Below, piece by piece: positions 1 through 64,000 of a DNA stretch of 64,000 nucleotides. Positions within the stretch are counted from its first letter, which is position 1. The number at the start of each line of letters is the position of its first letter. This DNA is from an uncultured Gemmatimonadales bacterium (GTDB lineage: Bacteria; Gemmatimonadota; Gemmatimonadetes; Gemmatimonadales; GWC2-71-9). Below the pieces are notes generated by a model. It had not been told where the DNA came from, searched no databases, and saw only the letters and a list, made by a program, of their open reading frames with translations. Where the stretch lies: positions 1 through 64,000 of the forward strand of contig CAVZZO010000003.1 of assembly GCA_963779755.1 (NCBI GenBank). The letters are read 5' to 3'. Made by a program: the position numbers and the translations under genes.

Positions 1-1600
1 GTTCCCCCGGACACAGAGTACCCGTTAGCGGGGGCCGGACGGCGCCATGCACGACGTCACCGTGAAGAAGGTCCCTCTGGCCCTCGGCCTGGACCTCCAG
101 GGCGGCATGCACCTGGCGCTGGAACTGGATCAGTCCAAGAAGGTCTCCACCGACCCCAAGCGCGATCTCGATCTGGCGCTCACCGTGCTGCGCAAGCGGA
201 TGGACGAATTCGGGGTGATGGAGCCGCTGGTGCAGGAGGTGGGCAACGATCGCATCGTGGTCGAACTGCCCGGCCTGAAAGACCCGGAGCGGGCCGTGGC
301 CATCGTGGAGCGGACCGCCTTCCTCGAATTCCGCCTGACCGACAAGACCGGCGCGCTGGACCGCGCGCTGCCGGCCCTGGACCGGGCGGCCCGCAATGCC
401 GGCGTCACCGCCGGTGCCCCGGGGGAGACGCCGGGCGCGGCGCCCAGCGCGGTGGAGCAGCTCCTGGGCGACACCGGGAAGCAGGATACCAGCCAGGCGG
501 TGCAGGACAGCGCCGCGGCGGCGGCGGGCGCCGGGGTGCTCAGCAGTCTCATCCGGCCCAGCGGCGAGGTCGGCCTGGGGAGCATCCCCGGCGAGTACGC
601 CGTGCCCGAGAGCGCCTATCCCCGGGTGGACAGCCTGCTGCGGATTCCGGCGGTGGCCCGGGCCATCCCGCGCAGCATCGACCTGCTCTGGTCGGCGAAC
701 GCGATCAGCGTGGGGGCCCAGCCCTACCGGTTGCTCTACGCGCTGGAGCCCAAGCCCATGATCACCGGGCAGAACCTGGTGAACGCCAGCGCCCAGATCG
801 ACCAGACCAACCAGCAGGCCATCGTGCCGTTCGAGCTGGACCGCGCGGGTGGCCGCATCTTCGGCCGGGAGACGGCGCAGCATGTGGGCGACTACATGGC
901 CATCATCCTGGACGGGCGGGTGCAGGGGCGCCCCCCGGTGATCCAGAGCCAGATCAACCGCAACGGCCAGATCACACTGGGCAACCGCACACTGCAGGAG
1001 GCGCAGGACCTGGCGCTCACGCTGCGGGCCGGCGCGCTGCCCATCCCGCTCAAGATCGTGGACCGGCGGCAGGTGGGCCCCAGCCTGGGGGCGGACTCGA
1101 TCCGCAAGGGGATCACGGCGGGCATCGTCGGCACGGTGCTGGTGATCCTGGTCATGATCGCCTACTACCGGGTGAGCGGCCTGCTGGCGGTGCTGGCGCT
1201 GGCGCTCTACGTGCTGTTCGCCCTGGGCGGACTCGCGATGGTCAGTGCGACGCTCACCCTGCCGGGGCTGGCGGGCCTGGTGCTGAGTATCGGCATCGCG
1301 GTCGATGCCAACGTGCTGATCTTCGAACGCATCCGGGAAGAACTGGCGCTGGGCAAGACCGTCCGGTTGTCGGTGGACGAGGGGTTCCGCCACGCCATGA
1401 ACGCCATCGTCGACTCCAACGTGAGCACCGTGCTGACGGCGCTCTTCCTGTTCCAGTTCGGTACCGGGCCGGTGAAAGGCTTCGCGGTCACGCTCATCAT
1501 GGGCATCATCGCGTCGATGATCACCGCCATTTTCGTGACCCGAACCTTCTTCATGATCTGGCTGAGCCGCCGGCCGGCCATGTCCACGCTGAGCATCTGA
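1..1600 (+). CDS. secD: Protein translocase subunit SecD (5' end probably outside window; in-frame TAG at 26-28)
   Basis: LGLDLQGG motif, periplasmic P1 domain, VGPSLG, IGIAVDANVLIFERIREE, C-terminal TM helices; adjacent to secF. ORF from ATG 47 lacks TM1. Confidence 0.95.
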
Positions 1601-1602
1601 CC

Positions 1603-2571
1603 ATGCGACTCTTCGCGCACGCCAACTACGACTTTATCGGCTTCCGCTGGAAGGCGATCTGGGCGACCATCCTCATCGTGGTCGCCGGCCTCGCCTTTCT
1701 TGCCGTGAACGGCTTGAACTACAGCATCGAGTTCACCGGCGGCACGATGATCCGGATCACGACGGCGGCGCCGGTGGACGTCGGCCGGCTGCGCGCCGGG
1801 CTCGACCAGGCCGGCATCCACAACGCCGAGATCACCTCGTTCGGCAGCAATCAGGAGTATGCCATCCGGGCGCGGGTCTTCAAGCCGGGCACCGACCCCA
1901 ACGACACCCAGGCGACGGCCGACGCCGTCACCGCCGCGCTCAACGGGCTCCTGGGCAAGGGCAACTACACCGCCGGCGCGAGCGAGGCGGTAGGCCCCAA
2001 GGTGGGCGGCGAGCTGCGGCAGAAGGCGTTCCTGGCGATCTTTCTGTCGTTCTTCGCCGTGCTGGCCTATCTGGCCTACCGCTTCGAGTGGCGCTTCGGC
2101 CTGGCGGCGGTCATCGCCACCGCGCACGACATCGTCACCACCATCGCCTTCATCAGCGTGATGCGGCTGGAGGTGAGCCTGGTGGTGGTGGCGGCGCTGC
2201 TGTCCATGGTGGGGTACTCGCTCAACGATACCATCATCATTTTCGACCGGGTGCGGGAAAACCTGCACAAGCTCCGGCGGGAGAGTTTCACCGAAATCCT
2301 GAACCGGTCGATCAACGAGACCCTGCCGCGCAGCGTGCTGACCCACGGCACCACCCTGGCCACGCTGACCGCGCTGACCATCTTCGGGGGCGAAGTGATC
2401 CGGCCCTTTGCGCTGGTGATGCTCTTCGGCGTCTTCACCGGCACCTTCAGCTCCATCTATATCGCCTCGCCGGTCCTCATGTGGATCGAGCGCCGCTGGC
2501 CCGGCGCCGATGTCCGCGGCGTGCGAACGGCGAAGGCGCCGCAGGGCCGCAAGGTACAGCCGGTCGCCTGA
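1603..2571 (+). CDS. secF: Protein translocase subunit SecF
   Basis: IEFTGG, VGPKVG, GYSLNDTIIIFDRVRE and SSIYIASP motifs; directly after secD. Confidence 0.96.
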   Translation: MRLFAHANYDFIGFRWKAIWATILIVVAGLAFLAVNGLNYSIEFTGGTMIRITTAAPVDVGRLRAGLDQAGIHNAEITSFGSNQEYAIRARVFKPGTDPNDTQATADAVTAALNGLLGKGNYTAGASEAVGPKVGGELRQKAFLAIFLSFFAVLAYLAYRFEWRFGLAAVIATAHDIVTTIAFISVMRLEVSLVVVAALLSMVGYSLNDTIIIFDRVRENLHKLRRESFTEILNRSINETLPRSVLTHGTTLATLTALTIFGGEVIRPFALVMLFGVFTGTFSSIYIASPVLMWIERRWPGADVRGVRTAKAPQGRKVQPVA

Positions 2572-2587
2572 GGCGGGGGCCGCCGGC

Positions 2588-3376
2588 GTGCTGGTGGACA
2601 CCCACTGCCATCTGGCCGATGCCGCCTTTGCCGCGGATCTCGATGACGTGCTCGCCCGGGCCCTGGAAGCCGGGGTCGGGCACGTTGTCGTGATCGGGGA
2701 GTCGCCCGCCGCGTTCGAACGCGCCCGGGAGCTGGCCGCGCGCCACCGGGGGCTCTCCCTGGCCACCGGGATTCATCCCCACGATGCCGCCACCTGGACC
2801 GCCGACAGCGCCGCCTGGCTGGCGCAGGCGCTGGGCCACCCCGCCATCGTGGCCCTGGGCGAGATCGGGCTGGACTACCACTACGACCATGCTCCCCGGC
2901 CGCTGCAGCGCCAGGTCTTCGCCCGGCAACTGGCGCTCGCCGCCGAACGGCGCCTGCCCGTCGTCGTTCACGCCCGCGAGGCGGATGAAGACGTGGCGGC
3001 GGCCCTGCGCCAGGCCGGAGGCATCACCGCGGTCCTGCACTCCTTCAGCTCCGGACCGTCGCTGCTGGAGGCCGCGCTGGCCCGGGGTGATTACGTCTCC
3101 TTCAGCGGCATGGCCACCTTCCGCAACTGGACGCTGGACGATGCGGTGCGCGCCGTTCCGCTGGACCGGTTGCTGCTGGAGACCGACGCGCCCTACCTTG
3201 CGCCGGTCCCGCACCGGGGCCGACGGAACGAACCGGCATGGGTGCGCGACACGGGGGCCCGGGTGGCGGCGGTGCGGGGCATGACCCTGGAAGACCTGGC
3301 CGCGGCGACAACCGAGAATGCCGCGCGGGTGTTTGGAGAGCGGGTTCGACCCCATCCGGTGAGCGGTGAACGGTAA
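2588..3376 (+). CDS. tatD: TatD family hydrolase
   Basis: GTG start at VLVDTHCHL; GIHPH, GEIGLDY, HAREA, LETDAPYL and RNEP motifs. Confidence 0.93.
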   Translation: MLVDTHCHLADAAFAADLDDVLARALEAGVGHVVVIGESPAAFERARELAARHRGLSLATGIHPHDAATWTADSAAWLAQALGHPAIVALGEIGLDYHYDHAPRPLQRQVFARQLALAAERRLPVVVHAREADEDVAAALRQAGGITAVLHSFSSGPSLLEAALARGDYVSFSGMATFRNWTLDDAVRAVPLDRLLLETDAPYLAPVPHRGRRNEPAWVRDTGARVAAVRGMTLEDLAAATTENAARVFGERVRPHPVSGER

Positions 3377-3425
3377 GCAGCGAGCGGGATCCTCCCCGCT
3401 TACCGCTCACCGCTCACCGCTCACC
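3358..3425. repeat. Palindromic heptamer-repeat (REP-like) element, GAGCGGT/ACCGCTC family
   Basis: GGTGAGCGGTGAACGGTAAGC...TTACCGCTCACCGCTCACCGCTCACC; inverted, similar copy of 7924-7997. Confidence 0.75.
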
Positions 3426-3450
3426 CTCTCATAACCGGAGGAGTAGCACC

Positions 3451-5124
3451 TTGGCTTCTATCCCGTCCGATATCGCTATCGCGCAGGCCGCGACGCTGCG
3501 GCCCATCGCCGACGTGGCCGCCGAGCTGGACCTGGGGCCCGACGACATCCTGCCCTATGGCCGCTACAAGGCCAAGATCGCCCCCGAGGTCATGGCGCGC
3601 TCGAAGGCCCGCGGCCGGCTGGTGCTGGTGACGGGGATCAACCCCACGCCGGCCGGCGAGGGAAAGTCGACCTGCGCCGTGGGCGTGGCCCAGGCGTTGC
3701 GCCGGATGGGCAAGCGCACGGTGCTGTGCCTGCGGGAGCCGTCGCTGGGGCCGGTCTTCGGCGTGAAGGGCGGCGCGGCGGGCGGCGGGTATGCCCAGGT
3801 GGTGCCGATGGACGAGATCAACCTGCATTTCACCGGCGACTTTCACGCGATCACCTCCGCCCACAACCTGCTCTCGGCGCTGCTGGACAATCATATCTAC
3901 CAGGGCAACGGCCGGGCGCTGGACCAGCGGCGTATCACCTGGCCCCGGACCATCGACATGAACGACCGGGCCCTGCGCCACATCGTGGTGGGCCTGGGCG
4001 GTCTCAACGGGGGCCCCCCGCGCGAGGACCGGTTCGTCATCGTGCCGGGCAGCGAGATCATGGCGATCCTCTGCCTCGCCACCAACCTGACCGACCTGGA
4101 GCGGCGGATCGCGCGGATCGTGGTGGGCCTCACCCGGGAGAAAAAGGCGGTAACCGCCGGCGATCTCAAGGCGGCCGGCGCCATGACGCTGCTGCTCAAG
4201 GACGCCATGCTGCCCAACCTGGTGCAGACGCTGGAGGGCGGCCCCGCGCTGGTGCATGGCGGCCCCTTCGGCAACATCGCCCATGGCTGCAATTCGCTGG
4301 TCGCGACCCGCCTGGGCCTGGGGCTGGGCGATATCGTAGTGACCGAGGCCGGCTTCGGCGCCGATCTCGGGGCGGAGAAGTTCTTTGATATCAAGTGCCG
4401 GGCGGGCGATCTGCGGCCCGAGGCGGCGATCGTCGTGGCCACCGTACGGGCGCTCAAGATGCATGGCGGCGTCAAGAAGGATGCGCTGGCGACCCCCGAC
4501 GTGGCGGCGCTGCGCCGCGGGCTGGTGAATCTCCAGGGGCACGTGGAGAACGTCCAGAAGTACGGCGTGCCGACGGTGGTGGCGGTCAACCGGTTCATTA
4601 CCGACAGTCCGGAAGAGCTGCGCGTCATCGAGGACGCGGCCCGGGGCTGGGGATCGCGCGCCGCGTTGTGCGACGTGTGGGAGAAGGGCGGGGAAGGCGG
4701 GATCGCCGTCGCGGAAGAGGTACTCGCCGTCCTGGACGAGGGAAAGGCGAACTTCCGGCCCATCTACGACGCGGCCAGGCCCATCAAGGAGAAGATCGAG
4801 ACCGTGGCGCGGGAAATCTACGGGGCGGACGGCGTGGACTACACCACCGCCGCCGAACGGTCCATCGCGCAGTGCGAAGCCATCGGCCTGGGGGACACGC
4901 CGGTCTGCATCGCCAAGACCCAGTATTCGTTCAGCGACGACCCGGCCAGGCTGGGCCGGCCCAGCGGGTTCCGCATCACTATTCGCGATGTGTCGCCCTC
5001 GGCCGGCGCGGGGTTCGTGGTCGCGCTGGCCGGCGACATCATGACCATGCCGGGGCTCTCCCGGGCGCCGGCGGCGGAAAGCATCCGGGTGAACGCCGAC
5101 GGCAGTATCGAGGGGCTGTTCTAG
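3451..5124 (+). CDS. fhs: Formate--tetrahydrofolate ligase
   Basis: TPAGEGKST, GVKGGAAGGGYAQV, HGGPFGNIAHG, EAGFGADLGAEKF, IMTMPGL; GGAGGA RBS before TTG. Confidence 0.97.
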   Translation: MASIPSDIAIAQAATLRPIADVAAELDLGPDDILPYGRYKAKIAPEVMARSKARGRLVLVTGINPTPAGEGKSTCAVGVAQALRRMGKRTVLCLREPSLGPVFGVKGGAAGGGYAQVVPMDEINLHFTGDFHAITSAHNLLSALLDNHIYQGNGRALDQRRITWPRTIDMNDRALRHIVVGLGGLNGGPPREDRFVIVPGSEIMAILCLATNLTDLERRIARIVVGLTREKKAVTAGDLKAAGAMTLLLKDAMLPNLVQTLEGGPALVHGGPFGNIAHGCNSLVATRLGLGLGDIVVTEAGFGADLGAEKFFDIKCRAGDLRPEAAIVVATVRALKMHGGVKKDALATPDVAALRRGLVNLQGHVENVQKYGVPTVVAVNRFITDSPEELRVIEDAARGWGSRAALCDVWEKGGEGGIAVAEEVLAVLDEGKANFRPIYDAARPIKEKIETVAREIYGADGVDYTTAAERSIAQCEAIGLGDTPVCIAKTQYSFSDDPARLGRPSGFRITIRDVSPSAGAGFVVALAGDIMTMPGLSRAPAAESIRVNADGSIEGLF

Positions 5125-5174
5125 CCGGCGGCCGCCTCCCGCCAATGAAACCCGAGAATCACCGGAGCCGAGCC

Positions 5175-5549
5175 ATGGATTTTGTTCATACCGACAATGC
5201 CCCCCGCGCCATCGGGCCCTACAGCCAGGCGGTGGTGGTGGAGAATACCATCTACACCGCGGGACAGATCGCGCTCGATCCCGCCAGCGGTCAGGTGGTG
5301 GAAGGCGGCATCCGGGAGCAGACCGTGCGGGTGCTGGAGAACCTCCGCGCCGTGTTGCGGGCAGCCGGGACCGACCTCGGCAGGGTGGTCAAGACCACCG
5401 TGTTTCTGGCCGATATGGCGGACTTCGCCGAGATGAACGACATCTACGCCCAGGCATTCGGGAGCCACAAGCCGGCCCGGAGCACGGTGGCCGTGGCGGG
5501 GCTGCCGCGGGGCGTGCGGGTCGAGATCGACGTGGTGGCGGTGCGGTAG
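5175..5549 (+). CDS. ridA: RidA/YjgF family enamine deaminase
   Basis: APRAIGPYSQAV, GQIALDP, KPARSTVAV..LPRGVRVEID. Confidence 0.92.
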   Translation: MDFVHTDNAPRAIGPYSQAVVVENTIYTAGQIALDPASGQVVEGGIREQTVRVLENLRAVLRAAGTDLGRVVKTTVFLADMADFAEMNDIYAQAFGSHKPARSTVAVAGLPRGVRVEIDVVAVR

Positions 5550-5595
5550 GCGCGAGGCATGCCTCGCCCCTGCCGCACCGCCACCGGTGCACCAG

Positions 5596-5690
5596 GGGGG
5601 CGGATCGGGCCTGGTGGTCCGGCCGGACTTCAAATCCGCGACGGAGGCGCCTTGGGCGACTCCGGTGGGTTCGATTCCCACACGCTCCCG
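5596..5690 (+). tRNA. selC: tRNA-Sec (anticodon TCA)
   Basis: ~95 nt; anticodon loop CTTCAAA (TCA at 5630-5632); long variable arm CGGAG...CTCCG; T-loop GGTTCGATTCC; extended D stem; G discriminator. Confidence 0.9.
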
Positions 5691-5692
5691 TC

Positions 5693-6592
5693 ATGTCCAC
5701 CACCCTGCTTGCCAACCCCGCCGCCGGCGGTGGCCGCTGCCGGCGTGCGCTGCCCGGGGTGGCGGCGGCGGCCCGGGCCCAGTTCGGCGCCGTAGAGATC
5801 CTCGAAACCGCCGCGCCGGGCGAGGCGGTGGCGCGGGCGCGGGAGGCGGCCCAGTCGGGCGCCGGCCGCCTGCTGGTCCTGGGAGGCGACGGCACGGTCC
5901 ACGAGGCCGCCAACGGGCTGCTCACCAGCGGCGTAGAGGCCCTGCCGGCGCTGGGGGTGGTGCCCATCGGATCGGGCAATGATTTCGCCCGTATGGCCGG
6001 CACCGCCGGGCTGCGCCCGGCGGAGGCGCTGCGCCGGCTGGCAGCCGCGGCGGTGGTTCGTTTCGACGTGGGCCGGGCCTGGGACGAGTACTTCGTCAAC
6101 TCGCTGGGAGTGGGGCTCGACGCCGAGGTGGCCAGCCATGTCCCCGCGTTCCGGCGGCTGCCCGGCCCCCTGGTGTATCTTGCCGCGCTGGCGCGCGCCT
6201 ATCGCCACTACAGGCCTGCGGTATTCACGATCGGACTGAACGGCAAGGTCGTCACCGCGCCGGTCACCTGTATCGAGATCGGTATCGGGAAATCCTGCGG
6301 CGGAGGATTTTATCTTACGCCCCAGGCACAGCCGGATGACGGCCTCTTCGATATCTGCCTGGTGCGTCCGCTCTCACATCTGGGATTCATGCTCAAGATG
6401 CCGCTGGCGCTGGGAGGGTGGCATACCGGCTTGCGGGAGGTCACGATGTCCCGGGCGAACGCGCTGACGCTGCGCAGCACCGGGGGGCCCATACTGGCCC
6501 ACCTGGACGGCGAGGTCCGCCGGCCCGGCGCTTCGGAGCTGGCCATCACCCTGGAGCCGGCGCGCCTGCCGGTGCTGCGGGTGGCGCGATGA
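5693..6592 (+). CDS. Diacylglycerol/lipid kinase family protein (YegS/DAGK-like)
   Basis: NPAAG, GGDGTVHE, PIGSGNDF, DDGLFD and DGE motifs. Confidence 0.9.
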   Translation: MSTTLLANPAAGGGRCRRALPGVAAAARAQFGAVEILETAAPGEAVARAREAAQSGAGRLLVLGGDGTVHEAANGLLTSGVEALPALGVVPIGSGNDFARMAGTAGLRPAEALRRLAAAAVVRFDVGRAWDEYFVNSLGVGLDAEVASHVPAFRRLPGPLVYLAALARAYRHYRPAVFTIGLNGKVVTAPVTCIEIGIGKSCGGGFYLTPQAQPDDGLFDICLVRPLSHLGFMLKMPLALGGWHTGLREVTMSRANALTLRSTGGPILAHLDGEVRRPGASELAITLEPARLPVLRVAR

Positions 6593-7113
6593 ACCGGCTC
6601 GCCACCACGGCCGGGGTGCTCTGTGCCATGGTCCTGGCGCCCCGGCTGGCGGCGCAGGTGCCCGACAGCCTGCGCATGAATCCGGTGCCCCCGCGCCCCG
6701 ACACCGTACGCGTGGTGCCGGAAACGCCGGCCCGGGACACCAGCCTGGTGCGCCGCCCCCCCGTGGGCCCGATCGGCGCGCTGTGGCGCTCCTTTCTGAT
6801 CCCCGGGTGGGGACAGGCCAAACTGGGACGGAAGCTCACCGGCGGCATCTTCGTCGCCTGGGAGGGTGTCACCCTGGGAATGACGCTCAAGACCTCGCAT
6901 GAGCTGAGCTATCTGGAGCGTACCGGATCGGGGCGGGTGGCCGCCAAGCGATCGGAACGGGAAGACTGGCTCATCCTGCTGGCCTTCAACCATCTCATGT
7001 CGGGACTCGAAGCCTACGTGTCGGCGCACCTCTGGGACTTCCCCCAGGACCTGAGCGTGCGGGCGGTGCCCGGCGGGCTGGTGGGGCAGGTCTCGCTGCC
7101 GCATCTGCGATGA
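6589..7113 (+). CDS. Hypothetical membrane protein (DUF5683-like)
   Basis: ATGA overlaps at both ends; signal-like N-terminus; ALWRSFLIPGWGQ and EAYVSAHLWDF motifs. Confidence 0.65.
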   Translation: MNRLATTAGVLCAMVLAPRLAAQVPDSLRMNPVPPRPDTVRVVPETPARDTSLVRRPPVGPIGALWRSFLIPGWGQAKLGRKLTGGIFVAWEGVTLGMTLKTSHELSYLERTGSGRVAAKRSEREDWLILLAFNHLMSGLEAYVSAHLWDFPQDLSVRAVPGGLVGQVSLPHLR

Positions 7114-7928
7114 ACCCGGCACCCATCGGCATCTTCGACTCGGGCATCGGCGGGTTGACGGTGGCGCGTGCCATCTACGACCGGCTGCCCGGCGAGTCGA
7201 CCATCTACTACGGCGACACTGCCCGGGTTCCGTACGGTCCCAAGTCGCCCGATACCGTTCGGCGCTACAGCCTGGAGATTCTGCACTGGCTCCTGGGCGA
7301 GGGGGTGAAGGCGGTCGTGATCGCCTGTAACACCAGCACCGCCCATGCGCTGGACGCGCTGCGGGCCGCCTCGCCGGTTCCCGTGGTCGGGGTCATCGAG
7401 CCGGGGGCGAGGGCGGCGGTGGCCGCGGCGGCAGTGGCCGCACCGGAAGGGCGGCGGGTGGTCGGGGTGATCGGGACCGCCGGCACCATTCACAGCAACG
7501 CCTACGGCCGGGCGATCCATGCCCTGGATGCTTCCATCCGGGTGGAGCAGCAGGCCTGCCCCCTGTTCGTGCCCCTGGTGGAGGAGGGCTGGTTCGACCA
7601 TCCGGCGGCGGCGCTCATCGCCGATGAATACCTGCGGCCGTTGCGCGATGCCGGCATCCAGGTCCTGGTGCTGGGCTGCACCCACTACCCGTTGTTGAAG
7701 CCGCTCCTGCGGCGGACACTGGGGCCGGCGGTGGCCCTGATCGACAGCGCCGAGCAGACCGCGCTGGCGCTGGAAGGGGTGCTGGGGGAACGCGGCCTGG
7801 CCGGTCCGCCTGGCTCGGGGGCCACCCATCGGTTCGTGGTGAGCGACGACGAGCCGCGCTTCCGCCAGGTGGGCGCGCGATTCATCGGCGAACGGCTGAC
7901 CAGGGCGGAGGTGGTGGCGCTGGGGTGA
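7110..7928 (+). CDS. murI: Glutamate racemase
   Basis: IFDSGIGGLTV, PYGPKS, IACNTS, LGCTHYP. Confidence 0.97.
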   Translation: MNPAPIGIFDSGIGGLTVARAIYDRLPGESTIYYGDTARVPYGPKSPDTVRRYSLEILHWLLGEGVKAVVIACNTSTAHALDALRAASPVPVVGVIEPGARAAVAAAAVAAPEGRRVVGVIGTAGTIHSNAYGRAIHALDASIRVEQQACPLFVPLVEEGWFDHPAAALIADEYLRPLRDAGIQVLVLGCTHYPLLKPLLRRTLGPAVALIDSAEQTALALEGVLGERGLAGPPGSGATHRFVVSDDEPRFRQVGARFIGERLTRAEVVALG

Positions 7929-7997
7929 GCGGTGAGCGGTGAGCGGTAAGCGGTGAACAGGGAGACTCCCGCTCACTGCTTACTGCTCACCGCCCAC
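7924..7997. repeat. Palindromic heptamer-repeat element between convergent genes
   Basis: (GGTGAGC)x3 GGTAAGC GGTGAAC...GCTCACTGCTTACTGCTCACCGCCCAC. Confidence 0.75.
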
Positions 7998-8720
7998 GAA
8001 AGACCGAAGCTCCGCCCCTGTTTCGGTCGCCACCGCATAGCGGAACCCATCCAGCCAGGCGCCGGGATTGAGATACTGCCGGCCGGGAGCGGGTTCGGTG
8101 AGGGCGGGATGATGGGTATGGCCCATCACGATGAGCCCCAGCCCCGGCTCCTCGGCCAGGCGCCGCTCGGCCCAGACCCGCTGGCGCCCGGCTGCCTGGG
8201 CGATGGTCGCCGGATCGCGGGTATCGTTGCCCAGCTTGTGGCTCATACGGTCGGCCAGCCAGAACCCGAGCGCCGGATGCAGCGCGCGATAGAGCGCGAT
8301 CATGCCCCGGTTCCGGGTCAGGTGGTACATGAGGGTGGCGCTCCAGTGTTCCTCGGTCAGGCCGTCGCCGTGGATGGCCAGCACCTGCCGCTGCCCGATG
8401 GCGAACCGGCATTCCAGCGGATGGAAGGCGATATCCAGGTCGGTGCGCCAGAAGTCACCGCCCCAGCGGTCGTGATTGCCGCCCACCATGACCACGGGAA
8501 TCCGCCGCCGGAGCGCGGCCAGCGCGGCCGCCACGTGGAACCCGGTGCGGGGCACCACCCGGCGGTATTCGAACCAGAAGTCGAAGAGATCGCCGTCGAC
8601 CAGGAGGCAGTCCCCCAGCTCGGGGACGCGGGGCAGAAAGTCGAGCAACGCCGACTCCACCCCGGGCCCGGAGGCGCCGAGGTGGGCGTCTGAGAGAATG
8701 ACCAGTTGGTGCCCAAGCAC
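7980..8720 (-). CDS. lpxH: UDP-2,3-diacylglucosamine diphosphatase (LpxH-like metallophosphoesterase)
   Basis: SDAHLG, GDLFDFWFE, GNHD, IHGDG, MGHTH, NPGAW; GTG start at 8720. Confidence 0.8.
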   Translation of the reverse strand: MLGHQLVILSDAHLGASGPGVESALLDFLPRVPELGDCLLVDGDLFDFWFEYRRVVPRTGFHVAAALAALRRRIPVVMVGGNHDRWGGDFWRTDLDIAFHPLECRFAIGQRQVLAIHGDGLTEEHWSATLMYHLTRNRGMIALYRALHPALGFWLADRMSHKLGNDTRDPATIAQAAGRQRVWAERRLAEEPGLGLIVMGHTHHPALTEPAPGRQYLNPGAWLDGFRYAVATETGAELRSFVGGEQ

Positions 8721-8765
8721 GGTGCGAAGATAGAAACCGCTGCCGCCGGGCGGAAGGGAGCCGGG

Positions 8766-9182
8766 GTGATCACCGAAACGCTGGTCCGCGTCAACTATTC
8801 GGAAGTCGACCAGATGGGCGTCGTGTACCACGCGCGCTATGTCGTCTGGCTCGACGTCGCCCGTACGGAGCATATGCGCCGGGCCGGCATGAGCTACCGC
8901 GAGGTCGAAGCCCGTGGTTTCCGCCTGGCGGTGGCCGAGCTGCGCATCCGCTACCGGCAGGCGGCCCGGTATGACGACCAGGTGCGGATCCGCTGCTGGG
9001 TGCGCGACCTGGGGAGCCGGCGCGTTACCTTCGGCTATGCCCTGGAGGACGTGGAGCGCGGAGTCCTGCTTGCCACCGCCGAGACCGTGATGATCTCGCT
9101 GAGCCACGACCATCGTCCGGCACGATTGCCGGAGGACATCCTGGGTCTCCTCCACGCCACCGGCGACCCAGTGCGTCTCTGA
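8766..9182 (+). CDS. Acyl-CoA thioesterase (YbgC/4HBT family)
   Basis: VRVNYSEVDQMGVVYHARY hotdog motif. Confidence 0.9.
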   Translation: MITETLVRVNYSEVDQMGVVYHARYVVWLDVARTEHMRRAGMSYREVEARGFRLAVAELRIRYRQAARYDDQVRIRCWVRDLGSRRVTFGYALEDVERGVLLATAETVMISLSHDHRPARLPEDILGLLHATGDPVRL

Positions 9183-9277
9183 CGCCTTGACGGCCGCGAC
9201 GGGACGCAGCGAACACCGGCAGCTCGTGGCGTTCTTCGTGCCCCGACCGTTACTTTCTCGAAACCACAGGATCGATC

Positions 9278-11320
9278 ATGACAGCCTGGGCGCGTTTTCT
9301 TCAGGTGGCGCTGCTAGTGTCGGCCGTGCTGACGGCCGGCCGGCCGCTGCATGCGCAGGACGAAGCCGAGGTAGAGGCGCTCGCCCCGCTGCTCCAGGTG
9401 GAGGACGCGCGCGACTTTGCGCCGCCGGTGTTGCGCGCCGGGCTGGAGAATGCCGATTCCCTGGTGCGGCGCACGGCCGCCCTGGCCGTCGGCCGCATCG
9501 GCGATCTGCGCGGCACCGCGCTGCTGCTCCCGCTCCTGACCGACCGTGATTCCCTGGTGCAGGCCGATGCGATGTTCGCCCTGAGCCTGCTGCGCGATAC
9601 CAGCGCGGCCGGCCCCATCCTGGCGCGCTTCCACTCCCAGCCGGCCCTGGCCTCGCCTCCCGCGGTCGAGGGCATCGCCACGCTGGCCCGGCTGGGCACC
9701 CCGGAGGCCGCCTCCTTTCTGGCCGGATTGCTCCGGGGGAGCGAGCAGATCACCGCCGCCGGCCTCCCCGCCATCCGGCAGGAGGCCGCGCTGCAGGCGT
9801 GGCGGCTGGGGCCGGCGGCTCCCGTGCCCGAGCTGCTCGCCCTGGCGCACGATACCACTTACAGCATGCGCTACGGGACCATCTACTCCCTGGCGCGACT
9901 CCGCGCCCGGGGCGCCGGCCAGGTGCTGCTGGATGCGCTGGGCGACGAGTACCCGGTCATCCGCGGCTTCGCGGCCCGGGCCCTCATCCGCAGCTATGCC
10001 GATAGTGCCGGCATCGGGGCCCAGAACGCACTGGTGGGGTTGCGGCGGATCCTGGCGGACGAAGACGCGGGGGTGAGAGTCAATGCCCTGCGCAGTCTCG
10101 CCACCTGGCACGACACCTCGCTGGTGGAGGCGGTCTCTCCGCTGCTGGACGATCCCGATGTCAACGTCCGAGTGGAAGCGGCCACCACCCTGGGACAGTT
10201 GGGAGGAGCCGCCGCGTCCCGGCTGCTCCAGGCCCAGATGAGCCGGAGCCCCTGGGCCCTCCGGCGCGAAGCCCTGCTGGCGCTGGCCCGGGTGGACAGC
10301 GCAGCCTTCGTGGCCGCGGCCGAGCCCTGGGGCCGCAGCAACGACTGGTGGGACCGGGCCACCGCCGCGCGGGGCTGGGCGCTGGTCGCTCCCGGCCCCG
10401 GTCCGGGGCACCCCGATTTCCTGCGCGATGACGATGGGCGGGTGGCGGCGGCCGCGCTGGAGGCCTGGAGCGCGGTCGCAGGGGAGGGGGATGGCGGACT
10501 CCTCACGGCGGCGCGCAGGCTGCTGGACAGCCCGGACGCCGCGGTGCGCGCCCTCGCGGCCGGGGTCGTCGGCCAGGCCGCCGATCCGGCGGACGTTCCC
10601 GCCCTGGTGGCCTCCTGGAGCCGCACCCGGGTCGATTCGTTCCCCGACGCGGCGCTGGCGGCCCTGGGGGCGCTGCGCCAGATCGCCCAGGCCGATCCGG
10701 CGGCCGAGGCGCGTGTGTCGGCCGAGTTCCTCTCCGTCGTCTCCCGTCCGGAGTCCCCGCTGCTGCGCCGCTGGGCGGAGCGCAACTGGCCGGTGCTGGC
10801 CGACCGCTGGGGACCGGCCTATCCGCTCCGGACCGGCCGGACCCTGGAGGACTATCGCGGCGTAGCGCGCACCTATCTGGTGACGACCGGAGATGCGCGC
10901 TATCCCCACATCTTCATCGACGTGGAAGGGCGGGGAACCCTGGAGCTGGAGCTGTTCGGCCCCGAGGCGCCGCTCACCGTCGCCAACTTCCTGACCCTGG
11001 TGGACCGCCACTTCTTTGACCAGGACCGGTGGCACCGGGTGGTGCCGAACTTCGTGATCCAGGACGGCGATCCCCGGGGGGACGGGTGGGGCGGCTCGGG
11101 CACCGAAATCCGGGATGAGATCAACCGGCGGCGCTACGGTCCCCGGACCGTGGGCATGGCCCTCTCGGGGCCCGATACCGGGGACAGCCAGTGGTTCATA
11201 ACCCTGGGTCCGCAGCCCCATCTCGATGGCATCTACACCGTGTTCGGCCGGGTGGTGGGCAACTTCGCCGCGCTGGGCCGGATTACCCAGGGCGATATTA
11301 TCCGGACGATTCGACGATGA
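9278..11320 (+). CDS. HEAT-repeat protein with C-terminal cyclophilin-type peptidylprolyl isomerase
   Basis: Signal peptide; repeated L.D.D..VR..A HEAT motifs; HRVVPNFVIQDGDP, GSQW-like and HLDGIYTVFGRV cyclophilin motifs. Confidence 0.88.
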   Translation: MTAWARFLQVALLVSAVLTAGRPLHAQDEAEVEALAPLLQVEDARDFAPPVLRAGLENADSLVRRTAALAVGRIGDLRGTALLLPLLTDRDSLVQADAMFALSLLRDTSAAGPILARFHSQPALASPPAVEGIATLARLGTPEAASFLAGLLRGSEQITAAGLPAIRQEAALQAWRLGPAAPVPELLALAHDTTYSMRYGTIYSLARLRARGAGQVLLDALGDEYPVIRGFAARALIRSYADSAGIGAQNALVGLRRILADEDAGVRVNALRSLATWHDTSLVEAVSPLLDDPDVNVRVEAATTLGQLGGAAASRLLQAQMSRSPWALRREALLALARVDSAAFVAAAEPWGRSNDWWDRATAARGWALVAPGPGPGHPDFLRDDDGRVAAAALEAWSAVAGEGDGGLLTAARRLLDSPDAAVRALAAGVVGQAADPADVPALVASWSRTRVDSFPDAALAALGALRQIAQADPAAEARVSAEFLSVVSRPESPLLRRWAERNWPVLADRWGPAYPLRTGRTLEDYRGVARTYLVTTGDARYPHIFIDVEGRGTLELELFGPEAPLTVANFLTLVDRHFFDQDRWHRVVPNFVIQDGDPRGDGWGGSGTEIRDEINRRRYGPRTVGMALSGPDTGDSQWFITLGPQPHLDGIYTVFGRVVGNFAALGRITQGDIIRTIRR

Positions 11321-14157
11321 GCAGACGGGCAGGCTGGCTGGTGGTGCTGCTGTTGCTGGGCCTCGGGGCGCCGGCCGCGGCGCAGGTGGGCGGCTTCGGG
11401 CAGAACAAGGTGCAGTACCGGCATTTCAACTGGCAGGTGCTGAAGGGGCCGCACGTTGACCTCTATTTCTATCCGGAGGAATCCGAGCTCGCCGCATCCT
11501 CCCTGGCGTACGCCGAGGCCACCTACGACACGCTCTCGGTGCTGTTCGCCCACGAAGTCACCCGCCGCATTCCGCTCATTATCTACGCCTCCCATACGGA
11601 TTTCGAGCAGACCAACATCCTGCCGTTCATTCCGCCGGAAGGGCTGCTGGGAGCCACCGATTTTCTGAAGCGCCGGGTAACCCTCCCCTTCCGGGGGAAT
11701 TACGCCGAGTTCCGCCACACCATGCGCCACGAGATGGTGCATGTCTTCCAGCTCAGTTACTCGACGGAGAACTACTACCGCAACGCCCGCAGCGAGCATT
11801 TTGCCATTCCGCTGTGGTGGTCGGAAGGGCTGGCCGAGTTGTGGTCGGCCGGGCAGGACGCGCGCGACGAGATGATCATGCGCGACCTGACCATCTCGGG
11901 CAATCTGCCCACCCTGATGCAGATGGAATACGTCACCGGCGGCATCGTCTACCCCATCGGCGGACGGATCCACCGCTGGCTGGCCGATACCTACGGCGAC
12001 TGGCGGGTGGCGCAGTTCTACCGGGAGTACTGGCGCTACGAGAGTTTCGATGCGGCCATCGAGGCGATCTACGGCCGGACCATCCAGCAGCTGAACGACG
12101 AATTCCAGCAGGCGATGCGGCGCGACTACTACCGCGCGGCCCTGGCCCTGGAGTCGCCGCTGGTGGCGGGGCGGGAAGTCGCCGGTGCGGCAATCAAGCC
12201 CGCCTGGGCGCCGGAGGCCGATTCCACCGCCGCCCTTTTCTATCTCTCCGGCGAGAAGGGCTACGTCACCATCCACCGCTCCTCGCTCGAGGGCAACGCG
12301 GAGCGCGACGTGGTGGTGGCGGGACGGTCGGCGGAATACGAGAGCCTGCATCCCTTCGACAGCCGGATCGATCCCTCGCTGCCCGGCTACCTGCTCTTTT
12401 CTACCAAGTCGGGCGAGCGCGACGCGATCGTCATCTGGGACCTGCAGCAGCACCGGGCGGTGGGCCGCTACCAGTTCCCGGATATCGTCTCCATCCTCTC
12501 GCCCGTCTGGGCCGACAGCGGCCACAGCATCATCTTCAGCGGCCTGGCCACCAGCGGCGTCTCCGATCTCTACCGGGTCCGCCTGCCCGCGGGGCGGCCG
12601 GAGAAGCTCACCGACGACGTCTACCAGGATCTCGATCCCAGCGTGAGCCCGGACAGCCGGGCCGTCGCCTTCGCGTCCGACCGGACCGCCGGCGGCCTGC
12701 ACGGGGCGGTGAACCTCTTCCTGCTGGACCTGGCCAGCGGCGGCATCCGCCAGCTCACCGCCGGCCCCTGGGTGGACGAAACGCCGCGCTGGGAGGATGA
12801 CGGCCGGATCTACTACGCCTCCGACCGGGACAGCGTGCTCAATATCTTCTCGGTCGACACCCTGGGACGGGGGCGGCGGGAGACGTCGGTCTGGACCGGG
12901 GTGTTCGATCCCGACTATCTGCAGGAGCGGCATCTGCTGGCCGCCGGCGCCTTCCACAATCTGCACTGGGGCGTCTATCTCTACCCGCCCGATTCCGCCG
13001 CGCAGACCGACACCTTCAGTCTGGCCGCGCATGCGCCGGCCGGCTCGTGGCACTGGCCTTCCAGCCAGCCGGCGGAGACGCTGGCGCAGGGCAAGCACCC
13101 CTATCAACGGCATCTGACGGTCGACCTGGCGACCGGCGAAGCGCTGCTTATTCCCGGCGTCGGGGGCGCCCAGGGGGCGCAGCTCTATCTCAGCGATCTG
13201 CTGGGCGACCAGCTGCTCTTCCTCGGCCTTGGCACCTACCAGGGACAGGGCCTGGGCAGCCTGTTCGACAACATCAACGCCTCGGCGGTCTACCTGAACC
13301 AGACCCGGCGGCTCAACTGGGGCGCCGGGCTCTATCGCTTCAAGGGGTTTGCCTATTCCTCGCCCTATGTGATCTCCTACCAGGAAACCACGGTCGGGGG
13401 ACTCGCCCTGCTGCAGTATCCCATCGACCGCTACAACCGGATCGAAGCGGAAGGCATCCTGGAGCACTCCGACCGCACCGACTTCGACTTTCCCAACGGG
13501 GCGCCGGTACCCACCGGCGACCTGCGGCGGGTGGGGTGGATCGCTTCGCACTTCGTGAGCTACGTGCACGACAACTCGCTCTGGCTGCCCACCGGCCCGA
13601 TCGACGGCACCCGCCTGCGGCTCACCACCGGCTTGAGCAGCGATTTCACCAACAGCCGGTTCGACAGCTATCTGTTCAACCTGGACTGGCGGCGGTACTT
13701 CCGCCTGGGAAACCGCAGCGCCTATGCGGTCCGCGCGTTTGGCTGGTATAGCGGCGGGGCCCGGCCCCGGCGGGTCAATCTGGGCGGGTCGCTGGCGCTC
13801 CGCGGCTATCCGATCTACGGCAACATCCTGGGCAGCCGGGCCTTCATGCTGAACCAGGAACTGCGGTTTCCCCTCCTCAACTACTTTACCTTCGGGACGC
13901 CCGTCGGCACCCTCCCGTTCCCGGGAGTGGACGCGGGGCTATTTTTCGATCTGGGCAAGGCCTGGTATCTGGATCCCCAGGATCGCGCCCTGCTGGGCAG
14001 CTATGGCATCAGCTTCCGCTGGGGTCTGGCGCCGCCCCTGGTTCTCCGGCTCGACTGGGGCCGGCGATTCAGCGACAACGACTTCGCCGGCTACGGACTC
14101 GGTCCCGACCAGAAGAAAGCCGGGTTCCTCCAGTTCTTCTTTGGCTATAACTACTGA
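11317..14157 (+). CDS. Outer-membrane protein: HExxH peptidase-like domain + PD40/TolB-like propeller + Omp85 (BamA/TamA-type) barrel
   Basis: Signal peptide; HEMVH...SEGLAE; PSVSPD/FASDR propeller repeats; LGG.LALRGY, ELRFP and aromatic C-terminus FFFGYNY. Confidence 0.8.
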   Translation: MSRRAGWLVVLLLLGLGAPAAAQVGGFGQNKVQYRHFNWQVLKGPHVDLYFYPEESELAASSLAYAEATYDTLSVLFAHEVTRRIPLIIYASHTDFEQTNILPFIPPEGLLGATDFLKRRVTLPFRGNYAEFRHTMRHEMVHVFQLSYSTENYYRNARSEHFAIPLWWSEGLAELWSAGQDARDEMIMRDLTISGNLPTLMQMEYVTGGIVYPIGGRIHRWLADTYGDWRVAQFYREYWRYESFDAAIEAIYGRTIQQLNDEFQQAMRRDYYRAALALESPLVAGREVAGAAIKPAWAPEADSTAALFYLSGEKGYVTIHRSSLEGNAERDVVVAGRSAEYESLHPFDSRIDPSLPGYLLFSTKSGERDAIVIWDLQQHRAVGRYQFPDIVSILSPVWADSGHSIIFSGLATSGVSDLYRVRLPAGRPEKLTDDVYQDLDPSVSPDSRAVAFASDRTAGGLHGAVNLFLLDLASGGIRQLTAGPWVDETPRWEDDGRIYYASDRDSVLNIFSVDTLGRGRRETSVWTGVFDPDYLQERHLLAAGAFHNLHWGVYLYPPDSAAQTDTFSLAAHAPAGSWHWPSSQPAETLAQGKHPYQRHLTVDLATGEALLIPGVGGAQGAQLYLSDLLGDQLLFLGLGTYQGQGLGSLFDNINASAVYLNQTRRLNWGAGLYRFKGFAYSSPYVISYQETTVGGLALLQYPIDRYNRIEAEGILEHSDRTDFDFPNGAPVPTGDLRRVGWIASHFVSYVHDNSLWLPTGPIDGTRLRLTTGLSSDFTNSRFDSYLFNLDWRRYFRLGNRSAYAVRAFGWYSGGARPRRVNLGGSLALRGYPIYGNILGSRAFMLNQELRFPLLNYFTFGTPVGTLPFPGVDAGLFFDLGKAWYLDPQDRALLGSYGISFRWGLAPPLVLRLDWGRRFSDNDFAGYGLGPDQKKAGFLQFFFGYNY

Positions 14158-14864
14158 TGCGACAACGGTTTTTGCTTGACCACCGGCTGGCCGGGGTCTA
14201 TCTTGCCGGGTGGATCCTGACGGCCTGTCATCCGGGACTCAAGCCGTTGGCGCCGGTGGGTCTGGTGCCGGCCACCGAAGCCCAGGTGGATTCGTGGGTG
14301 CAGGCCACCCGGCCGGTGGGTCACACAATCGTCGAATTCAAGTGGCTGTTCCACGACGAGCGCGGCAGTGCGGGGGGCATCGGCAAGGTGCGAATCGCCC
14401 CGCCCGACACCCTCCGGTTCGACGCCCGTGGGCCGCTGGGCTCGGGGCGGATGGCCGCGGTGGTGGTGGGTGATTCGGCCCTCTGGGCCCGCCCGGAGGA
14501 CGCGGTCGGCAATCTGCTGCCGAACTACCCGCTCATGTGGGCGCTGTTCGGAGTGGCACGGCTGCCCGATAGCGCCGCGGGGTTGCGTGGGCTCGACGAC
14601 GGTGCGGTGACGGTCTGGGAATACAGCCGGGCGGCCGATACGCTGATCTATATCCGGTCCCGCGGCACGCCGGACCGGCTCCAGGCGGAGGTGCGGCATG
14701 CAGGACGTGTCGTGGGACGGGCGGAGACGAAGTTCTCCGGCGGCGATCCGGTATCCGCCCGGCTCACCGTGCCCGCGGAATCCGCGGTCCTCGACCTCAC
14801 CTTCGTGCGTACCACGCCCAGCCCGGATTTTCCGCCGGATACCTGGAGTCCTCCTCAGCCTTAG
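14157..14864 (+). CDS. Hypothetical lipoprotein
   Basis: Lipobox-like ILTAC; translationally coupled to the upstream gene. Confidence 0.6.
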   Translation: MRQRFLLDHRLAGVYLAGWILTACHPGLKPLAPVGLVPATEAQVDSWVQATRPVGHTIVEFKWLFHDERGSAGGIGKVRIAPPDTLRFDARGPLGSGRMAAVVVGDSALWARPEDAVGNLLPNYPLMWALFGVARLPDSAAGLRGLDDGAVTVWEYSRAADTLIYIRSRGTPDRLQAEVRHAGRVVGRAETKFSGGDPVSARLTVPAESAVLDLTFVRTTPSPDFPPDTWSPPQP

Positions 14865-15327
14865 TACCCTGGCGCTGGGCGGTTGCCTTTACGGATTTGC
14901 GGGCGGCGGCCTTCCTTCCGACATTCATACGGTCGCCGTCCTGCCGTTCGAAAACCTCACCTCGGAGCCGACCCTGACCCAGCAGATCGCGCAGGCGGTG
15001 CGGGATGCGGTGCAGAGCCGGCTGGGGCTTCGCCAGGCGGGCGAGAGCCAGGCCGATGCCGTGGTGCGCGGCGAGATCACCCGCTACGATCCCGACGTGC
15101 CCACGGCCTATACCGGCCAGAACGGGCAGGTGAACGTGACCCGCCGGCTGGTGCAGATCACGCTCTCGGTCGAAATTCTCGACCAGCACACCGGCAAGAC
15201 GCTCTGGCAGCGAAACGGGATGACCCTGGAGGGCGACTACGAGCCCGGCCGGGAGGCCGATGGGCGGCAGAAGGCGCTGGACAAGCTGGTCACCAACATC
15301 GTCGAGGGGGCGCAATCCCAATGGTGA
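14698..15327 (+). CDS. lptE: LptE family LPS-assembly lipoprotein (true start uncertain, probably near 14810-14840)
   Basis: LGGC lipobox then YGFAGGGLP..IHTVAVLPFEN; C-terminal NIVEGAQSQW. Confidence 0.75.
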   Translation: MQDVSWDGRRRSSPAAIRYPPGSPCPRNPRSSTSPSCVPRPARIFRRIPGVLLSLSTLALGGCLYGFAGGGLPSDIHTVAVLPFENLTSEPTLTQQIAQAVRDAVQSRLGLRQAGESQADAVVRGEITRYDPDVPTAYTGQNGQVNVTRRLVQITLSVEILDQHTGKTLWQRNGMTLEGDYEPGREADGRQKALDKLVTNIVEGAQSQW

Positions 15328-15686
15328 GGCGCGGCGCGACACGCGGGACCAGCACGGCGGGATGCCTGCTGACTCTGGTGCTGTTCGGCATCGTGCTCTA
15401 CTACGGCCTCAACATCGGGCCGATCTATCTGCGGTACTACCAGCTCAAGGACGCCATGCAGTCCAATGCCCGGCTGGCGCCCAGCCTGCCCGACGCCACC
15501 ATCCGGCGGCGCCTGGTGGACAAGGTCGACGAGCTGGGGCTGCCGCAGGACGCGCGGAAGTTCCACATCAATCGCTCGGCCCGGCCCCGCGCCATCACCA
15601 TCGAGACCGAATACTCCGAGCGCGTCAACCTGCCCTTCTTCGAGCATACCTTCGAGTTTCATCCGCGTGCGGAGGAACCGCTCTAG
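15321..15686 (+). CDS. Hypothetical single-pass membrane protein (DUF4845-like)
   Basis: RG.S..GCLL hydrophobic N-terminus; YLRYYQLKDAM; C-terminal beta-strands. Confidence 0.65.
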   Translation: MVRRGATRGTSTAGCLLTLVLFGIVLYYGLNIGPIYLRYYQLKDAMQSNARLAPSLPDATIRRRLVDKVDELGLPQDARKFHINRSARPRAITIETEYSERVNLPFFEHTFEFHPRAEEPL

Positions 15687-15687
15687 C

Positions 15688-17010
15688 CTGACGCGGCCCC
15701 GCGGCCGCGTCCTCCTGCTTCCCCTGCTGCTGCTGGCCCTTTTCGCGCCGCCCGCCCTGTGGGCGGCGGGGCCGGAGGCGGGGCTGCCCCGGCTGCTCTT
15801 CGCGCTGGCCGCCATGCTGGCAGGCGCGAAGGTCATGGGCGACCTGGCCGAGCGCATCGGCCAGCCGGCGGTGCTGGGTGAGCTGCTGGCCGGTGTCCTT
15901 CTGGGCAAGAGCCTGCTGGGGATCGTACCGGCGGCGGGGCAGCTGGCGGAGCAGATTCATATCCTGGCCGAGTTGGGCGTGCTGCTGCTCCTCTTCGAGA
16001 TCGGGCTGGAGACCGACCTCAAGGAGATGTTCCGGGTCGGGAAGGCCTCGGCCACGGTGGCGGCCGTGGGCGTGGTACTCCCTCTGGCGCTGGGCTACGG
16101 CTACTGGGTGTACGTGCCGCACCCCGCCAGCGCATCCACCGGCTCGCTCACCAACACCGCCATCTTCATCGGCGCCACGCTCACCGCCACCAGCGTGGGG
16201 ATCACCGCCCGGGTGCTGAGCGACCTGGGGCGCATGCATGCCGAGGAGTCGCGCATCATCCTGGGCGCGGCCGTGATCGACGACATCCTGGGCCTGGTCC
16301 TGCTGTCGGTGGTGTCGGCTCTGGCCTCGGGCGCGGCGCTGTCCGTGCTCGGTGTGGGCCGCATCCTGGGGGTGGCGTTCGGCTTTGTCGCCGTGGCCCT
16401 GATCATCGGCATCAAGCTGGCGCCCAGCCTGTTCAATCTGGTAGACCGGATGCGGGGGCGGCACGCCCTGTTTGTCTTCGCGTTTGTCTTTGCGCTGGGG
16501 CTGGCCGCCCTGGCCGAGGTGGCGGGGTCGGCCCTCATCATCGGCGCCTTCGCCGCCGGACTGGTCCTGTCCCACACCAACCAGTTCGACGTCATCGAGC
16601 GGGAGATCCGGCCCGTGGCGGCGGTGTTCACGCCCATCTTCTTTGTCAGCGTGGGCGCGGCCGTGGATGTACGCCTGCTCAATCCCTTCGCCCCCGGTGC
16701 GGGCGGGACGCTGCTGCTGGCCGGGGTGCTGACCCTGCTGGCGCTCGCCGGCAAGCTGGTCACGGGATGGACCATTCCCTGGCGCCGGGTCAACCGGCTC
16801 GCCATCGGGCTCGGCATGGTGCCGCGGGGCGAGGTCGGGCTCATCTTCGCCGACATCGGCCGGCGCGCGGGCCTGCTGAGCGAGGATGTCTTCAGCGCGG
16901 TGCTGGTGATGGTCATGGTGACCACCTTCATCGCTCCCATCGGGCTCAAGTCGCTCTGGGGCCGCGGCGGCGAAGAACCGGGACCGCCGCCCACGGCGTC
17001 TCCGTCATGA
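15688..17010 (+). CDS. Cation:proton antiporter (CPA2 family; start uncertain)
   Basis: [40 protein letters not shown]. Confidence 0.9.
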
Positions 17011-17483
17011 ACAGTGCGGGCAAGATCCGCTCCCCCGAAGCGGCGGCCGGATGGCGCGCGGACCAGCCGGGCCGCGTGGCCTTCACCAACGGCGTCTTCG
17101 ACCTGCTGCACGCCGGGCATGTGCGCCTGCTGGAAGAAGCGCGGTCCCTGGCCGACGCGCTCATCGTGGGTGTGAATACCGACGCCTCGGTGCGCCGCCT
17201 GGGCAAGGGCGCCGGCCGGCCGGTGAACACCGAAAGCGACCGTGCCCGGGTGCTGGCGGCCCTGGCGGCGGTAGATTGCGTGGTGCTGTTCGATGAAGAC
17301 ACGCCGCTGGAGCTGATCCGCGCCCTGCGGCCCGATGTGCTGGTAAAGGGGTCGGACTACGCGCGGGGAGATATCGTCGGCGCGGATTTCGTGGAAGCCA
17401 GCGGCGGCCGGGTGGTCCGGGTCGAGCTGCTCGCCGGCGTCTCCACCACCCGGATGCTGGAGCGAATGCGTGGCACGTCCTGA
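17007..17483 (+). CDS. rfaE2: D-glycero-beta-D-manno-heptose 1-phosphate adenylyltransferase
   Basis: [33 protein letters not shown]. Confidence 0.92.
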
Positions 17484-18180
17484 TCAACGCGCGGCCGGAG
17501 CGCTGCGCCCCGTGGTTCTCGAGCGGCGGGCCAACCCCTACGCCGAAGGTTCCTGCCTCATCCGTATGGGCGGCACTCTGGTGCACTGTACCGCGAGCGT
17601 CGAGCCCGGCGTCCCCGGCTGGCGCAAGGGATCGGGCGAGGGCTGGGTGACCGCCGAATACGCCATGCTGCCCCGGGCAACGACCGAACGTACCCAGCGG
17701 GAGCGCAACGGCCCCGGCGGCCGCACCCAGGAGATCCAGCGGCTGATCGGCCGCTCACTGCGCGCGGCCATGCGGACCATGGCCTTCGGCGAGTACACCA
17801 TCCGGATCGACTGCGATGTGCTGCAGGCCGACGGGGGCACCCGCACCGCCAGCATTACCGGCGGGTGCATTGCGCTGGCCGATGCCTGCACCTGGCTGGC
17901 GGATCGGACCGGCATCGAATCGCCGTTTGGACGCCTGGTGGCGGCGGTCTCGGTCGGCATCGTGGGCGGCGAGCGGCTGCTCGACCTGGCCTACGCGGAA
18001 GATCGCGACGCCCAAGTGGATGCCAACGTCGTCATGCTCCACCCGGCGCACTTCGTCGAGGTGCAGGGAACCGGCGAGCAGGGCGTGTTCTCCCGGCCCG
18101 ATCTCGATGCCCTGCTGGACCTGGCCCAGGAGGGCATCCGGCAACTGTTCGCGGCGCAGGAGGCGGCGCTGGCCGGATGA
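17470..18180 (+). CDS. rph: Ribonuclease PH
   Basis: [46 protein letters not shown]. Confidence 0.97.
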
Positions 18181-18794
18181 AGCTGCTGTTCGCCACCCGC
18201 AGCCGCGGCAAGCAGCCGGAAGTGCGGCGCATGCTGGAGGCCGCCGGACACCAGGCGGTCTTCCCGGAGGAGGCGGGCCTGGCCGAGACTCCGGAAGAAT
18301 CGCTGCTGGAACACCACGACAGCTTCGAGGGCAACGCTGTCAGCAAGGCGGAATACTTCGCGCGGCGAAGCGGACTGCCTGCGGTCGCCGATGATTCGGG
18401 CCTGGAGGTGCTGTCGCTGGGCGGCGCGCCCGGCGTGCGCTCCAAGCGCTGGGCCGGGGTGGAAGGGCCCATCGCGATGGTCGATGCCGCGAACAATGCC
18501 GAACTGCTACGGCGGCTCCAGGGCGCGCCCGAAGCGAAGCGGCGGGCCCGCTATCGGTGTGTCCTGGCCTTCCTGCCGGCGCCCGGTGCGGTGCCGCAGA
18601 TCTTCGAGGGCAGCTGTCACGGACGGATTCTCTCCCGGCCTCGCGGAACCGCTGGCTTCGGGTACGATCCCCTGTTTCTGAGCGACGAGCTGGGAGTCAC
18701 CTTCGGCGAGGCCGCCCCGGCCGACAAGGACCGGGTAAGCCATCGAGGGCGGGCCCTCGCCGCCCTGATCTCGGCCCTGTCTCGACCTTCCTGA
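18177..18794 (+). CDS. rdgB: Non-canonical purine NTP pyrophosphatase (RdgB/HAM1)
   Basis: [27 protein letters not shown]; coupled to rph. Confidence 0.94.
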
Positions 18795-18920
18795 CGCTCT
18801 CGACCTCCTCGACCCTCCCGGTCACGCAAGGCGGGTCGGGAAGCTGCACGCGCCGGGGGTCCAGAACCGCGGCGACCCCGCTTAGCTTTCCGCGCATTCC
18901 CTTCACCCGAGAGCATTCCC

Positions 18921-21071
18921 ATGCGCCCGCGTCTCGCCGGCCTGCTCGCCACCCTGCTGCTTCTGCCGGCCGCCGCCGGGGCTCAACTGCCCGTGACGGC
19001 GACCGACACGATCCACACCGGCCGGTTTGACGGCGGGAAGATGTGGACCTTCGAATACGCGCCGGAGGAATATTTCACCGACACCTACGGCTTTCAGGCC
19101 GACTCGGCATGGTTTCGGCGCGCGCGGCTGTCCGCCCTGCGAATCCCCGGCTGCTCGGCGTCATTCGTCAGCGCCAACGGGCTCATGGTGACCAATCACC
19201 ACTGCGTTCGGGGGGTAGAAACACGGGTGCAGAAGAACGGGGAGCACCTGCTGGATACCGGCTTCTATGCACCGTCGCTGGCGGGCGAGCGGCAGATCCC
19301 CAACTACTGGGCCGACCAGTTGCTGGCGGCCCGGGATATTACGGATGAGGTGAATCGCGCCGTGTCGGCCGCGCCGGCCGGGCGCCGTGATGCCGCGCGG
19401 AAGGAGGCCATGCAGGCCATCGCCGACAGCCTGGTGCGGCGCTATCACACCGGGCCCGATTCGGTCTATGTCCAGCTGGTGGATCTGTACAACGGCGGGC
19501 GCCAGTCCGCCTACGTCTTCCGCCGCTTCACCGATGTCCGAATGGTGTTCGCGGTGGAGTTGCAGGCCGGCTTCTTCGGCGGCGATCCCGACAACTTTAC
19601 CTATCCCCGCTACGCGCTGGATTTCGCCTTTCTCCGGGTCTATGGTGCGGACGGGAAGCCCTTTCACCCCGGCCAGCACTTCGGCTGGAGCCGGAAAGGC
19701 GTGGAAAGCGGCGACGTGGTCTTCGTGATCGGCAACCCCGGGCCCACCAACCGGCTCACCACCACGAGCCAGCTGGTCTATCAGCGGGACATCTACCTGC
19801 CGGCGGTCCTGTCCTATTATCACAGCCGCCTGGGCGCCATGCAGGCGTTCCGGGAGGCGATGCCGGCGGCGGCCGAGGCTTACGACATCCGGAACCGGAT
19901 GTTCGGCCTCTCCAATTCCCTGAAGGCCACCGAGGGGCGGCTTGCCGCGCTGCAGGACCCGGCCATCATGGCCCGCCGCGAAGCGGGGGAGCGGGAGCTT
20001 CGGCAGCGCCTGGGTGCCGATTCCGGCCTGGCACAGCAGTATGACGGCCTGTTCGACCAGTTGGCCGCACTGCAGGCCCGCCGCGCCGCGCAGGTACACC
20101 CGATGAATGCCTTTCTGGGGTTGGGCACTGCCTCGACCCTGGCCCGGGCCACCGCGGCGCGCGGCTGGCTGGAGGCCCGCGCCGGCGGCGTCTCGGGCGA
20201 TTCGCTGCAGAGCTATGCCCAGCGGGTGCTGCGGGTGAGCCAGGTGCCGGCCGATCTCGAGCGACGGCTGCTGGCCGCCCGGTTGGCCGATATTGCCCGG
20301 GCCTACGGGCCGGACGACTCGCTGACGCGCGCCGCGCTTCCCGACGGCAGTCCCGAGGCGTCGGCCGCGGCGCTCATGGCGCATTCTGTCCTGGACGATT
20401 CGACCGAGACCGCGGCGGCCCTGCGGGACGGCAGCCTCAGCGCGGACGATCCCGCGCTGCGGCTGGCGGCGCTGATTGCCCCGCCCTACGAGGCGTACCG
20501 GGCCGCCTTGCACCCTCTGGGCCAGGCGGAAGACAGCCTGGCCGCCGAACTGGGGCGGGCGAAGTTCGCGGTATATGGCAAGAGCGTGCCGCCGGACGGC
20601 TCCTTCAGCCCCCGGATCGCCGACGGGGTGGTGAAGGGCTATCCCTACAACGGTACCTTGGCGCCGCCCTATACCACTTTCTACGGGATGTACGACCGCC
20701 ACCTGTCGCAAAAGGGCAATCCCGAATGGGCGCTGCCGCCCCGATGGGAGACGCCGCCGGCCGGGTTCCCGCTCGGCACACCGCTCAACTTCGCGTCGAC
20801 CGCCGACACCTATGGCGGCAATTCGGGCTCGCCGGCGGTGACACCGGCCCTCGAGCTGGTGGGGCTCAACTTCGATCGCAATATCGAGGGCCTCTCCCGC
20901 GACTACATCTATCTGCCGGAGCGGGGCCGGAATGTCATGGTGGACGTGCGGGCGATCTGGTCTTCACTCGACCGCGTCTATCACGCCGACCGGATTCTCT
21001 ACGAACTGGAGACGGGCAAGGTGGCCGCAAGCCAGCGGGAGGCTGCGAAGTCCCGGCAGGGAAAGGACTAA
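18921..21071 (+). CDS. S46 family dipeptidyl peptidase
   Basis: Signal peptide; GKMW, CSASFVS..GL..TNHHC, GGDPDNF.YPR, GGNSGSP, GLNFD. Confidence 0.92.
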   Translation: MRPRLAGLLATLLLLPAAAGAQLPVTATDTIHTGRFDGGKMWTFEYAPEEYFTDTYGFQADSAWFRRARLSALRIPGCSASFVSANGLMVTNHHCVRGVETRVQKNGEHLLDTGFYAPSLAGERQIPNYWADQLLAARDITDEVNRAVSAAPAGRRDAARKEAMQAIADSLVRRYHTGPDSVYVQLVDLYNGGRQSAYVFRRFTDVRMVFAVELQAGFFGGDPDNFTYPRYALDFAFLRVYGADGKPFHPGQHFGWSRKGVESGDVVFVIGNPGPTNRLTTTSQLVYQRDIYLPAVLSYYHSRLGAMQAFREAMPAAAEAYDIRNRMFGLSNSLKATEGRLAALQDPAIMARREAGERELRQRLGADSGLAQQYDGLFDQLAALQARRAAQVHPMNAFLGLGTASTLARATAARGWLEARAGGVSGDSLQSYAQRVLRVSQVPADLERRLLAARLADIARAYGPDDSLTRAALPDGSPEASAAALMAHSVLDDSTETAAALRDGSLSADDPALRLAALIAPPYEAYRAALHPLGQAEDSLAAELGRAKFAVYGKSVPPDGSFSPRIADGVVKGYPYNGTLAPPYTTFYGMYDRHLSQKGNPEWALPPRWETPPAGFPLGTPLNFASTADTYGGNSGSPAVTPALELVGLNFDRNIEGLSRDYIYLPERGRNVMVDVRAIWSSLDRVYHADRILYELETGKVAASQREAAKSRQGKD

Positions 21072-21157
21072 GCTGCCACCGGAGCCAGCGGCCGTCGCGG
21101 CCTCCGCTCCCCGGCTTCCTGCTTGCGCCTCCTCCTGGGGGGGTGCAATGATAGAGG

Positions 21158-24100
21158 ATGCCCTACCCCCAGGGCAGGTCCGCCCAGGAAGACCTCATGC
21201 AGGCATTTCGGGCCGGTGTTGCCTCCCGCTACCGGATTGAGCGGGAGGTGGGCCGGGGTGGAATGGCTACGGTCTATCTGGCCCAGGATCTCAAGCACCA
21301 CCGGGCGGTAGCCCTCAAGGTCTTCCGCTCGGATCTCGCCGACGTGCTGGGGCCGGGGCGGTTCCAGCAGGAAATCGAGGTCGCCGCCCGGCTGAATCAC
21401 CCGAACATCCTGCCGCTGTATGATTCCGACGAAGCCGCCGGCAGTCTCTTCTATGTCATGCCCTTCGTGGAGGGGGGCACGCTGCGTGACCGGATGGCCG
21501 CGGATCCGCCGCCCACGGTGGCCGAGGCCATCGGCATCGTGCGCCAGATCGCCGCGGGGCTGGCGCATGCGCACGCGCAGGGGCTGGTCCACCGCGACAT
21601 CAAGCCCGGGAATATCCTCCTCTCCAGCGGGCATGCCTTCCTGGCCGACTTCGGTATCGCCTGGGTGGTGCGGGAAGCCGTGGACACCCAGCGACTCACC
21701 GTCACGGGGCTGGTCCTGGGCACGCCGGCCTACATGCCTCCCGAACAGCTGGCCACCCGCGGCCGGGTGGACCAGCGGGCCGACCAGTACGCGCTGGCAT
21801 GTGTCCTCTACGAAATGCTGCTGGGGCAGCCGCCCGAGCGGGACTTTCGCAGCGTCAGTGCAGCCAGGCGGTCCATTCTGGCGGCAAGACGCGACCTTCC
21901 TCCCGAGGTCGCGGGAGCCCTGGCCCGGGCGCTCGCTGCTGATCCGGAGCGTCGCTTTCCCGACATCGCCCAGTTCGCCGCGGCTATCGACGTGGCGGTG
22001 GATGGGGGCCCGAGGGCGAGCGGTTCCCTCATTGTGGGGGGCCGGAGAATCCCCCGCCGGGTGGTGTATGGCCTGCTGGTGCTGCTGCCCGTGGCGGTCA
22101 CCACCTACGTCCTGATCAGAGGGCCTGAATCGTCCCAGCCGCGTTCAGTGTCAGCGGATACCACTCGGTATGCCATCCTGCCGGCGGAGACCGAGGGCGA
22201 GGCGGCAGCGAGGCTGAATGCCCAGGACCAGCTGCACGACGCCTTCGCCTGGTGGAGTGGAATCAGCCTGGAGGATGGCTTTCGGGTCCGGGATGCCGTG
22301 GCACAGCGGGCGCACTCGGGACCACTGAGCCCGAGGACTGCCAGGGCTGTTGCCCTCGGGCTGGGTGCCGGGCGGTACGTTCGAATCAGAGTGACGCCCG
22401 TCGGGGACTCGCTCCGGGTGGGAGCTTCGCTGTATGGCCTTTCGTCCGACACTGCGCTGGCCGAAGACTTCGTCATGGTACCTGCCTCCCCGGCGGGAGC
22501 CGATTCGGACTTTGCCCGGCTGGCCGATCTGCTGCTGCTCCGCGGCCCCCCGGTTGAACCTGAACCTCGCATGACCGGGACGCGCTCGCTGCCTGCAAAG
22601 CAGGCTTTCTACCGTGGACGGGAGGCCATCCAATCCTGGAATCTCGGCAGGGCCGACACGGCGTTTACCCTGGCGACGTCGTTTGACCCGGAGTACGCCG
22701 AGGCCGACCTGTGGCTCGCGCTGGTGCGCGCGTGGAGCGACCAGATGCCGGCACGCTGGCAGTACCTGGTCGAACAGGCGCTGGCGGGAAGAGCCTCCCT
22801 CTCCGGTCGCGACCAGGAGATGGCGGAGGCGATTGCGGCGCAGGGCCGGGGAGAATTTGCCGTGGCTTGTGCTCGATGGTCGCAGATAACGCAGTTGGAC
22901 CCCAAGGATTTCGTGGGATGGTACGGGAGGGCCTTCTGCCTGAAGTCAGACCGCACCGTAGTTCCCGACCCCTCCAGCCCTTCGGGGTTCAGGTTCCGGG
23001 CCAGCTACCAGGCAGCGTTGAACGCCTACGGCAGGGCCTTCGAGCTGTCGACGCCGATTCTCGCCTCTTTCCGGGGAGGGAATTACCAGACCCTGAGAGA
23101 CTTGTTCTACCTGGGGGGGACACTTCGCGGGGGCTCTCGGCCAGGGGGGGACTCCTACACCTACGTGGCCTATCCCACCTGGAGCGGCGACACCTTGGGG
23201 TTTGTTCCCTACCCCAGGAGCGGCAACCAGGCTGCCCATTTACCCGAGGGAGACGTAGCCAGTGCGGTCCGCCACCAGAGCGAGTTGTTTCACCGGGTTG
23301 CCCAAACCTGGGCCGCCGCCTCGCCCCTCAGCTTCCAGGCGCAGGAGGCGCTCGCGCTTTCGCTGGAACTCTTGGGTGACCGGGCTGCGCTCGATACCAT
23401 CCGTGGTGCCAGGCGGATGGCCCGGGGTACGCCCGCCGAGCTCGGGCTCGCGGCCACGGAGGCCAGGCTCCTCCTGAAATACGGCATGCCTGAGGACACC
23501 GCAGCACTGCGCCAGGGCGTGGCCCTGGCGGAGTCGCTTCTGGCCGTATCCTCTGACCAGGACGTGGTGGACGCCGACGCCCTCGTGACCCTCGCGGCAC
23601 TGCTGGGTCGCGCGGATCGCGCGGCTGGCTTGTTCTCGCAACTGGCGGCCCGGAAGGACTGGGATATTCAGCGTCCCTTGCGACAGACCGCCCCCCTGCT
23701 CCTGGCGTACGCCGGTTTTGGGGGGCCGCCTGACACGCTGCGGCGTCTGGAGGCCCTGACCGAACAGGCCATCAGCCAGGCCGCGCCGCCGTCGGAGCAA
23801 ACCGGGCTGGAAACCGAATGGATCCTTCGTCCCGGGCTGGTGGCGTTCCCCAGTGTTCGATTCTCCTCATTACCCTCGTTCCGCACCCTGGCTTCCGGCA
23901 GCAGCTTCGCGACCTCCTATCTGCTGCTGGCGGAGCTGGCCTTTGCGGCGGGCGACTCGGGCAAGGTGCGCGAGTTCCTCGAGAACATCCGCCAGCAGAG
24001 ACAACAGAAGCCCGCCTCGCATCTCACCTTCGACATCCTGTACCCGGGAGCGTGGTTGCTCGGGTCGATCGGCGATACCACCGCCGCCCTCAACTGGCTG

Positions 24101-24331
24101 GATGCCCCGCTGAACACGTTGGCATTCGCCTCGCCACCCAGCCGTCCCGATCCGCTGTACGTGAGCTCCCTGGTCCAGGCCATGGCGCTCCGGGCGGAGT
24201 TGGCGGCGGGGCGGCATCAGCCGGCCGATGCCCGTCTGTGGGCAACGGCCGTGGCGATTCTGTGGGACACGGCTGATCCCTTTCTCCAGCCGCTCGTCCG
24301 ACGTATGAGACGTCTGGCCGAGGGCCGGTGA
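21158..24331 (+). CDS. Hanks-type Ser/Thr kinase with TM segment and large helical (TPR-like) C-terminal region
   Basis: GRGGMATVY, VALK, HRDIKPGN, DFG, GTPAYMPPEQ; hydrophobic VVYGLLVLLPVAVTTYVLI. Confidence 0.9.
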   Translation: MPYPQGRSAQEDLMQAFRAGVASRYRIEREVGRGGMATVYLAQDLKHHRAVALKVFRSDLADVLGPGRFQQEIEVAARLNHPNILPLYDSDEAAGSLFYVMPFVEGGTLRDRMAADPPPTVAEAIGIVRQIAAGLAHAHAQGLVHRDIKPGNILLSSGHAFLADFGIAWVVREAVDTQRLTVTGLVLGTPAYMPPEQLATRGRVDQRADQYALACVLYEMLLGQPPERDFRSVSAARRSILAARRDLPPEVAGALARALAADPERRFPDIAQFAAAIDVAVDGGPRASGSLIVGGRRIPRRVVYGLLVLLPVAVTTYVLIRGPESSQPRSVSADTTRYAILPAETEGEAAARLNAQDQLHDAFAWWSGISLEDGFRVRDAVAQRAHSGPLSPRTARAVALGLGAGRYVRIRVTPVGDSLRVGASLYGLSSDTALAEDFVMVPASPAGADSDFARLADLLLLRGPPVEPEPRMTGTRSLPAKQAFYRGREAIQSWNLGRADTAFTLATSFDPEYAEADLWLALVRAWSDQMPARWQYLVEQALAGRASLSGRDQEMAEAIAAQGRGEFAVACARWSQITQLDPKDFVGWYGRAFCLKSDRTVVPDPSSPSGFRFRASYQAALNAYGRAFELSTPILASFRGGNYQTLRDLFYLGGTLRGGSRPGGDSYTYVAYPTWSGDTLGFVPYPRSGNQAAHLPEGDVASAVRHQSELFHRVAQTWAAASPLSFQAQEALALSLELLGDRAALDTIRGARRMARGTPAELGLAATEARLLLKYGMPEDTAALRQGVALAESLLAVSSDQDVVDADALVTLAALLGRADRAAGLFSQLAARKDWDIQRPLRQTAPLLLAYAGFGGPPDTLRRLEALTEQAISQAAPPSEQTGLETEWILRPGLVAFPSVRFSSLPSFRTLASGSSFATSYLLLAELAFAAGDSGKVREFLENIRQQRQQKPASHLTFDILYPGAWLLGSIGDTTAALNWLDAPLNTLAFASPPSRPDPLYVSSLVQAMALRAELAAGRHQPADARLWATAVAILWDTADPFLQPLVRRMRRLAEGR

Positions 24332-24363
24332 ATTTCCAAGGCCATCCCGGTACAGGAGGAATA

Positions 24364-25701
24364 ATGAATCGAATCAGCGGGAGCGCTCGGATCGTCGGGA
24401 TTGTGATTGTGTTGGTGCTGCTGGTTGTGGCCGGTGTTCTGGTCTGGCGGTGCCGGTGCCGTCCTCCAGCTATCGCCGTCGCCCAACCAGAATGCCCCGA
24501 TCATGACGTGGCCATCCGTGATCCGGAAAATCGGGCGGTCGACAGCATCGTGCCGGTGGCCGGCGCTATTACGCCGATTGCGGAGTTTCACGACTGCCAG
24601 CGCATGATCTCGCCGGCCAATGGAAGCAAGTACGGGCCCCTCATCGGGATATGGGCCAGCGATATTCTGGATACTTTGCCCGTCCTCCTGGCCGAAAAGA
24701 ACGCCCAGGCAAACGGGCCCGGAATCGGGTTGGCGTTCGCGGAGATCTACGCGTGGGACGGATCCTACGACCCCCTGGGAATCGCGCGGGGCTGGAACTG
24801 CCTCTACCTCTTCCCTGACGATGGACCGAGCGGTTACAAGGCGTTCATGGTTCCAGTGAAAACGAAAGAGGCGTGCCTGGAGGATGCCAGGGCCGACACG
24901 CTAACGGGGCCGCCAGTGAAGCCCTTGAATGTCGTCGCCCAGACCTTCCGCAATGCCCGGCCTGGCGACGTCCCCATGGTGGCGCGCTGGGACTGGGACT
25001 CGGTCAATCGTGTGCAGTACATCGGCATCGGGTGCGGAAACGGGTGGTGCGAAGTGACCGGTCAGGCGGCCCCCCAGTCGTCGCCCTCTTGGGATACGGG
25101 TGATCAGGATCGGTGGTCCTGGCGGGTCAAGGGCTGGTTTGATCGGCAACTCTTGGCTGAGGGAGCGGGCCTCGGGATTCATCCTTCGCCGGTATGGGGC
25201 ACCGTGGTCCCGGATGCCGATCTCGCAGGAAAGACGCGGATCTCCAGTGGGGTCCTGCCCAGTTCGGGGACGGACCCGTGGGTTCATGTGGGACGAGCCT
25301 CAATGAGTATGGGGCCGACCTCCAACGCGACGGCGTTGAAATACTCGCAGAAATTCAATCTTGTGAACGCGGTGTTCCCCCACGGCGCGCCGCCGCAGGG
25401 CTGGGCCGACATCTATTTGTGCGCCGGGGGCGAGTCCCAGTGTTTCCCCGCCGCCTCGGCGAGCATAGCCTTATCAATTCCTTCCTGCGCAACGTCGAAA
25501 TCCGGAATCATCTGGTACGCCATGATACGGTCCCCCAACATGCCTCCGAAGTACACTTGCGTCACCCAGGTCCGGCACAGCGGCTTGAAGGACCGTTTGG
25601 GTCGGCCCATCACCATCCCCGGGACTGCCCGCTGGCGCTGGGTCAACGACGACGAAAAGCTGTGGGTCGCGTGCGACAATGGATGCTGCCAGGTGCAATA
25701 G
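24364..25701 (+). CDS. Hypothetical membrane-anchored Cys/Trp-rich protein
   Basis: AGGAGGA RBS before ATG 24364; N-terminal TM; many Cys, ends ACDNGCCQVQ. Confidence 0.7.
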   Translation: MNRISGSARIVGIVIVLVLLVVAGVLVWRCRCRPPAIAVAQPECPDHDVAIRDPENRAVDSIVPVAGAITPIAEFHDCQRMISPANGSKYGPLIGIWASDILDTLPVLLAEKNAQANGPGIGLAFAEIYAWDGSYDPLGIARGWNCLYLFPDDGPSGYKAFMVPVKTKEACLEDARADTLTGPPVKPLNVVAQTFRNARPGDVPMVARWDWDSVNRVQYIGIGCGNGWCEVTGQAAPQSSPSWDTGDQDRWSWRVKGWFDRQLLAEGAGLGIHPSPVWGTVVPDADLAGKTRISSGVLPSSGTDPWVHVGRASMSMGPTSNATALKYSQKFNLVNAVFPHGAPPQGWADIYLCAGGESQCFPAASASIALSIPSCATSKSGIIWYAMIRSPNMPPKYTCVTQVRHSGLKDRLGRPITIPGTARWRWVNDDEKLWVACDNGCCQVQ

Positions 25702-25828
25702 GATGCAGGAGAACGGCGAGTAGCCCTGAGCGACTGCCGGGTTCGCCGCTGGCTCGAATGGTGGAAGTCTGCTAGGTTTGCTGGCCCATGTCCGGCGTTG
25801 GTTTTTCCAGCCGCCGGACCCGGGCCCG

Positions 25829-25902
25829 CGGGGCGTAGCGCAGTCCGGTAGCGCGTCTGCTTTGGGAGCAGAAGGTCCCGGGTTCAAATCCCGGCGCCCC
25901 GA
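25829..25902 (+). tRNA. tRNA-Pro (TGG)
   Basis: CGGGGCG/CGCCCCG acceptor stem; anticodon loop TTTGGGA; GGTTCAAATCC. Confidence 0.95.
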
Positions 25903-25910
25903 TAATGCGA

Positions 25911-25989
25911 GCGAAGGCGAAAAGGACTGGGAGAAAAGACGAGGAATCGTGGTTCCTCCACTTTTCTCCCAGTCCCTTTCGCTTTGGCC
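25911..25989. terminator. Long imperfect palindrome between convergent transcripts
   Basis: GCGAAAAGGACTGGGAGAAAAG...CTTTTCTCCCAGTCCCTTTCGC. Confidence 0.6.
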
Positions 25990-25992
25990 TTT

Positions 25993-26718
25993 TCAGTGCC
26001 CGATCCACTCCGCCTTGGTAAACGGCTCCGCCAGGAACAGCGAATCCGGCAGCGACGCTCGCGCCCGGATATCGCTGTATTCTTCGGTCGTCACCAGCTT
26101 GCCGTCCCGGTAGAACTTCACTTCCGGGGCCATCCATCCGCCGTCCAGCTTCTGGTATTTGTTGAACTGGCTCTCGGCCGTGCCGCCCGACCGGGTCTGC
26201 TGCATCATGCGGACGAAGAGCAGGCGGTCCCGATCGATCCAGAACTGATTGCTGGTGGAGTCGCCGGCATCGGCCCCCACCACGTACACGGCACGCCCCT
26301 GCCAGGTGTCCTCCCGCAGTTTGGCCAGGTCGAATTGGAGCGCTTCCAGGCGGGCCGCCGTCGTGTCCACGGGCTCGCCATAGACATCGAACCCCAGGAC
26401 CATCAGCGGGTGAATCAGCGGAGCGCGCTGCGCCACCGTATCGGCGGCTATCACGTAGATGGAGTCGTTGCGGAAGAGGATGGCCTTCCCGCTGTCCAAC
26501 GGCGCGATATCAATCCGCAACCGGCCCGGTACCGTCAGAGCCTCGTACCAGGTTTCTACCTCGCCGCCTTCGTGGATGGTCTTCTGAACGAAAGTGGCCG
26601 CGCGGTACCAGTGACCGGCGTAGCGGTCGTGCATGGCCTGGAGCAGAGCCCGGCCATCACGCGGTGGGGTGGGGGACACCAGCAGAAGCACGGCGATCAC
26701 AGCGGCGAGCAGCGACAC
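25993..26718 (-). CDS. Hypothetical exported protein (LolA-like fold possible)
   Basis: GGAGG RBS, GTG start, signal peptide; LRIDI, QFWIDRD.LL and C-terminal LPDSLF pattern. Confidence 0.7.
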   Translation of the reverse strand: MSLLAAVIAVLLLVSPTPPRDGRALLQAMHDRYAGHWYRAATFVQKTIHEGGEVETWYEALTVPGRLRIDIAPLDSGKAILFRNDSIYVIAADTVAQRAPLIHPLMVLGFDVYGEPVDTTAARLEALQFDLAKLREDTWQGRAVYVVGADAGDSTSNQFWIDRDRLLFVRMMQQTRSGGTAESQFNKYQKLDGGWMAPEVKFYRDGKLVTTEEYSDIRARASLPDSLFLAEPFTKAEWIGH

Positions 26719-26917
26719 GGAAACCTCCGACGGTGGGGGCTGGGATTCTCCGGACGTACGGAGAGGCCGATAAGGTGGTTTCCGGCCCTGGCGGGGGAAG
26801 CAGCGTTATGACCTGAGGCTCCATGGGTCGGTCGGCCTTCACGTTACGCCTGAGACTATACTGGCTAAGAACTTATATGTCAGCTATTTGCACTATTTCC
26901 ACAAAACAGGTCTCCGC

Positions 26918-27394
26918 TCAGAAGACGATCACATTGAGGATCACCGGAGCCATGTAGGCTCCGGGGGCCTGGCCGGTGGAGGGGGAAGCGGTGCCGCCCA
27001 GGTATAGGGTCATGACGCCGGCGCGCGGGAACCGGAAGGTACGACTCCGCCGGGGATCGAAGGCCTGGGCGCCCCGGCCCAGGCCGGTCGCCAGGGCGTC
27101 GCGATTGGTGAAACTGATGGGGAGGGAAGCGCCCGGCGGTCCGGTGAGTCCGGCGGGAAGGGCGAAGCTCACACTGATCCGGGAGCCACGGGGTGCGTCC
27201 ACCGTGAACTCGCCGCTTCGCGTGGGATCGCCGGGCGAGACCGTCGTAGGCACGCCGGCGATCACCAGGCCGAAAGCCAGGTCCCGAACGCCCACCACCT
27301 GCACCTGGGCCCGCAGCATTGCAGGAAGCGCCGCCGCCAGCATCATGGCAACGGGGAAGGCGCGGACCGCGGACGACCGGACAGAAGGGGGCAC
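26918..27394 (-). CDS. Secreted Ig/pilin-like protein (DUF4402-like)
   Basis: Signal peptide ending RAQ; DLAFG, SGEF, YLGGTA.P...QAPGAY, terminal beta-strand. Confidence 0.6.
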   Translation of the reverse strand: MPPSVRSSAVRAFPVAMMLAAALPAMLRAQVQVVGVRDLAFGLVIAGVPTTVSPGDPTRSGEFTVDAPRGSRISVSFALPAGLTGPPGASLPISFTNRDALATGLGRGAQAFDPRRSRTFRFPRAGVMTLYLGGTASPSTGQAPGAYMAPVILNVIVF

Positions 27395-27498
27395 CCCGGA
27401 ACATCTCTTCCTTCCGCCCGTGAGTCAAAGCCCCCGGAAAGGCGGTAAAGCGGAGTTCCGCAGCCACGGCCGGTAGGGAGCACGCCGCGGGCGCACCC

Positions 27499-27539
27499 TT
27501 GACAGGAAAGTGCATATGTGCAGGATGTAATCCTGTATT
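27499..27539 (+). promoter_or_regulatory. Putative promoter/operator of the heme-copper operon
   Basis: TTGACA at 27499-27504; inverted repeat CAGGAT-GTA-ATCCTG (27521-27535) in an AT-rich patch. Confidence 0.5.
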
Positions 27540-27587
27540 TGCCGCACCGCGGCAACCGAGGCCCAGTCTTCCAGCCCGGAGGTCCCG

Positions 27588-27740
27588 ATGCACGACCGGG
27601 AAACGCCCCAGGAGGAAATCCCCTGGCCCCAGAGACTGTTTGACAACATCTGGCTGTTGGCATTAGCCGCGATCCTGTTCTTCTTCCTGTCCTACATCGC
27701 ATGGGGTCTCCTGGACCTCCTTTCTATCCGGGGAGGCTGA
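27588..27740 (+). CDS. Small single-TM subunit of the heme-copper enzyme (50 aa, missed by ORF track)
   Basis: Hand translation MHDRETPQEEIPWPQRLFDNIWLLALAAILFFFLSYIAWGLLDLLSIRGG*; GGAGG RBS; stop 1 nt before subunit II ATG. Confidence 0.8.
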   Translation: MHDRETPQEEIPWPQRLFDNIWLLALAAILFFFLSYIAWGLLDLLSIRGG

Positions 27741-27741
27741 G

Positions 27742-28278
27742 ATGAATTCTCCGCTGGAGTCCCCGCAGGGTGCGTGGTGGAAACACCCGGTCAGCGGGCA
27801 GGAGCGCGTATGGCTGGGTCTCAGTCTCCTGACCGCGCTGATCCTTTTCGGCTGGATGGTCGGCTGGACGCAGGTCGGCCATGAGAATCCCATCGGTGAG
27901 ACCTTGCGGGTGAGTCCGGACGCCTATCGGGCGAAGGTGACGGCCTATCAGAAGGCGGCCGGCCACACCGACGCCGGGCTGGTCCCGCAGGGGGAGGACG
28001 TGTATGTCGCCGGGCAGCAGTGGGCCTGGGGCGGCCTTCCCGTCGTGCTGCAGGCCGGCAAGCAGTACCGGCTGCATCTGAGCAGTTACGATGTGCAGCA
28101 CGGTTTCGGGCTGCATCGCGAATCGCGCCTGATCGAGGAGTTCAACCTCCAGGTCCTCCCCGGCTACGAATGGATTGTTCCGATCCGCTTCGAGCACCCG
28201 GGAATCTATGACGTCCAGTGCAACGAGTTCTGCGGCCTTGGCCATCGTGTCATGCACGGCCGGATCATCGTGAAGTAG
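27742..28278 (+). CDS. Heme-copper oxidoreductase subunit II (CuA cupredoxin)
   Basis: One TM helix; DVQHGF and CNEFCGLGHRVM CuA ligand set. Confidence 0.93.
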   Translation: MNSPLESPQGAWWKHPVSGQERVWLGLSLLTALILFGWMVGWTQVGHENPIGETLRVSPDAYRAKVTAYQKAAGHTDAGLVPQGEDVYVAGQQWAWGGLPVVLQAGKQYRLHLSSYDVQHGFGLHRESRLIEEFNLQVLPGYEWIVPIRFEHPGIYDVQCNEFCGLGHRVMHGRIIVK

Positions 28279-28293
28279 GGGGGAATCGAAACC

Positions 28294-30000
28294 ATGGCAC
28301 TCGGTCTCTTGGACCAGACCTACGGCGAGGACGGATTCCGCACTTGTGCCGTGACGAAATTGCGGATCCACCGTTCGGCGGAGGTCCCGGTCAAGATCTT
28401 CGGCCTCACGGCGGTGGTCGCGCTCATCCTGGGCGGAATCGCCGCCCTGCTCGTCGCCCTTACCCGCTGGGAGGCGGTGGGCCTGCTGCAGCCCGCGGCG
28501 TTCTACAAGTATCTGAGTCTGCACGCCTGGAATCTGCTGATCTTCTGGATGGTCTTCATGGAGGTGGCGATCCTCTACGTCGGCGGGCCCATGGTGCTGG
28601 GACGCCGGCTGCCGGCTCCACGGGTGGTGCGCACGGGCTGGGGGATCATGGTCGCCTCGGCGCTCCTGATCGAGTACGCCATCTGGACTACCAGCTACCC
28701 CGACCAGCAGCCGCTGCTCACCTCCTACGCACCGCTCAAATCGTCGCCGCTGTTCTACCTGGGAGTGATCACCTTCATTCTGGGTACGGTGACTGCGGCC
28801 CTGCCGTTCTTTGCCTGCCTCTGGCAGGAGAAGCGGGAGCATCCCGAACGGACGCTTCCGCTGGTGACGTTCGGATCGTTCGTGACCGGAATCATCGCCG
28901 TGGAGGCCCTGCTCGGCGGACTGATCACCTATGTGCCGACCTTCCTCTGGCGAATCGGGGTCCTGGGGAGCATCGACGCCGCATGGTACCGGCAGATGTA
29001 CTGGATCATCGGCCACGGGACCCAGCAGATCAATCTGGCGGCCATGGTCACGGTGTGGTATTTCCTGACCCACATCACCGCCGGCGCAGAGGTGGTGAGC
29101 GAAAAAGTGTCGCGCCTCGCCTTCATCTTGTACCTGTTCTTCATCAACATGGGGGCGGCGCATCACCTGATGTCCGACCCGGCGCTCTCCGCCAGCTGGC
29201 GGATCTGGAACACGTCCTACGCGGTGTACGGGGCCGTCTTCGCCAGCCTGATTCACGCCTTCGCCGTTCCCGCGGGGCTGGAAACCGGGCGGCGCAAGCG
29301 GGGGCTGGGCCGCGACGGATGGTTCGGATGGCTCCGGACCGCGCCCTGGCATGACCCCGGATTCTCGGCGACGATGCTGAGCATCATTCTGTTCGGGTTC
29401 CTCTGCGGTATCACCGGGGTGCTCATGGGCCAGATGCAGTTGAATACCATGCGGCACAACACCCTGGCCGTGCCCGGCCACTTCCATGCCTGCGTCGCGC
29501 TGGGAACCACCCTCACCTTCATGGGATTGCTCTACTACCTCATCCGGCTGCTGTTCCGGAAGGAGTGGGTTCTGGACCGGCTGGCCCGGGCGCAACCGTA
29601 TCTGTACGGCGGCGCCATGACCCTCGCGGTCATGGCGATGATGGAGGCGGGCATCGTCTACGGCGTGCCCCGGCGGGATCCTATCGTGACCTCGATCCCC
29701 GGGACCACGTTCAGCTTCGCCGCGTCGCGCCCGGTGCTGGCCCTGATCGGGATCGGAGGCGCCCTGGCCGTGCTGGCGGGCGCCGCCTTCGTGCTGGTGG
29801 CGGTCGGCTCGCTGCTCTTCGGGCGCGAAGCCCGCATGCGGACCCCGGTCCCGCTCGAGCTGACCGGCGATGCGGTCGCCATCCACCGTTTCTCCATGCG
29901 GGGCACCCTGACGACCGGGATCTTCTTCCTGCTGGTGATGGGATTGTTATACGGGCTCGACTGGCTGTGGCTGTCCCGGCTGTGGGCGTTCGGGTCCTGA
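28294..30000 (+). CDS. Heme-copper superfamily subunit I, B-family-derived; probable eNOR-type nitric oxide reductase
   Basis: Six His ligands (SLHAW, GHGTQQ, AHH, GHFH) and PRR; Gln, not Tyr, four residues after the helix VI His. Confidence 0.8.
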   Translation: MALGLLDQTYGEDGFRTCAVTKLRIHRSAEVPVKIFGLTAVVALILGGIAALLVALTRWEAVGLLQPAAFYKYLSLHAWNLLIFWMVFMEVAILYVGGPMVLGRRLPAPRVVRTGWGIMVASALLIEYAIWTTSYPDQQPLLTSYAPLKSSPLFYLGVITFILGTVTAALPFFACLWQEKREHPERTLPLVTFGSFVTGIIAVEALLGGLITYVPTFLWRIGVLGSIDAAWYRQMYWIIGHGTQQINLAAMVTVWYFLTHITAGAEVVSEKVSRLAFILYLFFINMGAAHHLMSDPALSASWRIWNTSYAVYGAVFASLIHAFAVPAGLETGRRKRGLGRDGWFGWLRTAPWHDPGFSATMLSIILFGFLCGITGVLMGQMQLNTMRHNTLAVPGHFHACVALGTTLTFMGLLYYLIRLLFRKEWVLDRLARAQPYLYGGAMTLAVMAMMEAGIVYGVPRRDPIVTSIPGTTFSFAASRPVLALIGIGGALAVLAGAAFVLVAVGSLLFGREARMRTPVPLELTGDAVAIHRFSMRGTLTTGIFFLLVMGLLYGLDWLWLSRLWAFGS

Positions 30001-30074
30001 TTCCCGCTCGGGCCGCTGTCGGGGGGGGGGCGCCAGGCTGGCCCCATGGAGATGGTCAATCAAGGAGTAAGCCA

Positions 30075-30242
30075 ATGCCACCAGAGGGACGGGCCGACAC
30101 CAATACCGCGGACCAGGGCCGTGCGCAGCTGGAAGTGGAGGATAACGGGCGCTGGTTTACCGTCGCGGCCACGGTGCTCGCCGCCGTCTTCCTCGCGGCA
30201 ATCGCTGCGGTGGTCCATTCGCTCATCGCCACGTTCCGCTAG
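30075..30242 (+). CDS. Small single-TM protein (55 aa)
   Basis: AAGGAG RBS; MPPEGRAD...WFTVAATVLAAVFLAAIAAVVHSLIATFR*. Confidence 0.6.
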   Translation: MPPEGRADTNTADQGRAQLEVEDNGRWFTVAATVLAAVFLAAIAAVVHSLIATFR

Positions 30243-30396
30243 CCGGGGACCGGCCGGGCCTCCGTCTTCGCCCACCAGGCCCGCCGACCTAGCCGGTTGA
30301 GGATCCCGGCCACGGCCGGCAACGCGGAACCTGTCACTCCCGGAATCGCCCTGCGCTGAGACCCCATTGTCGGCGGGCTGAGACTTTATCGCGCCT

Positions 30397-30678
30397 TCAT
30401 CCTTTCCTCGCGCCGGGCGGCCCCGCGAGCGCGGAGGGGAGGACGAAGCTCACGCTGATCCGGGAGCCGCGAGGTGCGTCCACCGTGAACTCGCCGCTTC
30501 GGGTGGGATCGCCGGGCGGGACGGCCACAGGCACGCCGGCGATCACCAGGCCGAAAGCCAGGTCCCGAACGCCTGCCACCTGGACCTGGGCCCGCGCGCT
30601 GGCGGGTCGGAGCAGGACCAGCAGAATGAGCAGGAAAACCGGCGGCGTGGGCCGCCGGCGTCGGGCGGGTGAGGACAC
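30397..30678 (-). pseudogene. Truncated paralog of the 26918-27394 secreted protein
   Basis: RAQVQVAGVRDLAFGLVIAGVP...SRISVSF.LP..L.GPPGA nearly identical, then stops (RKG*); C-terminal half missing. Confidence 0.75.
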
Positions 30679-30857
30679 GCCCGGAAGATGCCCCGGTTCG
30701 CGCGGGTGGTCAAACATTGGCCGCCGTCTTCCGCCGGACCTTCATCTCACCTTCACATCCTCCTGTTGTACGCGTCGCCATACTGGGCCATTCGCATCGG
30801 GGGCCGGGGCGCAGGTCCACAGATCCCTCTCCCTCGGCGAGACATCCGGAGGGCATC

Positions 30858-31643
30858 ATGCGCACACCCGGGCTGGTTCTCGCGGCGGTTCTGCTGCCGG
30901 CCGCGCTGCATGCCGATGGCAGGACCTTCACATTCAACAACTACTGCTCGACCGGAAGCCTGGTGAGCTGCGCCAGCGTGAGCGTGACGATTATCCCGCG
31001 AGCAGGCGGCGGCACCTATGTCATGCTGGGCATCCAGAATCTTCAGGGAACCAACCCGTTCGACAACAACCCCGGGAGTCTGATTACCGGCATCGGGATC
31101 AGCTTCCCGTCCTATCAGGGTGGCGATTGGTACGGAACCGACGATGAGGACGGAATGAATTACTACGGGACTCCCGGACGGAACGTTAATACGCTGTTCG
31201 GGACGGATCCCGCAGGCGACCACGGCGCGGTCTTTGACGGGTACTGGTGGCCGAGCGGGGTGATGTGGAACGTGTATGGCGCGGAGGGCGGGACCGGGAT
31301 TGTCGGTTGTGATCCGCCGCCGTCCGACACCTACGATGTGGTCTTCCAGACCTGTCCCCGGCTGGGCGCGCCCGGCGCGATGGTATTCAGCTTTGAACCG
31401 CCCGTCGAGAATTGGCCCTATGGGCCGGAAATACCTCCACCAACAGCCTACAACTGGGCCGGCGAGGATTTCGCGGTCGGGTGGGGCGGCTGTGGCATCA
31501 CCGCCAATGGGAAGACTGGAGCCGTCATCAGCTCGAACTGTGTCCAGATGACGGCAACGCCGGAACCGGTTACTCTGATCCTGACGGGCACCGGCCTGGC
31601 CGCGCTGGGGATCGTCCGGAGGCGTCGGCGACTCCGCACCTGA
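30858..31643 (+). CDS. PEP-CTERM sorting domain protein
   Basis: GGAGG RBS; signal peptide; C-terminus TPEPVTLILTGTGLAALGIVRRRRR. Confidence 0.92.
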   Translation: MRTPGLVLAAVLLPAALHADGRTFTFNNYCSTGSLVSCASVSVTIIPRAGGGTYVMLGIQNLQGTNPFDNNPGSLITGIGISFPSYQGGDWYGTDDEDGMNYYGTPGRNVNTLFGTDPAGDHGAVFDGYWWPSGVMWNVYGAEGGTGIVGCDPPPSDTYDVVFQTCPRLGAPGAMVFSFEPPVENWPYGPEIPPPTAYNWAGEDFAVGWGGCGITANGKTGAVISSNCVQMTATPEPVTLILTGTGLAALGIVRRRRRLRT

Positions 31644-31737
31644 GTCGCCAGCCATATATCGCCGCCGGCCGGAACGCTCCGCTCAGGGTTCCGGCCATTT
31701 GCGTCAGGGTATGCAGGCAGCCACTTTCAGACGGCCG

Positions 31738-31746
31738 TGCTACTTT
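31738..31746 (+). promoter_or_regulatory. Putative extended -10 of the original tRNA-Arg promoter
   Basis: TGcTACTTT, 16 nt before the tRNA 5' fragment. Confidence 0.4.
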
Positions 31747-31758
31747 TCAGCCCAGCAG

Positions 31759-31802
31759 TCCCGCGCCCGTAGCTCAGTTGGATAGAGCATCGGCCTTCTA
31801 AG
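31759..31802 (+). repeat. Left att site: 44-bp direct repeat = 4 nt leader + 5' half of tRNA-Arg(TCT)
   Basis: TCCCGCGCCCGTAGCTCAGTTGGATAGAGCATCGGCCTTCTAAG, identical to 41603-41646; no T-arm follows. Confidence 0.95.
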
Positions 31803-31839
31803 GGGACTGGCCAGCGCGGGTCAGCGCCGACGGGCGCAG

Positions 31840-31917
31840 AATCAAGGACTTAGGGCCCCGGACGCTGGCTCGCGCCAGTCCGCCGGGGCCCGTTTGACAC
31901 CACGGCTGGCACCACGG
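31840..31917. promoter_or_regulatory. att arm: IHF consensus and tandem putative integrase arm sites
   Basis: AATCAAGGACTTA (31840-31852) fits WATCAANNNNTTR; TGACACCACGG 31895-31905 and TGGCACCACGG 31907-31917; TGACACCACG recurs at 41569-41578. Confidence 0.65.
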
Positions 31918-31951
31918 GAGCGGCGCGAGTTTCCTGGGCGACTTCAGCCGT

Positions 31952-32170
31952 TCACTCGCCCTGGCTCAGGATCCATTGCCGGACGGGCTCCGCGAGCCGA
32001 CAGAGGTCGGCCCAATCGCCTTCCTTGACCCGCCGACGCATCAGCATAATGTCGCCCCGGCCCATGCCCTCCATGACCACGTGGGCGGGCGGGCTCCAGG
32101 TCAGCCGCTCGAGGGCGCACTGGACCGCCTCATCGTCGGGCCACAGCTGCCCGGCCAGCTCCTGAAACAT
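31952..32170 (-). CDS. Small hypothetical protein, last gene of the element's leftward operon
   Basis: MFQELAGQLWPDD...WILSQGE; follows the tape-measure-like gene; start uncertain. Confidence 0.45.
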   Translation of the reverse strand: MFQELAGQLWPDDEAVQCALERLTWSPPAHVVMEGMGRGDIMLMRRRVKEGDWADLCRLAEPVRQWILSQGE

Positions 32171-32192
32171 GGCGATGAGATCGGCATCCGGC

Positions 32193-33671
32193 TTATCGGT
32201 CGACGACAAGTGTGTACTCCCGTGTGCTGTCCAGCTCGCGCAGCATCCGCACGAACTCGTCGCGCTGGCGAGGGTCGCTGGTGTTGATGATGCCGCCCCC
32301 GTGAATATGAACCACCGCCGTTCCTTGCCGCGACCCGCCCACGGCGGCCGACTGCTGGTTGCTGAGGCCCGTCCCCGTCCCGGCATTCCACCCGCTGGGC
32401 TCCCGGAAGGCACCGGCGCTGGCGGTCCCGCGCCCGGCACCGCCCAACTGCTGCGCGATCCCGCCCAGGGCCGCCCCCAGCGCTACCAGGAGGGCGCCGG
32501 CGGCGATGGCCGTGACGGGGTTGAGCGGGTTCGCCAGCGCCAATTTCAGGGCAATCCCGTAACTGATCAGCGTCTCGCCCATCTGGGTCATGATGCTGCC
32601 GAGGCTGGCGAAGATCGTGGCCCCGAACGCCTTGAACACCCCGACCACCCCCTCGCCGGAGAAGGCCGCCGAGATGGTGTTGTAAACGACATCAGAGAGC
32701 GCCTGGGCTAGCCCGGCGTTGAAGGTCTCCCGCATCGACTGCTCCAGCGCCTGGGAGGCCGCCAGGGAGATCCCGAAGACCTGCTGGTAGAGCTGTTCCG
32801 TCGCCTTCGTCAGTTGGTCGGTGGTCGGGAGCAGGGAGCCGAGGAGTGGGCCAATGTCCGCAGGGACCCCGGGCCGCTGCGGCATGTGGACCTGGGTGAT
32901 CCCCAGATACAGGGCATCGCCGGCGCTTTGAGAAAGCGCCTGGATGCGCTTCATGAGCGCTGGACTGATTTCCCCGCCGATATTGGGGTCGCCGAAGACG
33001 GCCGTTTCCAGTTTGGTCTGACCGGCCTTTGCCTGCTTGGTGGCGGCCGGGGGCGGGAACCGGGTCAACATCTGGCCGGTCAACTCGTTGAGCGCGCGCT
33101 CATAACGCGCGGCCCGCGCACGGAGATCGGCCAACTCCTGGTCGGAGAACGGCTGGAACTTTGTGACCGTTCCCTGCTGGGCCGTCGTGATGGTGACGGT
33201 GCGCCCGCCAGCGGCCAGCTGGGCCTTCACCGCCTTGGCCTGCTTGGCTATGTCATCGAAATTCTGCGCGATGTCGATCCCGAGTCGCGCATCGGCTGCC
33301 TTGTTCAGGGACTCGACCAGTTTGTCCGTTTCCTCCCGCGCCTTGATGATCTCCGGCTGGAAATGTTTCCAGACGGCGGTCAGGACGGCGACACCGGCCG
33401 CGACCCCAAGCACCAGAGTCGAGCCGCCGGCGAACAGGAGCAGCCCTTCGGCCAGTTTCGACTGGGCCCCCGTCAGGCCAATCGCTTCACGGGCCAGCCC
33501 TTCAAACCCGAACTTGAGTTTGGTGGCGCCTTCCAGGCTGAACCGGCCGAAGGCCGCGTCGGTCTCCCCCGCCACGACCGCCGTTTTCCGCATACTCGCC
33601 TGCACCTGGTCCGCGACACGCGAGGCCAGGTCCTGGGCGGTATAGGTGACGCTGACATCGTTCTGCGGCAT
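32193..33671 (-). CDS. Tape-measure-like protein (492 aa)
   Basis: AAGGAG RBS; N-terminal TAQDLAS; Ala/Gly-rich amphipathic helices; two hydrophobic regions; NPVTAIAAGALLVALGAAL; Gly/Ser linker; terminal beta-strand domain. Confidence 0.6.
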   Translation of the reverse strand: MPQNDVSVTYTAQDLASRVADQVQASMRKTAVVAGETDAAFGRFSLEGATKLKFGFEGLAREAIGLTGAQSKLAEGLLLFAGGSTLVLGVAAGVAVLTAVWKHFQPEIIKAREETDKLVESLNKAADARLGIDIAQNFDDIAKQAKAVKAQLAAGGRTVTITTAQQGTVTKFQPFSDQELADLRARAARYERALNELTGQMLTRFPPPAATKQAKAGQTKLETAVFGDPNIGGEISPALMKRIQALSQSAGDALYLGITQVHMPQRPGVPADIGPLLGSLLPTTDQLTKATEQLYQQVFGISLAASQALEQSMRETFNAGLAQALSDVVYNTISAAFSGEGVVGVFKAFGATIFASLGSIMTQMGETLISYGIALKLALANPLNPVTAIAAGALLVALGAALGGIAQQLGGAGRGTASAGAFREPSGWNAGTGTGLSNQQSAAVGGSRQGTAVVHIHGGGIINTSDPRQRDEFVRMLRELDSTREYTLVVDR

Positions 33672-33796
33672 GCGTGGGCTCCTTCAGCCCGGGCCCGCGG
33701 GGGGAGGGTGGCCCGTCGCGTCCGTCCCTTCGCGATGTGGCCCTGGCGGTGAGGAGAAATCCTGAGGAGCTGGACCGGACGGCACCGCCTGAGATT

Positions 33797-35591
33797 CTAC
33801 GTCAGGGCATCCGCCGTGTAGGCGAAGGCCTTGGGCAGCCGGATGCCCACGTCGACCATCGCATGCACGATGATGCGGATCATCTCTGGTCGGCGTGGGT
33901 GTACGGATCGACCGTGAGATCGATGGCGCTGCCGAACTCTCCGATCAGGATCTGGCTCAGTTCCCGAAGAAGATTTCGTGACAGATCGTGGTCGAGGTGC
34001 TCTTGGTGAGGTTGGACCTGGCCTGGTTGCTGACGACGGCCGCATAGCCGTTCATGCGGTTGTCGTTCTCCCAGATGAACAGGCTGCCGCTGGCGGTGCT
34101 GCGCAAAGTTTGCTTCATGGCGGAGCGGATGCCCGGGGTGGTCAGGAAGGCCATAGTCCCGATATCGCCGTTGGCGGCGGCGATCTGGATCTCATAGTTC
34201 ACGATGTTTGCCCAGCTCGGCACCGCGCCGTCGGCCCCCATCGTCACGGCGATGACCCGGTCTGACTGGCCACGCCCTTGGGCTGGTTCGCGCGCCGGTG
34301 CCAGAGAGGGCGGCCAGGTCGATCCCTTCGGCCGCCACGGACATCAAGTCGTTGATGATCAACTGATCGATGGATGGGTAGAACTGAATGAACGTCTGCT
34401 TGGAATAGCGCGCTGCACTCATGGCGGTTTTGGGGCTGAGCGTGACGTTGTCGAACGTGGCCGCTATCAGTGAGATGGGATGGACGGATTTTCGCCGACC
34501 CAGCTGAACGTGTTGGTAGTGATCTGCCGGGGATACTGAGGTTGTTGCGGAGGCCGGTGAGCACGGTGGCGCCGAGCTGGCGCTCACCATCGGTTGCGCA
34601 GGATCTCGATCAGTCGGCCAGCACGTTCGTCTGCACGCCCGCGCCGCCCAGCGAGCTGGTGCCGGCCACGTTGCCGATCACGGCGGCCCGGACCGAGGTT
34701 GAGCGGCATGTAGAAGCGATCGGCGCCGACTCGGCCCTGCTGGCTAAGGATGGTTTCGCGCACTCGCGCTCGAAGCCGGCGTGGCGCCAGTGCCCGTCGC
34801 CGGGCCATGAGCGCCCGGCTGATGGAGTAGTGCCGTTGCTTGCGGGGGGAGAAATCGACGTGGCCGCCGGCCGCAGTTGAGTGGCTCCGATCGCGTCCGC
34901 TCCATGCCCGGCGCACCTCGGCTCGATCTCCTCGACGCTGGATGCCGCTGAGCCAGGCAGGGAGATCGGCCTCCCGCTGCGAGACCGAGGCGATGAATGC
35001 CAGCCTCGGCAGCGTTCGCGTAGGGATTCTCGCCCACAAATCCACGCCCTTCACTGGACCCGCTCATGATGGCCTCGTTTCGTGTGAGACTGCGCCCGAC
35101 ACCGACGCTATCATCGGCCGGGATTGGAACGCTGGAGACCTCCAACGGCGTCCATGCGTAAACGGAGTGGGAATGCCGTCCGGGCCCTCGACGGTGGTAT
35201 AAGTCGCCGGTGGATAGCCCACCGAGACTTTCTTGCGTATGCCGTCCCGCATGTCCGTCGCGACCCAACTCGAATCGGGGTGAGTCGCCCAGCGCAGGAT
35301 GCCTCGGAACTTGCGATCCATTTCGAGGGTGATGTTCTCGATGAAACCGAACTGCGTCGCGAGTTGTGATTCAACAGGAAGGGGAAGCCGTCGCTGGCGC
35401 GGCTCAAATTGATGTCGGCGGGATTGTGAGAGAGAACTTCTGGTAGATACGGCCGGTGGCCCAGTCCGGCGCTCGACCGGCGTCTCGCTCGAGAAGGCAA
35501 TGTCAAGCGAATTGTCGCGGCGGCCTCGCGCGTCGGTTACGAGCTCGACCGCACGGAGCGGATCGCCGGCGCCCGCGTGCTTTGCGGCCAC
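33797..35591 (-). pseudogene. HK97-type prohead protease + major capsid protein (probably one fused ORF), frameshifted in this assembly
   Basis: Stitched frames: IAFSSETPVER, EVLSH, PFLLNHN, KVSVGY, WTPLEVSSVPIPADDSVGVGRS; then YSISRAL, LIEILRN, TFDNVTLSPKT, GIDLAALSGTG, NQPKG, GYAAVVSNQ, IFFGN, VDPYT, DVGIRLPKAF. Confidence 0.85.
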
Positions 35592-35689
35592 TCGCCCTCC
35601 TCAGGTAGTTTCCACCGTTTGCCTGAAATACCGCGCCGCGGCGAATTGGTGCAACGGTTTTATTGAGGCTTTTTTCAGCCGGAATCCCC

Positions 35690-36036
35690 GGATTCGGGCG
35701 GTGTTTCTCCGGTATTTGGCTCTGGGAGCCGCGCAACGCTTGACCCGTCAGGTTCTGGCGCAATTCGGCCTGGTCGAACGCCTGGACCAGGGAGGCGGCC
35801 ACGGCCGCCCGGGCCGGCTCGCCCTGGTGCGCCGCGGCGCGGCTTCGCCTGCAGCTCACGCCGGAGGTGTAGGCGGCCGCCAGCGAGCGCGAGCGCGCGC
35901 TGGGCGAACGCGAACATCTCGGGATACTCCTGCAGGAAACTGGCGTGTTGCTCCAGGCTTGGGTCAATACACCGCCGGGGGGCACTGCGGGCGAGCCGTT
36001 GTCGTTGAACTCCAGGTCGCGCGATGCGTACTCATG
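35690..36036 (-). pseudogene. Fragmented hypothetical gene between endonuclease and protease
   Basis: GGAGG RBS and ATG near 36035; plausible peptide segments alternate between frames; limits approximate. Confidence 0.35.
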
Positions 36037-36039
36037 GCT

Positions 36040-36367
36040 CCCCTCCAAGGCGCGTTGAATGAGCCGGATGGTCGGAAGGTGCAGAGGTCGCTCGGGATGA
36101 CCCGGAGCAGCCGCCAGCCATAGCAGGCCAGGGTGTTGTACTTCTCGAGGTCGTTCAGAAACCCGGTGATGCTCACGTGACGGCCCCGCCGGCGGCCCCC
36201 GTCCCGCTGGCGTGAGGCGAACACGCCGCCCTCCACCTCCAGGGCGAGCCGGTGCGCCGGCCAGGCGTAATCCAGCCGCCAGCGCCGCGACGAGTGAAGC
36301 GGTACTCGCGCTGGGGCGCGGGTAGGCCCTGAGTCACGCAGAGGGGGCCGAACAGCGGGTCCGTCAT
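36040..36367 (-). pseudogene. Phage Vsr/DUF559-like (PD-D/ExK) endonuclease with a frameshift near 36295
   Basis: EYRF|..RRWRLDYAWPAHRLALEVEGG...GRH...GFLNDLEKYN...GWRLLRV; adding one C (TTC[C]AC) joins the frames; 3' end approximate. Confidence 0.75.
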
Positions 36368-36377
36368 GGCTCCTCCC

Positions 36378-36572
36378 TCACGGTTCCCACCGGGGAGGCG
36401 GGTTGGCCGGGCGGCCCGTCCGGCAACAGTTGGGGCAGCGCCGGGTGTTCCGGTTACGCGGGGTGAACTCCTGCGAGCAGGCCTGGCACAGGCGGGGGCG
36501 ACGGCCCATCCGCAGGCTGGCGGCCCTGGCCCGGTCCCGCGCAGCCGCGCTCACGCCTCCGGCCAGGGTCAA
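36378..36572 (-). CDS. Small zinc-finger protein
   Basis: CQAC-x13-CPNC; basic. Confidence 0.5.
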   Translation of the reverse strand: MTLAGGVSAAARDRARAASLRMGRRPRLCQACSQEFTPRNRNTRRCPNCCRTGRPANPPPRWEP

Positions 36573-36802
36573 CTCCCATATCGCTGGCTCGGTGGGCCTG
36601 TCCCACTGTGCGAGCTGAGCGCCATGAGCAAGCCGGCTTCCAGCGCTTCCGCCAACATTCCGACATACTCTCCGAGGCCGCGGTAGAGGACCATGGGTTC
36701 CGGATGACCCGGCTTGACGGCGACCAGGTCGCCCGGCAGGGCATGTAGAGCAGGGATGGCATGGAGCACGCGGAAGACCGTCGTCCCACTCTCGTTTGTC
36801 AT
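36569..36802 (-). CDS. Hypothetical protein, first gene of the putative late operon
   Basis: GGGAGG RBS, ATG at 36802; preceded by an AT-richer intergenic gap. Confidence 0.55.
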   Translation of the reverse strand: MTNESGTTVFRVLHAIPALHALPGDLVAVKPGHPEPMVLYRGLGEYVGMLAEALEAGLLMALSSHSGTGPPSQRYGS

Positions 36803-36976
36803 TGCCAGCCTCCCGATTTGCAGGGCAAAGTGTCCACTATTTGGAACAGGAAGTCGCATGCTGAAAACTCAGCGCTAGTGAATGATCGGGCGCTTCAGCG
36901 ACCCCCGGCCACCCCCCGTCAGGAGGACCCGAACACCTATATGACAACGTGTTAGCGAATTGCGATGCGAACCTGC

Positions 36977-37282
36977 TCATCGGGACCGCCAGGCGCTGAG
37001 GTCGGCCGCCCCACCGCGAGCCGCCTCCTGAAAGGCTTTGAGGCCAGCCGGCGGGACGCGCCACTCCCGGTTGTGCAACCGATAGGCGCCCGGGAAGCGG
37101 CTCTCGGCGCACCAGGAGCGGATGGTGCTGGCTTTCCGGCCGAGCCGGGCGGCTATCTCGGGGCAGGTGAGGTCGCCCTGGACCTGTGCGGGCTGGGCGA
37201 CGTCGTTCTCCAGCCAGCTGCGGGGAACGCTCACCAGGTCGGACGTGGTGGAGTCCAGGTAGGCGCGGAGGTGCGGGTTCAT
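36977..37282 (-). CDS. Helix-turn-helix DNA-binding protein (HTH_17/MerR-like)
   Basis: LTCPEIAARLGRKASTIRSWC...FPGAYR...WRVP; ATGA-coupled to the helicase gene. Confidence 0.75.
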   Translation of the reverse strand: MNPHLRAYLDSTTSDLVSVPRSWLENDVAQPAQVQGDLTCPEIAARLGRKASTIRSWCAESRFPGAYRLHNREWRVPPAGLKAFQEAARGGAADLSAWRSR

Positions 37283-38562
37283 GGGGCCGCCTCCCATGCG
37301 TCTCCGCGGTCCGCAGACTGAACCTTCGGCAGGGTTGAACCCTGCCCGGCTGCTGAATCCGGTTCGGGTCTCCCCTTTACACTTTCAGTGTAAAGGGGAG
37401 TTGAACCCTGAACCTTGGGATTCCACGGTTCACCTGAACCCTCGCTGAACCTTGGCCGAACGCTTGAACCTTCGGGGCTCGGGAGGGCGGCGGCGATGCC
37501 CGGGCCGGTGATCCGATAGGGGCCGGCGCCGGTCCGGCCGGAGCCATCGGACCCGACGTAGCCAAGGTCCAGGAGCCGGCGCCGTGCCTTGCTCAGGCTG
37601 CCTTTGCTGATTTCGGCGACCTCGGCCCACCGGCTCCAGGTCAGGGCCTCGTCGTTGTGGCGATACAGCGCGGCGAGGGCGGCCCGTTCGCTCGGCGTAA
37701 GGTTCGTGGGATCCGGGACGGTCCAGTCGCCCGGAGGCCGGACCAGGGTAAGCCGGGCCGAGTGCCACGTCCCCCCGGCGGCGTCGATCTCGTACCGGAT
37801 CTCACGCGGGGCCGGGCGCTCGGCCCGGGATAGCTTCTCCGTCGTGAGCCACAGCGCCCCATCTCGCGTCTCGGTGGTGAAGACCCCGCGTGCGGCCGCT
37901 GCCCAGGCGGACGCGCCCCGCACCTGGTCGAGTCGGCCGCGTCCGTCTTTCGGCTTTCCGAAGTGGGCACAGGTGAGCGTGGCGCAGCCTAGAGCCGTCA
38001 ACTGCCGCCAGAACTGCACCACCGGACGCGCCTCGGTGTTGGAATCCTCGTTCCCGCCCAGCATTTCCGCTAGCGGATCAAAAACGCACAGGCGAGCCCC
38101 CAGACGCTGGATTTCCGCGCGCAGGTGGAGCTGCCACCGCAGATCGTCGAGCCGGCACCCCGCCAGGGCCAACAGGTGTAGCCGGCTGAGGACGCGCTCG
38201 CGCTCCCATCCGTGGCCCTGAATGAGTGCCGCCACCCGGTTCTGGATGACCGATTGCCCGTCTTCTTCACTCACGATGAGGACCGGGGCCGCCGCGGCAA
38301 CGGCGAAACCGTCCAGTACGGCATAGCCGCCGGCGAGCGCTGCCGCGGTCGCGAGCGCAAGGGTGGTCTTGTACCCCCCGGTCGGGCCCGAGAGCACGGT
38401 CGGTTCATCGGCCAAGAGGAAACCATCCACCAGCCATGCGATGGGCTCGGGGTCCCCGGCGTTCAGCAAACACACCGAGGCCGGGAGCGCGCCGGAGTCC
38501 TCTCCATTGGCCGATGTGCGCTCGACAAGGAACTCCGCGGCCAGAAGGTCGGCGCCCGTCAT
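37279..38562 (-). CDS. RepA/AAA_25-type replicative helicase with C-terminal wHTH
   Basis: WLVDGFL, Walker A GPTGGYKT, SEED, Walker B VFDP, ED.N, H..K, RGASAW; C-terminal ISKGSLSKARRRLLDLGYV. Confidence 0.85.
   Translation of the reverse strand: MTGADLLAAEFLVERTSANGEDSGALPASVCLLNAGDPEPIAWLVDGFLLADEPTVLSGPTGGYKTTLALATAAALAGGYAVLDGFAVAAAAPVLIVSEEDGQSVIQNRVAALIQGHGWERERVLSRLHLLALAGCRLDDLRWQLHLRAEIQRLGARLCVFDPLAEMLGGNEDSNTEARPVVQFWRQLTALGCATLTCAHFGKPKDGRGRLDQVRGASAWAAAARGVFTTETRDGALWLTTEKLSRAERPAPREIRYEIDAAGGTWHSARLTLVRPPGDWTVPDPTNLTPSERAALAALYRHNDEALTWSRWAEVAEISKGSLSKARRRLLDLGYVGSDGSGRTGAGPYRITGPGIAAALPSPEGSSVRPRFSEGSGEPWNPKVQGSTPLYTESVKGRPEPDSAAGQGSTLPKVQSADRGDAWEAAP
37319..37470. repeat. Iteron cluster + 14-bp inverted repeat (putative replication origin)
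   Basis: Seven direct TGAACC and one inverted copy; CTCCCCTTTACACT-ttc-AGTGTAAAGGGGAG at 37370-37400. Confidence 0.75.
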
Positions 38563-38957
38563 GCGTCCCGCTCCTGAATAGCACGCCAGGTCGTGTCGGC
38601 CCGGCGCGAGTTCCATTCCCGGGCCGGGATCCGGACCAGCCGACGCGCGAGGTTTGCCAGGTCCGGGGCGGTGGTGGCCTGCTGCAGGATCTGTTCGGCC
38701 ACCTGCACCCGGCGCTCGTGTTCGCTGAATCCCTCCAGCTGCTCCCAGGAACCCGCCGCGAGGTTGGGAAGTCGAGAGTACTCACCTTCGAGCAGCGCGG
38801 CGGACCAGCAGGCGAGCCACCAGAGCCGATCGCGCTTCCCCGGCGCGGTACGCTCCCGAGCATGCCACCGGGCGAGAATGGCCCGCGCGAGGTGCGCAGG
38901 AGCCTCCTGCTTCTTCCCCGTCCGTGGCCGGTGGCGTGTCGCGATTTGTGGAGGCAT
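38559..38957 (-). CDS. Hypothetical protein
   Basis: 132-aa ORF with ATGA overlap to the helicase start. Confidence 0.55.
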   Translation of the reverse strand: MPPQIATRHRPRTGKKQEAPAHLARAILARWHARERTAPGKRDRLWWLACWSAALLEGEYSRLPNLAAGSWEQLEGFSEHERRVQVAEQILQQATTAPDLANLARRLVRIPAREWNSRRADTTWRAIQERDA

Positions 38958-38966
38958 CGCCGGGGC

Positions 38967-39326
38967 TCAGCCGCGCCCGCCGGCCGCATCCGCGTCGGCG
39001 AGCTTGTGTAGGGCACTGACGTGAATGACGAGCTGCCCGAGGAATTCAACCGGCAGCAGCCAGCCGCCGCCGGTCGGGCGGAAGGCGTCGGAGGAAAACT
39101 CCTGGGGCGACTTCCGCCACAATCGCGCATCGAGAGCCCGCTGCTCCGGAAACCTCGGGTTGGGTATGATGACCAGCCGAAGCTCAAGATCCTCGGTCAG
39201 CGCGATGCGCTTGCGAAGGCCCGGCTCCAGCGGCGAGTAGAACTCCCGCAGCAGCTCACGCGCTTCGCGGTCGCCCGCTGACCCCTGGCCCGCCCCCCGG
39301 GCGGCTCGGTCCTGCCGGGCGGTCAT
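38967..39326 (-). CDS. PC4/YdbC-like ssDNA-binding protein (putative)
   Basis: LDARLW...FRPTGGGWLLPVEFL resembles the PC4 D.R.W...PT.KG..L motif; ATGA-coupled to the Xis-like gene. Confidence 0.5.
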   Translation of the reverse strand: MTARQDRAARGAGQGSAGDREARELLREFYSPLEPGLRKRIALTEDLELRLVIIPNPRFPEQRALDARLWRKSPQEFSSDAFRPTGGGWLLPVEFLGQLVIHVSALHKLADADAAGGRG

Positions 39327-39514
39327 GAGGCCGGAGCTCCTTCCCGCTCTCGCTCTACTCGCCGCAATGACGCGAGGGCCACCGTCCACCGCCCCTCCCG
39401 CCGCTCGCCCTCCAGTCGACCCGTGAGCACCCACCGATGCGCGGTGTGATACGGCACGCGCAATCGGGCTGCTGCTTCCACCAGCGTCACCGTTTCCGTC
39501 ATTCCAGTTTCCAT
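39323..39514 (-). CDS. Excisionase-like HTH protein
   Basis: TLVEAAARLRVPYHTAHRWVLTGRLEG.R..GRW.V; divergent from the repressor. Confidence 0.75.
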   Translation of the reverse strand: METGMTETVTLVEAAARLRVPYHTAHRWVLTGRLEGERREGRWTVALASLRRVEREREGAPAS

Positions 39515-39532
39515 CTTGCGCCCCCAGGAGAG

Positions 39533-39552
39533 TCCTTGTAGTGTTACAAGGA
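39533..39552. promoter_or_regulatory. Putative repressor operator in the divergent switch region
   Basis: Perfect inverted repeat TCCTTGTA-gtgt-TACAAGGA. Confidence 0.65.
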
Positions 39553-39612
39553 ACAAACAACAACTTAGGCCCTCACCCGGGCGGGCAAAAGACCCCGGAG
39601 CACAGACTCGTA

Positions 39613-40311
39613 ATGGCAACAAGGAAACGGCGGACGAGGTACGGACGGGAGCGCGTCCCGGTTGTGGCGGACCGGCTCAATGCCGCGATCCGTTTACGGG
39701 GGCTCAGCGTCAACGGGCTGGCGAAGGCGGCCGGGATTCAGCAAGCTACGGTCGACCTCGTTGTGCGCGGCGTCTCCCGCAAGACTCAAGAGGACCGGCT
39801 CGCCCGGATTGCGGACGTGCTCCAGGTTCCCTTTGAATGGCTCACCGGGGAGTGGCGGTTGCTTCCCCATGCGTTCTACCCCAAGGACGTTGTTGACGGG
39901 CAGAAAGAGCCGACACTGCCCTCGCTGGAACAACTGGTCGAGCACGACTTCAATAGCCGCTGTGCCGGAGCGGTCGCGCGAGACTGGCCAAAGGATGACC
40001 AGGCTTGGTTGCTCGAAGCAGTCCTCCAAACGCTGATTGCCCCTGGTAGCTGGCGCCACCTGTTAGTCAGATCCCGTCCAAACCCGACTCCGCGTGTTCG
40101 CCGACGACCCTCCGCAGAGGAAGTCAGTCGCCTGAATCAGGAGGCTGCAGAGCGAGAACGCCAAGCAATGATGTGCCTGTCGAAGGCGTTCCAGATCATC
40201 CTCGGCCCATGGCTCAAGGGGGATGCCGCGTTGGACGTGCGGGCTCTTCAACGTCTCAAAAATCGTCAGACTTCGCCGAGCCGAACACCAGAACCAAAGG
40301 AGCAACGATGA
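39613..40311 (+). CDS. XRE/CI-like repressor (N-terminal HTH, non-peptidase C-terminal domain)
   Basis: RLNAAIRLRGLSVNGLAKAAGIQQATV...LARIADVLQVPFEWLTGE. Confidence 0.85.
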   Translation: MATRKRRTRYGRERVPVVADRLNAAIRLRGLSVNGLAKAAGIQQATVDLVVRGVSRKTQEDRLARIADVLQVPFEWLTGEWRLLPHAFYPKDVVDGQKEPTLPSLEQLVEHDFNSRCAGAVARDWPKDDQAWLLEAVLQTLIAPGSWRHLLVRSRPNPTPRVRRRPSAEEVSRLNQEAAERERQAMMCLSKAFQIILGPWLKGDAALDVRALQRLKNRQTSPSRTPEPKEQR

Positions 40312-41597
40312 AACGCAAAGGTCGCATCTACTGGCGCGTCCGGGGCGGCGAGCGGCGGGCCTATGCGGACTTCCGCGACTTCGCGGACGTGGGCGGAGGA
40401 CGAGAAGCACTGCGGCCGGCGGGGGCCGCGCTCGCCACCAACGACCCCGCGGTCGCCCGCGTGCTGGCGGATCGGCGCCTTGCCGAGCTCCAGGCCCTCC
40501 GCCGTCAGCGCGCCGTCCTGGGGGAGGGGCGCGCCTCGGCCACCCTGGGGGCCTACGCCAGCCGTCACCTCGTCCTCAAGAAGGAGTCCGCACGGTTCAC
40601 GGACGGCACGATTGCCGCCGCCGAGCACTACCTCGAGCGCGCGGTCGCCTACTTCGGCGCCTCGCGCGCCCTCATGAGTCTCACCGTGGCGGACGTGCAG
40701 GGGTGGATTGAACACCTCAAGCGGTCGCACCCGGGGCGGGGCAGAGGCAAGCGCAACCTCTCCGGCGGGACGCTGCGCCACCACATCAACGCTCTCTCCA
40801 ACCTCTACGAGCGGGCGAAATCCGAAAACCTCGTGGTCGGCTCCTACAACCCGGTCGCCAATATCCTCCGGGGCGAGAAGCCGACGGGACGGCGAGCGGA
40901 AGCCCGCTGGCTCGAAGTCCACGAGACGGCGCTCTTACTGGAAGCGGCCCGGCGGGTCGATCCCCGGCGCCCGGAGACGTGCCGCTGCCTGCACGTGCTG
41001 CTCGCCACCATGGCGCTCACCGGCGGGCGGAAGTCGGAAGTTCTCGGCCTCACGGGAGACGACGTGAGCCTCGAGCGCAAGACGGTGACGTTCCGCCCCA
41101 ATGACTGGCGCCGCCTCAAGACGGCCACGAGCTGGCGCACGGTGCCGCTCTGGGCCCAACTCGAAGCCATCCTCGGCCCCTATCTGGTGCCGGTGGACCG
41201 GACGCCCCGCACCGGCCTTCTGTTTCCCACGATCGACCGGAACGGGCGCACCGTCCCGCTCGTGGATTTCCGGAAGGCGTTGGATACCGTGGCCGTTGCC
41301 GCCGGCTGGAAGGCGGGTGAGATTACCACCAAGATGCTCCGCCATACCTACTGCGCTGCGCGGATTCAGACGCTGGATCGCGGGGCCCCGGTGAGCCTCT
41401 ACACCGTCGCCAAGGAGATGGGGCATGGCGGGGATGCGCTGGTGAAACGCATCTACGGCCACCTGGGGCAGGTGCGCCACCGGGCCGAGGTGGTCGAGTA
41501 CCGGATCGAGCAGCACCTCCCGGCCCTCCGGGAGCGGATGGAAGGGCTGCCGTGGTGCCAACCGTTCTTGACACCACGAGACGCCGAAGTCGTGTAA
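40308..41597 (+). CDS. int: Tyrosine recombinase/integrase
   Basis: AAAGGAG RBS; TGGRKSE, RLKT, KMLRHTY, MGH, IYGH catalytic set; stop 5 bp before the att core. Confidence 0.95.
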   Translation: MKRKGRIYWRVRGGERRAYADFRDFADVGGGREALRPAGAALATNDPAVARVLADRRLAELQALRRQRAVLGEGRASATLGAYASRHLVLKKESARFTDGTIAAAEHYLERAVAYFGASRALMSLTVADVQGWIEHLKRSHPGRGRGKRNLSGGTLRHHINALSNLYERAKSENLVVGSYNPVANILRGEKPTGRRAEARWLEVHETALLLEAARRVDPRRPETCRCLHVLLATMALTGGRKSEVLGLTGDDVSLERKTVTFRPNDWRRLKTATSWRTVPLWAQLEAILGPYLVPVDRTPRTGLLFPTIDRNGRTVPLVDFRKALDTVAVAAGWKAGEITTKMLRHTYCAARIQTLDRGAPVSLYTVAKEMGHGGDALVKRIYGHLGQVRHRAEVVEYRIEQHLPALRERMEGLPWCQPFLTPRDAEVV

Positions 41598-41606
41598 GTT
41601 GTTCCC

Positions 41607-41680
41607 GCGCCCGTAGCTCAGTTGGATAGAGCATCGGCCTTCTAAGCCGAGGGTCGCAGGTTCGAATCCTGCCGGGCGCA
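41607..41680 (+). tRNA. tRNA-Arg (TCT), intact copy overlapping the right att site
   Basis: GCGCCCG/CGGGCGC acceptor stem; TCGGC-CTTCTAA-GCCGA anticodon arm; GGTTCGAATCC. Confidence 0.96.
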
Positions 41681-41930
41681 TCCGCCGTTTCCCCCTCCCT
41701 GAATCCAATCCAGGATGGTCGCATCAGCCCGCCAGCGCGTGCAGGATACGTCACACTGACCAGAAAATCCTGTTGTTTTTAATACAGCTGCACGGCCCGG
41801 GCGCTCCCGTGCGACCTTCCCGGCGTGAATCTCATCCAGATTGTAGGGGTCATTCCTGTCTGGTATCGGCGTAACCCCGGCATCATCGTTGAATGTCGTT
41901 TTTGGGACTGTTCAAACCGGAGGAACTCCG

Positions 41931-42272
41931 ATGTGCCAGCAGTGCCGCGGCGCCGTGGAGGAATCGCTCATCGAGGCCAGCCGCGATCCCCATCTGATCG
42001 CCCTGGTCCTGGCCGGGCATACGGAAGCCAAGTGGTTTCGCGAGCATCTGCGGCTTGCCATCCTCGAACTGCGGACCGAAGAACGCACCCCCGCCGACCT
42101 GGCTGCCCGGCTGGCGGAGCTGGGCAAGGAATGTCCCGCCGTCAGCGGTCATTGCGGAAAACTCCTGCAGCAGGCAGGCACCATGGCCGAGCAGTGGTGC
42201 AGTGAAGCACTGCCCTCCCTGCGGCCCGAGCGGGGTCCCGCCCCCTATCCCGGCCGGGCCCGGGCCCGCTGA
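41931..42272 (+). CDS. Hypothetical protein with N-terminal CxxC
   Basis: GGAGGA RBS; MCQQC... Confidence 0.65.
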   Translation: MCQQCRGAVEESLIEASRDPHLIALVLAGHTEAKWFREHLRLAILELRTEERTPADLAARLAELGKECPAVSGHCGKLLQQAGTMAEQWCSEALPSLRPERGPAPYPGRARAR

Positions 42273-42423
42273 GCCCGGGACAGTTCGTCTCCCGGGCGCA
42301 GGATTGTCCCGGGCATCCTGTCCTCCCCCGGCGCGCTGCGCCCGTTTCCCCAGGTAATCCCGCCCGATGCCGCGGCGGGATTCTTGCATTTTTGCCTCGG
42401 GACCCTATCAGGAAGAATGCGGC

Positions 42424-42642
42424 ATGTTGGAGAATATCGGATTCAGCGAGCTGCTGATGATCGGGGTGGTGGTGATGCTGCTCTTCGGCGCCCGCCGCCT
42501 TCCCGAGATCGGGCAGTCACTGGGGCAGGGGATCCGCGAGTTCAAGCGCAGCCTCTCGGGGGTCGACGATCCCCCGGCCCAGCCGCCGGGCCCATTGCCC
42601 CCGCCTGTGGAGTCCGAGCCTCGGCGGCTGGGTCAGGCCTAA
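42424..42642 (+). CDS. tatA: Twin-arginine translocase TatA/TatE
   Basis: IGFSELL...LLFGARRLPEIGQSLGQGIREFK. Confidence 0.93.
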   Translation: MLENIGFSELLMIGVVVMLLFGARRLPEIGQSLGQGIREFKRSLSGVDDPPAQPPGPLPPPVESEPRRLGQA

Positions 42643-44180
42643 TCGGCCATCATGGGAGCCTCGGTCGTGACGGCTCTCCGGCTCAGGAACAAGGCCAGCG
42701 GTACCGCCAGGACGAAGAGAATCGCCACCAGGGCAAACACGTGGTTGTAGGCCAGAATCGCCGCCTGCCGCATGAGCTTGAGGTCCAGCAGTTCCAGCGC
42801 GCGATGCCGGGCGGCGTTGAGGTCGGCCAGGGTGCGCGACATTCCGCCGGTGGCGCCCCGCAGGAAGCGCCGCACCACCGGCCGTGACAGAGTAAGATGC
42901 GTGTCCAGCACCGCCCGGTAGCGCGACGTCCCCACCGTGAGCTGCGTCGCCGCAATGGCAATGCCCACGCTGCCGAAGACTTGCCGCACCACGTTATAGA
43001 GGCCCGTGGCCGCCGTCATCTTCGGCTTGGGGATGTTGGCCAGCGCCGCAGTGCTGAGCGCCACGAAAATGAGGCTGAAGCCCACTCCCTGCCACACCTG
43101 CGGCCAGAAGATGTCCCAGAACCCCACGTCGGTGGTGAGATGGGCCAGCTCCCAGAATGAAAAGGCGCTCACCATTAGCCCCACCGCCACCAGCAGTCGC
43201 GGCCCCAGCCGGTTGTAGAACCGGCCGCTGATCGGCATGATCACCGCCATGGCCAGGCTGCGGGGCATGAGCGCCAGCCCGGAGAGAAACGCCGTGTAGC
43301 CCAGCAGATTCTGCAGCAGCAGCGGCAGCAGAAAGAGCGTGCCGTAGAGGCCCATGCCCAGTACGCCGCCCAGCGAGGTGGCCGAGGTGAAGGAGCCGTC
43401 CTTCAGAATGCGCAGGTCCACCGCTGGTCGTCGAACCCGCAGTTCCCGCCAGACGAAAAGGGCCATGCCCACCGCCGCCAGAATGGCGAGCCGCACAATG
43501 AACCCCGACGAAAACCAGTCCTCGCGCTCGCCCTGCTCCAGCATGAGCTGCAGCGAGCCCAGCCCCAGGGCCATGAACCCCAGGCCCAGCCAGTCGATCA
43601 TGCCGGTATCGCGCTCGAGATAGTGCGGATCCTCGATGAACCGGCTGACCAGCGCCAGGTTCAGCAGCCCGATCGGGACATTGATGAAGAAGATCCAGGG
43701 CCAACTGTAGTGGTCGGTGAGCCAGCCGCCCAGGGTGGGGCCGAACGCGGGCGCCAGCACCACGCCCATGCCGTAGATCCCCATGGCCATGCCCTGTTCC
43801 TCGGCTGGGAAGGTCTCCCGCAGAATTGCCTGAGGGACGGTGATGAGCACGCCGCCGCCGATCCCCTGCAGCACCCGGAAGACGATCATCAGTTCCAGGG
43901 AGCGGGCCAGGCCGCAGGCCATCGAGGCGAGGGTGAAGGCCAGGACGCTCAGCATGAACAGCCGCTTCCGGCCGATCCGTCCTGCCACCAGCGCCACCAG
44001 GGGCATGGTGATGACGTTGGCCAGGAGGTATCCGCTCACCACCCAGGTGATCTGCTCGACACTGGCGCCCAGCGTTCCCTGCATATCGGGCAGGGCGACG
44101 TTCACGATGCTGGAGTCCAGGACTGCCATCACCGTGCCGGTGAGGACCGTGCCGGTCACCACCCATTTGTTCGTCTGCAT
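42639..44180 (-). CDS. DHA2 (EmrB/QacA) MFS efflux permease
   Basis: LDSSIVNVALP, RVLQGIGGG, GPTLGGWLT..YSWPWIFFINVPIG. Confidence 0.93.
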   Translation of the reverse strand: MQTNKWVVTGTVLTGTVMAVLDSSIVNVALPDMQGTLGASVEQITWVVSGYLLANVITMPLVALVAGRIGRKRLFMLSVLAFTLASMACGLARSLELMIVFRVLQGIGGGVLITVPQAILRETFPAEEQGMAMGIYGMGVVLAPAFGPTLGGWLTDHYSWPWIFFINVPIGLLNLALVSRFIEDPHYLERDTGMIDWLGLGFMALGLGSLQLMLEQGEREDWFSSGFIVRLAILAAVGMALFVWRELRVRRPAVDLRILKDGSFTSATSLGGVLGMGLYGTLFLLPLLLQNLLGYTAFLSGLALMPRSLAMAVIMPISGRFYNRLGPRLLVAVGLMVSAFSFWELAHLTTDVGFWDIFWPQVWQGVGFSLIFVALSTAALANIPKPKMTAATGLYNVVRQVFGSVGIAIAATQLTVGTSRYRAVLDTHLTLSRPVVRRFLRGATGGMSRTLADLNAARHRALELLDLKLMRQAAILAYNHVFALVAILFVLAVPLALFLSRRAVTTEAPMMAD

Positions 44181-44282
44181 AGCGCTCCCGCGCTGGGACT
44201 GGTGCCGGCCGCGGAAGGCGTATAGCCTTGGGGCAGGCCAACAACGCTCATCGCAATCGACTCTCGACCCGGGCAATCGTCA

Positions 44283-44648
44283 ATGCCGGATTCCAGCGAC
44301 AAGTCGCGCGCTGTTGCCCTGATCCTCGCCATCCTGGTAGGGGTGTTCGGGGTCCATCGCTTCTATGCGGGCAAGGTGGGCACCGGTATCCTCATGTTGC
44401 TGACCCTGGGCGGCCTGGGGATCTGGTACATCTACGATATCGTCCTCATCGCCTCGGGCGCATTTCGCGATGCCGACGGCAAGCGCCTCATCGCCTGGGA
44501 ACCGGGCGAGGCCGAAATGCGGCTCGAAGCCCCCGCGGAACTACTGGAGGAACTGGAAGCCCTCCGGGCCGAGGTCGCCGAGCTGGCCGAACGCGTGGAC
44601 TTCACTGAACGGTTGCTGACCAAGTCGCCGGAGGACCAGCAACCGTAG
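44283..44648 (+). CDS. TM2-domain membrane protein with C-terminal coiled coil
   Basis: KSR.VAL.L....GVFGVHRFY.GK.GTG; ELAERVDFTERLL. Confidence 0.85.
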   Translation: MPDSSDKSRAVALILAILVGVFGVHRFYAGKVGTGILMLLTLGGLGIWYIYDIVLIASGAFRDADGKRLIAWEPGEAEMRLEAPAELLEELEALRAEVAELAERVDFTERLLTKSPEDQQP

Positions 44649-44715
44649 GGGCGGTAGAGTCGGGAAGGGCGGGAGTCACCCGCGACCGACCTGACCGCCC
44701 TGACCGCCTTTCGCC

Positions 44716-46080
44716 CTGACAGCCCCTACCGCCATTCCAGCCCCATCCCCGTTCCGGGCGCTCCTCCGCCTCGCCGCGCCCATCGTCCTGGTGCAAGTCG
44801 GCATGATGTTCATGGGCGTGGTGGATACGCTCATGGTAGGGCGGGTCTCGCCCGCCGCACTCGCCGCCGTGGCGCTGGGGAACGTCTATTTCTTCGGCCC
44901 CAGCATTTTTGTCCTCGGCGTGCTCATGGCGCTGGATCCCGTGATGGCCCAGGCGGTCGGCGCGGGAGATGAACCCGCCATCCGTCGAGGCCTGCAGCGG
45001 GGGCTGCTGCTGGCCGCGCTGCTCACGGTTCCCGTCTGCCTGCTCTTTCTGTTCGCGGGACCCTTCATGCGGGCGTTGGGCCAGCCGGCGCCGGTGGTCC
45101 CGCTGGTGCATGGTTATGTGCTGCGGCTCATCCCCGGCATGCTGCCGTTCTTCGTGTTCGGCGTGTTGCGCCAGAGCCTGCAGGCCATGGGCCGCATGCG
45201 GGCCATCGTGCTCAGCATCCTGGCCGCCAATCTCGCCAATGTGGTCTGCAACTGGGCCTTCATTTTCGGCCACCTGGGATTCCCCGCCATGGGCGTGGCC
45301 GGCTCCGCCTGGTCCACCAGCATCAACCGCTGGCTCATGGCCGCTCTGTTGCTGGGGCTCGGCGGCTATCATCTCCGGCAGTATCTGCGTTCGCTGGATC
45401 CCCTGCTGTTCCGGCTCGCTCCCCTGGGCCGGATGGCGCGGCTCGGCGCGCCCATCGGCGCGCAGATGCTGCTGGAATACGGTGCCTTCGCCGCCATTGC
45501 CCTCCTCATGGGCCGGCTGGGCACCATCGAGGTTGCTGGGCACCAGGTGGCCCTCAACCTGGCCAGCGCGACCTTCATGGTGCCGCTGGGGATGGGACAG
45601 GCCGTGGCGGTGCTGGTGGGCCATGCCATCGGCCGGGGGGATCCGGCGGCGGCGCGCCGGGCCGCCCGCACCGCGCTGCTGGCCGGTACCGGCTTTATGG
45701 CCCTCACCGCCGCCGCATTCCTCCTGTTCCCGGCATTCTTCGCTCGCCTGTATACCGATGAAGGGGCGGTGGTCGCGATGGCGGCCTCGCTCATTCCCAT
45801 TGCGGGGCTGTTTCAGGTATTCGACGGCCTGCAGGCGGTGGCCGCGGGCGTGCTGCGCGGAGCAGGGGATACCCGCGTGCCCATGCTGATCAACGTGCTC
45901 GGCTTCTGGCTGCTGGGGATTCCGGTGAGCGTGTTCCTTGGCTTCCGCCTGGGCCTCGGACCGGTCGGACTCTGGTGGGGCTTCGTCGTGGGTCTGGGGG
46001 CGGTCGCCATGTTGCTGCTGCTCCGCACCCGGGTGCATCTGGGACGGGCGCTGGAACGGGTGTGGATCGACAGGCACTAG
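44716..46080 (+). CDS. MATE family efflux transporter (NorM-like; start uncertain)
   Basis: LLRLAAPIVL, VDTLMVGR, GFPAMGVAG, FQVFDGLQ...GVLRGAGDT. Confidence 0.92.
   Translation: MTAPTAIPAPSPFRALLRLAAPIVLVQVGMMFMGVVDTLMVGRVSPAALAAVALGNVYFFGPSIFVLGVLMALDPVMAQAVGAGDEPAIRRGLQRGLLLAALLTVPVCLLFLFAGPFMRALGQPAPVVPLVHGYVLRLIPGMLPFFVFGVLRQSLQAMGRMRAIVLSILAANLANVVCNWAFIFGHLGFPAMGVAGSAWSTSINRWLMAALLLGLGGYHLRQYLRSLDPLLFRLAPLGRMARLGAPIGAQMLLEYGAFAAIALLMGRLGTIEVAGHQVALNLASATFMVPLGMGQAVAVLVGHAIGRGDPAAARRAARTALLAGTGFMALTAAAFLLFPAFFARLYTDEGAVVAMAASLIPIAGLFQVFDGLQAVAAGVLRGAGDTRVPMLINVLGFWLLGIPVSVFLGFRLGLGPVGLWWGFVVGLGAVAMLLLLRTRVHLGRALERVWIDRH

Positions 46081-64000: not shown

What the first reader, a model, noticed from the sequence alone, without database searches (positions are those of the whole stretch)
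31759..41680. Integration duplicates the 5' half of tRNA-Arg, separating the intact gene from its native promoter
Seen: the 44-bp repeat covers 4 nt of leader and the tRNA from its 5' end through the anticodon loop. The left copy is an orphan 5' half. The intact tRNA lies at the right end, starting 9 bp after the integrase stop. Known: most tRNA-targeting elements duplicate the 3' part, so the intact gene keeps its promoter. Inference: tRNA-Arg(UCU), which reads rare AGA codons, must now be transcribed by read-through from the repressor-int operon or from an element promoter. The old promoter would fire a tRNA half into the element, antisense to its structural genes.
Basis: partly seen in the sequence, partly recalled or inferred. 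Interest (0 to 1): 0.75.

Follow-up and report, generated by a model that had tools for sequence, protein, structure and literature searches.

The report
Reversed-polarity mobile element in tRNA-Arg gene
A 9.8-kb integrase-bearing mobile element sits in the only tRNA-Arg(UCU) gene of a Gemmatimonadota bacterium in the rare "reversed" way, bringing its own front half of the tRNA and stranding the host's front half and promoter; the layout is real, already documented elsewhere, and common among this integrase's relatives.

Summary
A perfect 44-bp direct repeat (31759-31802 / 41603-41646) covers 4 leader bases plus bases 1-40 of tRNA-Arg(TCT). The intact gene (41607-41680) starts 9 bp after the integrase stop codon and is the only Arg-TCT gene in the genome. 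Relatives keep an uninterrupted tRNA-Arg(TCT) between homologues of both window flanks.

The layout is not a one-off. A 57%-identical integrase in another genome bounds a ~10-kb island with the same 44-nt 5'-half repeat. Of 38 integrase homologues with a nearby tRNA gene, 14 are co-directional (5' type) and 24 convergent (3' type).

5' fragments end at tRNA positions 37-41 and 3' fragments start at 30-33, so the shared crossover is the anticodon loop.

5'-type elements carry a conserved -10-like TAAGTY box upstream of the rebuilt tRNA (12 of 17). They also carry a terminator-like hairpin after the stranded half (8 of 9; degenerate in this window).

Reversed polarity is rare but in print: 159 of 3919 Islander islands, and Zhao & Williams 2002. 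This scan has met it before on other DNA.

How the tRNA is transcribed here, by an element promoter or by integrase read-through, is inferred and not shown.

Verdict: new member of a known kind, moderate interest.

The parts
31741..31746 (+). TACTTT, -10-like box of the presumed native tRNA-Arg promoter, 16 nt upstream of the stranded 5' half
   Evidence: Read. TAnnTT boxes end 5-20 nt upstream of 16 of 58 tRNA genes of this genome, against 7 of 2000 random places. 31748-31802 matches the native locus of G017 at 91%.
31759..31802 (+). attL core: left copy of the 44-bp repeat, made of 4 nt of leader plus the stranded 5' half of tRNA-Arg(TCT) (bases 1-40 at 31763-31802)
31804..31893 (+). Structured GC-rich segment just inside the element. 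It holds a degenerate copy of the hairpin that follows the core in relatives, then a strong compound hairpin (about 31853-31893) followed by GTTTG.
   Evidence: Fold (-73.9 kcal/mol, z -2.24). Alignment to L026. Hairpin survey.
31895..31915 (+). Two direct copies of TGRCACCAC (31895-31903 and 31907-31915): candidate arm-type integrase sites at the left end
   Evidence: 5 matches in the window against 1.24 expected, 0 of 100 shuffles reach 5, and 4 of the 5 lie at the element ends. The sites are conserved in L026 and other 5'-type loci.
32193..33671 (-). 492-aa ORF of unknown function, with a weak match to phage family phrog_30292
   Evidence: E 2.3e-5. No Pfam family at E <= 0.01.
33957..35591 (-). 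Prohead protease / major capsid gene (HK97-like, phrog_617) broken over two frames and by an in-frame stop; looks like a pseudogene
   Evidence: phrog_617 pieces at 35064-35591, 34192-34590 and 33957-34247; weak PF05065 match. Three-frame read.
36977..37297 (-). HTH_17 (excisionase / AlpA-like) DNA-binding protein
   Evidence: PF12728, 1.2e-7. (phrog_66). Homologues lie next to the integrase in L026, L029 and L030.
37279..38616 (-). AAA_25 (RepA / primase-helicase-like) replication protein with a MarR-like winged helix
   Evidence: PF13481, 9.9e-30. (phrog_906, 1.7e-16).
39323..39622 (-). Second small HTH_17 / excisionase-like ORF, divergent from the repressor-int operon
   Evidence: PF12728, 3.7e-5, below the curated cut-off. 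(phrog_2907).
39541..40311 (+). HTH_3 (cI/Cro-type) repressor-like ORF. Its stop overlaps the integrase start (ATGA at 40308-40311). The true start is probably later than 39541.
   Evidence: PF01381, 6.2e-7. (phrog_2328, 3.3e-10)..
40308..41597 (+). Tyrosine integrase, 429 aa counted from the ATG at 40308
   Evidence: PF00589, 1.9e-9. (phrog_1, 1.8e-36). Residues invariant across 8 family members (R241, K271, R345, H373, Y383) are all retained.
41552..41577 (.). Inverted pair of TGRCACCAC motifs (41552-41560 on the - strand, 41569-41577 on the + strand) inside the integrase 3' end: candidate arm-type sites at the right end
   Evidence: Conserved in relatives.
41595..41600 (+). TAAGTT, a conserved -10-like box 6 nt upstream of the rebuilt tRNA. 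Its TAA doubles as the integrase stop codon.
   Evidence: TAAGTY lies within 30 nt upstream of the tRNA in 12 of 17 5'-type loci. In L073, L071, L085, L111 and L117 the integrase stop lies upstream of the box, so the box is non-coding there. The box appears in 4 of 24 3'-type junctions.
41603..41646 (+). attR core: right copy of the 44-bp repeat
41607..41680 (+). Intact tRNA-Arg(TCT), the only one in the genome. The 5' half is presumably element-derived and the 3' half host-derived.

Best explanation
A 9.8-kb integrative element (31803-41602) was inserted by its own tyrosine integrase into the anticodon loop of the chromosome's single tRNA-Arg(UCU) gene, in reversed polarity. The element carries an integrase, a cI-like repressor, Xis-like HTH proteins, an AAA_25 replication protein and decayed HK97-type head genes.

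Its attP carries tRNA bases 1-40 instead of the usual 3' half, preceded by a short leader and a -10-like TAAGTT box. Integration therefore rebuilds a whole tRNA gene at the integrase-proximal junction from an element 5' half and the host 3' half. The host's own promoter and 5' half are left stranded 9.8 kb upstream.

Shown here: the repeat, the gene map, the single-copy status, the flank synteny, and the recurrence of this polarity and of its associated signals across the integrase clade.

Inferred: that the crossover lies in the anticodon loop; that the rebuilt gene is driven by the element's box, possibly together with read-through from the repressor-int operon and RNase P trimming; and that the hairpins behind the stranded half limit transcription from the old promoter into the element.
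For: Repeat and tRNA:
- Searches show the repeat and the tRNA.
- One search shows this is the only Arg-TCT gene among 58 tRNA genes.

Element genes:
- Searches give the gene content.

Synteny:
- In G016 and G015 an uninterrupted tRNA-Arg(TCT) lies between a homologue of window 26.0-26.7 kb (with tRNA-Pro(TGG) further upstream) and colinear homologues of window 44755-50250.
- In the window both the stranded half and the intact gene lie between those markers.

Same architecture elsewhere:
- L026/L073 has a 57%-identical integrase, then tRNA-Arg(TCT), with a 44-nt 5'-half repeat about 10 kb upstream.
- Its cargo differs: a relaxase, RCC1-repeat proteins and a Gp49/HTH pair.

Survey:
- 65 integrase hits in 61 loci.
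- 14 co-directional with a tRNA gene <=700 nt downstream; a 5' fragment was found in 6, plus 1 partial.
- 24 convergent; a 3' fragment was found in 7.
- 21 with no tRNA nearby, and 6 lacking the integrase C-terminus.
- 5' fragments end at tRNA positions 37-41 and 3' fragments start at 30-33.

Signals:
- TAAGTY box in 12 of 17 5'-type loci.
- Native tRNA genes of this genome have TAnnTT boxes 8-20 nt upstream.
- Hairpin plus T tail after 8 of 9 stranded halves, after 17 of 24 rebuilt 3' ends in 3'-type loci, and in 21 of 300 random 80-mers.
- Arm-type repeats are enriched at both element ends.
Against: - No nucleotide-level empty site, no reads, and no excised form could be examined.
- The consensus sigma-70 scan found no promoter upstream of either copy.
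- In this window TAAGTT sits only 6 nt from the mature 5' end, closer than in any other tRNA gene of the genome (8-20 nt).
- The only good -35 (TTGACA, 41568-41573) is 21 nt away and is more probably part of an arm-type site.
- TAAGTT overlaps the integrase stop codon here, so part of its conservation in this copy could be coding.
- The perfect repeat does not itself locate the crossover.
- The window's first hairpin after the stranded half is degenerate.
- The head genes are broken, so the element may no longer be a working phage or satellite.
- The tree is a quick one with SH-aLRT support only; the careful search did not finish.
Confidence: 0.8

Rival explanations
1. The architecture is the same, but the rebuilt tRNA has no promoter of its own. 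It is made only as the 3' tail of the repressor-integrase transcript and released by RNase P, so supply of tRNA-Arg(UCU) follows expression of the element's lysogeny operon.
For: Only 9 nt and no terminator-like site lie between the integrase stop and the tRNA. The repressor and integrase ORFs overlap by ATGA. No consensus promoter was found. In this copy TAAGTT lies unusually close to the tRNA. AGA is rare, at 0.94 per 1000 codons, so little tRNA may be needed.
Against: The TAAGTY box is conserved in 12 of 17 5'-type loci at 5-18 nt from the tRNA. It is conserved even where the integrase stops 40 nt upstream and the box is non-coding. The box fits the TAnnTT class seen upstream of native tRNA genes. 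Integrase genes of integrated elements are usually kept low (general knowledge).
Confidence: 0.25
2. The left copy is not an integration scar. It would be a chance or segmental duplication, or an assembly artefact, and the integrase merely lies next to a normal tRNA gene.
For: No reads or empty site could be examined.
Against: The repeat is a perfect 44 nt that ends at the anticodon loop. The identical geometry occurs in G157 and, with other tRNAs, in L105, L111, L117, L119 and L128. Conserved arm-type repeats lie inside both ends. The flanks are syntenic with one locus in relatives.
Confidence: 0.03
3. The element carries a complete tRNA-Arg gene of its own and inactivated the host copy, as in 'tRNA-dependent lysogeny'. 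On this reading the right-hand tRNA is wholly element DNA.
For: The integrase and the tRNA are adjacent and co-directional. Phages that disrupt a host tRNA and bring a replacement are described in PMC10865867; I saw only its abstract in the listing.
Against: No stranded 3' half follows the intact gene: in G000 the tRNA query matched only 31759-31802 besides itself and other tRNA species. In relatives the identity block stops at the anticodon loop in both polarities.
Confidence: 0.04

Closest known systems
tRNA-gene islands with a displaced 5' tDNA fragment ('reversed target orientation': Zhao & Williams 2002, J Bacteriol 184:859; 159 of 3919 islands in Islander, PMC4383910)
   Same: A tyrosine integrase inside the island. 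A full tDNA plus a cognate end fragment in direct orientation. The fragment is the 5' end and lies upstream. The site is centred on the anticodon. Size is within 2-200 kb.
   Different: The host phylum is Gemmatimonadota. In this integrase clade the reversed polarity is not a rarity: 14 of the 38 members with a nearby tRNA gene. I could not read the 2002 paper (not held), so I cannot compare promoters with it. For Islander I read passages and Table 1. PMC6563490 (passages) states that 5'-distal recombination is 'considerably less frequent'.
Canonical anticodon-loop (3'-type) tRNA-integrating elements, including members of this same integrase clade (for example G026/L093 at tRNA-Arg(TCT))
   Same: Homologous integrase (53% identity). 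Same target tRNA. The identity block includes the anticodon loop. The integrase 3' end abuts the core. Arm-type direct repeats lie between the integrase and the core.
   Different: The 3' type carries tRNA positions 30-33 to the 3' end plus a terminator-like hairpin, and leaves the host promoter in charge. The window's element carries positions 1-40 plus a -10-like box and displaces the host promoter.
Small phage-related islands or satellites (PICI-like) and defective prophages
   Same: About 10 kb, with an integrase, a cI-like repressor, Xis-like HTH proteins, a replication AAA protein and HK97-type protease/capsid homology.
   Different: The capsid/protease gene is broken over frames. No terminase or portal was recognised. 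No helper is known. Membership was not established. Comparison with PICIs rests on recalled knowledge, not on a call.

Membership tests
Islander-type tDNA genomic island with a 5' fragment (reversed polarity) | A tyrosine integrase gene inside the candidate island | tested here: met
   PF00589 at 1.9e-9 and 38 bits, above the 27.1 cut-off. phrog_1 at 1.8e-36. Residues invariant in the family are retained.
Islander-type tDNA genomic island with a 5' fragment (reversed polarity) | A full tDNA and a cognate tDNA end fragment in the same orientation bound the island; a 5' fragment must lie upstream of the tDNA | tested here: met
   44-nt repeat on the + strand; the fragment covers tRNA bases 1-40 and lies 9.8 kb upstream. 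The filter definitions were read in PMC4383910.
Islander-type tDNA genomic island with a 5' fragment (reversed polarity) | Length of 2-200 kb, and the fragment does not overlap a conserved protein domain | tested here: met
   Spacing is 9844 bp. No Pfam domain covers 31759-31802 among the ORFs scanned.
Islander-type tDNA genomic island with a 5' fragment (reversed polarity) | Crossover centred on the anticodon loop (site class A) | tested here: inconclusive
   The repeat ends 1 nt past the loop. Across the clade, 5' blocks end at positions 37-41 and 3' blocks start at 30-33. The actual strand-exchange site cannot be read from a perfect repeat.
Islander-type tDNA genomic island with a 5' fragment (reversed polarity) | An empty site (uninterrupted tDNA with the same flanks) in relatives | tested here: inconclusive
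   Gene-order synteny with G016 and G015 supports one ancestral locus. Extra DNA lies on both sides (26.7-31.7 kb and 41.7-44.7 kb). No nucleotide-level empty site was found.
Islander-type tDNA genomic island with a 5' fragment (reversed polarity) | The element supplies the promoter of the rebuilt tDNA | tested here: inconclusive
   Conserved TAAGTY box of the TAnnTT class, but the consensus scan found none and no RNA data exist.
Active integrative element (excision and integration) | attP and attB junctions detectable; integrase activity | not testable with these tools
   No runs were listed.
Phage satellite (PICI-like) or functional prophage | Intact packaging or head genes, or hijacking genes, and dependence on a helper | tested here: not met
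   The protease/capsid homology is split over two frames with an in-frame stop. No terminase or portal family was found.

The most novel reading that the evidence does not exclude
Within one Gemmatimonadota integrase clade, attP has been turned round as a complete expression cassette. 3'-type members bring 'tRNA 3' half + terminator'. A nested subclade brings 'promoter box + tRNA 5' half + terminator'. That subclade has since spread to at least nine tRNA species with unrelated cargo (phage-like, relaxase-bearing, stress genes). If so, the element takes over transcription of the host's only AGA-decoding tRNA while integrated, and the cell's supply of that tRNA comes under element control.
Probability: 0.4. 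Interest if true: 0.55.

Novelty: new member of a known kind. Interest (0 to 1): 0.35.

Why it matters
Island finders and textbook accounts assume that the 3' part of a tRNA gene is the part replaced, so the host promoter stays in charge. Here a whole integrase clade of a poorly studied soil and water phylum uses both polarities at the same anticodon-loop site. That makes it a natural system for asking what sets integration polarity and which expression signals an attP must carry.

For this genome it means the sole tRNA-Arg(UCU) gene is probably transcribed from element DNA. For annotation it means 5' half-tRNA scars should be searched for as island borders in this phylum. It is not a new principle: reversed polarity has been in print since 2002, and earlier reports of this scan found it on other DNA.

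Tried and rejected
- Sequencing runs: none was listed for 31700-41690 and no RNA holder was listed, so junction reads, excision joints and expression could not be examined.
- Exact-pattern scans of metagenome contigs with the left junction flank and the right flank found no match.
- The integrase found no relative in viral contigs, so no free attP form was recovered.
- DNA-level flank searches in 40 relatives matched only the tRNA itself, because there is no close relative.
- The sigma-70 / terminator consensus scans found nothing useful at either junction.
- TTGACA at 41568 was considered as a -35. I rejected it as the main reading because its spacer to TAAGTT is 21 nt here and 31 nt in L026. 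The motif also recurs as tandem or inverted TGRCACCAC copies at both element ends, which looks like arm-type sites.
- My first crude terminator rule flagged only 7 of 24 3'-type loci. A hairpin finder that allows one mismatch gave 17 of 24. Its control used 80-nt pieces, whereas the 5'-type set was scanned over 110 nt, so the two numbers are not strictly comparable.
- The careful tree search did not finish; only the quick tree is used.
- Zhao & Williams 2002 and Williams 2002 are not held. I know them only through citations and recall.
- The capsid gene was not followed further.
Full report
**Observation**

The repeat finder returns one outstanding direct repeat in 30000-43500: 44 nt, 100% identical, at 31759-31802 and 41603-41646. 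ARAGORN places tRNA-Arg(TCT) at 41607-41680 on the + strand, and Rfam agrees (77.4 bits). Reading the sequence, the repeat is TCCC plus tRNA bases 1-40, so it runs through the anticodon loop and one base more. After it, the left copy continues into unrelated DNA and the right copy into the rest of the tRNA. The integrase ORF ends with TAA at 41595-41597, 9 nt before the tRNA.

**The element**

Between the repeats lie the following genes:
- An HTH_3 repressor-like ORF whose stop overlaps the start of a 429-aa tyrosine integrase (ATGA at 40308-40311).
- Two small HTH_17 (excisionase-like) ORFs.
- An AAA_25 replication protein.
- Several ORFs without family matches.
- Pieces of an HK97-type prohead protease/major capsid gene (phrog_617).

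The capsid pieces are spread over two frames and interrupted by an in-frame stop, while the integrase and the AAA_25 gene are intact. That suggests decay of the head genes rather than general sequencing error. In an alignment with seven relatives, the integrase keeps the residues that are invariant in the family: R241, K271, R345, H373 and Y383. Their assignment to catalytic roles is from my recall of tyrosine recombinases.

Copies of TGRCACCAC lie just inside both ends: two direct copies at 31895-31915 and an inverted pair at 41552-41577. There are 5 in the whole window against 1.24 expected, and no shuffle reaches 5. They are conserved in relatives. I read them as arm-type integrase sites.

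**Host and importance of the tRNA**

Titles of related contigs place the genome in Gemmatimonadota/Gemmatimonadales. The assembly (4.23 Mb, 4 contigs, 68.5% G+C) has 58 tRNA genes and only this one with anticodon TCT. AGA makes up 0.94 codons per 1000 and 1% of Arg codons, but occurs in 417 of 1488 long high-GC3 ORFs. The tRNA is therefore needed, probably at a low level.

**Is the left copy the old gene start?**

There is no close relative, so DNA searches in 40 relatives matched only the tRNA itself. The match of G017, however, extends 11 nt upstream of the repeat (31748-31802, 91%), and that of G016 extends 5 nt upstream.

Gene order is more informative:
- In G016 (L075), an uninterrupted tRNA-Arg(TCT) is directly preceded by a homologue of window 26.0-26.7 kb, with tRNA-Pro(TGG) further upstream.
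- It is directly followed by colinear homologues of window 44755-50250 (MatE and following genes).
- G015 (L078) shows the same order.
- In the window, tRNA-Pro(TGG) is at 25829, and both the stranded half and the intact gene lie between these markers.

This supports one ancestral locus split by the insertion. It is not a base-level empty site, and about 5 kb (26.7-31.7 kb) and 3 kb (41.7-44.7 kb) of other lineage-specific DNA also lie in between.

**Recurrence**

A scan of one genome per species found 12 loci with relatives of the integrase.
- In L026 (the same place as G157/L073; integrase 57% identical), tRNA-Arg(TCT) follows the integrase by 47 nt on the same strand. A 44-nt copy of 3 leader bases plus tRNA bases 1-41 lies about 10 kb upstream.
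- The L026 cargo is unrelated: a MobA/VirD2 relaxase, RCC1-repeat proteins and a Gp49/HTH pair.
- L028, L030 and L032 show remnants of 5'-type and 3'-type elements on the two sides of a single tRNA gene.

**Survey**

Searching 400 Gemmatimonadota genomes gave matches at E <= 1e-40 in 52 of 401 genomes, with G000 and two unpublished genomes counted. I fetched all 61 places outside the unpublished genomes and classified 65 integrase hits:

| Class | Hits | tRNA fragment found |
|---|---|---|
| tRNA <=700 nt after the integrase 3' end, same strand (5' geometry) | 14 | 5' half at the far side in 6, plus 1 partial |
| tRNA <=700 nt after the integrase 3' end, opposite strand (3' geometry) | 24 | 3' half in 7 |
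| No tRNA within 700 nt | 21 | none sought |
| Hit lacks the integrase C-terminus | 6 | none sought |

Many contigs end before the far border could be seen. No locus gave a fragment of the 'wrong' kind.

The 5' fragments end at tRNA positions 37-41 and the 3' fragments begin at 30-33. The only part common to both is the anticodon loop, which I take as the crossover region (inference). The 5' geometry occurs at Arg-TCT, Thr-CGT, Ile-GAT, Val-CAC, Ala-TGC, Asp-GTC, Pro-TGG and Lys-TTT, and as a remnant at Arg-CCG.

In a quick ML tree of 41 full-length integrases, the nine 5'-geometry rows need 3 changes (shuffled mean 8.2; 0 of 500 shuffles as low). A single origin is not excluded by well-supported branches, and these rows sit inside a group that also holds 3'-type members. 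The careful search did not finish. The 41 rows are the near-full-length hits; I left out the partial or truncated hits.

**Expression signals**

Upstream of the rebuilt tRNA, 12 of 17 5'-type loci (14 survey loci, the window, L028 and L032) have TAAGTY ending 5-18 nt before the mature 5' end. L126 and L128 carry a TAGACT or TAGATT hexamer at a similar place.
- In L073, L071, L085, L111 and L117 the integrase stops 40 nt upstream, so the box is non-coding there.
- In the window, L098, L109 and L119 its TAA is the integrase stop.
- The box is seen, on either strand, in 4 of 24 3'-type junctions.

In this genome, a TAnnTT hexamer ends 5-20 nt upstream of 16 of 58 tRNA genes, against 7 of 2000 random places (examples). 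The box therefore belongs to the local -10 class. In the window, however, it sits 6 nt from the tRNA, closer than at any other tRNA gene (8-20 nt), and no acceptable -35 lies at 15-19 nt. The consensus scan reports no promoter. An element promoter is thus plausible but unproven here, and read-through from the repressor-int operon followed by RNase P cleavage remains a live alternative.

On the other side, the stranded half has a TACTTT box 16 nt upstream, within the native range. In relatives, the stranded half is followed at once by a GC-rich hairpin and a T-run on the tRNA strand. This holds for 8 of 9 by a fixed rule, against 21 of 300 random 80-mers. The same rule finds 17 of 24 hairpin-plus-T sites just after the rebuilt 3' end in 3'-type loci. 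The 5'-type set was scanned over 110 nt and the control over 80 nt.

The picture is symmetrical. 3'-type attP sites bring a 3' half plus a terminator. 5'-type attP sites bring a -10-like box plus a 5' half, and a terminator that ends up capping the stranded host half. The window is the one exception. Its copy of that hairpin is degenerate (alignment to L026), though a strong compound hairpin followed by GTTTG lies at about 31853-31893.

**What is known**

Islander's Table 1 lists 3760 islands with a 3' fragment and 159 with a 5' fragment, out of 3919 (PMC4383910; passages and table read). [quoted passage not shown] The 2002 paper itself is not held.

Earlier reports of this scan describe the same polarity on other DNA, including one that also found it common among the island's integrase relatives. 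The present case is thus a new member of a documented kind. What it adds:
- the phylum;
- the high share of reversed members in one clade (14 of the 38 with a nearby tRNA gene, against about 4% in Islander);
- the paired promoter-box/terminator logic.

**Verdict**

Novelty is a new member of a known kind, and interest is moderate (0.35).

Noticed in passing
window 31763-31838 (+): Rfam's tRNA model matches the stranded half plus the next 36 nt over the full model length, at 31.4 bits (gathering score 29). After a 26-nt insertion comes GCCGA CGGGCGCA, which equals the 3' strands of the anticodon and acceptor stems with the T arm missing. ARAGORN does not call it. It could be chance remodelling of the hairpin seen in relatives, or a relic of a whole tRNA copy once carried in attP.
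   Followed up: partly
window 33957-35591 (-): The HK97-type prohead protease/capsid homology (phrog_617) is spread over two reading frames, with several shifts and an in-frame stop near 35064. The neighbouring integrase and AAA_25 genes are intact, so the head genes look decayed.
   Followed up: partly
L028 11347-11421 with 5889-5954 and 18062-18104; L032 10325-10399; L030 5255-6453: Single tRNA genes (Arg-CCG, Ile-GAT, Arg-TCT) flanked on one side by a 3'-type element or remnant and on the other by a 5'-type remnant of the same integrase family. Both polarities have therefore used the same gene.
   Followed up: partly
L111 about 7006-7065, L117 about 10383-10442, L105 about 10372-10431: The stranded 5' halves in these loci are themselves preceded by an integrase 3'-end scrap and a TAAGTY box rather than by a native promoter. 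This suggests stacked or successive 5'-type insertions.
   Followed up: no
L029 8587-9846: A cluster of ten tRNA genes lies directly upstream of an integrase homologue (55% identity) in a Gemmatimonadota MAG. Whether this is an element-borne tRNA array or a host cluster used as a target was not examined.
   Followed up: no
window 26700-31650 and 41681-44750: Extra DNA relative to G016 and G015 on both sides of the split tRNA locus: PEP-CTERM-type protein genes with an 89%-identical internal repeat (27129-27314 against 30410-30595) on the left, and small ORFs plus an MFS transporter (42639-44276, -) on the right. No integrase or tRNA fragment was seen there.
   Followed up: no
G000 contig C4 2520-2614 and window 5596-5690: tRNA-SeC appears twice with identical 70-nt upstream sequence, on C3 and on the 33-kb contig C4. 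This is probably an assembly overlap or a duplicated segment.
   Followed up: no
G000, upstream of many tRNA genes: Several tRNA promoters are preceded by T/C-rich 'TTCCC'-type repeats (for example upstream of Lys-TTT, Ser-TGA, Gln-TTG and Ala-TGC). This may be a lineage-specific upstream element.
   Followed up: no

What the first reader, a model, noticed from the sequence alone, without database searches (positions are those of the whole stretch)
31803..41646. Candidate new phage-satellite type: capsid + protease + short tape measure, without terminase or portal
Seen: a complete ~9.8 kb element between perfect att repeats. It has a PICI-like layout (int, repressor, divergent xis, small ORFs, helicase, HTH). 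The same strand continues with a Zn finger, a Vsr-like nuclease, an HK97 protease-capsid, a 492-aa tape-measure-like gene and a small ORF. No terminase, portal, head-tail or tail-tube gene is recognisable, and there is little room for one. Known: capsid-forming PICIs encode a full head and packaging module; classical PICIs and P4 encode capsid-size modulators and borrow tails. Inference: this element may supply its own small head and its own tail-length or DNA-delivery protein while borrowing portal, terminase and tail from a helper siphophage. I do not know of a described family with this gene set, in Gemmatimonadota or elsewhere.
Basis: partly seen in the sequence, partly recalled or inferred. 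Interest (0 to 1): 0.88.

Follow-up and report, generated by a model that had tools for sequence, protein, structure and literature searches.

The report
Small mobile element with capsid and tape-measure genes
A 9.8-kb mobile element sits at a tRNA-Arg gene and carries a phage capsid gene and a tail tape-measure gene but no portal or terminase, so it is probably a helper-dependent phage satellite, of a kind first described in 2025-26, though its capsid gene reads as broken in this assembly.

Summary
The element is real. A perfect 44-nt direct repeat (31759-31802 and 41603-41646) bounds 9,844 bp at tRNA-Arg(TCT). It holds a tyrosine integrase, a cI-like repressor, an xis-like HTH, an AAA_25 helicase, a second HTH, a Zn-ribbon protein, a nuclease-like gene, a protease-capsid fusion, a 492-aa tape-measure protein (TMP) and an 85-aa ORF. 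No portal, terminase or tail-tube remnant was found.

In this assembly three genes are frameshifted, all within 33,884-36,608: the protease-capsid fusion (10-14 shifts), the nuclease-like gene and the Zn-ribbon gene. A near-identical sister copy lies on a separate 9,846-nt public contig. There the Zn-ribbon gene and 217 aa of the capsid are open, but the TMP is fragmented. The lesions are private, complementary and far richer in indels than in substitutions. The corrected capsid reading has no stops, normal GC3 and no excess substitutions. I therefore think most breaks are consensus errors (about 0.7).

Best reading (0.5): an excising satellite-like element that makes its own capsid shell and TMP. 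Main rival (0.3): an excisable prophage remnant.

Satellites with capsid plus TMP and no portal or terminase (EPIPs), and satellites with their own TMP (PLEs, some cf-PICIs), are already in print. I rate this a new variant of a known kind.

The parts
31759..31802 (+). attL core: left copy of the perfect 44-nt repeat (a copy of the tRNA-Arg 5' part)
   Evidence: 100% identical copies; alignment
31763..31838 (+). Pseudo-tRNA at attL. The repeat is followed by a degenerate 3' half that keeps the acceptor strand CGGGCGCA. In the circular form this would be part of attP.
   Evidence: Rfam tRNA 31.4 bits against a gathering score of 29; alignment
31952..32209 (-). 85-aa ORF after the TMP gene, function unknown, predicted all-helical
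   Evidence: Exact protein is in the collection (P0175) with a sister variant P0176. AF2 pLDDT 68. 0 of 86 BFVD matches at E<=0.001.
32193..33671 (-). 492-aa tape-measure-like protein. It is intact and in a single frame, with RBS GAAGGAG 7 nt upstream and hydrophobic segments at 73-104, 342-360 and 382-407.
33800..35591 (-). Prohead protease-HK97 major capsid fusion gene, read through 10-14 frameshifts in this assembly
   Evidence: phrog_617 pieces in several frames; tblastn and frameshift-aware alignment to P0006 and to sister P0166; NCBIfam on P0006 and P0166
35600..35960 (-). About 360 nt unassigned, with strong GC3 periodicity in 35675-35975 and no family match
35964..36364 (-).
   Evidence: E 3.6e-17, and the match starts upstream of the first start codon in that frame; translation
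36378..36802 (-). 141-aa protein (N-domain plus C-terminal CxxC...CxxC Zn ribbon), broken here by a -1 nt shift near 36,608 and open in the sister copy (P0174)
36977..37282 (-). 101-aa HTH_17 DNA-binding protein (AlpA/excisionase-type fold family)
   Evidence: Pfam HTH_17 E 1.2e-7; sister P0172 identical at 100 of 101 residues
37279..38562 (-). 427-aa AAA_25 (RepA/DnaB-like) ATPase with a C-terminal winged helix; the putative replication helicase
   Evidence: Pfam AAA_25 E 1e-29; PHROG primase/helicase families; exact sequence seen on 2 contigs
38559..38957 (-). 132-aa ORF, function unknown
   Evidence: GC3 frame; exact sequence seen on 2 contigs; no family
38967..39326 (-). 119-aa ORF, function unknown
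39323..39622 (-). Xis/AlpA-like HTH_17 protein, divergent from the repressor gene. The true start is probably the ATG at 39514.
   Evidence: Pfam HTH_17 E 3.7e-5, below the curated cut-off; phrog_2907 excisionase E 2.8e-5
39541..40311 (+). 256-aa cI-like HTH_3 repressor
   Evidence: Pfam HTH_3 and phrog_2328
40308..41597 (+). 429-aa tyrosine integrase, ending 10 nt before the tRNA
   Evidence: PF00589; phrog_1 E 1.8e-36; RBS at the 40308 start; exact sequence seen on 2 contigs
41603..41680 (+). attR core (41603-41646) within the intact tRNA-Arg(TCT) gene (41607-41680)
   Evidence: 77.4 bits

Best explanation
This is a 9,844-bp integrative element at tRNA-Arg(TCT) that can leave the chromosome as a unit. 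It is most likely a helper-dependent phage satellite.

Shown:
- The att repeats, a tyrosine integrase with an xis-like partner, a cI-like repressor and an AAA_25 replication ATPase are present.
- Downstream on the same strand sit a protease-HK97 capsid fusion and a full-length 492-aa TMP with its own ribosome-binding site.
- No portal, terminase, connector, tail-tube or lysis gene is present, and there is no room for the larger ones.
- A near-identical copy exists as a separate 9,846-nt contig.

Inferred mechanism:
- Derepression leads to excision and replication of the circle.
- The fused protease-capsid protein assembles a small shell on a helper phage's portal.
- The helper's terminase packages the 9.8-kb genome.
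- The element's TMP replaces the helper's TMP in helper-built siphovirus tails. PLEs have been shown to do this, and it has been proposed for EPIPs.

The 12-16 frameshifts between 33,884 and 36,608 are, in my judgement, mostly consensus errors of the assembly (about 0.7). If they are real, this particular copy can no longer make a head.
For: - Boundaries: perfect 44-nt repeat and tRNA.
- Gene set.
- TMP kinship, searches: there are 575 relatives at E<=1e-3 among 1.84 billion representatives. Several match end to end at similar length, such as P0055 (459 aa) and P0071 (479 aa).
- TMP kinship, families: 41 of 49 aligned family members match phrog_30292, which is also the C-terminal domain of clear TMPs such as P0005. 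A family profile finds solved TMP chains 9h4p, 8zdo and 9g8s at E 1.5e-5 to 2.3e-4, although coiled coils confound this.
- Absence of other virion genes.
- Compactness: the capsid gene ends about 130 nt before the TMP start, which has a GAAGGAG RBS. The TMP is collinear with relatives from residue about 20, so it is not truncated.
- Unit-length sister contig of 9,846 nt: it carries TMP pieces, a capsid piece, the second HTH, the Zn-ribbon protein and the 85-aa ORF. The exact integrase, helicase and 132-aa proteins were each seen on 2 contigs.
- Breaks look like errors, location: they are private and complementary. The window is broken only at 33,884-36,608. The sister is broken in the TMP N-half and the 85-aa ORF.
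- Breaks look like errors, composition: outside the capsid there are about 7 aa substitutions in about 1,670 compared residues, against at least 6 indel events.
- Breaks look like errors, capsid reading: the corrected reading has no stop in 528 codons. Its GC3 is 0.82, against 0.85 for the TMP and 0.87 for the integrase.
- Breaks look like errors, outgroup count: with P0006 as outgroup there are 7 window-only changes against 11 sister-only changes in 212 columns.
- Host genes are intact: 23 of 34 host ORFs have Pfam matches, many end to end, and none is split across ORFs.
- Precedent in print: EPIPs (PMC12822802, main text read); PLE chimeric tails and tmp genes in cf-PICIs (PMC12987554, passages).
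Against: - As the sequence stands, the protease-capsid gene, the nuclease-like gene and the Zn-ribbon gene are broken.
- In the sister contig the capsid ORF found is only 217 aa and starts internally, so its capsid gene may be interrupted too. Its TMP is in pieces.
- Why errors would cluster in 2.7 kb of an otherwise clean 64-kb window is not shown, only guessed.
- The capsid C-terminus differs by 14% in amino acids between two copies that are otherwise 98-100% identical. This is unexplained.
- No helper phage, pac or cos site, or clear small terminase was identified.
- The only reference-genome relative of the capsid (L001, 51% identity) lies in a full TerS-TerL-portal module.
- P0006's relatives in 101 phage records are in ordinary phages.
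- Gene-order conservation beyond one sister copy is untested.
- SatelliteFinder treats tail genes as forbidden components for PICI and cfPICI (PMC10085698).
Confidence: 0.5

Rival explanations
1. This is a defective prophage remnant. A siphovirus-type prophage at tRNA-Arg lost its terminase-portal block, its connector, tail-tube and chaperone block, and its distal-tail and lysis block by deletion. What remains (integrase, xis, repressor, helicase, capsid, TMP) can still excise, but the structural genes are leftovers in decay.
For: - The capsid gene and two neighbours are frameshifted in this sequence, and the TMP is fragmented in the sister copy.
- The closest reference-genome relative of the capsid lies in a full packaging and head module.
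- About 360 nt between the nuclease-like gene and the capsid gene are unassigned and could be a deletion scar.
- Only two near-identical copies are known, so no long-term conservation of the small format has been shown.
Against: - Three separate deletions would each have had to end in short intergenic spacers, leaving the flanking genes whole. The TMP keeps its start and RBS, and the capsid keeps both ends.
- No partial portal, terminase or tail gene was found.
- Outside the capsid, indels (at least 6) roughly equal amino-acid substitutions (about 7). In the compared 217-aa capsid stretch the window needs 4 shifts yet shows no excess of its own substitutions, and the reading keeps full codon periodicity. 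Slow natural decay should not look like this.
- The lesions are private to each copy.
Confidence: 0.3
2. This is a satellite or mobile island whose head genes really are dead in this copy. The frameshifts are true mutations. Only integration, replication and the TMP are still maintained, so the element would now move, if at all, in helper-made capsids.
For: - Zero frameshifts in the TMP (1.48 kb), helicase and integrase, against 12-16 in the 2.7 kb between them.
- Host genes are clean, so the assembly is not generally noisy.
Against: - The corrected capsid reading shows no stop codons, no excess substitutions and GC3 0.82.
- The sister copy has the opposite pattern of lesions, which would mean two independent indel-only bursts.
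Confidence: 0.2
3. This is an integrative island that uses capsid-like and TMP-like proteins to interfere with infecting phages, poisoning their assembly as a defence, rather than to build its own particles.
For: The literature shows satellite and prophage genes that block tail assembly (PMC12987554 passages on Rta; PMC11364771, abstract as shown in the search listing). The TMP is the best preserved late gene here.
Against: - No defence family was found in 12 element proteins beyond HTH-only matches and one weak LeoBC match to the TMP (E 3e-5).
- A full-length protease-capsid fusion and a full-length TMP look like working structural genes.
- Nothing here tests interference.
Confidence: 0.07

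Closest known systems
EPIPs (Extracellular Prophage-Inducing Particles) of Mycolicibacterium aichiense, bioRxiv Dec 2025 (PMC12822802; main text read, supplement not seen)
   Same: A genome of about 10-11 kb. Both carry a major capsid protein and a tape-measure protein plus an integrase and an HTH protein, and both lack portal, large terminase, tail and lysis genes. EPIPs are proposed to use helper parts and to alter tails through their own TMP.
   Different: - EPIPs have a serine integrase, a separate scaffolding protein, a small terminase, a head-to-tail adaptor and a stopper. Here there is a tyrosine integrase and a protease-capsid fusion, with no recognisable adaptor, stopper or small terminase.
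- This element has an AAA_25 helicase and a cI-like repressor.
- EPIPs were isolated as particles. This element is known only from sequence.
- Sequence relatedness was not tested, because no EPIP sequences were at hand. The TMP found no match in the 50,697 phage records.
PLEs of Vibrio cholerae with their own TMP, chaperone and BhuB, which build chimeric tails; also tmp-bearing PLE-like elements and cf-PICIs (PMC12987554, passages read)
   Same: A satellite-encoded TMP replaces the helper's TMP. The paper states that tmp genes occur in unrelated satellite families.
   Different: - PLEs parasitise a lytic myovirus and remodel the helper's capsid rather than encoding an HK97 capsid.
- PLEs also encode a tail assembly chaperone; none is seen here.
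- There is no homology evidence linking them to this element.
Capsid-forming PICIs (cfPICI), as defined in SatelliteFinder (PMC10085698, passages read)
   Same: An integrase, regulator and replication left half followed by the element's own capsid genes. In Firmicutes cfPICIs the capsid component is merged with the prohead protease. Tails are taken from a helper.
   Different: cfPICIs have 11 core components, including large and small terminase, portal, and head-tail adaptor and connector. None of these is present here, and tail genes are forbidden components in that model.
Classical PICIs / SaPIs and P4
   Same: Size of about 10 kb, tRNA or att-bounded integration, the int-repressor | divergent xis/AlpA-replication layout, and dependence on a helper.
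   Different: They remodel helper capsids with small proteins (Cpm, Sid, Psu) and usually carry a small terminase. They do not encode a capsid protein or a TMP. These names are recalled, not taken from a call.
Protease-MCP fusion genes of phages such as VP882, phiHAP-1 and S-CBS1
   Same: The same fused gene type. P0006, 53% identical overall to the window's corrected reading, matches them at 28-32% identity over at least 98% of its length.
   Different: In those phages the gene lies at about 4.9-6.7 kb of a 30-44-kb genome. That terminase and portal genes precede it there is my recollection; no call looked at their annotation. Here it follows a nuclease-like gene, and no packaging genes exist.

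Membership tests
HK97-fold major capsid protein with N-terminal prohead protease (fusion type; phrog_617, NF045541, TIGR01554) | Sequence match to the capsid and protease-fusion profiles along the whole length | tested here: met
   Window pieces match phrog_617 positions 11-130, 135-171, 410-470 and 485-567. The read-through aligns to P0006 residues 2-590. P0006 matches TIGR01554 (E 1.8e-30) and NF045541. Sister P0166 matches TIGR01554 (E 7.5e-17).
HK97-fold major capsid protein with N-terminal prohead protease (fusion type; phrog_617, NF045541, TIGR01554) | One open reading frame | tested here: not met
   10-14 frame changes are needed in this assembly. Whether they are real is unresolved.
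Tail tape-measure proteins | Homology to annotated or solved TMPs | tested here: met
   - The direct match is weak (phrog_1293, E 0.0032).
- The C-terminal domain (phrog_30292) is shared with P0003-P0005, which match TMP families at E down to 1.4e-51.
- Of 49 aligned family members, 41 match phrog_30292 and 7 match phrog_167, a TMP family.
- The family profile finds PDB TMP chains at E 1.5e-5 to 2.3e-4.
Tail tape-measure proteins | Usual genomic place: after the tail tube and chaperone genes, before the distal tail genes | tested here: not met
   The gene follows the capsid gene after about 130 nt and is followed only by an 85-aa ORF and attL.
PICI (SatelliteFinder model) | Integrase, AlpA/Stl-type regulator, primase-replicase, capsid-morphogenesis gene and small terminase; no tail genes | tested here: inconclusive
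   An integrase, HTH_17 regulators and a replication ATPase are present. There is no clear small terminase, only weak HTH-only matches (phrog_57 E 0.0009-0.0014; Terminase_5 E 0.031). A tail gene (TMP) is present, and that is a forbidden component. SatelliteFinder itself was not run.
cfPICI | Large terminase, portal, and head-tail adaptor and connector, in addition to capsid and protease | tested here: not met
   None was found by tblastn with L001 proteins or by six-frame Pfam and PHROG scans. There is no room for them.
EPIP-type satellites | A genome of about 11 kb with MCP and TMP and without portal, large terminase or tail genes | tested here: met
   9,844 bp; gene set; definition from PMC12822802.
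EPIP-type satellites | Serine integrase, small terminase, head-to-tail adaptor and stopper, scaffolding protein; sequence relatedness | tested here: not met
   The integrase is a tyrosine recombinase (PF00589). No adaptor, stopper or scaffold family was found. Sequence relatedness to EPIPs was not tested, because no sequences were available.
Phage satellite in general | Mobilisation by a helper phage and packaging into particles | not testable with these tools
   There is only indirect support: a unit-length stand-alone contig.
tRNA-integrating tyrosine-recombinase element | Integrase next to a tRNA gene, and a direct repeat of part of that tRNA at the far end | tested here: met
   The repeat covers the 5' part of the tRNA up to the anticodon loop. 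By my recollection this is the less common side.

The most novel reading that the evidence does not exclude
A lineage of about 10-kb satellites, unrelated in sequence to EPIPs and PLEs, has converged on a morphogenesis kit of just two genes: a self-processing protease-capsid fusion and a short TMP. It takes portal, terminase, connectors, tail tube and lysis from a helper siphophage. It integrates through the 5' half of tRNA-Arg and carries a pseudo-tRNA in its attP. The two known copies would differ by an exchanged capsid allele (14% amino-acid divergence, against 0-1% elsewhere). That would point to ongoing capsid-gene swapping with helpers.
Probability: 0.35. Interest if true: 0.7.

Novelty: new variant of a known kind. 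Interest (0 to 1): 0.55.

Why it matters
If the element works, it would be a second, independent case of a satellite that keeps just a capsid gene and a TMP. It differs from the mycobacterial EPIPs in integrase type and capsid-gene type, and it comes from a different host. That would suggest that capsid shell plus TMP is a recurrent minimal solution for hijacking siphophages, and that tail manipulation by satellites is widespread. This element also offers a compact system of about 12 genes in which to test it.

If the frameshifts are real, the locus is an ordinary decaying mobile element.

The case also shows that indel patches in long assemblies can make mobile-element genes look dead.

Tried and rejected
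- Portal, terminase and tail remnants. tblastn of 18 L001 proteins against the window matched only protease and MCP. 36 six-frame fragments scanned against Pfam and PHROGs at E<=0.05 gave nothing relevant.
- 'Vsr-like' label. No match in Pfam, NCBIfam or PDB sequences. Only phrog_503, of unknown function, matched.
- Defence genes. A PADLOC scan of 12 proteins gave only HTH-level matches and one weak LeoBC match to the TMP.
- Known phages and plasmids. There was no match for the TMP in phages, the helicase in phages or plasmids, or the element's DNA in phages.
- 85-aa ORF. The AF2 model has pLDDT 68 and is helical. 0 of 86 BFVD matches reached E<=0.001.
- 141-aa Zn-ribbon protein. The AF2 model has pLDDT 53, too poor to search. 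The best Atlas score was 0.82, a lead at most.
- Promoter and terminator scan. 0 promoter-like and 3 terminator-like sites were found, below the shuffle mean of 5.4. This is uninformative.
- Homopolymer explanation for the indels. The capsid region has fewer runs of 5 or more bases per kb (1.1) than the whole window (2.9). The four shifts checked against the sister copy look like a lost G in runs of 2-4. That is my reading, not a computed result.
- Related loci. No scan was possible with the TMP or the helicase.
- Literature. 4 papers hold 'Gemmatimonad' + 'satellite' + 'prophage', and none is on such an element by title or abstract. The six-term search gave 2 papers, neither describing this gene set.

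Full report
**The element and its boundaries**

A perfect 44-nt direct repeat lies at 31759-31802 and 41603-41646, with a spacing of 9,844 nt. The right copy is the 5' part of an intact tRNA-Arg(TCT) gene at 41607-41680 (ARAGORN; Rfam 77.4 bits). The repeat ends just after the anticodon.

At the left copy Rfam finds a weak tRNA-like match at 31763-31838 (31.4 bits against a gathering score of 29). The alignment shows that the repeat there is followed by a degenerate 3' half that still ends in the acceptor strand CGGGCGCA. In the circular form the element would therefore carry a pseudo-tRNA as attP.

Everything outside the repeats is ordinary host DNA. Of 34 host ORFs scanned, 23 have Pfam matches at E<=1e-5. 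Many run end to end: FTHFS 2-556 of 556, Peptidase_S46 2-697 of 698, Ammonium_transp 1-399 of 399. No domain is split across neighbouring ORFs.

**Gene content**

On the + strand, next to the tRNA:
- A tyrosine integrase (PF00589; phrog_1, E 1.8e-36). Its likely start at 40308 has an AAAGGAG ribosome-binding site.
- A 256-aa cI-like HTH_3 repressor.

Divergent on the - strand, in order:
- An xis/AlpA-like HTH_17 protein.
- ORFs of 119 and 132 aa with no family.
- A 427-aa AAA_25 ATPase with a C-terminal winged helix. It also matches PHROG primase/helicase families.
- A second HTH_17 protein of 101 aa.
- A protein with a CxxC...CxxC Zn ribbon.
- A gene matching phrog_503, of unknown function, at E 3.6e-17. 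Pfam, NCBIfam and PDB sequence searches gave nothing for it.
- About 360 nt that I could not assign.
- A prohead protease-HK97 capsid fusion (phrog_617).
- The 492-aa ORF.
- An 85-aa ORF, and then attL.

**What is absent**

tblastn with 18 proteins of locus L001, including its small and large terminase and its portal, matched only the protease and capsid pieces of the window at E below 0.01. Scans of 36 six-frame fragments against Pfam and PHROGs at E<=0.05 gave no packaging, connector or tail family. The only exceptions were HTH-only matches to phrog_57 (E 0.0014) and Terminase_5 (E 0.031). The unassigned coding space is too small for a portal or a large terminase.

**The 492-aa protein**

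- It is open in a single frame, with GC3 of about 0.85 throughout.
- It has a GAAGGAG site 7 nt before its ATG, and hydrophobic segments at 73-104, 342-360 and 382-407.
- Its own PHROG matches are weak: phrog_30292 at E 2.3e-5 and TMP family phrog_1293 at E 0.0032.
- An exhaustive search of 1.84 billion representatives found 575 relatives at E<=1e-3, 66 at <=1e-10 and 3 at <=1e-30. Most are 415-800 aa long. Several are collinear over nearly the whole query: P0055, 459 aa, matches query 20-471; P0071, 479 aa, matches query 21-476. So 492 aa is a normal length for this family and not a truncation.
- The more distant relatives P0003-P0005 match many TMP families, with E down to 1.4e-51.
- I aligned the query with 48 of the 150 listed hits. 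I picked the longer ones, of about 415 aa or more, among roughly the first 60 listed, plus P0071 and P0128. Of the 49 members, 41 match phrog_30292, 7 match phrog_167 (TMP) and smaller numbers match other TMP families.
- A profile of that alignment finds solved TMP chains 9h4p, 8zdo and 9g8s at E 1.5e-5 to 2.3e-4. These sit among coiled-coil proteins that match for composition.
- I accept it as a tape-measure-family protein. It has no match in 50,697 phage records.

**The capsid gene is not open in this assembly**

The best intact relative is P0006 (592 aa, on a 10,262-nt contig). tblastn with it hits the window in alternating frames. A frameshift-aware alignment needs 14 frame changes between 35,358 and 33,884: nine of -1, four of +1 and one of +2. 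The count is the same at frameshift penalties of -12 and -20. At -30 it falls to 10 frame changes plus one stop.

The same program on the intact relative L001 events in the poorly conserved linker. A few of the 14 may therefore be alignment artefacts, and I quote 10-14.

Two neighbouring genes are also shifted:
- The phrog_503 gene starts in one frame (MTDPLFGPL...) and continues in another near 36,300.
- The Zn-ribbon gene has a -1 nt shift near 36,608.

**The sister copy**

Exact look-ups show that pieces of this element's proteins also lie on a separate public contig of 9,846 nt. That is 2 nt from the att spacing.
- TMP residues 1-69 (P0157), 87-132 (P0030) and 240-492 (P0007, one substitution) appear there as three separate ORFs. 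The TMP is therefore fragmented in that contig.
- A 217-aa capsid C-terminus (P0166) is in one frame where the window needs four -1 nt shifts. It is 85.7% identical to the window's read-through.
- The second HTH protein matches at 100 of 101 residues (P0172).
- The 141-aa Zn-ribbon protein is one ORF there (P0174, 138 of 141 identical).
- The 85-aa ORF appears as P0176, with four scrambled residues and one extra.
- The exact integrase, helicase and 132-aa proteins were each seen on 2 contigs. The tool does not name the second contig.

I could not fetch that contig's DNA.

**Are the frameshifts real?**

Arguments for error:
- The lesions are private and complementary between the two copies.
- Outside the capsid I count about 7 amino-acid substitutions in about 1,670 compared residues, against at least 6 indel events. 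That ratio is far from what I recall of natural pseudogene decay.
- The corrected capsid reading has no stop in 528 codons. Its GC3 is 0.82 overall and 0.86-0.90 in the capsid part, as in intact genes.
- With P0006 as outgroup, 212 comparable columns show 7 changes private to the window and 11 private to the sister. The 'broken' copy has therefore not evolved faster.

Arguments against error:
- The rest of the window looks clean.
- I can only guess why errors would cluster in 2.7 kb. Possible causes are competition for reads between two copies during polishing, or strain mixtures.
- The 14% amino-acid divergence of the capsid C-terminus between otherwise 98-100% identical copies is unexplained.

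I put about 0.7 on most breaks being consensus errors.

**Satellite or remnant?**

For a remnant:
- The breaks, if they are real.
- The only relative of the capsid in 185,579 reference genomes is L001 (51% identity). It sits in an ordinary TerS-TerL-portal-protease/MCP module.
- P0006 has 101 matching phage records, all below 60% identity.

For a satellite-like, selected gene set:
- There are no partial genes.
- The capsid gene and the TMP both have complete ends, and they are about 130 nt apart.
- Three separate deletions would all have had to end in short spacers.
- A unit-length stand-alone contig exists.
- Two capsid alleles both look constrained.

I give the satellite reading 0.5 and the remnant reading 0.3.

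**Comparison with what is in print**

- The first search led to EPIPs (PMC12822802; I read part 1 of 2 of the text, which holds the abstract and body; the supplement was not seen). These are about 11-kb satellites of a Mycolicibacterium prophage. They carry a small terminase, adaptor, stopper, serine integrase, HTH protein, scaffold, MCP and TMP. Their particles have smaller heads and longer tails than the helper's.
- PMC12987554 (passages read) shows that PLEs put their own TMP into chimeric tails. It states that PLE-like elements and some cf-PICIs carry tmp genes.
- SatelliteFinder's cfPICI model requires terminase, portal and connectors, and forbids tail genes (PMC10085698, passages).
- Searches for Gemmatimonad + satellite + prophage (4 papers) and a six-term search (2 papers) found nothing on this gene set. 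That judgement rests on the listings only.

The idea is therefore no longer without precedent. This element would be a new variant, with a tyrosine integrase, a protease-capsid fusion, no small terminase, adaptor or stopper, and a different replication module.

**What stayed unchecked**

- The DNA of the 9,846-nt and 10,262-nt contigs could not be read.
- The genomic context of TMP and helicase relatives was not examined.
- The organism's phylum was not verified.
- SatelliteFinder was not run.
- The raw reads were not examined.

Noticed in passing
window 31763-31838 and 41603-41680: The repeat covers the 5' part of tRNA-Arg, not the 3' part. The integrase gene ends 10 nt before the intact tRNA and reads towards it, so the tRNA's original upstream region now lies 9.8 kb away, next to a pseudo-tRNA. 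How the intact tRNA is transcribed is unclear.
   Followed up: partly
window 33800-34446 compared with sister protein P0166: The capsid C-terminus differs by 14% in amino acids between two element copies that are otherwise 98-100% identical. Most of the differences fall in the first 50 residues compared. This could be an exchanged allele or a mixed consensus.
   Followed up: partly
window 5596-5690: A tRNA-Sec gene (Rfam 69.7 bits) lies just downstream of a formate-tetrahydrofolate ligase gene (3370-5124), so the organism probably makes selenoproteins.
   Followed up: no
window 56683-61664: A complete rRNA operon (16S, 23S, 5S) lies inside the contig. This suggests a long-read or finished assembly, which bears on the question of indel errors.
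   Followed up: no
window 27667-30000: Two stop-to-stop frames (27667-28278 and 28279-30000) are contiguous in one frame and separated by a single stop. The second encodes a COX1-type oxidase subunit. I did not check whether these are two genes or one gene with a recoded stop.
   Followed up: no
L001 8333-10017: In the Actinomycetes MAG relative, the protease part (8333-9118) and the capsid part (9085-10017) lie in two overlapping ORFs in different frames, not in one fusion. This could be a true two-gene arrangement, a programmed shift or an error.
   Followed up: no
P0006 (10,262-nt contig, not retrievable): The closest intact capsid relative (53% identical overall to the window's read-through, and clearly higher in the capsid part) sits on a contig of about the same size as this element. 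Its ORF starts about 50 profile positions into the protease domain. It may be another small element.
   Followed up: no
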